Assembly (NCBI RefSeq): GCF_006345805.1
Contig: NW_021832223.1
Location: 124,001 to 188,000, forward strand
Reading direction: 5' to 3'
Origin: Octopus sinensis
Taxonomy: Eukaryota
DNA length: 64,000 nucleotides
Shown: positions 1-64,000 of the stretch, piece after piece
Layout: the number at the start of each line of letters is the position of its first letter
Position numbering within the stretch: the stretch's first letter is position 1
Position numbers and translations under genes: made by a program
The notes under the pieces: generated by a model
What the model was told of the DNA's origin: nothing
Seen by the model: only the letters and a program-made list of their open reading frames with translations
Databases searched by the model: none

Positions 1-461
1 ATGAGCCTCATCTTTGTGGAAAAACATCTAAGCCCGTCAAAGTAATCTGAATAAAGGCAAATGTAATTTAGATGACTAATTTATTGAATAAAGGTAAATG
101 TAATTTAGATGACTAATTTGAATTTTAATTGGCTCTATCTTTTAAGGCATTTAAACATTAGCATTATCGACTTTGTTAAATTGCATAAATTCATTATCTT
201 TTTTTTTTTTTTTTTTTTTTTATTTTGGAATTTATATGTAATTGACAATTCATTATCTTAATAATAAAATGGTATGGTGTTGTCGTCTGTCTGTCTGTGT
301 GTTGTCTGTCTGTCTGTCTGTGCACACCCACATTCAAATTGTTACAAACCAGATCAAATTGTCAAAACCTTCCCTTTTGTAGTTATTCGATAATGAGGCA
401 CAATAAAAGGTTGATATCCTCTAAGAACCTTCCTGTCAAAAAATTTTAATAAGAAAGAATA

Positions 462-2005
462 TCCTCGATGATGAGGTACCCCAAAACCTTCAAGTCAATT
501 TTCTGCGTTTTTGTTAAAATGAACAACAAGAAAGTCCTCGACTCACATGATGTGGTCCCCCAAAACCTTCAAGCCAAAAAATTAAAAAAAATTATTTTCT
601 GCGTTTTTGTTAAAATGAACAACAAGAAAGTCCTCGACTCACATGATGTGGTCCCCCAAAACCTTCAAGCCAAAAAATTAAAAAAATTATTTTCTGCGTT
701 TTTGTTAAAATGAACAACAAGAAAGTCCTCGACTCACATGATGTGGTCCCCCAAAACCTTCAAGCCAAAAAATTAAAAAAAATTATTTTCTGCGTTTTTG
801 TTAAAATGAACAACAGAAAGTCCTCGACTCACATGATGTGGTCCCCCAAAACCTTCAAGCCAAAAAATTAAAAAAAATTATTTTCTGCGTTTTTGTTAAA
901 ATGAACAACAAGAAAGTCCTCGACTCACATGATGTGGTCCCCCAAAACCTTCAAGCCAAAAAATTAAAAAAATTATTTTCTGCGTTTTTGTTAAAATGAA
1001 CAACAAGAAAGTCCTCGACTCACATGATGTGGTCCCCCAAAACTTCAAGCTAAAAAATTAAAAAAATTATTTTCTGCGTTTTTGTTAAAATGACCAACAA
1101 GAAAGTCCTCGACTCACATGATGTGGTCCCCCAAAACCTTCAAGCCAAAAAATTAAAAAAAATTATTTTCTGCGTTTTTGTTAAAATGAACAACAAGAAA
1201 GTCCTCGATTCACATGATGTGGTCCCCCAAAACCTTCAAGCCAAAAAATTAAAAAAAATTATTTTCTGCTGCGTTTTTGTTAAAATGAACAACAAGAAAG
1301 TCCTCGACTCACATGATGTGGTCCCCCAAAACCTCAAGCTAAAAAATTAAAAAAATATTTTCTGCGTTTTTGTTAAAATGAACAACAAGAAAGTCCTCGA
1401 CTCACATGATGTGGTCCCCCAAAACCTTCAAGGTAAAAAAAAAAAAAATTATTTTCTGCGTTTTTGTTAAAATGAACAACAAGAAAGTCCTCGACTCACA
1501 TGATGTGGTCCCCCAAAACTTTCAAGCCAAAAAATTAAAAAAATTATTTTCTGCGTTTTTGTTAAATAAACAACAAGAAAGTCCTCGACTCACATGATGT
1601 GGTCCCCCAAAACCTTCAAGCCAAAAAATTAAAAAAAATTATTTTCTGCGTTTTTGTTAAAATGAACAACAAGAAAGTCCTCGACTCACATGATGTGGTC
1701 CCTCAAAACCTTCAAGCCAAAAATTAAAAAAAATTATTTTCTGCGTTTTTGTTAAAATGAACAACAAGAAAGTCCTCGACTCACATGATGTGGTCCCTCA
1801 AAACCTTCAAGCCAAAAAATTTAAAAAAATTATTTTCTGCGTTTTTGTTAAATGAACAACAAGAAAGTCCTCGACTCACATGATGTGGTCCCCCAAAACC
1901 TTCAAGCCAAAAATTAAAAAAAAAATATTTTCTGCGTTTTTGTTAAAATGAACAACAAGAAAGTCCTCGACTCACATGATGAGGTCCTCCACAACCTTCA
2001 AGCCT
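462..2005 (+). repeat. Tandem array, ~96-bp unit, ~16 copies
   Basis: Unit aaaatgaacaacaagaaagtcctcgactcacatgatgtggtcccccaaaaccttcaagcc(a)nttaaaaaaaattattttctgcgtttttgtt; variation mostly in homopolymers. Confidence 0.97.
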
Positions 2006-2714
2006 CGTGAGGCCATTAATTAGCTTAGCTATCTTTTTCGATGACATAAATTCTTTTTGTTAAATTTTCGTTAAAAAAAAAAATAAAAGCTCTAATTGTT
2101 ATCGACCATGAATAGACTGTGCAATTATCAGATTTTGAAAACCACTAAAAAGGAAAAAGCAAAAATTATTAGAGATTTACATAATTGATTCTTTTTAACT
2201 GCCGAAACTGACAAATTCGATTATGCTAATGTTTAGATTTCTAAAAAGATAGAGGCAAATAAAATTTAAATTAGTCATGTAAATTTCAATTTGCTATATT
2301 TAAATCTCCTTGATTTAACAGGCTTTAATTTTTTTCCTTATAATACTACAAAGATGAAGCTGATTATCATTTTCTTTACCGAAAAGACAAGTTCGATTAT
2401 GCTAAAGTTTCAATTCCTTTAAACATAGAGGCAATTAAGTATAATGGCTTTGATTGGATAATACACTTTACAAATTTCACTAAATAAATTTACGTAGAAA
2501 ATTAATATAAATTACTGATTCGCGTTTACAAAATCATAAGAATGTCCTATAAAGAGAGATCTGAGAATGTTAACAAACAAGAGAATATGAACCATATAAC
2601 AAAAAAGAGAAACGAGGGAAGATGTGCTTAAATGGTGAGGGAACTTAGACAACAGCTGAACAAGGTCAGGACTGCTGTTAGACTCAACTACGGGTAATAG
2701 AATTATGCATTCTA

Positions 2715-3512
2715 GGTTAATTGTTTGGGATGAATGTACGATGGCTCATAAAGGCGCATTCAAGCAGTTGACCGAACATATAGAGATATCAAGAATTGTA
2801 GCGACCATTTGTTTGGGGGAGCATTAGTTGTATTGGCAGGTGATTTTAGACAGACGCTGCCAATTATTCAAAGAGGGACGCCTGCGGATGAATTGAATGC
2901 CTGCCTCAAATCGTCATATTTGTGGACACACGTGAAAAAGGTAAGCTTAGATGTAAATGTACATGCACATTTACAAGGCGTTAATAGCATATTCCCACAA
3001 ATCCTTCTAGATATTGGAAATGGGGCAATCACTTCAGAAATGCACGACCAGAAAATTAGGCTACCGAAGAATTATGTATTTTCGTAGAAACAGCAGAAGA
3101 ATTATTGAATGCCGTCGATTCCGAACTATCTGAACACTACGTGAATTTCGACTGGCTGCGTGAACGAGCTATATTAGCTCCACTTAATGATGAGGTACTT
3201 AATATAAATTTAGATTTATTAATGAAAATCCCTGGCAGAGAAAGAATATATAATCGGTCGACGTTATTATGGACCATGAAAGGGCCTGCGATAGATTTAA
3301 GAGACTACAATTTCCGCTGAAGATAAGTTTGCTATGACAATAAACAAGGCCCAGGGACAGTCTTTAAAGGTAGTAGGCTTATTTTTAGAGAACGAGTGCT
3401 TTTCACATGGCCAGCTGTATGTGGGGTGCTCAAGGGTAGGTAGAAGAGAAATTTATTTATATTTGCCAAGGATGGACGGACTGCAAACATCGTTTATCCA
3501 CAGGCCTTAGAA
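2715..3512 (+). pseudogene. Helitron RepHel Pif1-like helicase remnant (frameshifted, internally deleted)
   Basis: [55 protein letters not shown] motifs. Confidence 0.88.
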
Positions 3513-4299
3513 TAAGGTTATATCAAAGCAGGTCGCATTTATATATCTACATAAATTTATAGTTATTTAAGGAAACTGCGAGCGTAGCGAGCAGGGCCTC
3601 CGCAGGAGCTAGCTCGCAGTGAGCGAAGCGAACTGCTGAGCTAGTAAATTTCTAAATTATTTGACTGGAAGGGATTATATATTTAATTGGTATGCAATTC
3701 TATTCAGATTGCTCTTTTTGCTGGAAGGGATTAATATTAAATTGCTATGCAATTCTAGTCAAATGCCTCTAACATAAACAGGCCTTAAAGCTTTTTTTAA
3801 ATTGAACATGTAAATTTTGGCGATCGAAAACAGTAATTAGCTTCATTTTGTGTATTATAAGGAAGAAGAGTACAGATAGTCAATTCAAGGTAATTTATAA
3901 ATGGCAATTTGTAATTTAGATGTCTAATATGAACGAATATCATTAAAAAAATATTTTAGAAAAAATACGTTATTAAATTTTTAAAGTACAAAATTGGTTT
4001 TCTTATTGTTGTTCATTTTTTTATCTGTTTGCATTGTTTTCATTTGATTTTAAGTTTTGCATTTTTTAATGTTTTTGGTATATATAATTTTTTGTGCATT
4101 TTTTAATTCTTTTTCCTTTTTAGTTTCATTGCAATATATTTTGGATTAATTTTCGTTGTTTGCATTATCTGTATTTTTTGTAATTATTGTTTCTGAGACT
4201 TTAGGAACACACACACGCACAAACACACTCACAAAAACACACTCACAAACACACACTCACAGACTCAGAAACACACACACAGAAACACACAGGCTTATA

Positions 4300-5340
4300 G
4301 ACTTTGTTTTTTTTTCATATTTTGTTTTATAAATTTGTTTTTTTATTGTGATTTTTTATTTTGTATTTCTATTGTGTTTTTTTTCTTTTTATAGTGTTTT
4401 ATTTTTTCTCTTTGGATTTTTCGCTTTTATATCATTTTTTTAATTTTTTTTTAATTTTTCTTTAATTTTTTTTATTTTTCTTTATTATTTTTTATTTTTG
4501 TTTAATTTTTTTAATTTTTTCTTTTATTTTGTTTATTTTTCTTTATTATTTTTTATTTTTGTTTAATTTTGTTTAATTTTTCTTTATAATTTTGTATTTT
4601 TTTAAATTTTTTTAATTTTTCTTTATATTTTTTTTATTATTCTTTATTTTTCTTTAAATTTTCTTTAATTTTTTTTGTATTTCTTTAATTTTTTTTTTTT
4701 TTTTTGATGAGTTAATTTATACAAACAAGACAAAAATTAAGATAGCTAAGTTAGTTAAAGGCCTCACGAGACACCCGACCAGCCGCGCGAATGGCGAAGA
4801 CGTTCCCTCGGATCACAGCAATCGACAGACGTTCCAGGAGCCAAGAAAACTCTCTTGGATCGTGACTAGTCCTTGAAATCCGTCGACCGAGCGAGCGAAG
4901 GAAGCGGAGTGTCTTGGGACCGAAGATCCCGGAGGACTCCAAGGCAATTGGAGTAAAGAGCAGCGAGTTGGACAGGTGGCCGTACTTGAGATCTTTCGCT
5001 CCTCGGCTTTAATTTTTTTTCTTGATTTCTTTATTTTTTTTCTTTATTTTTTTTATTTTTTTAATTTTCATCATTTTTTTGATTTGTATTTCTTTATTTT
5101 TCTTAAATTTTCTTTAATTTTTTTTGTATTTCTTTAATTTTTTTTCTTTATTTTTATTTTTTTTCTTTATTTTTTTTATTTTTTTAATTTTCATCATTTT
5201 TTTTTTTGATTTGTATTTCTTTATTTTTCTTTAAATTTTCTTTAATTTTTTTTGTATTTGTTTTAATTTTTTTTCATAATTTTTTTTATTTTTTTTTAAT
5301 TTTCATCATTTTTTTGATTTGTATTTTCTTCTATTTTTGT
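4300..5340. repeat. Strand-biased T-rich low-complexity tract, preceded by a CA-rich stretch (~4205-4290)
   Basis: Degenerate ttttctttattttttttatt-type repeats. Confidence 0.85.
4690..5006 (-). mobile_element. 5'-truncated CRE-like non-LTR 3' stub (RLE endonuclease C-terminus plus poly(A))
   Basis: ESSGIFGPKTLRFL..ERLSIAVIRGN; polyT on + at ~4690-4705; probable TSD ctttaattttttt (low complexity). Confidence 0.75.
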
Positions 5341-6534
5341 AGGGGGGATGGGGGGTGAGTATTTTGTTTTTGAGCTTAAAAAACAAATTAAATTAGAATC
5401 AACAGTCACATAACACACCGAGTAGTTATTTAACAGATTTAAGAACGATAAGATAGATAATTAAAACAGGCATACCCAAATAAATTTAAAGTTAACGCAA
5501 AAACAGAAATAAATAGTTAATATTTCTACGCGTTTTCGCATAAATGTCTTGTCAATAGATAATCAATTATGTAAATCTTTATTAAAATTTGCTTTTTACT
5601 TTTTAATTTAAAGATTAGCATACTTGAGGTTGTCAGTTTCGGCGATTAAAAAGATAATAAGCCACTTTTTTGAGATATTATAAGGAAAGATTTGAATAAA
5701 GGTAAATGTAATTTAGATGACTAATTTGAATTTTAATTGGCTCTATCTTTTAAGGCATTTAAACATTAGCATTATAGACCTTGTTAAATTGCATAAATTC
5801 ATTATTAAATTTCTAAATTACAGTAGACTATCCATTTAACGAAAAAAAATTTAACGAAAATATTCATTTTACGAAAGTCAAAATATTTTTTACGTTTTTC
5901 CTTAGATAAATTCAAAAATAAAAAATTTTTTTCTTTGTATTAGTGAATATTTAAATATATTTAACGAATATTTAAATAACGAAAATTAAAATTTTTGATA
6001 AAATTTTAAAATAATTATTCCTCGCTATTTCTTGTAGTAAAACATGTGTACAAGGGTGAACAATATGAAGAAAAAAGAAAACTTATCAAATTCAACAAAA
6101 ACTGGAAGTTATTGATTTCAAGAAGAATAATCCTGCTGTTACTCAAGAAAATTTGGCTCAGCGGTTTAATATGCCTATTGGTGTGATCAATTCAACGTTG
6201 AAGAAAATGCAATTGTATGGATCAAGGCGTCACAAACAAAAAAAAAAATTACATTTAAAAGTTGTACTGATAAGATATATGAACCACTATATGCATGGAT
6301 TCAGAACAAACGTTTCTGTAATCACACCATCTTAATAATAAAATGGTATGGTTGTGTCTGTCTGTCTGTGTGTCTGTCTGTCTGTCTGTCTGTGCACACC
6401 CACATTCAAATTGTTACAAACCAGATCAAATTGTCAAAACCTTCCCTTTTGTAGTTATTCGATAATGAGGCACAATAAAAGGTTGATATCCTCTAAGAAC
6501 CTTCCTGTCAAAAAATTTTAATAAGAAAGAATAT

Positions 6535-9500
6535 CCTCGATGATGAGGTCCCCCAAAACCTTCAGTCAAATTTCTGCGTTTTTGTTAAAATGAACAACAA
6601 GGAAAGTCCTCGACTCACATGATGTGGTCCCCCAAAACCTTCAAGCCAAAAAATTAAAAAAAATATTTTCTGCGTTTTTGTTAAAATTTTTTTTTTTTTT
6701 TTTTAAATGAAAAAAGAAAATGAGAGAACAAGTATCCGAACTAATTAAGAAGATCATTGTCTCCAGAAAACCCTTTCCATTGAAGATCCAACAAGGAATG
6801 TGCACAAGTCTGAGTCGTCCGTTATGTTCGGAAAGGGGAGTAGAACCGACTCCGTTACAACAGACATATGCATTCATTTTGTTAAAATGAACAACAAGAA
6901 AGTCCTCGACTCACATGATGTGGTCCCCCAAAACCTTCAAGCCAAAAAATTAAAAAAAATTATTTTCTGCGTTTTTGTTAAAATGAACAACAAGAAAGTC
7001 CTCGACTCACATGATGTGGTCCCCCAAAACCTTCAAGCCAAAAAATTAAAAAAAATTATTTTCTGCGTTTTTGTTAAAATGAACAAAAAGAAAGTCCTCG
7101 ACTCACATGATGTGGTCCCCCAAAACCTTCAAGCCAAAAAATTAAAAAAAATTATTTTCTGCGTTTTTGTTAAAATGAACAACAAGAAAGTCCTCGACTC
7201 ACATGATGTGGTCCCTCAAAACCTTCAAGCCAAAAAATTAAAAAAAATTATTTTCTGCGTTTTTGTTAAAATGAACAACAAGAAAGTCCTCGACTCACAT
7301 GATGTGGTCCCCCAAAACCTTCAAGCAAAAAAATTAAAAAAATTATTTTCTGCGTTTTTGTTAAAATGAACAACAAGAAAGTCCTCGACTCACATGATGT
7401 GGTCCCCCAAAACCTTCAAGCTAAAAAAATTAAAAAAATTATTTTCTGCGTTTTTGTTAAATGAACAACAAGAAAGTCCTCGACTCACATGATGTGGTCC
7501 CCCAAAACCTTCAAGCTAAAAAATTAAAAAAATTATTTTCTGCGTTTTTGTTAAAATGACCAACAAGAAAGTCCTCGACTCACATGATGTGGTCCCCCAA
7601 AACCTTCAAGCCAAAAAATTAAAAAAAAAATTATTTTCTGCGTTTTTGTTAAAATGAACAACAAGAAAGTCCTCGACTCACATGATGTGGTCCCCCAAAA
7701 CCTTCAAGCCAAAAAATTAAAAAAAATTATTTTCTGCGTTTTGTTAAATGAACAACAAGAAAGTCCTCGACTCACATGATGTGGTCCCCCAAAACCTTCA
7801 AGCCAAAAAATTAAAAAAAATTATTTTCTGCGTTTTTGTTAAATGAACAACAAGAAAGTCCTCGACTCACATGATGTGGTCCCCCAAAACCTTCAAGCCA
7901 AAAAATTAAAAAAAATTATTTTCTGCGTTTTTGTTAAAATGAACAACAAGAAAGTCCTCGACTCACATGATGTGGTCCCCCAAAACCTTCAAGCCAAAAA
8001 ATTAAAAAAAATTATTTTCTGCGTTTTTGTTAAAATGAACAAAAAGAAAGTCCTCGACTCACATGATGTGGTCCCCCAAAACCTTCAAGCCAAAAAATTA
8101 AAAAAAATTATTTTCTGCGTTTTTGTTAAAATGAACAACAAGAAAGTCCTTGACTCACATGATGTGGTCCCCCAAAACCTTCAAGAAAAAATTAAAAAAA
8201 TTATTTTCTGCGTTTTTGTTAAAATGAACAACAAGAAAGTCCTCGACTCACATGATGTGGTCCCCCAAAACCTTCAAGCCAAAAAATTAAAAAAATTATT
8301 TTCTGCGTTTTTGTTAAAATGAACAACAAGAAAGTCCTCGACTCACATGATGTGGTCCCCCAAAACCTTCAAGCTAAAAAATTAAAAAAATTATTTTCTG
8401 CGTTTTTGTTAAAATGAACAACAAGAAAGTCCTCGACTCACATGATGTGGTCCCCAAAACCTTCAAGCCAAAAAATTAAAAAAATTATTTTCTGCGTTTT
8501 TGTTAAAATGAACAACAAGAAAGTCCTCGACTCACATGATGTGGTCCCCCAAAACCTTCAAGCCAAAAAATTAAAAAAATTATTTTCTGCGTTTTTGTTA
8601 AAATGAACAACAAGAAAGTCCTCGACTCACATGATGTGGTCCCCCAAAACCTTCAAGCCAAAAAATTAAAAAAAATTATTTTCTGCGTTTTTGTTAAAAT
8701 GAACAACAAGAAGTCCTCGACTCACATGATGTGGTCCCCCAAAACCTTCAAGCCAAAAAATTAAAAAAAATATTTTCTGCGTTTTTGTTAAAATGAACAA
8801 CAAGAAAGTCCTCGACTCACATGATGTGGTCCCCCAAAACCTTCAAGCCAAAAAATTAAAAAAAATTTTTTTCTGCGTTTTTGTTAAAATGAACAACAAG
8901 AAAGTCCTCGACTCACATGATGTGGTCCCCCAAAACCTTCAAGCCAAAAAATTAAAAAAATTATTTTCTGCGTTTTTGTTTTTGTTAAAATGAACAACAA
9001 GAAAGTCCTCGACTCACATGATGTGGTCCCCCAAAACCTTCAAGCCAAAAAATTAAAAAAAATTATTTTCTGCGTTTTTGTTAAAATGAACAACAAGAAA
9101 GTCCTCGACTCACATGATGTGGTCCCCCAAAACCTTCAAGCTAAAAAATTAAAAAAATTATTTTCTGCGTTTTTGTTAAAATGAACAACAAGAAAGTCCT
9201 CGACTCACATGATGTGGTCCCCCAAAACCTTCAAGCCAAAAAATTAAAAAAATTATTTTCTGCGTTTTTGTTAAAATGAACAACAAGAAAGTCCTCGACT
9301 CACATGATGTGGTCCCCCAAAACCTTCAAGCTAAAAAATTAAAAAAATTATTTTCTGCGTTTTTGTTAAAATGAACAACAAGAAAGTCCTCGACTCACAT
9401 GATGTGGTCCCCCAAAACCTTCAAGTAAAAAATTAAAAAAATTATTTTCTGCGTTTTTGTAAAATGAACAACAAGAAAGTCCTCGACTCACATGATGTGG

Positions 9501-10090
9501 TCCCCCAAAACCTTCAAGGTAAAAAATTAAAAAAATTATTTTCTGCGTTTTTGTTAAAATGAACAACAAGAAAGTCCTCGACTCACATGATGTGGTCCCC
9601 CAAATTTCAAGCCAAAAAATTAAAAAAATTATTTTCTGCGTTTTTGTTAAAATAAACAACAAGAAAGTCCTCGACTCACATGATGTTGTCCCCCAAAACC
9701 TTCAAGCCAAAAAATTAAAAAAAATTATTTTCTGCGTTTTTGTAAAATGAACAACAAGAAAGTCCTCGACTCACATGATGTGGTCCCTCAAAACCTTCAA
9801 GCCAAAAAATTAAAAAAAATTATTTTCTGCGTTTTTGTTAAAATGAACAACAAGAAAGTCCTCGACTCACATGATGTGGTCCCTCAAAACCTTCAAGCCA
9901 AAAAATTAAAAAAAATTATTTTCTGCGTTTTTGTTAAATGAACAACAAGAAAGTCCTCGACTCACATGATGTGGTCCCCCAAAACCTTCAAGCCCAAAAA
10001 TTAAAAAAAATATTTTCTGCGTTTTTGTTAAAATGAACGACAAGAAAGTCCTCGACTCACATGATGAGGTCCTCCACAACCTTCAAGCCT
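6535..10090 (+). repeat. Tandem array, ~96-bp unit, ~35 copies
   Basis: Same unit as 462-2005, with the same variant first and last units. Confidence 0.97.
6687..6876 (-). mobile_element. 190-bp poly(A)-tailed retro-insertion inside the array
   Basis: polyT 6687-6704; 11-bp TSD ttttgttaaaa (6676-6686 / 6877-6887); absent from Helitron copy 1. Confidence 0.8.
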
Positions 10091-10814
10091 CGTGAGGCCA
10101 TTAATTAGCTTAGCTATCTTTTTTCGATGACATAAATTCTTTTTTGTTAAAATTTCGTTAAAAAAATAAAATAAAAGCTCTAATTGTTATCGACCATGAA
10201 TAGACTGTGCAATTATCAGATTTTGAAAACCACTAAAAAGGAAAAAGCAAAAATTATTAGAGATTTACATAATTGATTCTTTTTAACTGCCGAAACTGAC
10301 AATTCGATTATGCTACTGTTTAGATTTCTTAAAAGATAGAGGCAAATAAAATTTAAATTAGTCATGTAAATTTCAATTTGCCTATATTTAAATCTCCTTG
10401 ATTTAACAGGCTTTAATTTTTTTCCTTATAATACTACAAAGATAAAGCTGATTATCATTTTCTTTACCGAAACAGACAAGTTCGATTATGCTAAAGTTTC
10501 AATTCCTTTAAACATAGAGGCAATTAAGTATAATGGCTTTGATTGGATAATACACTTTACATAATTTCACTAAATAAATTTACGTAGAAAATTTAATATA
10601 AATTACTGATTCGCGTTTACAAAATCATAAGAATGTCCTATAAAGAGAGATCTGAGAATGTTAACAAACAAGAGAATATGAACCATATAACAAAAAAAGA
10701 GAAACGAGGGAAGATGTGCTTAAATGGTGAGGGAACTTAGACAACAGCTGAACAAGGTCAGGACTGCTGTTAGACTCAACTACGGGTAATAGAATTATGC
10801 ATTCTAGGTTAATT

Positions 10815-11608
10815 GTTTGGGATGAATGTACGATGGCTCATAAAGGCGCATTCAAGCAGTTGACCGAACATATAGAGATATCAAGAATTGTAGCGACCAT
10901 TTGTTTGGGGAGCATTAGTTGTATTGGCAGGTGATTTTAGACAGACGCTGCCAATTATTCAAAGAGGGACGCCTGCGGATGAATTGAATGCCTGCCTCAA
11001 ATCGTCATATTTGTGGACACACGTGAAAAAGGTAAGCTTAGATGTAAATGTACATGCACATTTACAAGGCGTTAATAGCATATTCCCACAAATCCTTCTA
11101 GATATTGGAAATGGGGCAATCACTTCAGAAATGCACGACCAGAAAATTAGGCTACCGGAAGAATTATGTATTTTCGTAGAAACAGCAGAAGAATTATTGA
11201 ATGCCGTCTATTCCGAACTATCTGAACACTACGTGAATTTCGACTGGCTGCGTGAACGAGCTATATTAGCTCCACTTAATGATGAGGTACTTAATATAAA
11301 TTTAGATTTATTAATGAAAATCCCTGGCAGAGAAAGAATATTAAATCGGTCGACGTTATTATGGACCATGAAAGGGTTTGCGATAGATTTAAGAGACTAC
11401 AATTCCGCTGAAGATAGTAGTTTTGCTATGACAATAACAAGGCCAGGGACAGTCTTTTAAGGTAGTAGGCTTATTTTTAGAGAACGAGTGCTTTTCACAT
11501 GGCAGCTGTATGTGGGGTGCTCAAGGGTAGGTAGAAGAAGAGAAATTTATTTATATTTGCCAAGGATGGACGGACTGCAAACATCGTTTATCCACAGGCC
11601 TTAGAATA
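10815..11608 (+). pseudogene. Helitron Pif1-like helicase remnant (copy 2)
   Basis: AGDFRQTLPIIQRGTPADELNACLKSSYLW; near-identical to 2715-3512. Confidence 0.88.
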
Positions 11609-13243
11609 AGGTTATATCAAAGCAGGTCGCATTTATATATCTACATAAATTTATAGTTATTTAAGGAAACTGCGAGCGTAGCGAGCAGGGCCTCCGCAGG
11701 AGCTAGCTCGCAGTGAGCGAAGCGAACTGCTGAGCTAGTAACTAATGAAATGGTACGTGAAATGGCAGTCAAAATTGCTCAACGATTTTATATTGAAAAT
11801 TTCAAAGCATCTCACCCATGGATTTCACGCTTTAAGGAAGAGTATGGAAGGAGATAAAGAGCATCCGTTGGTAATCGGAAAATTCAAAAATCCTCATGGT
11901 TTTAAAAATATTAATTGAATAATCTTGGGATTCAATATGCAAATAGCAATAAATCTTGGATGACCAGTTTAATTTTTAAAAACGGGTTGAACGGTTAAAT
12001 TCCAAAATGAGTGTGGAAAATAGAAAGATTTTGCTTCTTTTATATAATGCGCCAGTTCACTATTTTGATGGCGAATTCAGTAATATCGATTGTATTTTCT
12101 TCTTCCAAGACAACATCTAAGATTCAACCAATTGATCAAGGGATTGTGCATTCATTAATCGTTGTATAAAAAAGGAATGACTAGAAATTTGAGTATGGGA
12201 ACAAATATAGGAACATTGTCATATACACATGAACTTACCAAATTCAAATTAGTGAATGCTCTACCTTTAATTATTGAGGCTTGGAACGAAGTCACAGTGG
12301 ACACTATCAAAAATTGCTTTAACAAGGCATTAAATAATTGGGCGAAGATAGATGAAAAAATACTTGAAGAATCCACTGACGAAAAAGGTATTAAATTTAA
12401 ATCACCTTACAATTAGAGATAATAAAAAGTGAAATTATGATTGAGTTTCCTGTCTGTGCACCTGTCGTCTGCGAAGAAAACGCGTATCTTGATACAATAC
12501 AATGTGAGGAAGAAAATGAGCATGAAGAAATAGATAGCACAAATGACAATCCCATTGGTTATGCAGATGCACTTAAATATTTGGAAAATATTGAAAAATA
12601 TTTTTTGCAAGAATCTGGTGAACATATTCACCTAATTACAAATTTGAGAAATATATTGGCAAAAATTAAAAAGAAAGAACCTAAAATTACCGATTACATG
12701 ACACATTTTTAATTAAACAATTTTTTTCGTTAAATTCATTTAACGAATGCTCAATTTTCATTTTCGTTAAATGAATAGTCTACTGTATTTGACTGGAAGG
12801 GATTATATATTTAATTGGTATGCAATTCTATTCAGATTGCCTCTTTTGGCTGGAAGGGATTATATATTAAATTTGCTATGCAATTCTATTCAAATTGCCT
12901 CTAACATAAACAGGCCTTAAAGCTTTTTTTAAATTGAACATGTAAATTTTGGCGATCGAAAACAGTAATTAGCTTCATCTTTTGTGTATTATAAGGAAGA
13001 AGAGTACAGATAGTCAATTCAAGGTAATTTATAAATGGCAATTTGTAATTTAGATGTCTAATATGAACGAATATCATTAAAAAAATATTTAGAAAAAATA
13101 CGTTATTAAATTTTTAAAGTACAAAATTGGTTTTCTTTATTGTTGTTCATTTTTTTTATCTGTTTGCATTGTTTTCATTTGATTTTAAGTTTTGCATTTT
13201 TTAATGTATTTTGGTATATATAATTTTTTGTGTGCATTTTTTA

Positions 13244-13967
13244 AGTCGAGGACTTTCTTGTTGTTCATTTTAACAAAAACGCAGAAAATAATTTTGTTTA
13301 ATTTTTGGCTCGAAGGTTTTGGGGGACCACACCATGTGAGTCGAGGACTTTCTTATTGTTCATTTTAACAAAAACGCAGAAAATAATTTGTTTTTAATTT
13401 TTTGACTTGAAGGTTTTGGGGGACCTCATCATCGAGGATATTCTTTCTTATTAAAATTTTTTGACAGGACGGTTCTTAGAGGATATCAACCTTTTATTGT
13501 GCCTCATTATCGAATAACTACAAAAGGGAAGGTTTTGACAATTTGATCTGGTTTGTAACAATTTGAATGTGGGTGTGCACAGACAGACAGACAGACACAC
13601 AGACAGACACACACCATACCATTTTATTATTAAAAGCTCGAAGGTTTTGGGGGACCACACCATGTGAGTCGAGGACTTTCTTATTGTTCATTTTAACAAA
13701 AACGCAGAAAATAATTTGTTTTTAATTTTTTGACTTGAAGGTTTTGGGGGACCTCATCGTCGAGGATATTCTTTCTTATTAAAATTTTTTGACAGGAAGG
13801 TTCTTAGAGGATATCAACCTTTTATTGTGCCTCATTATCGAATAACTACAAAAGGGAAGGTTTTGACAATTTGATCTGGTTTGTAACAATTTGAATGTGG
13901 GTGTGCACAGACAGACAGACAGACACACAGACAGACAGACACACACCATACCATTTTATTATTAAGA
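13244..13967 (-). mobile_element. Helitron 5' end, tandemly duplicated, with a few ~96-bp units
   Basis: Reverse complement of tcttaataataaaatggtatgg+(GTCT)n at 13967 and again at ~13632; flanks 12786-13243 and ~5580-5820 resemble the Helitron internal region in reverse. Confidence 0.8.
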
Positions 13968-15050
13968 TTAACAGCTACCCACTGCCAATTTTGTAGGAAA
14001 AAACCCTCGACAACTTTCAGAGAATGATTATCCTTAGTACTTCTGTGTTTCCATAAGCACTTAAGTGCCTAAGGTTTCGCTCATGCCGTACTTTCAACTA
14101 TCCTCCCAGTCAGTCTTTTCCATCCAGCCTTGTTCCTGGCGCGTTTGCGAATGTACTCAAGATCGTCAACGGTTTCGAATCGGTCCAATTCTCGCATAAT
14201 CATCCGTCGGACAGAGAGTAAGCGTGCGTCTTGGCCAACCCCAAAATCCGTGTTTGTCAGGGCTCCTCCGAACGAAAGTGAGTCAACTAACAGACTCTTC
14301 TGCGACTGTTTGCACAAAATATAATCGATTTGATTATATATTTTTAGATCCTCTCCTTGTTCGTTTGTTCTCCAACTTATCCAGGTTGTCTTGCCTCTGG
14401 CGGCGTGCTGAAAAGCAGTGTTGCACAGAAACAAATCGTAGGTATTACAAAAGTCTATCATGAGATTTCCAAAGGAATTTCGATATCCCCTTCCGTAATT
14501 ACCAATGCAGCGTTCACATCTGTGTTTAATTCCTGTCTTTGAGTTTTAGTCCCCCGCAACAAAAATTAGTACGGACGAGCAGAGTTGGAAGTACACTTCT
14601 GATAAATTCGTATAGAAATCATAAAGGTCATCCATACAGGCCGATAATCTTCCCGTGTAGTGCGCATACACATTTATGACGGTCATAATCGATTTCTTAT
14701 TACGTGATCCAATATTAAGTTAGATAAGTCGGTCTGTTACCCTCCATACTTGAAGTAGCTGATCCACGAGTGAGATGTGTATGGCGAAGACCAGCCCATA
14801 GTGACGGAAGTCTGACGGTAATATTATTAACCGGTAATTGTCATAACATACATCTCGTTCCACAGAGACGTTCGTCTCTTGCAGGCATGCCACGCTGGTT
14901 TTGTATCTTTCCAGATCCCTGCATAGATGTTCTGTTTGATGTTTGAGGCAATTCCTCTGGCATTGAAAAATGAAATGGAAAAAAACGTAAGATGGACAGA
15001 TCGAGGGTACAATAAAGACATTACAGAGTGAGAGGTGTCAACCCCTCAAC
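13968..15050 (-). mobile_element. RTE-like non-LTR remnant: APE endonuclease fused directly to the C-terminal tail (RT deleted)
   Basis: LFLCNTAFQH..TTW..YNQIDYIL joined to ETVDDLEYIRKRARNKAGWKRL. Confidence 0.75.
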
Positions 15051-15449
15051 CAACAAGTATTATGTTTTATTGATAAAAAAGAAACTAATTAACTAAGTAA
15101 TTTTTCTAAGTTCACTACTCATTTCTTTCCCGTTGAATATTCCTTTCACCTTGATTACTCTTGTGCAGATTATTCCTTTGACCTTTTCCCTTTCACAATT
15201 ATTAACATTTTACTAATTTGTATAAACAAAACCAAGCACACGCCTACGGCTGCTAATCATGTAATCAATGAACGACTATGCCGAGGAAGCAGCCATTATG
15301 AGACATCAGAAAAACCTGTCGAGGACACAGACGCTGTATCTCGGGCCACGAATCTGGCAGAAGGTAGATTTAAAGAAAAGAGGACGAAGCTGGAACCAAA
15401 ATTATGATAAGATATTTTCCAGTCTAATTAATTTACTAACTTGGATTTA

Positions 15450-17000
15450 AATAAAAAATTAATTAATTTTTGACGTGATTCTGAGGTTTTTGACATATCT
15501 TGATTAATTTGGTCAAAGAAGCACTCGTTTTGGGGCAATTTTATTTTAAACTTGGGCATTTTTACTACGGTGAAATAACTTTCGCGCAAGATTCTCAATA
15601 AATTGGACAATTTCTGAACGTATATTTACGTTTCCTTAAGTTTTCTAGAAAAAATGAATTTTAAATTTTCTGGATTTGTTAACACAATCACCTAGTTAAT
15701 AAACAACGACTTTTCTTGAATCTTTTGTAGACTGTAATAAAGTATAAAGAATTACGTAATTTCCCTACTGCACAACAATTTGCTTGGTGCTTGGTTAGCC
15801 TAGTCTTGGGACGTGGAGCCAGAGCATAAAACAGTTCATTAAAGTCGTCAGTTGATGAATCCACTGCATTCACAGACAGGTTCACTAATGTAAAGAATCC
15901 GTTCCTCTATGCCTTCTTATTAAATGTCGTGATTTGAAAGACACGGTGAATTCCGAACCTCTTCTCTCCAAACTCGAGGGTAAGGATATCCTTATCCAAA
16001 CATAGAGTAGACACCCCCTCTTTAGAGATTCGACTGCTATTTTGAAGCAAGTCTATTATGTCCCCATCTTCACAATCCACTGCAGAGAAAAACAGGTTAC
16101 ACTCTCCCATGATTCTCTTCACTCGTATGCTTTTTTATTTCTTCAATAGGCTGAAGTAGTAATATTTCCGACGTTTGTCCATATGCACAAACGCACACAT
16201 TGTGTCCCCATACGGCTGCTCTGAGTAGAGATTGTCTACAGAATATTCTCCACATATCAAGATGTCAAAGTTGTAATTATTTAGATTCATATCCTTCCTC
16301 CCATTCAACTTTGTGTAAATAAAAGCAATTATACTTGCTTAAGAGTAAGACTATTTATTAAGATTTGCTGAGAATTTATGATCTTTATCGCCTCGCCACA
16401 TTCAAGAGAATTCACAAGACAGACTCACGCCCCCCTGAAACTTCATCATAATAAAACTCCCATTAAAATTTCCCCTTTCATGGATAATTTTACGATTTCC
16501 ATCACCTCTTTCTTTAACTGATCACTCTTCGTAGCCCACTCGGCCGAGAGGACCTGGGCTTTTTTATTTGACTGACACAGCCCAGCCTACAATGAGAGAA
16601 CTAGAGTACATTCAACAAATCAGTCTGTGTTGTCATTCTTTCAACCTTCTCGCATTGTCTTTCTATTTGTTCGACTATAAACTGCTCTTCCTTCTCGAGT
16701 GATTTCAATTCGTTATCCCTGGATAGTTCTCAAGAGTATAAGTCGTTAAGTTGTTGTTTTAATAATCTTAACATAAATATTTGTTAATACAATATTTTGC
16801 TGGTCAGTTCCTTTTTTGAGCAAATCTCCGTCTTCTTGTTTATTGACTCGAATTGCAACTCTAAATCTTCAAGACGGCCTCTTATGTTCCAGGGTTTTCT
16901 TTCAACCTTTTTAGTCTCTATGTCTGATCTAAAAATAGATTTACATGCTGCCGTCTGTCGAACTAATGTCTCTCTATGTCATAGTTGTGGATTTTTTAGT
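15450..17000 (-). pseudogene. Highly degenerate kinesin-14 (Ncd/KIFC1-like) gene
   Basis: Collinear motifs: PWNIRGRLEDLE (stalk), MKGEILMGV (neck ~LKGNIRVF), WGHNVCVCAYGQTS (P-loop region), DCEDGDIIDLL, HRVFQIT, FTLVNLS, LRNSL; stops and frameshifts present. Confidence 0.55.
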
Positions 17001-17371
17001 TTGAAATAAAAATAAAATATATATTTCTATATGTCGACTTGTCCTCATAACAAAACTCAAAATACACGATCGCGTAATTTATTACAATGTTTATTGTACC
17101 AAATGAAAACAAATTAAGTTAGGAATGGGCAGAGGGGAAACTCCGGGGGACTAAAGCACGCACCCTCCTGCGAAAAGTACCGCATGCGTGTTGCCACGGA
17201 GAATAGCGATGGATATCCGTTGCAATAGCCACGAAACCTCGCGTGGCTCTTTCATGCTGTGGGCCAATTAAATTATTACAAACGAATACAATTATTAAAT
17301 AAAATTACAAACGTGCATAGTGCAGAATGGATGACCTTATCTGAGAGAGTTATTCCATAAAATAGAATCTT

Positions 17372-18511
17372 TTTTTTAACTAACTCTAATTAGCAGGTTA
17401 TCTGAAAAACGTCCGCTAACGTCGTCTTGTTGTGCGTAAAATCTGCCACCATATTTCAATTTAAAAGGATTTGAAAGCAGTTTCCTGAGGACACTGTGGT
17501 GGTATAGATGGACTCCGTCCCGGGCACGTTAAAGACAAGCTTTCATACCAAACCTCTGAGGCTGGCCATCGCCTACTATGCTTTTTAATAGCTCTTACGA
17601 ACAAAATATTGAATTTCCCGAACACGGCCGCAACTTATTTTTCGCTGCCAATCTTACTTCACTGAGGAAAACGGCGTTTGCCCCATTGCTGTGGGCTGCT
17701 TCTACCGCCTGTTGGCCTCAAAAGTTGCTTGCACGCAAACTACAAAGTTATTGGGATCCGAATTACGTCCAATACAACTTGGAGTCGGCGTCCGTGGCGG
17801 CTGTGAACCCTCAATCCATGCAACAAGGAAGTTCATTTCCGCCATATTCATGGGTTTGGTTGACCGCCATCCCAATGGGATCAATTGGAACTTTATTGGA
17901 CGATGATTGTCTGAGGATCGGCGTCTCATTGCGCCTGGGACTAAACGTATGCACACCGATGCCGCTGTGGATCGACCGTTGGCCCCTTTGGATTGCACCA
18001 GAGAAGGTTCCAATTGATCATGCCAGAGAAGCTCCAGACGCCTCCCTCGACATACTGCCCTAAACGACATAGTCAAGCGAACTCTCAAAACTGCCGGATT
18101 CCCATCACACTTAGAACTGATCGGCCTGGTTCGGTAGGATGGTAAACGTCCTGATGACCTAACAACTTTCCCCTTTGAAAATGGCAAGTCTCTCATCTGG
18201 GACGCAACCTGTACAAACACCTTCTCCGCCGGAAACATCTTTACGTCAGCCGTAGAGTCGGGCTCCGCAGCTAACCTGGCAGAAACTCTAAAAGTCAAAA
18301 AATACAGTGCATTATCGCACTGTTATATCTTTGCCCCGATCGCAGAACTAAAAAATTCCTTATTAAATTGGGGGACTTTGCAAGCAGAATGAGAAATGAT
18401 CATCGATAACGGACATGGCTTTTCCAACTCATATCAATAGCCATCTTGCATGGGAATGGCCATTCCATCTTATCCTCTGCTGCTAATTAGCTACTTGTTT
18501 TCTCCTTATAA
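17372..18511 (+). mobile_element. CRE-clade non-LTR element with internal deletion of the RT core
   Basis: QLGVGVRGGCE..HATRKF joined to WLTAIP..LDDDCLRIGVSLRLG, then RHTALND, DGKRPD, WDATC; 13-bp TSD aaaatagaatctt (17359-71 / 18512-24). Confidence 0.82.
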
Positions 18512-18790
18512 AAAATAGAATCTTGTTTTTGTAATAGCAGAACAGAAAGAGTGGACGACCCAAAAAAACTGAGTTAAATATTTCCCTTCAAAGGTGTTGA
18601 AAAACCTCCTCGCCTCTGCGATAAAGAGACTTGATGAAGTGAAACTGAGGATAACAAGGACCCATTGGTTTCTCTCTGTCTTTAAGAGAATAAAGTTATA
18701 ATAGTATTATATTATTTACTCAAATTAAGTTTAACTAATATTTATAATTTTTAACTAGCGGTGTTCTTTGTTGTTGTTTGCTGTGTGTTA

Positions 18791-20205
18791 ATGGATCACA
18801 ATAAAATTCCTTTGTCAAATAAAACAAACCAAGTATTAGCAAATAATAACCATGGTAGGAATTGCAGTCAATTGTCCGAGACCTTCAACATCGTCTTTGG
18901 CGTAGAAAATTGAAAGCGCACAATCTGAAATTAGCCCTACGAAAGAGAATCGCTGAGGCTAAAGAATTTCAGTTTTTTATGCAAATTGGATAATTGACAG
19001 TGATCTCCGACGGAAGGAAAACAGACGGATTGTTGACTCACTTTGTAATGATGTAAAGAACTACATCATTTCCCTCGCCACTTCACTGACAGGAGAAGAG
19101 GACATTCCTTCCACATCACTGAACAATCAGTTTATTTGTCAAGTCATGTCGCTAATGAAGAAGACGAAGGATATAAATATGCAAAGTCGGAATATAATGG
19201 CTGATGTTGTTGGACAAATCAATGGACTCAGGTTAATTGTGTTTTGTTACTCGAGGAATATGTTCAAAGAATATACACAGCTGATTGGGCAGTCCGTGAC
19301 TCGCCGACAGTCCCATCTGAGTGAAATAGATCCTGGTTTAGTGGAGACTCAACTAAATGGGACTAATTTCAAGTCTCCTCACAAGAATGTCCACCTGTCG
19401 TCGTGTTCTCCTCAATGTAGTGTCGGCAATTGTGCTGACCCACTGAGTTCTGGCCATACTCTTTTGGAGAATCGTATGAATTCTCTGTTTCGTTCCCATT
19501 CGGCTGTTTTGGAAAGCAATTCTCTCCTCCTTCTCAAAGTAGAGGCAGTTGAAGCTGAAATTGAACGGATTGCTCGATCGGGTGGTACATTCAATACAAT
19601 GGAAAACAAAGGTTGTCCCACTCTTCTTATGTCTGTAGTTTGTTCATCCCCTAACCCAACCAGACTATCTTCTGATAGGTCATTGGATCGGATATTGGAA
19701 GGTAGTGCTCGATTAAGAGTTGCAGAGGCCCGGACGTGTGCTCAGTCGTTGTCGAGCACTGTTGTTCCTTCCATTGAGGAGGTTGGTTGAGATTTACATG
19801 TAGAAGGTCGTGTGTTTCCCTCATGATGCATTGAAGGAGGAATATTGCGTTATGTTTAGCGACTATGCCTCTGAAACTCAATTAACAACCTTCTTAGATG
19901 TTGGTCCTCCTGTCCCCGAGGAAATTTCTGGCGATACTATAGCAGAAAGGCTAAAGAATAGGAAGAAAAAAGGTCTCAAGACGAGATCAAGAAAGTTACT
20001 CAACTCCATAATGTCTCCGCTGTGTAAACGCTCGCGTCGAGCAGATGATAAATCTGACAGTGACCAGGGAGAGTTCGAACAACGTCGACTACGACTAAGA
20101 AGTAATAAACAGAGAGACTATCTTGACGTGTCTCCTTCGGTTGTTGCTGCTTCCAGGCGGAATGTTTCTGCCAACGTATTTAAAAATCGGTGTATATATC
20201 GTTGA
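18791..20205 (+). CDS. Orphan protein with N-terminal coiled coil and basic C-terminal region; 3' end unresolved
   Basis: GT-AG introns of 26, 29, 24 and 22 nt join ORFs 19146-19790 and 19810-20205 to an ATG at 18791. Confidence 0.6.
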
Positions 20206-21134
20206 TTTTTTTATTTGGCTTTATTAGTAGTTCTATATTATCTTGTGGAAAGGTCCACTTGGTGCCTTTTCTATTATATTTTTCATAGCCTACTTATTTG
20301 ACTCCATTCTAGTCCAGGCGACGTCTGGTTTATTTAGTGGTCTCTTTCCATAGCAGATTTTTACAAATATTTCGCTCTTCCGACCTGCCTCAAAGGCAAT
20401 TCGTCTAAAAAGTTTGGCACTGAATAAGGTTTGGTTTAATCAGAATTTGATACCAAATAAATAAAAGTAGACTGTTTACTTGGGAATAGGAAACCCTCAG
20501 CTAAACTAATTGCCAACTAAAATAGTAGTGAGAGATTCTCTCTGTTGTGTGTTGTATTAATTGTGTCTCCTTTTTGTTGTATTAATTTAGCCTTATTGGT
20601 TAATTGTATTGAAACATTTTCACACCATTATTTTATAAGTGAATTATCTACCTGATCAATTAGTGTAAATAATAATGGTGTATGTTTACTTTGTAGATTA
20701 TCCCGTGAATATTTGTATTACAAATCACATGCAGTGATTATTAATTTTATTGGATTGTAACAAATTAAAACTCGTCTAAACACTATAATCCTTTAAATGC
20801 TATAAATAATCAAAATTGATAAAAACATTGTTATTCAAATCACAGACTTTATGAGCAATTAAAATAATTAACAGGCTAAAAAATAATTTAATGTAACTGT
20901 ACCATCTTTTTATGTATTATTGATCGACATCATGTTTTACAGATTAACGACACATCAAAAGCAATGTTATTACCTGCGGGCAATTAAAAAAATAATTTGT
21001 CTTGATTCTTGGTCTAATAATTCATTTTTACAAAGCAAATTAAATATTTATTACTTTTAATTATTCACCAGAAAATTAAATAGTTATTACTTTCAGAAAA
21101 ATTAATAATATTAATTTTCCGGCACATTAATATT

Positions 21135-21693
21135 TTAGAAGCACACTCGAGAGTGCTTTTTCAGCTGCGAAAGTCTCGAGAAAGTGTCTCCACATACATT
21201 ACAGATGTTTTTCTTGGTCCGACAATGAATTTGAACGTGAGCTCTGAGGTTTGATTTATCAGCAAATGCTCGATTACAAATAGAACACTTGTACGGTTTT
21301 TCTCCAGTGTGAGTTCGCATGTGACCTTGCAGCAGCCAGGTCCTCGAAAAGTGCTTTCCGCACAGCTTACATTTACAGAGCAGAAGGTGCGTTTGCACAT
21401 GCATCTTTAATGCACTTTTAAGATCATATCCTCTCCCACAATAACTGCATAGCAATAATGTGCTGCTTTTAGATTCTTTCTTTTGTAATTCTTTATTTTT
21501 CAAGCCTTTCTTTTTTGAAATCCGTATAGAATTCTCCGACTGTTTTATATCTTGTTCCGGTAAAATGTCTTTGATTAAAAATCCCTTCTTTTTTTGATTG
21601 AAATTTTTATTGATAGTGTCGATCCACTGATAGTAATAATAATACATCAAGTTGTTGAAATGTTGGATGTGCTGGTCTATAAACAGACTTCAT
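21135..21693 (-). CDS. SNAI: Snail-family C2H2 transcription factor (4 fingers)
   Basis: [55 protein letters not shown]; start is either ATG 21693 with a 19-nt intron (21627-45) or ATG 21647. Confidence 0.9.
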
Positions 21694-22409
21694 ATCCAAA
21701 ATTAAACATTTGAAAATTCCCTATCGCTAATCTAGAATTTATAATCTAAATTCGCGCAATCAGGCATTAAATTATTCTTTACAAAGATCAAAGCAAATTA
21801 TTGAAAGAATATCTCGTAGCAATTATCAGTAACGACTTCTTCAATGACTTTGTTTGTAGTATGTCAGTGGTATGTTACTCAGCAATCCAAATCATTAATG
21901 ATCCCTTCTTTGGTATTTCTTCAAATAATATAAAAAATTGCTCAATAATTGATCATGTGCAGGTTAGAAAATTTAACATTCTGAGATAACTAGTTTTGTT
22001 AATACATTGCATTCTATTAGTTGATAACGAATCTTTCAATTTTTAAATAAAATAATAGATTTTTGAATTAGACAAGTATCGAAGCAGATGTAAATTGCAT
22101 TAACACAATTGACTACCAATTGACAGCGCAATTAAAAGAATTTCCGTAGAAAAGATAGAATTTATTTTTGGTTGCTTCTATTCTAAATCATTTTTATTAT
22201 TCAAAAATAATTTTTCCATAGATGACACAAGTGGGAAAAACGGAGCTGAAAAATGAAAACGAAGCTGAAAAAAAGCTGAGGTTAAGGTATTTAATTAAAA
22301 CTGTTAATTTTTTACTTTCTCAATTCGTTCACTGTTGGTTCTTTTACGACTTAATTTATTTTTTGTTATCTATTTAATGTGTTAGTTATCTGGTATTAGT
22401 CTATCTGTT

Positions 22410-22698
22410 TCCGTTGAAGATAAGTTATGGATGACAATAAACAAGACTCAGGGACAGTCATTAAAGGTAGTTGGCTTATTTTTAGAGAGCAAGTGCTTTT
22501 TCGATGGCTGTGGGATGCTCAAGGGTACGTAGAAGAGAAAATTTATTCATATATGCCAAGGAAGAACGAACCACAAACATCGTTTATCAACAGGCGTTAG
22601 AATAGAGTTAATATATTTACATAAACTTTTGGTTGTTTGATGAAACAGGCCCTCCGCAGGAGCTAGGTCGCGATGAGCAAAGTGAGATTCCGAGCTAG
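22410..22698 (+). mobile_element. Helitron 3' stub
   Basis: [15 protein letters not shown] remnant; diverged 3' terminus ending CTAG|T. Confidence 0.8.
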
Positions 22699-23094
22699 TA
22701 AAAAATATGGGTTTTCCGAGCTTTAACTTCGATTATTGGTGCTCTAAAAATTAGCTTTTGAACCACATATAAACAAGCATTAACGTTTTTCAAAATTCTC
22801 TATTAGAGTGAGAGCTACCACAAAAGAAATTGAACAGAAAACAGATTGTTGAAGATTTAAGGAAAATATAATGACATTAGACATTTATTGACCAAAAGAC
22901 CAGGGTAAACCAGTTAATTATAATCCCTGTGATCTCCAATTCATTTCCCAAAAATATAATAAAGAAATAAGTGACTCATTTCTGTCACCATTTAAGAATA
23001 ACAAAATCGTTAGGAATAGAATATTTAAAAAATATATATTTCCATTATTTTTGTATTTTAATATTTTTTGTTTTATAAAATAAATATTTATCAA

Positions 23095-23563
23095 ATGGAT
23101 TACGAAGTGGAGTCACTTCTTGAACATTTAGTATTAGAAGGAAAGGAGTATTATTTGGTTTCATGGAAAGGATTTCCAAAGTTAAATAGTTCTCATTCAT
23201 TTTCAGCTCAGAAAATTCGTGGGAGCCTGTAGAAAATTTAAATTGTGAAATGTTAATCAAACAGTATCAAAAAACCAAAAATATAAAGAAAAAATCAAAA
23301 AAGAAAAAGGTATTAAATTATTTTAACAAACTCAGAGTAAACAAGTCGCCTTTCCGCATGGACTGGAGCCTGCTTACATCGAGGATGCTCAGATGATTGA
23401 CGGTCGGCTAACCTTCACGATGAAATGGCACTTTTGTATTTAATCAACAAATAGGAAGAACTCTCTTAAGTCTGAAACCGTCCTTGCCTCCGACGCCAAT
23501 CGTATATGTCCTCAAATTGTTATTTCATTCTACGAAAATTTGCTTGTGTTTTCAAAAAAATAA
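23095..23563 (+). CDS. HP1: Heterochromatin protein 1 (chromo plus chromoshadow), 129 aa
   Basis: Exons 23095-180, 23207-309, 23336-427, 23455-563 give an open 390-nt CDS: YEVE..YLVSWKGF..NSWEP and GLEP..FTMKWK..CPQIVISFYE; introns 26, 26, 27 nt (third is GC-AG). Confidence 0.93.
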
Positions 23564-23712
23564 TTTTTTCTTGAAATATTTGTTTAATTTTGTTAGCATG
23601 TGGAAAGCTTGAAGCAATTAGGTGTTGTCCAGACAAGACGGGCTATTTTTACAAGTCGCAAAGTCACAGAATTAGGGGTGGGTTGGGGGTTCTCTGAGCC
23701 ATCCAACAGCCT

Positions 23713-26700
23713 GTGATAGTAAGATTTAAATATTATTCAAATAAATGCTATTATTTGGCTTATCTCCGATTTTTTGTTGTTACCAGCATGTTGGTTTTTG
23801 ACGATGTGAACAGAAACCTCTCTGACGACGAATCTACGGAGACTATTAAAAGAAAACACCAAAATACCGTAGATAATGTGGTCCATGATGTGCTCGGCGC
23901 ACAAGAAATGGTTACTTGTGACCTCTCAGTTCATCTTCTATCGGCTTATTTGACAAAGTTAACAGTGAAGACCCAAAACAATGGGCTTATGATGTCGTCG
24001 AGTCTCAAAGTGGAGTTCCAAAAGGATACTCAGGAGTGAATGGCCACTAATTACCCAGTCTTTGAAAAATGCTTTGAAGAGTTTTGCACCCAAATTGGGC
24101 GAATACGTACAATTGGAAGGAACCTCCATGTCCCAACCAGGAAAATTCCAATACAACTGTTGAAAATGGATATTTTAAATGGGATCTGCAAAATTTAAAT
24201 ATCAACGATATTACCGATATCATCTATGGAGGACAGTGCACATATGAAAGCCTTACCAACAAGACCAGTCCCAAGAGTAACTGGGAAGAATCAATGAAGG
24301 GAAAAATCGCTAAATGCAAACTACAGCTTGAGCAAGTCCTAACTGTTAGCGATATGATGAAGAAAAAACTCACTGACGAACAGCGTGACACCTTGTGCTC
24401 ATATGGCTTCAAAAAATCAAAAAAAGGAGAGATTGTTTCTTCTTTCATCCGGGATAAGATCAAGATCATGGAAAAGAAGATGAGGGTTTACAACTCAGGA
24501 AGGAATTCAGAAAGCGAATTGATGTTGTGAACTAAATAGAAGACGGTTCTATAGATCAGTAAGTGGAACTAATAAGAAGGCGGTAATTAATTTTAATCAA
24601 GAGGAATGCATTCCGTTCTGGACTAATATATGGAGTAAACATGAACGAAAGAAAAGCATTTTTCCGGTTACGAAAAGAGTCACTGGTTCTGAGAATACTT
24701 TCGACGAGTTCCCAAACGAAGGAATTATTAATATTATAAAACCTCTCCCAAATTGGAAAGCAAGTGGCTGTGATGGAGTTTAAAACATTTTTTATAAAGA
24801 GCTTCACTGCTGTCCATGGACCCCTATACGAGGAGATAGGGAAAATAATAAAAGATGAATATACGCCAGAAAATTGGTTTGACACCGGAATTACGTACCT
24901 CATATCAAAAATGGATGTATGTGATTTACCCAAGGATCTGAGACCAATAACGTGTATGCCCAACCGGTAGAAACTGATGAAAAAGTGTGTGAAAAACAAA
25001 TTATCGGAATTTATCGAAGCATATGGTCTTGTTAGCGACAATCAACTTGGAACACGAAGAATGTGTCAGGGAGCGAATGAACAGGCAATCGTAAATCAGT
25101 GTATCAACCAACGAAATGCGAATAAGGTATCTTATATGTTGATTGATGTGGGGAAAGCATTTGACTCAGTCGACCACGAATTCTTAATCAAGACCTGCTA
25201 AACTCTGGCCTCCCGTGTTGGATGGTAATGTTTATCAGGAAACTTACTACCAAATGAAAAATCAGTATAAATTTGGAAAACAGAAAACTGGGAGAAGTTA
25301 AAATCAGTAGAGGTATACTGCAAGGAGATTCTCTCTCACCTCTCATTTTTGTGCGGTTAATGGACCTTTTAAGCAGAACTCGCATATGCTACTAACCACC
25401 TATTTATGGACGATGTAAAGTTGTTTTCGCGTCACAATGACGTAATGGAAATAATAGTAGGAGAATTTGATCGTTTTTGATCTAGCTGGATTGGAAAGAA
25501 ACGTTGAAAAATCTGCAACGAATGTCAAGTCTTTGTCTATGAAAGCTTGCTTACTCGATGGGCTGGATGGATACCGATATCTGGGGGTTCTTGAAGATAA
25601 AAATAGCAACGTTCTAAAAAATAAAGTTATGGAGAAAATTTATGAAGAAGCATCGAAGAAGATGACCCAAACTGAATCAAGCTCTGTAAACTTGTTCAAG
25701 GCTATAAACGAACACCCACTCTCCCTCTATAACCATTATTCGAGCAGATTGATAAAAATATCCGTAGAATTCTTATAGAAAGTCATGTTCACTTGAAACC
25801 CGCAAACAAAGAAATACTTTATCTTCAAAGAAAGGAATTTGTAAGAGGTCTGGAGTTAGTCAATAATAAAGTGGAGAGAATGCATCTTCAATTTTTATGC
25901 TAATTTGAAACATAGGGCAAACTACTGCCAAAGAAGAGCAGGAATTCTCCGGGTCATCAATTCAAAGAAAACACATATGGCCACTATAGCAGAATTCTTG
26001 TTTTGAAAATACAATGAAAATTTAAATGAATTGAAAATATCAGACTTGGTGAAAATTCAACGTATCTATGGGAAAAAATCAAACAGAACCCCTTGCACTC
26101 TATTTTGTTTGAATGTTAAAGAATACCAAAGTTGATCTGTATGAGGCTTGCGGGTGGCTAATTCATGAAAACAATTCTTCTCAGACTGAAGCAAATCTGT
26201 GTCTGTTACAAAACCGAAATCATATGAACATAAAGGAGAGAATAAATGCAGCCACTACAACTCATCCAAAAAGACCGTCGATCACCTTGCTACCAGATGT
26301 GGGCGAATGCTTGCGGCCCCTACCTTAGACATCATAACGAAGTGGTCAATGCTTGCATTTAAATCTATGTCGCCAATATGGAATTAAAAAGTCGAACAAA
26401 TTAAAACGTATTCAGTCCAGTCTGTTACCAGCAATGAATTTGTGGAAATCCGAGTCGATACAAACCTCTCGACTGATAATGCTATCACGAATAACAAGCC
26501 AGACATATTTGTTCATGACAAATCGAGCAACACAATTACTCTTATCGAGGTGGGGATCACTTCACAAAATTGCCTAAGCAGGTCGAAGTAGAAAAGTTCC
26601 ACAAATACGACTTGCTGGCGAATGAACTGGGAGCGATCCACCGGGCGAAAGAAAAGATCGTTCCTGTCGTCAGACCTGGGTCGGAATAGTGTCAAAATTC

Positions 26701-26810
26701 TTCAAAATCCATCTGGCGGTGCTTGGCATGGAGGAAAAGGTGAAGGCATACATCAGACACTGGTGTTGCGGATGACCTTAGAAAGCATGCAAGCCGAGAA
26801 ATATGTGAAT
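23713..26810 (+). mobile_element. R4/Dong-like RLE non-LTR retrotransposon, degenerate but near full length
   Basis: DLRPITCMP, DVGKAFDSVDH, GILQGDSLSP, FMDD, YRYLG, TVDHLATRC, KPDI..LIEVGIT. Confidence 0.85.
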
Positions 26811-27249
26811 TTTGGATGTGATAAAACGAAAACATTTTACGTATTTGAAGTAGTGGCAAATAAAAACGTATTTTTTGGTAAATTGTGCACAATACTAGTT
26901 TGACCATTTTTTAATGTATTTGATAAAATCTACTATAGTCATTTATTTAAGATGTCGGACATGAAAACTTTCCGGAAGCAAAAGTAAGACATTTTTAATA
27001 TAAAACTATTATTATTTTAAGCACAAACGCGATGCCATCGGTCATGGCAAAGCATCTGCAACACAATAAATCAGTTCTCTGAACAGCTTTCTTTATTTCT
27101 GGCGATTTTGCAACATGTCGAGATTTCCTCAATCATTAAGGCGTTTCACAATTTTTCTGAGGTTAAGAGTAACTACCAATTACGTTTTCAAACCTTTTTA
27201 GATAAATAAGGTTAATTTAAAATGACTCATTCGGACCAGAAGCGAAAAC

Positions 27250-28620
27250 ATAATTAGTTTCATTAACGGTTTAACCACTCCGAAGGAGAAGTGGTTTCCA
27301 TTTATCCTGTTCTTTGTACGCCAACTGTCCCATGTAATCTCTTTAAAACAATCACAACCAGTTTATGATCACTGCTTGTTTCAAGACCATCATAGGATCT
27401 CGCATCTGACAATATGTTTTTCATAATTCTTCTGCATATGATGTAGTCAATCTGGTTATAAATCGGGTAAATGTTCCCGTTTTTGTCTTTTCTTGCTCCT
27501 TTCCAGGTAGTTTTATGCCTTGCTCAGTGGTCGAAAGCGGTGTTCGATATGAATAGGTCAAATGCCAAACATAATGGAATTAAGGACTCTCCGCAAGAGT
27601 TTCTGCGATTTCTCCCATGCGACCCAATGCAGGTCTCTCCAAACCGGGCTCTCCCTGCTCTGGCGTTCCAATCGCCAGCAATAAAAATTTTATATGACGA
27701 CAGGGAGTTATATGTCTCCGTAAGGGTGGAATAAAATTCGTCCAGCTCTTCAGGATTGGAGTTAACTCTCGCTCCCGTTGGCGCATATATGTTGATAATT
27801 GATATAATCGAATTAGGTTTGTCTCCAAACTTCATCTGCATAACTGCAACACGATCAGAAACCGCCCATGTTCTAGTCACGAAATTGTATAAATGACCGA
27901 GAGGACCTCCTGGCAACCTGAGGCCGATTATTCTGCTATCGACATTGAGAAAGACATTATCGCTAATTATACTGACCCGAATAGATGACCGAGTAAACAG
28001 TTTTCTATCCCATGGACAAAGTGGATTCAGGGAGGGAAGATCAACGGCTGATGTAATTTGGACATACAGATGGACTGGTGCCCTGTGCCAAAAATATAAA
28101 AAGTGTAACAACTCGTTTGTATTGCCAATCCTTACTTACAACTGTGGAACCTGAGGACTCACAAAACTGGAAAATCAGAAACTAGACAGTTTCCATTGAC
28201 CTCAATTACGTACAGCACTCAACATTCGCTACCCGCAGAAGATCACAAACGACAACCTATACAAATTATGCAACTCAGAAATTCTTTCGATCGAAATCCT
28301 GAAATCACGATGGAGGCAATTTGGCCACATTCTGCGGATGGACGTCGCCACTCTTGCTAACATTGCTATGGAAACATATTTCATGCAATGCGGAGACGCA
28401 TTCCGAGGAAGACCAAGGACAACACTTTTATCGGTGCTAAATCAGGATCTCAAAATTATTGGGAGGAAACTCGAAACTGCTGATGATCTCGACAACCTGA
28501 GAGAATTGGCAAAGAGGAGAGGCACCTGGAGAAGGTTGTGGGACAGTATTGTTGTTCACGCGGCACAAAAGAAGCTTAATTAGTTTAATGACTTCTCGGG
28601 AGTGCTTTTAATAATAATAA
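27250..28620. mobile_element. RTE-clade element with 5' inversion (APE on -, RT/C-terminus on +) and RT-core deletion
   Basis: Minus: SDRVAV..INIYAPT..GDWNAR..NTAFDH..YNQIDYII; plus from ~27897: GNLRPIILLSTLRK, QSGFREGRS, joined to LPILTYNCGT..RWRQFGHILR..GRPRTT; (TAA)n tail. Confidence 0.85.
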
Positions 28621-28786
28621 ATGTTTTTGGATTGTTCTAGAACTCTGAAATCCGAATTTTTGGCAACAGTATTTGATCCAGGTAATTACACGAAGTTTAT
28701 TTTTGGGCATTTTGAAAAGTACAAAAATTGAGAAAGTTTTGATGTCGTTAGAGATAAGTATAAAAATTGAATTTTTATTTCACAAG

Positions 28787-29391
28787 TCGTTTTGTGTGCG
28801 ATTCCGTCGAAGGGAAGAACTGCTACACCTCCTTTGCCGGAATGGACACAACCCAAGACAAAAAACAAAGCATTGTCAAGAAATGGCACGTTGGCTTTAT
28901 TTTGTTGATCTCCATTTAGACTTTTGTGGATGCCCACGCCTCCGCGAGTACAACCGACGGATATAAACTGCATTGCTTTATGGTGGGTTCTAAGGGGAGG
29001 AACAAGAACCAGATCAAAAAGACCAGTTATTGTCAGAGGAGGCTAGTAAAACGAATAAGGAAGGTGATGGTGGACACGATGACCAGAGGAATTGCGTCCT
29101 CCGACTTGGCTTCGTTTATCAAAATAATGTAATCTTCTGGTTTTGATTTTTAGTAAAGCAGAGGCGATGGCTAAGGATGTGATCAAAGGGACAGAGAGGA
29201 TCTATCTTTTGGGCGAAGTTCTGTTGACTAAAGTCAAGGTTTTAAAGCGACCTAAATATGACAGTTTTTGTTTTGGTTGAGTTGTAGAGTCTCAACTTGA
29301 ACAACTGTATTCGACTGGTGCTGAGGTTCAGCCTACAGTTGTGGATAGGCCTGTTGAGCACGTGGAGCCTCCCATTCTTGATAAGGTGTAA
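28787..29391 (+). CDS. RPS3A: 40S ribosomal protein S3a (eS1), C-terminal ~165 aa only; status uncertain
   Basis: VCDSVEGKNCYTSFAGMD..IVKKWH|TFVDAH..TTDGY..NQIKKTSY..KVKVLKRPKYD..VEPP; introns 28890-919, 29129-153, 29264-287; no recognisable N-terminus. Confidence 0.85.
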
Positions 29392-30007
29392 ATATTGTGA
29401 ACTTTTTTTTATTTTTAACGTTTTTTCCTTTTGTTTTTGCCTTAATAACATGTTGAAATTTTTAAAAATGACATTTTTTGGCTAAAATATTTGATTTTTA
29501 ATTTAATAAAATTTAACTTTTGGTAGCCAATCCATTTTTTATTTTTGCTTTGGACACATTAGCTACTTAGACTATCATGTCAGAAATTATTGTTTCATGT
29601 CGAATTTTACAAAAAGTATCAAATCCTAAAAACTATTTATTGTCAAAGGAAGAAAACAAAAATGTGGTGGACTAAATACCTCTGGTTATTGTCATTCTTC
29701 AATAGAGTCATTTGTTTTAAGACCAGCAATGTTTGCTGCATCAAAACGATTCTATAATTGATTGACAGAAAGAATCTTCAGTCCATGTAAAAGTCATTAC
29801 TAGATCTTAAGACGAAAGGACTGTATGTGGTTGAGACTTATTTGAAAAAATTTTTGTTTTTAAAGTTTAACAAAGTTTATTTTAATTAAGATTACCGGTT
29901 TGTTATCTCTAATTTATTGACTATTAATTAAGTAAATAATTAAAAATTAACGTTGTCGTTTGTTGTTTTTTTTCGAAGTAACAACATTACTTTTAACGAA
30001 ACAAATA

Positions 30008-31760
30008 CAGTGAATCCTCGCAAATTGGCCACCTCGCAAATTGGCCAATTCTCAAATTGGCCACAATTTTTGAATTATTATTTTTTTTAATTAGAAAATA
30101 AACTATTTTTTTAATCACATGTCTTATAAAATTTCTCGTGGACGTTATACTCGGCTCACTTTTCTTGAAAAAACACAAATTATAAACTACAAGGAAGAAA
30201 ATGACAGTGTTTCGTGTCAGCTTCTGGCTGACAGATTCTCACATTTATTCCACAAGACGATCTCGAGAAAGACGATCAATAATCTACTGCTTAATAAAGA
30301 CTCTATTTTACGGGATTCGAAAATCTATCAAAATTCGTATAAAGCTGCTCACAAACCAAATTTCCTACGCTTGAAGAAAAATTGATCGAATGGATGGATA
30401 CAATAGAGTCTAAAGGTATTAATTGAAAACCAATTTTTAGGTGGTTTTTTGAATGATTCCTTAATATCGTGTAAGGCTGCGCATTTTGCCGAAGAGCTAC
30501 AACTTAGTAACTTTAAAAATTCTAATGGATTTCTGGCAAAATTCAAAAAGAGACACGGTTTTAGAATGCTAAAATTACATGGAGAGATGCGAACAGATAA
30601 AGTAGTTGACATTAATTCTTTTCGTGAAGAATTTAAAGAAATTTCTAAATCGTATAAGCCTGATCTAATTTATAATTTGGATGAAACTGCATTATACTAC
30701 AAGCTTATTCCATCGAAAAGCGTATGCAGAAACCGATTCCAAGGATACAAAAATTTTAAAGACCGTGTGTCTATTATGCTTTGTTCAAACATGACCGGAA
30801 GTCATAAATTGAAACCTGTGATGATTGGAAAACCAAAAATGCCTAGATGTTTTAAAAATTTTGACTATGGATGTCTTGTCTCATATTATAGCTCACAGAA
30901 AGCTTGGATGACTGGATCTATTTTATTGATTGGATTATTAGCTTTGATCTCCAGCTTAAAATTAAAAAGAAGAAAATTTTATTGCTAATAGACCACTGTC
31001 CTGCACATTCTATTCCTCAAAACTTGGATTGTATTAAGATTTTATTTTTTCCTAAAAATTCTACTGGATTACTACAACCAGTGTATATTAGAATTATAAA
31101 AACCTTCAAGACTCATTTCATGAGAAGAAAGCTACAGTAATTAACTGATTTGCTGGAGACTGAAAATATTTCTGTATACAATTCATACAAAAAATTGACA
31201 TTAAAAGATGCAATTTTGTTTGTTAATATGGCTTGGGATGACGTATCTACTGAAACTATTCAAAATTGTTTTAAGATTTTAAATGAATCTAATCACGAAA
31301 ATACATTAATTGAACATTATGAGACTGAAATTGAAAGAACTGACATTTTCGATCCTCTAATGAGCGAAGATTTTCTAAATATCGAAAACACAGAAGATCA
31401 AGATATAAACGAAAATTGTTTACAAGAGGATCAAGAGTCTGAAATTAGCGACGAAGAGACAAAAATCATATATCCACTCGATAGAAAAGATATTGCAAAG
31501 ACATTAACTAGAATAGAAAGGCAACTTTACTGTAATGCAGAAAATGAGAATGATGTTTCGCTGATTACTGCAATAAGAAAATACAAAGAAAATGTAAAAA
31601 GAGCAAATAAAAAGGAATTAGGGATTGAATTTTATTTTAATAAAATTTAAACGTGTTTATTTTATTTTTTAAATATTGATTTTTTTCAAATTGGCCATTT
31701 TCTCAAATTGGCCATAAAATCTCTATGTACCAAAAATGGCCAATTTGCGAGGATTCACTG
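30008..31760 (+). mobile_element. pogo/Tigger DNA transposon, copy A (inactive)
   Basis: TIR cagtgaatcctcgcaaattgg, TA TSD; HTH plus DDE (NLDETAL, LLIDHCPAH, QPVY in place of QPxD); 25-nt intron 30416-30440. Confidence 0.93.
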
Positions 31761-31762
31761 TA

Positions 31763-32914
31763 CTAAAACCATTGTTCCAACAAATATTCCAACAAATATT
31801 CCAACAAATATTCCAACAAATATTTCAATTTGAATAAACTACTATTTTTTAAAATTTTACATACCCTTATCTTGTCTTTTTTATTGTTAGAATCTATAAA
31901 TTTATCATGATTTTCTTTTTCGCATATTCCAAAATTTAAAGAATTAGTATTCGGACTCCACGTTACATCACACGAAGATATTTTTGAAAAAGCTACTAAA
32001 ACCTTGCTTAGAGGTGCGTCAGAATAATTCTTAAAATTAGAATACCACAAAAATGCCATGTTTTTAAAAGTCTTCACCGATTCATATCTATAAAAAGTAT
32101 AAAAACACATCTACATTCCAATTAGCGAATCATGGACGATAGTCTCTAAATTAATTAGTAGATGAAATCTTACTTGAAATAAATTCATTTTCTAATGTCG
32201 AATCTATACTGATTGGATACGCATCAAACTCGGCGCATATATTTTTATACTTATTAAACCAGAAATATTCGTTTATTAGAATATATTCATGCTCCTCAAA
32301 ATGAAATTTATTTGTTGTTTCTTTTAAATTATGATGAATAAGTTTTTTAGGCTTGTCTATTTCAGAAAGTCGATAAGTTTCGACATTACTAGAAATGTTA
32401 TCTAAATTTAATCTATAAATTGACCTATTTCACAAACAATATTTCCATAAGACATAAATGAAAATACATGAAAGAAGAACCATTTTTGAGTACAATGATC
32501 AAGTTTTACTGCATTGTTTATATTTCCAATATTGACGTCACTAAGCATCCAGTTCGTATAAGTCTTTAAATAAACCAATAAAAAATTAACTAAAGATTCA
32601 TAATTAGCTATATTCACCAACGTAGAATCGTTAAATTTTTTTTGTATTCCAAGTACAATATTTTCACCACTTGCCCCTTATTTATCTTTATTTAAAAAAA
32701 CCAGCAAGAAATTGGTTTTCTTCTTCTGAATCTACAATTACTGGATAAGCAGCATATTTTCTGCATTCTGCAGAATACAATGAACCGGCCCGTCCATAAA
32801 GGAAAATATAAGTATGATTATTAAAATTAAGTTGTTTCCCTATATTTATATTCAAAAGATACGTTCTTGAAAACAAAAAACCGAAGAAATAAGTATGTAA
32901 TAATTTAACAGCAT
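31763..32914 (-). CDS. Secreted protein with two divergent C-type lectin-like domains; 3' end abuts pogo copy A
   Basis: Hydrophobic N-terminus MLLNYYILISSVFC; C..YAAYPVIVDSEEENQFL..YTNW..IVCE and IC..DAYPISIDSTLENEFI..YSNF..GICEK; six GT-AG introns of 23-28 nt keep the frame. Confidence 0.65.
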
Positions 32915-33417
32915 CACAGGGTGATTATAGCAACATATCTTTTTTCTGAATATATATATGTCCGATGTTTTGAGGTCAAATATTTAAATTCACGTCAAAT
33001 TCTTCGAATATTAACAAAATTCGAAGAATTTTACTGAAATATGCTGAAATGCACGTAAAGAGGAGACTGCGAAAATGTTCGAGTTATTACAAAAGAAAAT
33101 TTGCAAATTGAAAATTCTATTGCATTCTTATAGATATTTAAAGAATTACTTGATATAACACGTTCAAAACAATCAATGAGTATACCCTACACTCCATGTA
33201 ATAAAAAACCGGATTTTCAAGTTTCCATGTTTTCACTAGTATTTTTTTTTAATGTATATCAATTTTTAAATTACCTTTCAGCAATCGTTTGTTGTATCTT
33301 TTTACTATTTTTCAAATTATAATGTATATTTGAATAATTGATCTTGATAAAATCTTAGCGTGTATTAAAAAACCGGATTTTTTTGATTAGTCTGTTGCTA
33401 AGCCAATTTTTAGGTAT

Positions 33418-34050
33418 TTGAAAAAAATGCTTGATAAAATCACTAAAAGAAAGATTCTAGCACTTATTCAATTAAATTGGACACAAAAGAAGATTGTTGA
33501 GGAGCTGAATATTCCAACTTTGACTCTCAATGATTTTCTGAATAAGTTAAATAAAAAAGGGACTGTTGATCTTATACCTGGTTCTGGAAGACCCAAAAAG
33601 CTCTCTAACTCAGATATTTGTAAACTTGTCAACATTGTGAAAGAAAATCCAAAAAAACACTGGCCAACCTGAAAGAAGAAGTCTTCGATTTTACAGGAAA
33701 AGTTGTCTGCAAAAAAACAATAAGCAATTATCTACATGAAAATCACTACAAAGCATGTGTGTAAAAGAAAACCTTTCTTATCAAAAAAAATAGTGAAAAA
33801 CAATACGAGCTTTCAATAATCTTTTCTGCAATAAGCAATGAAACGTGGAGAACTGTTATATTTAGTGATGAGGCTTCCTTTAAAATTTTTTCATCTAAAA
33901 AAGAAAATTTTGCTTAAAAAAATACAGCCTTAAATTATGCCCATTTAACGCCAACTTTGAAGTTTGGTGATGGAAAAATTATGGCATGGGGTTGTATCTC
34001 CTATCAGGGGAATTTGGTTATAGTAAACGAAAAAATTAATTCTGCTGTAG
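33418..34050 (+). pseudogene. Tc1-like transposase fragment
   Basis: GSGRPKKLS, VIFSDEA, KFGDGKIMAWGCIS; truncated near pogo copy B. Confidence 0.8.
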
Positions 34051-34081
34051 TTTTTAAAGATATTTTTCTAAAAATTAATTA

Positions 34082-35891
34082 CAGTGAATCCTCGCAAATT
34101 GGCCATTTTTGGTACATAGAGATTTTATGGCCAATTTGAGAAAATGGCCAATTTGAAAAAAATCAATATTTAAAAAATAAAATAAACACGTTTAAATTTT
34201 ATTAAAATAAAATTCAATCCCTAATTCCTTTTTATTTGCTCTTTTTACATTTTCTTTGTATTTTCTTATTGCAGTAATCAGCGAACATCATTCTCATTTT
34301 CTGCATTACAGTAAAGTTGCCTTTCTATTCTAGTTAATGTCTTTGCAATATCTTTTCTATCGAGTGGATATATGATTTTTGTCTCTTCGTCGCTAATTTC
34401 AGACTCTTGATCCTCTTGTAAACAATTTTCGTTTATATCTTGATCTTCTGTGTTTTCGATATTTAGAAAATCTTCGCTCATTAGAGGATCGAAAATGTCA
34501 GTTCTTTCAATTTCAGTCTCATAATGTTCAATTAATGTATTTTCGTGATTAGATTCATTTAAAATCTTAAAACAATTTTGAATAGTTTCAGTAGATACGT
34601 CATCCCAAGCCATATTAACAAACAAAATTGCATCTTTTAATGTCAATTTTTTGTATGAATTGTATACAGAAATATTTTCAGTCTCCAGCAAATCAGTTAA
34701 TTACTGTAGCTTTCTTCTCATGAAATGAGTCTTGAAGGTTTTTATAATTCTAATATACACTGGTTGTAGTAATCCAGTAGAATTTTAGGAAAAAATAAAA
34801 TCTTAATACAATCCAAGTTTTGAGGAATAGAATGTGCAGGACAGTGGTCTATTAGCAATAAATTTTCTTCTTTTTAATTTTAAGCTGGAGATCAAAGCTA
34901 ATAATCCAATCAATAAAAATAGATCCAGTCATCCAAGCTTTCTGTGAGCTATAATATGAGACAAGACATCCATAGTCAAAATTTTTAAAACATCTAGGCA
35001 TTTTTGGTTTTCCAATCATCACAGTTTCAATTTATGACTTCCGGTCATGTTTGAACAAAGCATAATAGACACACGGTCTTTAAAATTTTTGTTATCCTTG
35101 GAATCGGTTTCTGCATACGCTTTTCGATGGAATAAGCTTGTAGTATAATGCAGTTTCATCCAAATTATAAATTAGATCAGGCTTATACGATTTAGAAATT
35201 TCTTTAAATTCTTCACGAAAAGAATTAATGTCAACTACTTTATCTGTTCGCATCTCTCCATGTATTTTAGCATTCTAAAACCGTGTCTCTTTTTGAATTT
35301 TGCCAGAAATCCATTAGAATTTTTAAAGTTACTAAGTTGTAGCTCTTCGGCAAAATGCGCAGCCTTACACGATATTAAGGAATCATTCAAAAAACCACCT
35401 AAAAATTGGTTTTCAATTAATACCTTTAGACTATTGTATCCATCCATTCGATCAATTTTCTTCAAGCGTAGGAAATTTTGGTTTGTGAGCAGCTTTATAC
35501 GAATTTTGATAGATTTTCGAATCCCGTAAAATAGAGTCTTTATTAAGCAGTAGATTATTGATCGTCTTTCTCGAGATCGTCTTGTGGAATAAATGTGAGA
35601 ATGTCAGCCAGAAGCTGACACGAAACACTGTCATTTTCTTCCTTGTAGTTTATAATTTGTGTTTTTTCAAGAAAAGTGAGCCGAGTATAACGTCCACGAG
35701 AAATTTTATAAGACATGTGATTAAAAAAATAGTTTATTTTCTAATTAAAAAAAATAATTCAAAAATTGTGGCCAATTTGAGAATTGGCCAATTTACTAAG
35801 AAAATTAATTTTTTTCTTAGTAAATTGTGAAAAAATTGGCCAATTTAAAATTGGCCAATTTGCGAGGTGGCCAATTTGCGAGGATTCACTG
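34082..35891 (-). mobile_element. pogo/Tigger DNA transposon, copy B, inverted relative to copy A
   Basis: Near-identical to copy A including the QPVY change, the premature TAA and the 25-nt intron (35399-423); TA TSD; extra ~57-bp hairpin-containing subterminal segment. Confidence 0.93.
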
Positions 35892-35909
35892 TATGTAAAT
35901 TCTATCTTA

Positions 35910-38460
35910 AATTATTCAAGAATCCAGATCGTCAGTGATTTCTCTTCTTCGCTTGGAAGAAGAGTTTGCAACAAAATTCTCATCATTTTCCATTTCTGCG
36001 TCAAAGTAATTGTTCAACTGAGTGTCCTCACGACATGCCAGCTCCGCAAGTTGATTGGCGGCAGAGGCGTACTCCTCGTTATCTACCTTCATCCCATGTC
36101 TGTGTTCAATAAGCATACTCTCTAGAGTCCTCTTCAGCACAACCGACTGGATGTATGTCCTCGTTCCTTCTTCAATGGATAACTTGTCCATATGACTTTT
36201 AAAGAACTTTGAGACAACTCCATCCATGTCAAGACAATTGGAATAATCTTCACTTTTGCTTCATAGAGAACCGACAGTTCGTTTGCAAGCAGGTCATATT
36301 TGTGAAATTTCTCCACTTCAACTTGCTTTTAAACGGTCTTGCAAGGTAACTCCCACTTCGATTAAATGAATTTCTCTTTTCCTTGTCATAAACGAAGATA
36401 TCAGTTTATTGAATTGAACCTTTCTTTCAGTCATAATTGACGTGTCAACTCCGATTTCGACATTTTGGGTCGACATTGTTGACACGACTGAATGTCCTTT
36501 CAATTTCCTGCTTCGTTTTATTCCATACATTCGACACAAGTGGAGATGAATACACTTTACACTTCGTTGTGTCTTCGGAGATAATCACTGTTTAGCATCC
36601 TACCACACCGCGTGGCTAGATGGTCAACAGTCTGCCTGCTTTTTGTTGCAGTGGACACATAGTGATCCCGTGTATGCAAAGAACAAATCCTATCTTGCAA
36701 AAGACAGTACAATGCTTCGCTTCGTGGACCATTGTTCCTTTCGATAGCCATTGCGAAGAAGTAGATATGTCGACATCTGATTCCTCCATACATTTGAACA
36801 TCACCGAGTGTAGTGATTTACTGTTAATTCGGTTAAGCAAGAGTTTCCTTTGTGCGTCCTTCAGTAACTCAATGGTCAGATTTTCCCTGCCGACAGCTGC
36901 ATATTTGGAGACAAGAAATTCTGCGATTGTGGCTAAGTGCCATTTTTTTCCTTTTATTACTCGCAGAATACCCGACCTCCGCAGACAGGTAGTCGACTGT
37001 TTTTCCAAACTTTTAAGAAACTGGAAGAGTATTAATTTGCTTTTGAAAGAAATTGATGCAAGTCCTCTTCCAAGGGTTTTGCGGTCCAAATACAACCTCT
37101 CCTTATTTGTAGGCTAGAGGTGTAACTCGAGAGTCGTAAATAATCGGCGTATTTGTTGGTCAATCTCATCAAATTCGTAAGGTTCGATATTGATTAGCCC
37201 AATATAATAATTATATAGGGATAATGCCAGTTTGGCATTAACACATTTGGTGACAAATTTATACAAAGTTGGCATACACGTTATAGGGCGTAAGTCCTTC
37301 GGGGTCTCACACTCACTTTTTTTAGGGATTAAGTAAGTTACGCCAGTGTAAAACCAGCTATCAGGCGTGTACTCTCCATTAATTATTCGGACTATCTCTT
37401 TACACAGAAACCCATGCAAAGAATCCATCTTCTTTAAGAAAAAAGTTATACGTTCCGTCGCATCCGCATGCCTTCCAGTCAGGTGCATATTTGAGCATAT
37501 CCATAATAAAATCACTTGTGAATTGAGGTCGCATGGTTTCACCGCCAGTACACCTCACACCCACAAAATCATAAACTACGGGCCCCATATTTTCTTGCTC
37601 CAGACATCTTCCCAAAATGACAATCACTCACCATCACCAAACCCATACAGGGTGGCTTCGTTGCTCGAAGATAAGTTTCGATAAAATCTTCTGCGGTTTA
37701 ATTCAAAACACGCATTGTCTTTCCGGAAATTTTTCCTCGAGGAATGGATAGATATCTGTTTCTTTTTGATTCTAATTAGATCATTCAATAGAGTCTCAAT
37801 TCTGGTTAGCTCCCCCTCTTAGACTTTTTATATCCGTAGCGGCAGAGAACATCCATTGCCTTTTGCTTTTCTGCCTGAGGCAAGGTTTGTTTGGAGAAGG
37901 AACGAACTGTGTCAATTTCATCTGCTAATTAGAGATTTTTCTTTCCGTGTTTTCCAACCATGTGCTCTGTGCTCTGGCTCTCGTAGTTAAGGCCAAATAA
38001 GCACACTGTGCAGCATATAGAATATCGGTAATTTGATTAATATCTTGGGGCGAATCATCTTTTGTAATATGATAAATTGCAGAATTTAATCCAGCCAGGA
38101 TATCAGTTTTTACCATCCTTCGCTGCACCTTTGGAGTTGGCTTTCGAGAGTCTCTCTGAATAGACTGAACTTTCCCAATTTGGAATTTGAGTTCCTCTAG
38201 GCAATTTCTGAAACTGGAAATTTCTACGTCCACATCATCTTGCACTCTGGAAGAGTCGCATCTCCCTTGCACATTGTTATTCCGTCTAGCCATGCTCTTT
38301 AGTTGGCATAAACTGGAGCACTTTGCCGAGTACTTCTCACTGAACTTCTCAAGGACAAGGTTCCAACCACCTCTTGGCATCCTTCCAAGTCTTTGCTTCG
38401 CGGCAAGGGCAAAAAAAATTTTGTGATCTGTGATTGCACATTCTGTCAAAGTCAAATATG
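35910..38460 (-). mobile_element. R4/Dong-like non-LTR element with in-frame deletion of the RT core
   Basis: KDLRPITCMPTLYKFVTKCVNAK joined to LALSLYNYYIG; LYLDRKTLGRGL, TVDHLATRC, EKFHKYDLLANEL. Confidence 0.82.
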
Positions 38461-38639
38461 ATAATAGCTTTAATTTTGATTCATGGTCGATAATGATATA
38501 TGCATTTAATTTTTAAGAGAAAATCATAGGATGAATTGAATTTCTTTATCGCGAATAATTAGGAGTTCATCATTGTTAATATTCTCGCTGTCGTTTTCAT
38601 CAAGGATATTCTTAATACGTGAGATTTTTGCCTCGAAGG

Positions 38640-41070
38640 TTTTAATGGACCTTTTTGGGGGGAAGGTTTTAAGGACTTCATCATGTAAGTCGAGGACATC
38701 GTAGTTGTTCATTTTAACCAAAATGCAGAAGAAATTTTTTTTTAATTTTTTTTGGGGGGAAGGTTTTAAGGACTTCATCATGTAAGTCGAGGACATTGTA
38801 GTTGTTCATTTTAACCAAAATGCAGAAATTTTTTTTAATTTTTTTGGGGGGGAGGTTTTAAGGACTTCATCATGTAAGTCGAGAACATTGTAGTTGTTCA
38901 TTTTAACCAAAATGCAGAAAATTTTTTTTAATTTTTTTGGGGAGGAAGGTTTTAAGGACTTCATCATGTAAGTCGAGGACATTGTAGTTGTTCATTTTAA
39001 CCAAAATGCAGAAAATTTTTTTTTAATTTTTTTTGGGGGGAAGTTTTTAAGGACTTCATCAGTAAGTCGAGGACATTGTAGTTGTTCATTTTAACCAAAA
39101 TGCAGAAAATTTTTTTTAATTTTTTTTTGGGGGGAAGGTTTTAAAGACCTCATCATGAATGTCGAGGACATTGTAGTTGTTCATTTTAACCAAAATGCAG
39201 AAAATTTTTTTTTAATTTTTTTTGGGGGGAAGGTTTTAAGGACTTCATCATGAATGTCGAGGACATTGTAGTTGTTCATTTTAACCAAAATGCAGAAAAT
39301 TTTTTTTTAATTTTTTTTGGGGGGAAGGTTTTAAGGACTTCATCATGTAAGTCGAGGACATTGTAGTTGTTCATTTTAACCAAAATGCAGAAATTTTTTT
39401 TTTAATTTTTTTTGGGGGGAAGGTTTTAAGGACTTCATCATGTAAGTCGAGGACATTGTAGTTGTTCATTTTAACCAAAATGCAGAAAATTTTTTTTTAA
39501 TTTTTTTTGGGGGGAAGGTTTTAAGGACTTCATCATGTAAGTCGAGGACATTGTAGTTGTTCATTTTAACCAAAATGCAGAAAATTTTTTTTTAATTTTT
39601 TTTTGGGGGGGAGGTTTTAAGGACCTCATCATGAATGTAGAGGACATTGTAGTTGTTCATTTTAACCAAAATGCAGAAAATTTTTTTTTAATTTTTTTTG
39701 GGGGGAAGGTTTTAAGGACTTCATCATGAATGCGAGGACATTGTAGTTGTTCATTTTAACCAAAATGCAGAAAATTTTTTTTTAATTTTTTTTGGGGGGA
39801 AGGTTTTAAGGACTTCATCATGTAAGTCGAGGACATTGTAGTTGTTCATTTTAACCAAAATGCAGAAATTTTTTTAATTTTTTTGGGGGGAAGGTTTTAA
39901 GGACTTCATCATGTAAGTCGAGGACATTGTAGTTGTTCATTTTAACCAAAATGCAGAAAATTTTTTTTTTATTTTTTTGGGGGGAAGGTTTTAAGGACTT
40001 CATCATGTAAGTCGAGGACATTGTAGTTGTTCATTTTAACCAAAATGCAGAAAATTTTTTTTTAATTTTTTTTTGGGGGGAAGGTTTTAAGGACTTCATC
40101 ATGTAAGTCGAGGACATTGTGTTGTTCATTTTAACCAAAATGCAGAAATTTTTTTTTTTTTTTTTGGGGGGGAGGTTTTAAGGACTTCATCATGTAAGTC
40201 GAGGACATTGTAGTGGTCATTTTAACCAAAATGCAGAAAATTTTTTTTTAATTTTTTTGGGGAGGAAGGTTTTAAGGACTTCATCATGTAAGTCGAGGAC
40301 ATTGTAGTTGTTCATTTTAACCAAAATGCAGAAAATTTTTTTTTTATTTTTTTTGGGGGGAAGGTTTTAAGGACTTCATCATGTAAGTCGAGGACATTGT
40401 AGTTGTTCATTTTAACCAAAATGCAGAAAATTTTTTTAATTTTTTTTTGGGGGGAAGGTTTTAAGGACCTCATCATGAATGTCGAGGACATTGTAGTTGT
40501 TCATTTTAACCAAAATGCAGAAAATTTTTTTTAATTTTTTTGGGGGGAAGGTTTTAAGGACTTCATCATGTAAGTCGAGGACATTGTAGTTGTTCATTTT
40601 AACCAAAATGCAGAAATTTTTTTTTTAATTTTTTTGGGGGGAAGGTTTTAAGGACTTCATCATGTAAGTCGAGGACATTGTAGTGTTCATTTTAACCAAA
40701 ATGCAGAAAATTTTTTTTTAATTTTTTTGGGGAGGAAGGTTTTAAGGACTTCATCATGTAAGTCGAGGACATTGTAGTTGTTCATTTTAACCAAAATGCA
40801 GAAAATTTTTTTTAATTTTTTTTTGGGGGAAGGTTTTAAGGACCTCATCATGAATGTCGAGGACATTGTAGTTGTTCATTTTAACCAAAATGCAGAAAAT
40901 TTTTTTTTAATTTTTTTTGGGGGGGAAGGTTTTAAGGACTTCATCATGTAAGTCGAGGACATAGTAGTTGTTCATTTTAACCAAAATGCAGAAATTTTTT
41001 TTCAATTTTTTTTGGGGGGAAGGTTTTAATGATTTCATCATGTAAGTCGAGGACATTGTAGTTGTTCATT
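38640..41070 (-). repeat. Tandem array, ~97-bp unit, ~25 copies; diverged relative of the Helitron array
   Basis: Unit (reverse complement) aaaatgaacaactacaatgtcctcgacttacatgatgaagtccttaaaaccttcc(c)n(a)nttaaaaaaaattttctgcattttggtt; flank shares tatcgaccatgaat with the Helitron post-array region. Confidence 0.95.
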
Positions 41071-41168
41071 TCCGCCTGTGGTTTGTCTAATCAAGGTCAC
41101 TAAGCTAAATCTCCGGACTATAAAGGTTCTTAAGCATTATCTTACTTGGCTGTTGTGTTATTCATCAA

Positions 41169-42336
41169 ATGACACGTTACGTTTCTCGTGGTGCAAAAAA
41201 TAAAACTATCAAAAACTCAAAATCTTCTGTGTCTCAAGAGCTTGAACGCAAAGATGAAATCCGTATCAAAGATGAGGAGGGGTCACACCTCTCAAGCCTC
41301 TTTGAACAATCCAAACTGTACTGAGTCTCTTGTCCTCTCGCTGCAGATAAAAATTATGCGATTGGACGAATAAAGTCCTTTAATATCTAACCAAATCCGA
41401 GACTGCACAGAAGGCCCGAATTACTGCCAGGAAGTCTGGGGACTTTACCCTCGAATTCTCAAATTCTAGTGATAGGGACTCGTTTGTGAATGACTTCGAG
41501 TATAACAAACCATTTGGCCAGGACGGCCATTATATTCTGCGTGCAGTCTGCAACCATCGACCGTAGTCTTGAAGGGAATACCATCTTGGGTCTCCGAGGA
41601 AGACCTGGATCTTTACCTCAAAGAAATTCTCAACCCCGGTTTTACTTTCCAACGTTTCTACAAAAATGGACGGAGTATACCTGTTGGAAAGTTGAGTCTG
41701 AATTCGAGGGCAGAAGCCACTTCGCTTGTAAGGATGGGAATCGAAGTGGGATTTCAAAAAATACGATGCGAATGGTTTAAAAACCCAGCAACAAGATGCT
41801 TTCGCTGCCAACAATTTGGTCACATTGCTAACTTCTGCAAAGAAGTGGAAAGATGTCTTTTCTGTGGTGGTGATCATAATATGAAAATGTGCCCGATTAA
41901 AAGAGAAAAAACTGAGAAAAAATGTATAAACTGCGGTCTGAGTGGGCATTTGGCTTGCTACGGTGGCTGCTCTTCAGCTAAGGCAGCCACTGAACAACTA
42001 AAAAAGCAGCTCAGTGCCAGGGACAGACTGGCCAAAGCAGAACACTCAAAAACTGTATGGTCAAAAGCGGAGGCCGTTGAATCTGTATGGCGAAAACCCA
42101 CAATTTCCCGCTGTTTTGACTCCTCAACGCAAACAGATGTTAGTGAAGACGCAACTTTGCCTCCCAATACACAACACACAGAGCCTCCAACCCGCTTTAA
42201 GAGGAAAGCACCAACTATCGACGTTGAGCTTACCTCTATGATTCGCAAAATAATCGCTATATGCGATGAAAAAGGCCTCGATATCAACAATCTGTTGTCC
42301 CTTTCTCTTGGAAGGGAAAGGATTGATCAGGCGTGA
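41169..42336 (+). CDS. LINE ORF1, gag-like with three zinc knuckles (5' part frameshifted)
   Basis: CFRCQQFGHIANFC, CLFCGGDHNMKMC, CINCGLSGHLACYGGC. Confidence 0.8.
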
Positions 42337-44961
42337 GCCCCTTTCTGTCTATTATCGCTGTGAACGCACGTTCTCTAAAGAGAAGGCGTTCAGAGATTGA
42401 GGATATGTTATCCCATAACCCCGTGGACCTTTTGATCGTAAACGAAACAAAAATCAAAAAACATGATGATTACTACTTGGATGGCTATCGTTCCCTTGAT
42501 ATTAAGTGGAAGCCGGGCTCGATCGCTGGAACAGGCACTTCTATCTACTACAAATCAACTCTAAGGGTGAAAAATCTAAAATTGTGTCCGAGGAATTGTG
42601 TGAATTCCTCACAATCGACGTCCTTCTGGAAAAAGGGTGGGTAACAATCGGAGGGATGTACTCAAAATCCCTTTCCAATTATCATCGCTTATCAAGGACT
42701 TTTTTGCCGATAAACACAATCATTTGTCAATACTCCTCGGGGATCTAAATGCCAAATGCACATCTTTTGGCTGTCTGAGAACCAACAGGGATGGCATCAT
42801 TCTTAAGAAGCTTTCAGAATCTCTCAGTTTCTCGGTCATCACATCAAAAACCCCAAATCATTACTCACCAGGAGGGTGGGACTATTTGGGCGTAGCATTG
42901 GTCTCTATGTCTACTCTTCAATTTATGGAACAACCGTACACCTTAAATGATATTGGAAGTGACCATCTACCAATTTTATACAAACTCAACCTTGGACCTT
43001 TAAAGGGTAAACCAACTTTTATACGATATAACCTCTCGACTATAAACTGGGAACACTACCGAAAATGTTTTACACTTTATCTGAGCAATTTCGCTCCTAA
43101 ACTTGACGAAAATTCTTCATCTGAGGACCTCGAGAAGTCTAGCAATTCCCTTATTGGATACATAAAGTCTTATCTGGAAACATATTCTACAAAAATCGTC
43201 TCAAACAATAGGAAAACTCACATGCCAAACATGAATGTTGAAATCCTACTAAGGAAAAAAAAATGTCTAAGGAACAAACTCCGGCGCTGCGCAGATTTTC
43301 GTGACCGGTCCGTTTTGGAAAGTGAAATCTTCACCATTACGGAAGAAATAAGAAAATCGGCGAAGGTGGCGAAGGATAAAAAATGGAATACTGAGTGCAA
43401 AAAGCTACATAAAGGAAGTCCAAATTTTTGGAAGGTCTACTCGAAATTAACCTCGACGTCTGAGAAAACTATACCTAAACTGCTAAAACAAGATGGATCC
43501 CCTGCATCTCATGAAGAAATCCCGAACATATTTGCTGATAGTCTCAAAAGAATACAAGAAGTCAATCCGGATACAAATCTATCTGATTCAGCTTTGTTTG
43601 ATATGGAAAAAGAGTTGGAAGACAATCTTAGCTCATTACCAATGTGCTCGGAATCTATAACGTGCAAAGACGTGGAAAATGCAGTTAGATACTCCAAAAA
43701 TAACGCTCCGGGAAAGGACAAGATAACCATGCGCATGTTCAAAGAAGCTCCCAAGCAACTTTACGAATATTTGGGATGTCTCTTCTCCCGCAGTGTGAGC
43801 TTGGGATACGTCCCTTCTTCATGGAAACTGACGGAGGTAAGGATGATACGGAAGCCTGGAAAACCTGGTTACTTGGCGACAAGTTATAGGCCTATAAGCC
43901 TAATTCCTACCATCAGTCGAATAATGGAAAGGGTAATGTTTGAACGACTCTCTGAACACGTCGAGAGAAATGGTTATCTCAAAGACGTGCAGTGGGGCTT
44001 TCGGAGGGGTCGTTCCTGTGCTGACTGTCTTTATACACTCAATTCGTCGATTGTAAAGGCTCTGGATTTCAAAGAGTGTCTGACAATTGTGTCTCTAGAC
44101 ATCTCAAAAGCCTTTGATATGGTTTGGCACCTCGGTCTCCTTAGACATCTGGCGAAGTGTCACATAGACAAAGGACTATTCCTATGGCTAAAAGACTTCC
44201 TCCGCGACAGGCGCTCTGTGATAAGCTTTCTGAACTATGACTCGGATGAACTGAAACTTAAAAGAGGCGTCCCTCAAGGATCAGTCCTCAGTCCTCTATT
44301 ATTCAACATTGTGATGAGCAATCTGCCGTCTCCTGTCAACACACGGACGGAAATTTTGATATACGCCGATGATGTTGTAATCCTTGACATTTCATCGAAA
44401 CCTGCCTTATCCGAACAAAGGATTATATCATATATGAATACAGTGGAGCAATGGTGCGATGAAAATATGTTCATTATTGCGCGTGAGAAGTCCGCATTAC
44501 TGAGAATCACAGAAAGCAGAAATTTAATAAATTTACCGTGCCTGATCAAGAACATACCTCGACAAAACTCAATTAAATATCTTGGCTTGTTCATCGATGA
44601 AAAGGGAAACTATCTCGAAAACGCAAAATTAAGTAAAAGGAAAGCAACTAATGCTCTGTTCTGCCTGAGGAAGTTAAATTTGGAGCCTGATACTTTCCTC
44701 TACGTTTTCAATACGGTGATCCTACCGGGACTACTATACGGAAAAGAGGGATGGTACTTCTCTAAAAAGAAGGACACCATCTTAACTAAATTTGAAAAGT
44801 CTCGCAGGCTCGCTTTGAAGCTTGCTTACCACCAAAAAGTTGAAGATCCAATCCCCCTGTGGCTTGAAAGTAAATCCTCCATGGTCGGTGAAACTGTCGA
44901 AAAAGCTATAAGTGGTTATAAATCCAACTCAATTGTCACTGGGACGTACCTGCAGAGGTAG
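42333..44961 (+). CDS. LINE ORF2, APE endonuclease plus reverse transcriptase (frameshift near 42590-42700)
   Basis: VNARSL, NETK, GDLNAK, GSDHLP; YRPISL, QWGFRRGRS, LDISKAFD, GVPQGSVLSP, YADD, IKYLG. Confidence 0.9.
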
Positions 44962-45167
44962 AAAAGAAAAAAAAAAAAAAAAAAAAAAATTTACTTGAGG
45001 GGGTCTCTTTTTTTTTCTGGGAAGAAGTCGATAGGGTAGTCCTATTGTTTCATTATACAAACTCCCCCTAACCTTTAACCCTTCTCTGTTTCCAATAAAA
45101 CTTCCTATTCCTATTCCTTACTTGGCTGTTAAAAAAATTAGACAGGTTGTTGCCGTGGCGGCAGAGA

Positions 45168-45650
45168 TTTTTTTTTGTTTTTTGTTTTTTTTTTTTTTTT
45201 TATAAGAGACAGTTTATAAGGTAAGAAAATCACTAATTAAGAGGCGGAACCGCAGCCGAGAGGAGGATCGAGGAACAGTTCCCCCTTAGAACTGCGAGAG
45301 AGATGCGCCTCAAAAAGCCACATCAGTTCACGGGGGTCGTTCCTTGCCCTTCCCAAAGACTTCCGATCTTCGAGAGGAAACGGAGAGTAGACGGGCCAAG
45401 TACACCGGAAGTTTCCACTGACACCGGTTCGAAGATGAAACGGTCCATCAGGGAGGCGTACTTAGATGCCTTCTTCGTCTCCGCCTCTTGGCTGCTGAGC
45501 CAGCCTCGACCGCCGACAAGGAAAGACATGATGATGCGAAAGTATCAGAGCATGTCGCATCCCAGACGATGCTTTCCCGTTCTTGTAGGGAAAGAGTGAG
45601 ACCCGTCAGGTCTCTTACCATCCTCCCTTAGAAGGCCAGGAGGCTCCAGC
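45168..45650 (-). mobile_element. CRE-like 3' stub with poly(A)
   Basis: EAETKKASKY..FEPVSVETSGVLGPSTLRFL; polyT at 45168-45201. Confidence 0.75.
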
Positions 45651-45764
45651 TTTTTTGTTTATACTATTTTACAAATTTTTAAAGTTTTTTTTTATTTTTT
45701 TTTTTAAAATATTTATTTTTATTTGTTTTTTTATTTTTTTTTGTTATTTTCTAAAAATTCAACC

Positions 45765-46329
45765 GGATTGAATTTTTAAACTCCCTAGATCCCTCTGGAA
45801 TTCCGAATCATCTTTTAAAGTTAAAGATAGGCGTTCCAGTGGTTTTACTACGAAATCTTGCGCCACCTAAATTATGCAACGGAACGAGGTTAGTTATCAA
45901 AAATTTGATGGCTAACGTAATAGAGGCGACGACATTAACAGGTAAGTATAGAGGTGAGGATGTTTATATTCCACGAATTCCGATAATTTCTGATGAATTA
46001 CCATTTAGATTTAAAAGGCTGCATGAGTTTTGCAATGACAATAAACAAGGCCCAGGGATAGTCATTAAAGGTAGTTGGGTTATTTTTAGAGAGTGAGTGC
46101 TTTTCACATGGACAGCTGTATGTGGGATGCTCGAGGGTAGGCAGAAGAGAAAATTTATTCATATATGCCAAGGAAGGACGGACGACAAACATCGTTTATC
46201 AACAGGCGATAGAATAGGGTTACATTAAACCAGGTAGTTTTATACATCTACATAAACTTATAGTTGTTTGATGAAACAGGCCCTCCGCAGGAGCTAGGTC
46301 GCGGTGAGCGAAGCGAGCTGCCGAGCTAG
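45765..46329 (+). mobile_element. Helitron 3' fragment with Pif1 C-terminus
   Basis: [37 protein letters not shown]; CTAG|T at 46326-30. Confidence 0.85.
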
Positions 46330-46350
46330 TTGTATATAAAATAAAAACAA

Positions 46351-46890
46351 TTACAGTGACGGGACCATGAAAATCGGCCGGTTTATAGAAAGATCCGGCT
46401 TATCAATGTTTTGCATTAACTTGCATTTATTTTCAAAACGCTTATTCTTGCTGTTTCCATTGTCATCGTATATTTCCAGATATTTAGTAGAGTTTTTCAA
46501 AATATCCGATACAGTGCTGGTTCCAATACCATATTTTTGGCTTAGATCTTTATGTGTTAACTTGGGTGTGGATTGATAATCTTTTATGAGTTGAACTTTG
46601 TGGTTCAGGTAGAGTTCAAAACAAGCACGTTTCATTGATATTAAGTCAAATATGAAACTTATTAACCTTTAAAATTATTATTTTTTAATTTTTAAAAATA
46701 ACAGTTATTTTTAATACCTCTTTGTCCGGTTTGCACAGTGAAAAAAGCCGTTGGGACTTGACATTACGGCCTGTTTTCAGAATATAGAGGATCCGGAATA
46801 AAGAGGTGAAATTTATATTAATAAATACTGTAAAAAATTGGGACCGGAGAAAACGGCCGGTATACGGAGAGATCCGGTATATTCAGTGGC
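46351..46890 (-). mobile_element. pogo/Tigger remnant (N-terminal HTH)
   Basis: KDLSQKYGIGTSTVSDILKN; ggccggt/gatccgg subterminal motifs. Confidence 0.65.
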
Positions 46891-48010
46891 CGGTTTACAT
46901 CTAAAGATTGTGTAAGCTTTATTTCTGGAATACAGGAAATATCGCTGATATTCTAAATATGGTTACCATTAAATTAAAAAAATTTTTGGTGTTAATCCCA
47001 TATTGTATGGTATTAATTTCACTTAGTTTTCTATTGATTCCATGTAGTTCGGTGTTAATCCCACATAGTTTTCCACTAATCCCACTTAGTTTGGTATTAA
47101 TCCTATTTAGTATGGGAAATGGTGTAAATTCTAAATCAACCGCCACACTCTTCACGACTAACAAACGTGAACTCAATAATGAACCATCACATTTTGTAAT
47201 TGGAAATCGCTTTCCTATAAGGAAAAACCAAAAAATTCTGGATGTCATTTATGTTTTTCTATCCACACAAATACGATATATACTAAAGCCAGTCGTAAGC
47301 TGAATGCGCTACGTGCAGTTTCTGGTTATTCGTTTGAACAAGCCAAGGAAGTTTAAAAGTAATATATAAACAATTCATGCAAAAAAAACAAAGAATTCTG
47401 GGCCTAGAACGATAACCGAATGTTTAATTCTTTTACTATTGACCATCTCTATTGGTAAACAAAAATCCTCCTTATTGCACACCATTTTGAAATGTCCGGG
47501 CTCTAATTTTTGAATGACTCATCGGCCGTTTACAATCCGACTCACAATTTTTGAAAATCCGCCAACAAAGGGAAAATATGTGCTACCTATGCTAATCTAG
47601 AAAGAATTCTGTTGAAAATCCCCATGGGAAACGGAGAACAATAAAAATCAACATTTATCTCCACAGGAGACTACTTCAAAAATATACTTCGAGAACCACC
47701 AGCAGAAATCAATGAATATCACCAAGAAAAACGTAAGACTTCGCTAGGAACATCACCCCTGCCCCGAACATAATTACACAGAAAAAAACAGAAAGAAGGC
47801 TCTGTAAAACTCCATTCGTTCTCTTGTATTCAGAGAAATCATCCCATACATAAAACCACTTATTGGGGCATCTTACAACCAATACTCAATGTGGAAAGAA
47901 ATACTCAAATCTATCCTCCATTAGTCTTAAATTTTCATAACACATTTTTACTAGCTAAAATTAAGTACATATGAATAAAATAAACCCCCAAAACATAAAT
48001 AAATATAAAG

Positions 48011-49106
48011 TCAAACATCCTGATCGTCGAGTGACTCCCTACTACTGGGACCAGAAGTTCTCCTGTACTCAAGCAGATCAGTCTCGTCAACAAAAATAAT
48101 ATTTTCATACTCCCGAGGCACTCTTATCGCACTGGGAGGATCTGCATTGGCCTCATTCAGACTGACCACCGACCGAGACCTGACATACTGGAACTCCACA
48201 TGCCGAGTACTGCTGTCGTTTCTCTCCCACGAAACATGAATAAACGGTCTTTGCACATAATTATAAAACACTGCCACTACATGACAACGTTCTTACCCTC
48301 TGTCCTCCTGCTGGGGTATGTCCTCACCCGATCACGTGTTGTGGGGTGATCTTCGTGAACTATTTTGACTTTCTTAAAACCCCGCATTTCAAGGACTTGT
48401 TTGGCCATTATTCGGTTATCTGCATATTTGAAAAATTTAGACATTTCTGTGTCGTGGATCACTTTTTGTTAATATAAAAAGAATAAACCTTCCACTGGGT
48501 GATTAAATGGCCTCTCTCCTTCATCCAACTCGACATAATCCGAGTCCCGCATAATGGCTATATGACTCTCTCTTTCTCCCCTTAATTTTAATACCTCAAT
48601 TTGAACCTTGCAGAGCAGTCTACTAGTACTTTTAGTAATTGTGTATTCAAAAAGGCATCAAACCTTCCACGAGCCCCAATATTCGAAAATTCGTGCAAAA
48701 GATCGCCTAAAAATCTATTTTATCTGCCAAACCCAAATTGTCACATCTAATCGTGGAACTATCAAATGGAATCATCAGGTAATCACACGCCTCTTTAATG
48801 TCCAAGACAGAAACAGCAGTTGGGCAGTAAATTGTGTCGTGGAAGTAAAAACCCTATGAGTCAGTGGTCCTGTCTACCAGAGTGATTTCAAATATATCCG
48901 CAGGAATTCCCAGAGCTAGTTCATACTCGCCATTCTCGTTTTTTACAATGTTATTCAGTTCTTGCTCACTGTTAAACATTCTAAGCTTTCTTTTGAAGTA
49001 GTTACCTTCCAAGCATAGAATTGGGGTGGCGTGTGAGGGCTGTGAGAGGGACGTCAAAACGACGGTGATCGATAATAAGTTTTACTACTTCTGAATTCGC
49101 AGACAT
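48011..49106 (-). CDS. BTBD10: BTBD10/KCTD20-family BTB protein, intact, N-terminally compact
   Basis: HPNSMLGR|MF..NENGEYE, EACDYL..LLHEFSNIGAR, GERESHI, FFKYADNR..VLEMRGFKK, YNYVQRPFI..WE..RHVEFQ; six introns of 20-27 nt; BTBD10 vs KCTD20 not resolvable. Confidence 0.88.
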
Positions 49107-49177
49107 TTGTTGTTAGGAATAAATGTTAAAACACCACATTAACAAATGGAATAATATTTTATTATTAAAAAATATTT

Positions 49178-50058
49178 GGTACTTTTGTCGAAGTGGTCGC
49201 AGTTTTTTTAGAAGATAATTAAAATTAATTAATTTTTTTAGTGAAAAATAGATTATTTAATTTATAACCCTCTATCAATAATTTAAATGGTTATTAAAAT
49301 TATTTAAAAATTTATTTAACCAATTTAGTCATTTTTAGTACGCGGCATCCAAATTCCAGGACTGTAGAAGGAATTTATGTCTTTTACAATCTGTGCAAAA
49401 CATTCCTTATAGTTCTGTATTTGTTTTCGCCACATAAATTCTGAAAAAATAACTAACTAAAAAAACCTGCGAAATAAGATCCCAGATGATGTCTTACAGC
49501 TCCTCTTTGAGCTTTATTCTTGCATTTTGCACTTCCCCACATTCGTTCTACTGTCTGGGTGTGCACTCCCGTCGTTGGATCCACAAAGAATTTTCTGAAT
49601 ATATTATATTTCCTTACTTATGGTTAACGGTTTCGTGTGTGTAGCCGTTTTCAACCAATTGATCAGTTGAATACCCTAAATGTTAATCAAATAATGCTAA
49701 CCTTTCCAGCAGTCACTATAAATAATGCTTCCCACCTCGACATATCGAATTACTAGACTGAGCAGTGTTTCTCTGCTCCTATCCGCGACTGGTTGCAGAA
49801 AACACTGTTGGTGGCTCGACAAATACCACCGAAGACCCACTGTTTTGGTAAAGTGACCTATAGTGCCAGTTTATATCAATATTAGGTACATGCTCGCCAT
49901 AATATTAAAAAAAATTAGAAAATAAATTAGTAAAAAATTTAATAATATTTTAAATTATTGATAGAGCGACTTAAATAAAATATAATATATTCCACCTCAA
50001 AAATTATTAGATTTTTTAAAAGGCCTAAAAAAACTGCGACCACTTCGACAAAAGTACC
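49178..50058 (-). mobile_element. Merlin (IS1595-like) non-autonomous element
   Basis: ~30-bp perfect TIR ggtacttttgtcgaagtggtcgcagttttt; 8-bp TSD aaatattt; IYSDCWKG|Y..VNHK|..FVDPTTGVHTQ..A|EFMWR after removing 3 micro-introns. Confidence 0.92.
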
Positions 50059-50079
50059 AAATATTTTTGATTTTATTTA

Positions 50080-50081
50080 AA

Positions 50082-50113
<32 letters not shown>

Positions 50114-50290
50114 AAATTTTTATTAATAATGTCAGTTAATAAATTCAGAGAAGAGATTGATTTGAGAAATCAATTGAGGAAGCCCGCTGCCTGTATGGAA
50201 AGCGAGTTCCCTCGGAGTATGGCTTTAAAATTAAATATAAAATTAATTGAAATCTATGGATCTTAGGAAACTGAGGTTATTGAGTCTAGT
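50080..50290 (-). mobile_element. CRE-like 3' stub with poly(A)
   Basis: AILRGNSLSIQAAG then polyT ~50080-50106. Confidence 0.6.
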
Positions 50291-50439
50291 TTTTGATTAT
50301 ATAAAGTAATATTCACATATTTATTAAGTCAAGTATACCCATATTTAGCCGATTCTTGTCATTGGTGATTCTTTTTTTGTAATAATTTAGATTTAAAAGT
50401 TTACAAAATCACCATAATTCTGATGAATTCACTGTACTG

Positions 50440-51300
50440 CTGTTTGCTTTGGACAATGTCTACGATTCACAGTCATAGAGGAAGATTGGGAACATAATGT
50501 GCGTTGACAAGTCTTATCTTTATTCTGAGACAGACATCCTTGCTATTCCAGATTCGATTCAGTTTTATCATCGTACTTCTGTACATGACCATCCGTCTAT
50601 TGGTTTCCGAGACACAACAGTTATCAGACTACTCAGAAAAATACTGTTTTCAGCACATTCTATTTCTTCGTTATTGACGATAAGTCTCACTTTTCCAGAT
50701 AGTGAAGTTGCCATTATTTTGGTTTTTCACATAAAGTAAATATTCATATGCTGTTTGCTCGATTACCCTGAGTTAGAGCCTATTGACCAGATGATAAAAC
50801 TGAATTGACCAGGAGTTCTCAACTTTTTCGAGCTCGCACCTTTAAATATTTTTTCACAAAATCTCGCACCCCAAGAAAATTTTCTATTTAAAATCAATTT
50901 ATTTACAGAAGGAACCAAATTTAGCTAAGGTTACAATATTTAAATTTTTTAACAAGTTCGTTGATCGAAAAAATTTAACAATAAACACAATAAAATTCAA
51001 ATTAACAAAAGTATACAGTAACAAAAGAACGAAAACAAAAATAGACAATTAATGGCTTCTTTGTCTCTGTTTATTATTAATGAGTTTTGTTGCTAATCGA
51101 AATACAAATATCATGTTCAGGATTCATGTGATTTCTGTATTTAGTTTTAATTCTCAAAAGAGAGCTAAATCCCGACTCGCATAAGTATGCCGTTGGAAAT
51201 AAAATAAGTTCATACAGAGCCTTTTGAAATAATTGCGGATACATTTTCATTACTGAACTCCAAAACTCCTCCAGTATTGCCGAAATCACTGAAAATTGTT
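50440..51300 (-). mobile_element. hAT (Buster/Charlie-like) remnants
   Basis: FPTAYLCESGFSSL dimerisation motif; terminal-like caggagttctcaac at ~50810; ESTD-like fragment ~50460. Confidence 0.65.
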
Positions 51301-53446
51301 TTAAAAATTCGATAGCACGACCTCTTAATCAGTTAATAATTTCTACAGTCGTGTCAAGTACATTTTTTAAAAATGGGGAAAGAGTTTTAATAAATAGCAT
51401 GAAGAAAAAAATCGTAATCCTCGGAATTTAATTCTTTAATAGCCCAGCAAAACCAGACTTATTATCAGCATTGCTGGAACACTGTTTGTACAAATAGACC
51501 AGACAATAGTCTGGATATGAATTGAATTTTGGTTTTTGCGTAGATATAATGGGTGTCGCAATTTTCGAATTGTTAGACATGGATTCATAGATATCGTCGG
51601 TCTAAACCTCAGCGTCCACGAATTTTGTACTTTTACTAAAGTTCCATCCTTTCCAGGTATTTTGTACTTTCACTTTTCTTGTTTCTGTGTTGATCTTTTT
51701 TTCTTGTATTTTCATTGCGGAAGACGTATCAAATTTCAGTTTAGTAGACTGATCTGTAGTTTTCCGAGCTCCTTGACAACAGGACATCCTCCGTAGTTGG
51801 CCAAAGAACGAAAACAAAAATAGACAATAATTTGGTAGATAGTTTCCAGTCAGGAGGCATTCCGAACGGGTATATGGGCCTTCACATGAGACACATCACT
51901 TTTTCTTCACAGAGCCGTGCGATATGCCCAAAACGCTGGCAGCGGAAATATTGCGTGTCTGGTTGCTTGTACCAATTACAGAAAATTTCGCGGAACCCAA
52001 TTTTCAACCCCATTCAACCCCATTGTCATAAAAAAATCTTTGACAATGTTTAGAAAATCTATTCTTTTTGTAGTCATTTTTAATTCTTCACAAAACAAAA
52101 CCTCCCTATTGCAATAAGTTGAATACATATGTGAATGTTAAAAAAAGATGAAATGAGTAAAAATTTACTGTGAAAATTCAATTCCAGTCGTGTCAGTGTT
52201 AAAAAAAGATGAAATAATACGATTCAATTAGGAGACGAAGTTTTTTAGTTTTTTTGTCAATTTTGTCAATTTGTCCATTTTTATCAAATTTCGCCTTAAA
52301 TTTCCTCGTACGATTTCTCAGTGCCGTCTCAGCAAACCTTTCTAACTCTGATTGAAATATATTTCCATAATTGTCTGAGAGATACATTAAAGTCAATATT
52401 GTTCAACAGTTCGAGTATTTTTTTACATACTTTATACGGGTATGGTCTGAAACATATAGAGTTTCCACTGCCAAGTTTCTGCCTTGTGTACAAGCTGCAA
52501 GTACTCCAGATTTTCCAAAGCGTCGCTTCAGAATGACACGTGCTATCAGTAATCGGTGATCACTTAAGAAATCATGCTACTGAACGTACGGGAGTCGGTT
52601 GGGTTTAATATATGGACAAGATTTCAATGAAAATCTCTCCTCTGTCCTGTTCACGTTATAACATGTCGAGCTGTGTGTCGAAATGCCGTGTTTTAGAGGA
52701 ACATTCCGAAAGACTCAAAAAATGTGTGAGTGATTCCCCGGATAGATTTCCGATCCCTCGAGCGTAGCTGCCAAGACAAATCGATGCGCCAAACATTTTC
52801 TCACTTTGATATTCTAATCCCCTCTCATAAAAACCATGTAGGAGCTGGGCAGTGATAAGTAAGTTGATTATAAGACGAGTAGAAATCGAAAGTTCCTCTG
52901 CGTTGACAAATACTCTAATTGTGATTAGTGCATATTTATTGGTAATCGATAGGGATGTATTGGAAATTGATCGAGGGTATAATTTTATATAGCATTAGGG
53001 GTTTTAGAATTTCTGATAGGCAACAACTTTTTATAATCGAACCTGTCATATTTGAACAAAATTAAAAAATCACATATTTCTTAATGGAAAAATGACGTCT
53101 TTATCAAAATTCATATTAAATTATTAGTGTCTCACTTTCTCTTGTCTTTGAGAGTTCGTAAGATCACAAATAAAACAAGTTTTAGAATACAATTACTAGC
53201 AATTACTTACTTCTTGATAATTAGTTAGAAATAATGTCCTGTCATAAAAAAATTACTAGCAGTTCAATGAGTAATCCCCGACTGAGGGGTAAAGAGGTGG
53301 TTGATACCCAAAAATGCAGTTACAAATATTTTTCTCATACATTAATACATTTTATTCTAAGATTAAGTTATAACAGATAATTGTCCCATGATAATAACTC
53401 AGAATTCCCAAATAAAGATAAGTATTGATTAATAATGTTAGGAAAT

Positions 53447-54459
53447 CTATTTAGCTAACATTTTGGAAAACTCCAATGGAATAGGGAATATTATAGTCGA
53501 GTTTCTTTCTGCCGCAATGGAGGTCAGAGTCTGAAGATATCTCAGCTGCATAGCCATCGGAGACCCTGAGATTATATTCGAAGCTTCCCGGAGAGCGTCT
53601 GCCGAGTCCCTCTCTCCGTTTGCAGCAATAATCTTAAAATTACCAATAATTAATTATTACCTTGGCACTTGCTTCCCGATTTGCCTCAGCTTCGGCTGCC
53701 ATAGCCCGTTGCATGTCTCTCGGAATCCTCACATCTTTACTAAAGTTTGAATTCAGAAAAAAAAACATTTCCATGGCTTCGACTTTGATTCCCCACCCAT
53801 CGGTGACTTTGTCGAGTTGTTCCTATTATGAGATGTGGTTACTGACTGAAATTGATGCACTGATCGTTTCCTTCTCCTTCAAAATGTCCCCGAGTGTGTA
53901 CATCCCCAAAATATTTCGGAGGATTGCACTTGCTAACAGCTGAGTTGATTTTTTGCAGTTTTCAATCATTATGGACAATATGGGATCAAATATTCGGTAG
54001 AACACCACAGCATCAACAGTCACCGTCACCGAGTCCTTAGTCAGAACCTTTATATTGAGGTTTTTTGGAAAATCACTTCTTGAGGCGGGACATCGAAGGT
54101 GATCGTCCTCATGTCCACAGTCTGTGTCGTGTCAGTACAGGGGATTATGCAAAAAAGGCCTAAACTCAAAAATTATTTTTACCAGGCCCACTCGGACCAC
54201 CTCCAGACACTCGGCCAAGTCGGAAAATAATGACTCGTTGATATTGCATTACAACCTGGATTAGATAAGAAAAAATCAACCTTGACTACAAATATGATGG
54301 AGATTGGGAAAGTCATAATGATGATGATAATTGATAACAGTCGGATAAAGAATCCGCACACCGATTCTGTCAGTGTGCTCTTACTTCCACTTACGACTAG
54401 TTCTTGGGTGTTAAATAACAAGAACTTGGTTTAGTGTCGAATTTGTTTGCACTTTCCAT
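53447..54459 (-). CDS. STOM: Stomatin (SPFH/band 7) family protein, intact
   Basis: [24 protein letters not shown]|[48 protein letters not shown]; seven CDS introns of 23-29 nt plus a probable 23-nt 5'UTR intron. Confidence 0.92.
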
Positions 54460-54714
54460 CTAAACAAATCGTTTATACTTACCTTATATATGTTGTCAAA
54501 GAGATATATAGTAATCAATATTATTTATTATATTTATAAGTACAAACTCAATTTACTTATTTTGTTTAAAAATATACCTCGTCGAGTGAAGGATGAATGC
54601 GAATGGATTCGATAGGCATGTCTAAAATTACGGTGAAAGTAAATATTATTTTGAAAAGTGACGGTAGCTATGCATATTTATGTCAATATTATTGATCTTT
54701 CTGTGAAAAAAATA

Positions 54715-55910
54715 AGTTATATAGCAGCGGCAAAGACGTCCTGTGCGTTACCACGAACGATGGCCAGGCCGATGCGATGGCAGAGTGAGAGACTGATGCT
54801 GCACAGAGTCGATTCATTTGCTTCGGCAAATGAGGTGGGACACAGCAAACCATTGCTTACATACGGGTTCGAGGGATGGTACCCTACTGCTAAGAGGAAT
54901 GGCATTATCTCTAAGTTCGAAAAGACGTGACGATATGCCATCAAATTGGCAAATGGACTCCAGCTGGACCAATCCATCCCTCAAAAGTTGGAAGACGCGA
55001 CGGAAACGATTGGAAGTGTTCTTGAGAGAGCCTTTTCCTCCCGAATCTGGAATTAAACATAAAAAAGAGGGAAAAAACCCAGAAGAAGTATACTTTCTTT
55101 CATTAACTTTCTTTCTCTTTTTCGGCTTTTCCGTTTAAATAAATAAATTCATTCAATAATGATCTCTGACTAAGAGGCCGAGGGCAGCCAAGGCTTGGAC
55201 TTATACACTAGTCTACAAACTGGCGATCTCATTCCCATATACGAGACAGCCCTCCGAACCGCATGCAAGCGAAATGAACTATTTCTGGGGGTCCAAAATG
55301 GGTTGAAAGCGTTGGTGATATCCAGCTTCATCCCGATGAAATCAGTAGTGGTAATTTTTTCCATTGAGAAGCAACCCCTCGTGGCGTGTTTACAGCCGCC
55401 ACCGACTTGGATGGGTGAAAGCTCGGTCCCGATTCTCATCGCAACCCTTCCGGTACCGATTTGGTCGCTGAGCCTTCTAAAGTAGTTCCCAATCGCAATT
55501 TGGGGGACGCATCCGTACGGTTTTTGGAAAAGCGTGTAGGTGGGCAGCGAAAAGAAGATTCCTTTCAAAGAAAGGGAGCTTTCCAACCAGTTTAGTAATT
55601 GAACTCTAGAGACGCAAACCTGATTTCCCGGAGTTCATCTCCTTAATATGCTTTGGCCAAATTCCCCAACTGCTACTTGCTTCGAAAAATCTGATTCCCG
55701 ACAGGATTTCTTCCTCGGTGATGGCCATCGGTGTGGAGTATGAGGGCAGGCGGATGCTTTGACCTTAGCAAAGTTCAAGTCCTGGGAGCACACTTGGCAA
55801 CAGAGTAGCCAAAGAATCAAACACGCACGGCAGCTCTCATATCTCCTTCGAGGAGCTTCAGATTCACTTGCTTGATTATCCTGGCGTCTTGTCCAATGCC
55901 ATTTTTGCAA
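54715..55910 (-). mobile_element. Degenerate CRE-like non-LTR remnant
   Basis: MKLDITNAFN, LSPIQVG..CKHA, RIGLAIVRGNAQ. Confidence 0.6.
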
Positions 55911-56229
55911 GAGTCAGCCTTTCTCTGGAACAGCTCAGGTTTCTTTATAGTTCGATTTTCTTCGGAAAAATGAAAAACTATTAATTATTTATTTACAATT
56001 AACCTTGATTTTTTAAGTTAAATAGTATTTATTCTATATAGTTTTCAAATATCTTTATATATAACACTACTTATTGCATAGAGTCAGGGAACGTAAGCTT
56101 GGCGCTCGTCCCGTAGCCACTACCAACCAAACCGTTGACAGGTTGGTTGGCAAGGGGGAAAAATTGGTTCTGTTTGTTGCTGATGTGAAATCAGCATCCA
56201 ATCGTCTCCACGAGAAGGTGAACCACATG

Positions 56230-57716
56230 ACGATTCTGAGTCCTCCCACTTGCTGAATCTCAACATGGCTTTCGTTCTTTGCATTCCACTTCCACCCATC
56301 TTTCAAAACTGACACAATTCATTGCGGATGGGTTTAACAATCATAAGCCACCTCAAAGAACAATTATTGCATCCATCGACATTGAAAAGGCATTTGACAG
56401 AACGTCAAGACACGTTCTGTGTAGGAAAATAACCGATACGGAATTCCCCCACCAAATAAAGTCATGGCTACTCTCTTTTCTCTCTGGGCGTCTTGGTCGC
56501 ACCACAATCATGTCTTCTTACTCACGCTACAAATACTTGCCTAACGGAGTTCCCCAAGGCTCGGTCCTTTCACTGCCTTATTTAACTTACATCTGTCAAA
56601 TATCCCGACGAACAATAATACTCTACTTCTCTCCTACGCTGATGACTTAATTTTTGCCTCCCGCCACCAAAACATAATCACCGCTTCTGGATTTCTGCAG
56701 GAACACATGAACACTCTTTCGTCCTGGCTGAAATGCAATCTTCTTCAACCTTCTCCTTCCAAATCATCTGTTACGCTATTCACAACTGACCGCCGTCAGT
56801 TCACTTAAAGCCTAAACTATTCCTAGACAACACTCCACTCCCAGTTGAAAAATCCCCCAAAATCTTGGGTCTGATATTTGATTGCTGTTTGTCCTTCTCG
56901 AAACATGTTTCATATATCTGTGGAAAATCCCAGAAAAAACTCAATGTGCTCCGAGCTATTGCGGGGACTTCATTTGGGCAGGATAAGGAAAGTCTAACAA
57001 CTGTATACAAGCAGTTTATTAGAACAACTATGAACTACGCCATCCCTGCTTGGGGTTCCTGCTTATCTAATACAAACCTTGAAAAACTTCAGAGAACTCA
57101 AAACTCAGCATTACGAATTATTACCGGCTGTCTAAAAACGACACCTACCGACCACCTACATTGGGAATCGAAAATCCTTCCAATCAGTGACCATTTTGAA
57201 ATGCTCGGGCTGCAATTTCTTGACAAATGCCGAACCCTAAATCACCCTGGCTACTTCCTCTGGCACTCCACTAACAACAGGAGAATAGTTCCGACCTCGC
57301 GGACAAAGTCCGCAAGCTTATACGATCCCCTCCGGACATTAACCAGAAGGGGATTCACGACCTGGTGGCTACGAGGGCAATCAGATGTCTTGGAATAAAC
57401 AAGCTTCTGGGACGCCTTCCGCCGCCAATTAATAAGATCGAATCCTCCCTCTCAAGAGAAGCCCGAGTGAACTTGGCTCGTCTCCGCTGTGGCCACCATA
57501 CTGGCCTACACGATTATCGCATAAAATCGGTCTTGGTGAAATAACCCCTTCCTATTCCTCAACGACCTTTTCTCCTGTCCAGGCCCGCCTTCTACTTCCT
57601 CGGAACACCGGATCACGATCGGGGATCTTTGGGAGCGTCCGACATTGGCCCTAACGTTCTTGTTAGCCACCGGCTTCCTTCAATTGAAGGGGCCGGGGGT
57701 AAATAAATAAATAAAT
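56230..57716 (+). mobile_element. 5'-truncated LINE (RT plus C-terminus), (TAAA)n tail
   Basis: IDIEKAFD, GVPQGSVLS, YADD, PKILGLIFD, LQRTQNSALRIITG. Confidence 0.85.
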
Positions 57717-57799
57717 ACTTATTGCATTCAATTCAATAAAAGACAAAAAATATTTCAAGTAATTAATTTGTGGAGAATACATATTTAAATATCAATCAT

Positions 57800-60700
57800 T
57801 TATGACGATTCTGAGTCACCCACGTCTCTCACATCAGAAGCATTCGAAGAATCGGATGCTAAAACCATGCCACCTTTAAACTAAAATAAAACAGGATACC
57901 GTCTTGCGAAGATTCACTCTCAAATATCAAAGCATTAGAAAAATGTTCTTCAAAAGACGATTCTCTGGGTGGACAAACATCTGAAATAGAAATGACTGAA
58001 AAATCAAATAAAACGGGATTACCTTCTTGTTCGCACTCAGAATTAGGAATAGAAGGACAATCAACTGCCAATTGATCAAGGTGGTCTATCGTGAGTTGCC
58101 TCTTCATTCACGAAGGTCTCGCTGGATCCAGAAAATGTTAATTCATGATTTGAAACACCATAACAATCTAAAACTGACATTTTACGAATTTTACCAGGAA
58201 AACCAATTAAACCAGTGGTTCTCAAACTGGGGTACGCGTACCCCTAGGGGTACGCGAAATTCTGTAGGGGGTACGCGAAAATTTTTTGAAAATCTATTTA
58301 ATTTTCGTTTCAACATAAAAAAGTTATTAATTCTAATTATAATAAAAATCATAATTCTGTAGGGGGTACGCGAAAATTTTTTGAAAATCTATTTAATTTT
58401 CGTTTCAACATAAAAAAGTTATTAATTCTAATTATAATAAAAATCATAATTAAATTAAATAATTAATAATAAAATAAATCTCCACGCTACTAGTTTTTCT
58501 TATGAGTTTACCTGTTAACAAGATTCGAAAATACAACGATAGTTATCTCAACTATGGATTTTATTTTGTGATTAAAAACGGTGTGCCACATCCGCAGTGT
58601 ATTATTTGCCAAAAGATTCTTTGCCCTGAATCCATGAAACCTTCATTACTTTCTCGGCATCAAGTTTCTAATCATTTCGAAACTATCGGAAAACCAAATG
58701 ACTTTTTTAAGAACAAAAAGATAATATTCGGAAAATAGACGATTCTTTCAATTTTGACATTAATTTTTTACTATCAAAACTCTCTTACATGATTTCATAT
58801 CGGATCGCAAAAGCCAAAAAACCACATACAATTGCCGAGAATCTTATTATACCGTGCATTAAGGACATGTTTGAATGTTTCCCTGGCAATAAATTGGAGC
58901 ATATTGTTCGAAAAATTCCATGTTCAAATGATACCGTCAATAGAAGAATACGAGATCTATCCGAAACATAAAAGAACAAGTTATTTTCTGGTTAATTATT
59001 ATCAGGTCATTACTGAATAAAAAAGTGCTGCCTTTAAAAAATTTTCAATTCAATTGGATGAATCAACAGATGTAGCAAATTGCTCTCAGTTACTCGTTTA
59101 TGTGCGATATATTTATATGGAAAATATTAAGGAAGAATTTTTGTTCAACTATTCCTTACCTTTAAACACAAAAGGTTCTGATATTTTCGATGCAGTTAAT
59201 GTTTTTTTTGAAACAGAAGGTACATTTTTGATTTTTTTACTTATGATAGGCCTATTGTGGCAAAATCTTAGTGCATGCACCACAGATGGAGCACCAGCTA
59301 TGCTTGGATGTAACTCTGGTTTCCGAGGTAGAGTACAATCTGTCAATCCAAATGTAAAACATCTTCACTGTATGTTGCATCGTTATGTTCTTGCTGTGAA
59401 GACAATGCCTCTTGAACTTAAAAATGTTCTTGACGATGTTATTAAAATTGTCAATCATATCAAAAAAAGTCCTTTAAATTCGCGAATTTTTTATTCAATT
59501 TGTGAAGAATTTGGTTCAGATGAGAAGGTTTTACTATATCACACAGAAGTTCGATGGTTATCCAAAGGAAATGTTCTTTCCAGAGTGCACAGTTTGAAGA
59601 ATGAAATTTATGAATATTTTCTTCGCGAAAATAAAAATTTATATTTATCAAAGTTATCAAATATGTATTGGGGTGTAATGCTATCTTATTTAACGGACAT
59701 TTTTTCGCGAATTAATGCTTTGAATTTATCGGTACAAACTAAGGGAGTTACCATTGTTGACTTTTTAGAAAAAAAAAGGTTTTTTACGAAATAATGCAAT
59801 ATTGTAGGTCTTTTCGTATGAAGCTCCAACTGTGGATAGATAATACAACAAATTCTAATTTTACTATTTTGATAAGTTGAATGAAAACATTTTCCATCTA
59901 AAATTAAATGAAATAGAAAATTTAAAACATCAAATAACTTCCCATTTACTTGGATTGAAGAATGAAATTGAAAAATATATACCTGAAATTAATGAAGTAG
60001 ATCTTAAGTTTTTTGTCAATCCTTTTTCCGTAAAAGTTAATGTTTTGCCTTCAAATATTCAAGAAGAAGTTATTGAATTAATAAATTCTTACGAGTCAAA
60101 AATCTTATTTGAATCTGCACCATTAATTGAATTTTGGTGTAAAATGACATCAAAATATCACAATATTGGATTTTATATAATCGATTTTTTGCTTTTGTTT
60201 CCGACTACATATCTCTGCGAACAAGGATTTTCATCGTTGTTTAATTTAAAATCAGTTCATCGTGCGAGGCTGAATGTTGTTCATGATATTCGGGGTGTCT
60301 TTCGTCAAAGGATCCAGAAATCGATAGATTAGTGATTGATAAACAACACCATCCATCTCATTAATTAAATATTTTTTTTCCTTAATTTTTTAAAAATCGA
60401 TAAGGGGTACGCGAAAATTATTTAGATGGCAAGGGGTACGCAAGAAAAAAAGTTTGAGAACCACTGAATTAAACTCTTCAGACAGTCCGCAAACTCTGAT
60501 GGAATAGAGGCTCGTTCAAGAGTTCAAGATACGAAAAGTGTCGGTTAAGTGATGTATTTTCTATATCCCTAGGGACAGTTACTCATCGGTTTATAGTGTC
60601 TGAATATTTGCCGACGATAAATAAACTCCTCGACGGTCCCACAACTAATTAGCCTATAAACCACCACTGGGCGGGTTTGACCGACTCTATGAGCCCTTCC

Positions 60701-62194
60701 AATGGCTTAACTATCACTAACAGGATTCCAACTCGGATCGTCTTAAAATTAAACCCAAAATTGTTGTACATATCAAAACTCTGTCCGCAAAGGTCAAAGT
60801 GAGTCCAACTCCTCCAACCATCGTCGTCAAAAGCAAACAATTTGGGGATTTTACTGGGTTTTGAAAGGCTTCCACAATTTCTCCTCTCCTTTCCATTTGG
60901 ACATTTCCGTCCATTCGAAGTAATCGGTGACCCTGAAATGTTTTAGAAAACTCCAACTTGGCTAAGAAGAATCTTCTCAAGAATGTCAAGAACCTTCAGA
61001 GATCGAGAGAAAACGAGTGTCCGATGTCCATCTTTGCCATGTTGAGCAATCGGACAAACCAAAAATATACAGCAATTCCACATCAGAATCCCCATTGGAC
61101 TCTTTAAGTAATGTTTCCACCACAGAAATATGAAGAAGGTCAGGATGGTCACAAAGTTTTTTTCAAATTGACAATCTCAATAAGTGGGGACCTCGTTGAA
61201 GTCATTGACTGGGATTACATCAAATAATACCTCTCTGACTTGTTTGGAGGACAATAATTGTTGATAGATTGATATTTGATGATCATTTAAAAAAGTCCAA
61301 CATACCAAATCCAGTTTTGGTGGGATTTCAGACAGACCAGTCGATTTAAGTTCAATTTGGTCTTTAGTTCTCCGAAGAATGAGAGGATCGACCATTTCTT
61401 TAAGTTTTCTAAGTCGAGTCTCCCCCAATCCTTGGACGACTGCACTCGTTCCTCTCTCATTTGCCTAAAATGGAAGAAAATAACACACTCTGCTGATTTT
61501 TGTAGCGAAAGTTTCCTTAAAGTGCTTCATCGTCCCCAATTGATGGGTTCCACTCGTCACAAAATCCACAAGTCCCCACAATTCCTAGAAATAGCCTTAA
61601 ATAAAGACCATAAGATTGTTCTGCAAGTGTCCCAGTGAGGGCTAATCGCCAATGACTCTTCAAAGAATTGAGGATTTTAGCCGAATTGGTTTGATTTCGG
61701 AGAACATGTGCCTCATCCACTACGATCAAGTCCTAAGATGAGAAAAACAGTACAAAGATGTATTTCTCAAGTTGTCTGCAGAGTTGAGGACCGTGGTGTA
61801 GGTCGTCAAAAGGACCCCCCGACGATTCAAAAAACGACGGAATATTCTAGCTTTTCTCTTCCGTAGAATTTATAATATGGAAACGCAGTTTTCCTGGAAA
61901 TAATGTTAAGAAATAACAGACCATTTAGAAATTTCATTTTCCCAATCTTGAGGAGATTGGTAGGAACAATTATTAAAATGAGAAGAGAAGTGTCTTCGTC
62001 ATATAGAGACTGGATGTATGCGATAGCTTGAAGAGTTTTTTCCAAGTCTGGACTAGTTAATATGCAAAATACCCCATCTCATCACCCAGGATTGCCCTTT
62101 TTGATTTTTGTAAGGTCTTTTGGATCCATAAAACACCGTCTCGTTAGTAATCAAATAGTTTTTTGATTATAGAATCACAACAACGCATCTCCAT
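57800..62194 (-). pseudogene. ERCC6L: ERCC6L/PICH-like SNF2 helicase, disrupted (stops, frameshifts, hAT insertion)
   Basis: KLFDY*RDG, GDEMG|[62 protein letters not shown]; probable continuation GVSNHEL beyond the hAT. Confidence 0.75.
58213..60466 (+). mobile_element. hAT (Buster/ZBED5-like) transposon, complete ends
   Basis: TIR cagtggttctcaaact; 8-bp TSD aattaaac; BED finger PQCIIC, QLDESTD, TDGAPAM, HCMLHR, TEVRWLS, FPTTYLCEQGFS; three micro-introns; several frameshifts. Confidence 0.95.
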
Positions 62195-62265
62195 ATTATA
62201 ATATGATCCCGCGTAGTTTAATTATTATATAATGTGATACAATAAAAGGTACATATGTAGTAGTT

Positions 62266-63066
62266 GGCGGCCACTTTTTAGCGAATTTTAAAAAACTATA
62301 TTTTTTTTAGTTAAAAAAAATATATAATTAAAAATAATACAATATAAAAATAATAAAATCCCACGCTACTTTAATTTAAATGAGAAGTGAGGTCAATCTA
62401 TTCAATCTACCCACAAATATGTCAGAAGCTATCAATTTCATGCAATCCAGAGGAATCATCCCAAAAAAAGTGTGTCGCAACGGACACCAAATGACTTTAA
62501 ACATTGGCAGCTCTCCGGCTTGGAATTGCTACAGAAGGGGCTGTCGAAGTAAATCGAGTCTAAAAACTGGTATTTATATCATTAAAACTCAACAGGAACG
62601 TGGTTCAGGAACCAAAGTACCATTCGAAGATATAATCCGGTTTGTCTACCTGTGGGCAAAAAATATATCTTCTATGGAGATATGCATGGAAAATCTTGGT
62701 TGGGCTTCACATACAACCGTGGACTGGTCAATGTACATGCGTGAAATTTGCATGCTATCATTGACATCTCGTCAGAGATCCAAAATAGGTGTGCGTAAAT
62801 TTATAATATAATAGGCGGTGAAGGAATGATTGTGGAAATTGACGAAAGTCATTTTTCAAAAAGGAAATACAACAGAGGCAGAATGTTGCCTGAGCAATGG
62901 GTTTTCGGCGGAATCTGCAGAGAAACGAACCAATAGAAAGAATTTGAAACAATCATGGAGTGCATTGCCTTACATTGTCCCCCAGAATCAAAACTAAAAT
63001 AAAAATAATAATTAATAATTTTGTATAAAAATAATTATTTTTTTATAGTAATATTATGTCACCGCC
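62266..63066 (+). mobile_element. Merlin remnant (second family)
   Basis: CRNGH..WNC..C, KIG|[24 protein letters not shown]; GGCGG termini, no clear TSD. Confidence 0.78.
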
Positions 63067-63129
63067 ACAACTGTTACTCCGCCAGATGTGTTACACCAAC
63101 ATCAAATTGTCAAGTTGGAAAAAACTTAA

Positions 63130-64000
63130 AACATGAATCCTTTGGTATATTTCTATGAAATCAAAGAAAACTTATAAATTTTTAAAAATATTGATGTTTT
63201 TTTAAATTACAAATACACGTTAAAAATGCGTTTAGTGCAAGTACAAAGGAAGACTTAGAATTACTTAAGGAACTTAAGAGCAATCCTGAGCTCGTATTCG
63301 TCAGCAGGACGCTTTCGCGGATGCAAGATCAAGACTACTGAATTAGCAAATAAATTTGATTTTTTGGATGGAGCTCATATATCACTAAAGATGGACTTAA
63401 ATTAAGATTTTTCTGCAGCGATGAAGCTGAACTTAAGATAAATATATTGAAGTTTGCATAATAAATGTTTTATTCAATTGGCTGAACATAATTTGAATCA
63501 TTTTGGTCGAGACCGGTTGTTTTCAAAATTGGCGCGCTTATACCACGGAATATCACGTGCAGAGATCAATCGTGTCATAAACGATGTATTCCTTGCCAGG
63601 TTTTAAGTTTTTTTTATTAATTTTTTAGTCAAAAAAATCATTGGCTACTAACCCCCCAGTTACGCCGATCATTGCAAGGCGGAGTCGCGATCGGTATATC
63701 GCCGATTTAGTGGACCTAAGGAGATATTCAGATATTAATGATTCTTATAACTGGGTACTTTTGGCTATATAAAGATTAGATTCTTGTAATTGTCGATTCT
63801 TTTTCGAATTCGCGATAGTTGAGTTATCTTTTACCAAAAGAGCTCATGAAATTGCTTCGTTATTTCAGAACATCTTTTATTATATTGGGCCACCATTGAT
63901 CTTGCATACAGACAATGGTAAAGAATTTTGCAATGACCATGTCGCCCGTTTATGTGAAAAGTACAAAATTAAACAGTCCGTGGACGACCAAGGCTCCTTG
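63130..64000 (+). mobile_element. Ginger/KRBA2-like integrase-type transposase; runs off the window
   Basis: H..LNHFGRDR..CIPCQ zinc motif, RYIADLVD, W|ILVIVDSFS, PLILHTDNGKEF; introns 63600-628 and 63755-779. Confidence 0.7.

What the first reader, a model, noticed from the sequence alone, without database searches (positions are those of the whole stretch)
49178..63779. DNA transposases of four groups carry host-type 23-30-nt introns; retroelements have none
Removing tiny GT-AG introns restores canonical transposase motifs or frame: Merlin 49441-466, 49595-617, 49676-701, 62570-595, 62789-814; hAT 58980-59005, 59220-249, 59779-807; Ginger-like 63600-628, 63755-779; outside this span pogo 30416-440 / 35399-423 and Tigger 12388-416. 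All 13 match the host intron size class, and several sit in elements with intact TIRs and TSDs. Tigger- and Buster-type transposases are usually single ORFs. Inference: this genome rapidly intronises resident genes, either through an active micro-intron gain mechanism or through selection to escape silencing of intronless transcripts.
Basis: partly seen in the sequence, partly recalled or inferred. Interest (0 to 1): 0.8.

Follow-up and report, generated by a model that had tools for sequence, protein, structure and literature searches.

The report
Micro-introns inside dicyemid DNA transposon genes
Cut-and-paste transposons in this tiny-intron animal genome (almost certainly a dicyemid parasite of octopus) carry real 23-31-base introns that their relatives in other animals lack, a neat but not unprecedented record of intron gain.

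Summary
All 13 listed segments are GT-AG, 23-30 nt and AT-rich. They represent 12 events, because the two pogo copies are one duplicated element. Removing them gives gapless alignments to intronless relatives. Polished sister copies on contigs of the Octopus sinensis assembly give intact ORFs only after removal: hAT 593 aa with three introns, pogo 508 aa with one. Host genes carry the same intron class, for example a 25-nt intron splitting the DEMG|LGKT motif of an SNF2 gene. The closest Merlin and hAT relatives are single-exon genes, and the closest pogo relatives are full-length proteins on short contigs. The introns are therefore insertions gained in these transposon lineages, mostly at AG|G sites.

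The pogo and Ginger introns predate the splitting of their subfamilies, so "rapid" gain is not shown. A second hAT family has two different introns, which points to recurrent gain. Retroelements lacking introns is the expected result of copying spliced RNA and is not evidence about silencing. No introner-like source was found, and the flank-duplication signal was weak.

Caveat: the window has about 0.5% indel errors, so single-copy frame arguments are noisy. The finding is a new member of a known kind; intron acquisition by Tc1-like elements has already been described.

The parts
49178..50058 (-). Merlin1: internally deleted Merlin element that keeps the C-terminal half of the transposase. TIRs at 49178-49202 and 50034-50058; 8-bp TSD AAATATTT at 49170-49177 and 50059-50066.
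   Evidence: perfect 25-bp TIRs, 0 expected by chance; DDE_Tnp_IS1595, E=1e-17.
49676..49701 (-). Merlin1 intron 1. 26 nt, phase 1. Joins SDCWK|GYSTDQL.
   Evidence: Read-through hits a stop; alignment to single-exon relatives is gapless.
49595..49617 (-). Merlin1 intron 2. 23 nt, phase 2. Joins TVNHK|KFFVDP.
49441..49466 (-). Merlin1 intron 3. 26 nt, phase 1. Joins GSYFA|EFMWRKQ.
62249..62935 (+). Merlin2: 5' fragment of a second Merlin family, unrelated to Merlin1 at the nucleotide level. Possible TIR starting GGTAC at 62249; N-terminal coding region 62419-62935.
62570..62595 (+). Merlin2 intron 1. 26 nt, phase 1. Removal recreates the conserved LKT|GTWF motif. A nearby 1-2-nt indel in this copy still breaks the frame.
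62789..62814 (+). Merlin2 intron 2. 26 nt, phase 1. Joins RSKIG|[11 protein letters not shown].
58213..60466 (+). hAT-A element of the Buster/ZBED5-like group. TIR CAGTGGTTCTCAAAC at both ends; 8-bp TSD AATTAAAC at 58205-58212 and 60467-60474; coding region 58502-60364. The window copy carries several single-base deletions and one in-frame TAA (59018).
   Evidence: The sister copy on L001 (10078-12253) is 99.3% identical and intact after splicing.
58980..59005 (+). hAT-A intron 1. 26 nt, phase 0. Joins ENIKEQ|VITEIK in the L001 copy.
59220..59249 (+). hAT-A intron 2. 30 nt in the window, 29 nt in L001; phase 1. Joins FFETEG|LLWQNL.
   Evidence: The NCBI model P0014 uses this acceptor.
59779..59807 (+). 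hAT-A intron 3. 29 nt, phase 2. Joins FLEK(K/T)R|SFRMKLQLW.
63487..64000 (+). Ginger-like stand-alone integrase-type transposase (H2C2 zinc finger plus rve core). It runs off the window end.
   Evidence: The nearest relatives are 420-480-aa H2C2+rve proteins without RT.
63600..63628 (+). Ginger-like intron 1. 29 nt, phase 0. Joins CIPCQ|SKKSLATNPP.
   Evidence: A diverged copy on L001 has an intron at the same site.
63755..63779 (+). Ginger-like intron 2. 25 nt, phase 0. Joins DSYNW|ILVIVDSFS.
30038..31762 (+). pogo copy A. The left TIR is truncated, and the copy shares a nonsense mutation with copy B.
30416..30440 (+). pogo intron. 25 nt, phase 1. Lies inside the HTH_Tnp_Tc5 domain and joins TIESK|GGFLNDS.
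   Evidence: The intact copy on L008 needs its removal to give the 508-aa ORF.
34081..35794 (-). pogo copy B, an inverted duplicate of copy A. The same intron lies at 35399-35423.
11650..12712 (+). Degraded Tigger-like pogo-family transposase (partial HTH_Tnp_Tc5 plus DDE_1).
12388..12416 (+). Tigger-like intron. 29 nt, phase 1. Lies in the unconserved C-terminal tail and is supported by frame and stop codons only.
62048..62072 (-). Host-gene intron used as a yardstick. 25 nt, GT-AG. Splits the DEMG|LGKT Walker A motif of an SNF2-family helicase gene.
41506..44961 (+). Non-LTR retrotransposon used as a contrast. ORF1 has a CCHC knuckle; ORF2 is an uninterrupted 785-aa open frame (42604-44958) with endonuclease and full RVT_1 matches; no intron.

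Best explanation
The window comes from a very repeat-rich animal genome with ultra-short introns. By inference this is a dicyemid mesozoan living in octopus kidney, because near-identical transposon copies lie on contigs of the Octopus sinensis assembly whose housekeeping genes also have 23-28-nt introns.

Its cut-and-paste DNA transposons (two Merlin families, a Buster-like hAT, pogo/Tigger, a Ginger-like integrase element) have transposase genes interrupted by ordinary GT-AG spliceosomal micro-introns. These belong to the same size and composition class as the host's own introns. The host spliceosome must remove them before a transposase can be made (inferred; no RNA data).

The introns are insertions that arose within these transposon lineages, mostly at AG|G proto-splice sites. 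They are absent from the closest relatives elsewhere.

They persist and spread because these elements move as DNA, so the intron travels with each copy. Retroelements cannot keep sense-strand introns, because their template RNA is spliced before reverse transcription.

A spliceosome that accepts about 25 nt of AT-rich sequence with minimal signals makes it easy for a small insertion to be tolerated as an intron. That would explain recurrent gain across superfamilies (inferred).
For: Intact ORFs appear only after intron removal:
- hAT, 593 aa, on L001.
- pogo, 508 aa, on L008, in an element with 24-bp TIRs and a TA TSD.

Alignments to intronless relatives are gapless at the hAT and Merlin junctions. 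By eye, the pogo and Ginger junctions also match relatives without gaps.

The fetched hAT and Merlin relatives are single-exon genes.

Pfam domains become continuous across the junctions.

The pogo intron keeps its site, its 25-nt length and GT-AG in a subfamily only 73% identical at the DNA level, while its sequence has diverged.

Both Ginger intron sites are shared with a diverged copy.

hAT-B has two different introns of 25 and 31 nt.

Host introns of the same class:
- SNF2 gene, 62048-62072.
- GlyRS on L009; its spliced product aligns to human GlyRS at E=1e-132.

The introns are 10-28% GC.

In intronless relatives the homologous sites are often AG|G.

The chance of 12 GT..AG insertions is about 3e-23.

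hAT copies at different loci have different flanks; the window copy has its own TSD. The copies differ by 6 substitutions in 2.1 kb, so the element moved with its introns.

The dicyemid host matches published values: GC 36.7%, 49% repeats, median intron 27 nt (PMC6736024, PMC6543705, PMC13644364).
Against: - No transcript evidence: splicing is inferred from sequence only.
- The window copies are damaged by indels, so four junctions need a neighbouring frameshift to be explained away.
- The Tigger intron lies in an unconserved region.
- Only two or three relatives per family had their loci inspected. Closer, unsampled relatives (for example in cephalopods or other spiralians) could carry the same introns.
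- The Ginger relatives come from a library with no gene structures.
- Host identity is inferred, not shown by a marker gene.
Confidence: 0.8

Rival explanations
1. One reading: the genome actively and rapidly intronises resident genes. The proposed cause is either a dedicated micro-intron gain mechanism or selection for introns that let transposon transcripts escape silencing of intronless RNAs.
For: - At least 14 distinct intron sites in five or more transposon lineages within about 130 kb of sequence.
- Sites are family-specific: hAT-A and hAT-B differ.
- Intron density in the Merlin sequences, taking the two families together (about 5 per 0.9 kb of coding sequence), approaches the host figure of 6.2 per 1.16 kb (PMC6736024).
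- Intron-dependent escape from silencing exists in human cells (PMC8770142).
Against: - The pogo and Ginger introns are older than the splitting of their subfamilies.
- The time available since the nearest outside relatives (47-58% identity) is long.
- Introns share no sequence with one another and have no extra copies, so there is no introner-like source.
- The flank-duplication signal is weak (p about 0.04 on the 5' side, not significant on the 3' side).
- Host introns are reported as conservative in position (Ogino 2010 via PMC6543705).
- A Helitron-type helicase stretch of more than 200 aa shows no micro-intron.
- The contrast with retroelements is mechanistically trivial.
Confidence: 0.25
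2. The introns are ancestral to these transposon families. They were inherited from earlier hosts and merely shrank to the dicyemid size class, as host-gene introns did.
For: - Host introns in dicyemids are shortened ancestral introns (PMC6543705).
- DNA transposons in many hosts do carry introns (general knowledge: P element, Ac, Tc3, Drosophila pogo).
Against: - All fetched hAT and Merlin relatives are single-exon genes. The best pogo relatives are full-length contiguous proteins (two on 1.8-2.2-kb contigs), though their loci were not inspected.
- Most of the 120 best Merlin hits are about 290-aa proteins on contigs of about 1-1.3 kb, which leaves no room for introns.
- hAT-A and hAT-B share no intron site.
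Confidence: 0.1
3. The segments are not introns. They would be random small insertions in dead copies, or assembly artefacts.
For: - The window has about 0.5% indel errors.
- Several window copies are degraded.
- About 21 GT..AG intervals of 23-30 nt occur per kb per strand by chance.
Against: - The same segments occur in independently assembled, otherwise intact copies, whose ORFs are complete only after removal.
- Every homology-defined insertion is bounded by GT..AG (probability about 3e-23).
- Site and length are conserved across diverged subfamilies.
Confidence: 0.03
4. The segments are removed at the DNA level, as internal eliminated sequences in a soma/germline system, rather than spliced from RNA.
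For: The segments are short, AT-rich and precisely bounded. That superficially resembles ciliate IESs.
Against: - The boundaries are GT..AG, not TA..TA.
- Identical features are seen in host housekeeping-gene introns, which published transcriptome-based annotation treats as spliceosomal introns (PMC6736024).
Confidence: 0.02

Closest known systems
Spliceosomal introns in DNA-transposon transposase genes (P element, Ac, Tc3, Drosophila pogo, fungal Restless; general knowledge)
   Same: The intron sits inside the transposase gene, conforms to the host's intron size and signals, and travels with the element because transposition is DNA-based. Expression depends on host splicing.
   Different: Here the introns are the shortest class known in animals (23-31 nt). 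They also occur in groups whose sampled relatives are single ORFs: Buster-like hAT, Merlin and Tigger-like pogo.
TLEWI Tc1-like elements of pteriomorph bivalves, which acquired 2-5 spliceosomal introns (bioRxiv 10.1101/656579)
   Same: A normally intronless transposase lineage gained GT-AG introns within one animal clade, and copies share an identical exon-intron structure.
   Different: TLEWI lack TIRs, are low-copy and are argued to be domesticated. The elements here keep TIRs and TSDs, exist as near-identical copies at different loci, and span several superfamilies.
Exon/intron evolution of CACTA transposases in plants (PMC4158355)
   Same: Intron positions in a DNA-transposon gene are compared across lineages to infer gain and loss.
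   Different: In CACTA an ancestral multi-exon gene mostly lost introns, with one putative gain. Here the inferred ancestral state is intronless and the changes are gains.
Dicyemid host micro-introns (Ogino 2010; PMC6543705; PMC6736024; PMC13644364)
   Same: Same size class (median 27 nt), GT-AG boundaries, AT-rich composition, reduced splice signals.
   Different: Host introns are described as shortened ancestral introns at conserved positions. The transposon introns sit at positions that are not ancestral.
Introners: transposons that create introns in host genes (PMC9860276, PMC12130899)
   Same: Both link transposons with intron gain.
   Different: The relation is reversed: here the transposon gene receives introns. 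The introns are unique sequences with no other copies, so this is not an introner family.
HUSH silencing of intronless mobile elements (PMC8770142)
   Same: It offers a possible selective reason for a transposon to carry introns.
   Different: It has been shown in human cells, chiefly against retroelements. Nothing here tests whether dicyemids have such a system.

Membership tests
U2-type spliceosomal (GT-AG) intron | GT at the 5' end and AG at the 3' end on the coding strand | tested here: met
   All 13 segments; also the extra introns on L007 and L008.
U2-type spliceosomal (GT-AG) intron | Removal restores a continuous reading frame and protein homology | tested here: met
   593-aa hAT and 508-aa pogo ORFs; gapless junctions; continuous Pfam matches. 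The Tigger case rests on frame only.
U2-type spliceosomal (GT-AG) intron | Actually excised from RNA | not testable with these tools
   No transcript data were reachable. NCBI model boundaries coincide with two acceptors (P0014; P0242 starts at L007 733, immediately after the intron). This is only suggestive.
U2-type spliceosomal (GT-AG) intron | Same size and composition class as the host's introns | tested here: met
   Transposon introns are 23-31 nt. Host examples are 25 nt in the SNF2 gene and 23-28 nt in GlyRS. The literature median is 27 nt (PMC6543705).
Merlin superfamily | IS1595/ISXO2-like DDE transposase | tested here: met
   PF12762, E=1e-17; 120 relatives at 40-51% identity.
Merlin superfamily | TIRs and an 8-9-bp TSD | tested here: met
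   Merlin1 has 25-bp perfect TIRs and an AAATATTT TSD. The Merlin2 ends are uncertain.
hAT superfamily (Buster/ZBED5-like) | 8-bp TSD, short TIRs, and homology to Buster/ZBED5-type transposases | tested here: met
   AATTAAAC TSD and 15-bp TIR. 58% identity to ZBED5-like proteins carrying DUF4371 and FAM200 domains.
hAT superfamily (Buster/ZBED5-like) | C-terminal hAT dimerisation domain (PF05699) | tested here: inconclusive
   My Pfam scan of the 593-aa protein returned no hAT-family model. Several relatives carry PF05699, and the C-terminus aligns with theirs by eye.
pogo/Tigger (Tc1/mariner superfamily) | HTH_Tnp_Tc5 plus DDE_1 domains, TIRs and a TA TSD | tested here: met
   Pfam E=1e-10 and 6.5e-38. 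On L008 the TIR is CAGTGAATCCTCGCAAATTGGCCA with TA on both sides.
Ginger DNA transposons | Stand-alone H2C2 plus DDE integrase without RT or RNase H | tested here: inconclusive
   The nearest relatives are 420-480-aa H2C2+rve proteins, and only 3 of 135 hits are long polyproteins. No RT or RNase H was found in the 460 nt upstream. The element is cut by the window end.
Ginger DNA transposons | TIRs (TGTNR termini) and a 4-5-bp TSD | not testable with these tools
   The 3' end lies outside the window and the 5' end was not defined.
Introner-like elements | Many introns sharing one sequence family | tested here: not met
   No similarity among introns beyond low complexity, and no other copies within about 130 kb.
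Ciliate-type internal eliminated sequences | TA...TA boundaries and DNA-level excision | tested here: not met
   Boundaries are GT..AG. DNA-level excision could not be tested.

The most novel reading that the evidence does not exclude
Dicyemids have an ongoing insertional micro-intron gain process. Their spliceosome needs so little signal that small AT-rich insertions at AG|G sites become introns. Transposon families, which can be dated by copy divergence, record it. Alternatively or in addition, intron-bearing transposase genes are favoured because intronless transcripts are silenced. Either would make the mechanism and rate of intron gain in an animal directly measurable.
Probability: 0.25. 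Interest if true: 0.75.

Novelty: new member of a known kind. Interest (0 to 1): 0.45.

Why it matters
Clear, datable cases of spliceosomal intron gain in animals are rare. This small sample shows at least 14 insertional gains in transposase genes whose sampled relatives are single ORFs, in the animal lineage with nearly the shortest introns known. If the pattern holds genome-wide, dicyemid transposon families would give a natural time series for asking how new introns arise and how little sequence a spliceosome needs.

There are two practical points. The Octopus sinensis assembly contains large dicyemid contigs annotated as octopus genes. Standard gene predictors with a minimum intron length of about 30 nt mis-model them.

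The contrast with retroelements is textbook biology and adds nothing new.

Tried and rejected
- **Chimeric query.** I joined the Merlin and Ginger sequences into one query to save a database search. All 120 listed hits were Merlin, so Ginger gained nothing.
- **Spliced Ginger peptide.** I used the exact 74-aa window ORF instead.
- **Dynamic-programming spliced-ORF finder**. It recovered real host introns, but it also chose spurious 18-20-nt or 46-nt 'introns' and was derailed by indel errors in the window. I used only junctions backed by homology.
- **Pfam on the spliced hAT protein** returned no hAT-family model, although relatives carry precomputed DUF4371 and FAM200 domains. I relied on the direct homology search.
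- **Tandem-duplication or staggered-repair origin.** The intron 5' ends resemble the start of the downstream exon only weakly (60 vs 50±5 matches, p about 0.04). The 3' side was not significant. I do not claim this origin.
- **Introner-like origin.** Rejected: no intron-to-intron similarity and no extra copies.
- **Ciliate code or IES reading.** I considered this at the start because of the intron size. I dropped it: the host genes are metazoan (Snail-type zinc finger, stomatin, SNF2, GlyRS), the code is standard, and the boundaries are GT-AG.
- **One Merlin gene with five introns.** Rejected: Merlin1 and Merlin2 share no nucleotide similarity.
- **LTR-retroelement reading of the 'Ginger' integrase.** Made unlikely by the architecture of its nearest relatives.

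Full report
**What the window is.** The window is 35% GC and packed with repeats: roughly 95-bp satellite arrays, LINE fragments, Helitron-like helicase pieces and DNA transposons.
- It reads in the standard code and holds metazoan-type host genes: a Snail/Scratch-like zinc finger, a stomatin and an SNF2 helicase.
- A second copy of the hAT element, 99.3% identical, lies on contig VCDQ01006703.1 of the Octopus sinensis assembly. pogo copies lie on three further contigs of that assembly.
- One of those contigs (854 kb) carries a glycyl-tRNA synthetase gene with many 23-28-nt GT-AG introns. After splicing, its product aligns to human GlyRS over 557 residues at E=1e-132.
- Octopus genes do not look like this (general knowledge). 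Dicyemids, which parasitise the octopus kidney, have 36.7% GC, 49% repeats and a median intron of 27 nt (PMC6736024, PMC6543705, PMC13644364).
- I therefore infer that the host is a dicyemid. This is an inference, not a marker-gene identification.

**Quality of the window.** The two inverted pogo copies in the window (30038-31762 and 35794-34081) differ by no substitutions but by about 19 one- to three-base indels.
- The window hAT differs from its sister copy mainly by single-base gaps, located exactly where its reading frame breaks.
- The window therefore carries roughly 0.5% indel errors. Frame arguments made on a single window copy are unreliable, so I leaned on the polished sister copies and on protein homology.

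**Checking the observation.** All 13 segments are GT..AG on the coding strand and 23-30 nt long.
- *hAT.*
  - On the L001 copy, removing three segments of 26, 29 and 29 nt turns frames 0, 2, 1, 0 into one intact 593-aa ORF.
  - Each junction aligns without a gap to the closest relatives...NIKEQ|VITEIK......FFETEG|LLWQNL......FLEKTR|SFRMKL....
- *pogo.* On the L008 copy, which has 24-bp TIRs and a TA target duplication, removing one 25-nt segment gives an intact 508-aa ORF. The HTH_Tnp_Tc5 match then runs across the junction.
- *Merlin1.* Three removals give one 153-aa frame that matches the IS1595-type DDE domain as a single stretch.
- *Merlin, all junctions.* All five Merlin junctions are gapless against nine relatives.
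  - The first Merlin2 junction is recognisable only by the recreated G-x-W-F motif, because a nearby indel still breaks the frame.
- *Ginger-like.* The two junctions recreate C-x-x-C-Q|... and ...W|ILVIVD and lengthen the rve match.
- *Tigger.* This intron is supported only by the frame change and by stops in both frames.
- *Count.* The two pogo introns are one event, so there are 12 events, not 13.
- *Chance.* It is negligible. Only 0.27% of 23-30-nt intervals are GT..AG, which gives about 3e-23 for twelve homology-defined insertions.
- *Host yardstick.* A 25-nt intron at 62048-62072 splits DEMG|LGKT in the SNF2 gene.
- *TIRs and TSDs.* Merlin1 and hAT have intact TIRs and TSDs.

**Are the positions ancestral?** The evidence says no.
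- The nearest hAT relatives are a Palaemon protein at 58% identity and an ENA contig protein. Both are single uninterrupted ORFs spanning the junction sites.
- Three Merlin relatives (a scorpion, Strongyloides ratti and an ENA eukaryote) are single exons. Most of the 120 best Merlin hits are about 290-aa proteins on contigs of about 1-1.3 kb.
- The best outside pogo relatives are contiguous full-length proteins; two sit on 1.8-2.2-kb contigs. One is from the microsporidian Dictyocoela, at 47% identity. Their loci were not fetched.
- In intronless relatives the homologous sites are often already AG|G. The introns are thus pure insertions at proto-splice-like sites.
- A second hAT family on L008 (32-40% identical in protein) has two introns of 25 and 31 nt at other sites and none of the three hAT-A introns. 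That argues for repeated, family-specific gain.

**How old are they?** They are not demonstrably recent.
- A pogo subfamily only 72.8% identical at the DNA level (L007) has a 25-nt GT-AG intron at exactly the same codon. Its sequence bears little resemblance to the other.
- A degenerate Ginger-like copy on L001 has shortened remnants at both sites.
- The intron-bearing elements are or were recently mobile. The hAT copies at different loci have different flanks and differ by 6 substitutions in 2.1 kb; the window copy has its own TSD.

**Source of the introns.** I found none.
- The introns share nothing beyond AT-richness and have no other copies in about 130 kb.
- There is only a weak resemblance between the intron 5' ends and the start of the following exon.

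**Retroelements.** The LINE ORF2 is an uninterrupted 785-aa open frame with a full reverse-transcriptase match. Other retroelement fragments were not examined at this level.
- Absence of introns is what the life cycle dictates. A sense-strand intron is spliced from the RNA that is reverse-transcribed (established knowledge), so the contrast says nothing about silencing or intronisation.
- A Helitron-type helicase stretch of more than 200 residues also shows no micro-intron. Introns are therefore not universal among DNA-based elements.

**Classification of the 'Ginger-like' gene.** Its nearest relatives are 420-480-aa proteins with an H2C2 finger and an rve core at residues about 70-235 and no reverse transcriptase. 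Only 3 of 135 hits are long polyproteins. It is a stand-alone integrase-type transposase rather than part of an LTR element. Its ends could not be examined.

**Comparison with what is known.**
- DNA transposons with host-type introns are familiar: P, Ac, Tc3, Drosophila pogo.
- Acquisition of introns by a normally intronless Tc1-like lineage has been described in bivalves (bioRxiv 10.1101/656579).
- Intron gain and loss has been traced in CACTA transposases (PMC4158355).
- The dicyemid genome papers I read do not discuss transposon introns.
- The new content here is the host (the micro-intron class), the number of superfamilies affected, and the fact that the elements are still bona fide transposons.

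**Verdict.** The finding is a new member of a known kind and of moderate interest. It is chiefly a lead to a tractable system for studying intron gain, plus a warning about dicyemid contamination and mis-annotation in an octopus assembly.

Noticed in passing
L001, L007, L008, L009 (contigs VCDQ01006703.1, VCDQ01010602.1, VCDQ01010770.1, VCDQ01000570.1 of GCA_006345805.1): The Octopus sinensis assembly holds contigs up to 854 kb that have dicyemid-type micro-introns and the same transposons as this window. Their products are annotated as octopus proteins ('ZBED8-like', 'tigger transposable element-derived protein 6-like', 'glycine--tRNA ligase, mitochondrial 1-like'). The NCBI models skip or merge exons because they cannot model introns shorter than about 30 nt. 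One model fuses a pogo fragment to GlyRS.
   Followed up: partly
window 30038-31762 vs 34081-35794: The two inverted pogo copies differ by 0 substitutions and about 19 small indels. This signature of long-read assembly error means frameshifts across the window should not be read as pseudogenisation.
   Followed up: yes
window 58205-60474 and 60467-62200 (minus strand): The hAT element is inserted, with an AATTAAAC duplication, at the 3' side of an SNF2-family helicase gene. That gene also has an in-frame TAA at the conserved Q of its 'YQ' motif near 62150. It may be a pseudogene, or the stop may be another sequence error.
   Followed up: no
window 498-2004, 6877-10089, 38652-41071, 13244-13968: Large tandem arrays of a roughly 95-bp satellite. 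The copies at 0.5-10 kb are about 96% alike, and the array at 38.6-41 kb is about 79% identical to them in the opposite orientation. The first two arrays are part of a 3.1-kb duplicated block together with Helitron-like PIF1 helicase sequence (498-3647 and 8582-11741).
   Followed up: no
P0264 (representative library, no source): A 170-aa Ginger-like protein from the library has a 9-residue in-frame insert (VFISSIKSQ, i.e. GT...CAG) at exactly the site of Ginger intron 2. It looks like an unspliced 27-nt micro-intron read through by a gene caller in another tiny-intron genome.
   Followed up: no
P0243, P0248 (Dictyocoela muelleri): The closest non-dicyemid relative of the pogo element (47-48% identity) comes from a microsporidian parasite of amphipods. 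This may hint at transposon exchange among parasites or their hosts.
   Followed up: no
L008 12771-14429; L001 19494-20541 (minus); L007 9002-10513; window 51086-51454 (minus): Further, diverged hAT-family copies. The L008 copy (hAT-B) has its own two micro-introns at 13081-13105 and 13362-13392 and a small deletion in the TDGA motif. The others were not examined.
   Followed up: partly
L001 10100-11030 (model P0014); L008 (model P0241): NCBI models use a donor inside the hAT TIR region spliced to the intron-2 acceptor, and a 102-nt in-frame GT-AG 'intron' inside the pogo DDE region. I could not tell whether these are alternative splicing or prediction artefacts.
   Followed up: no
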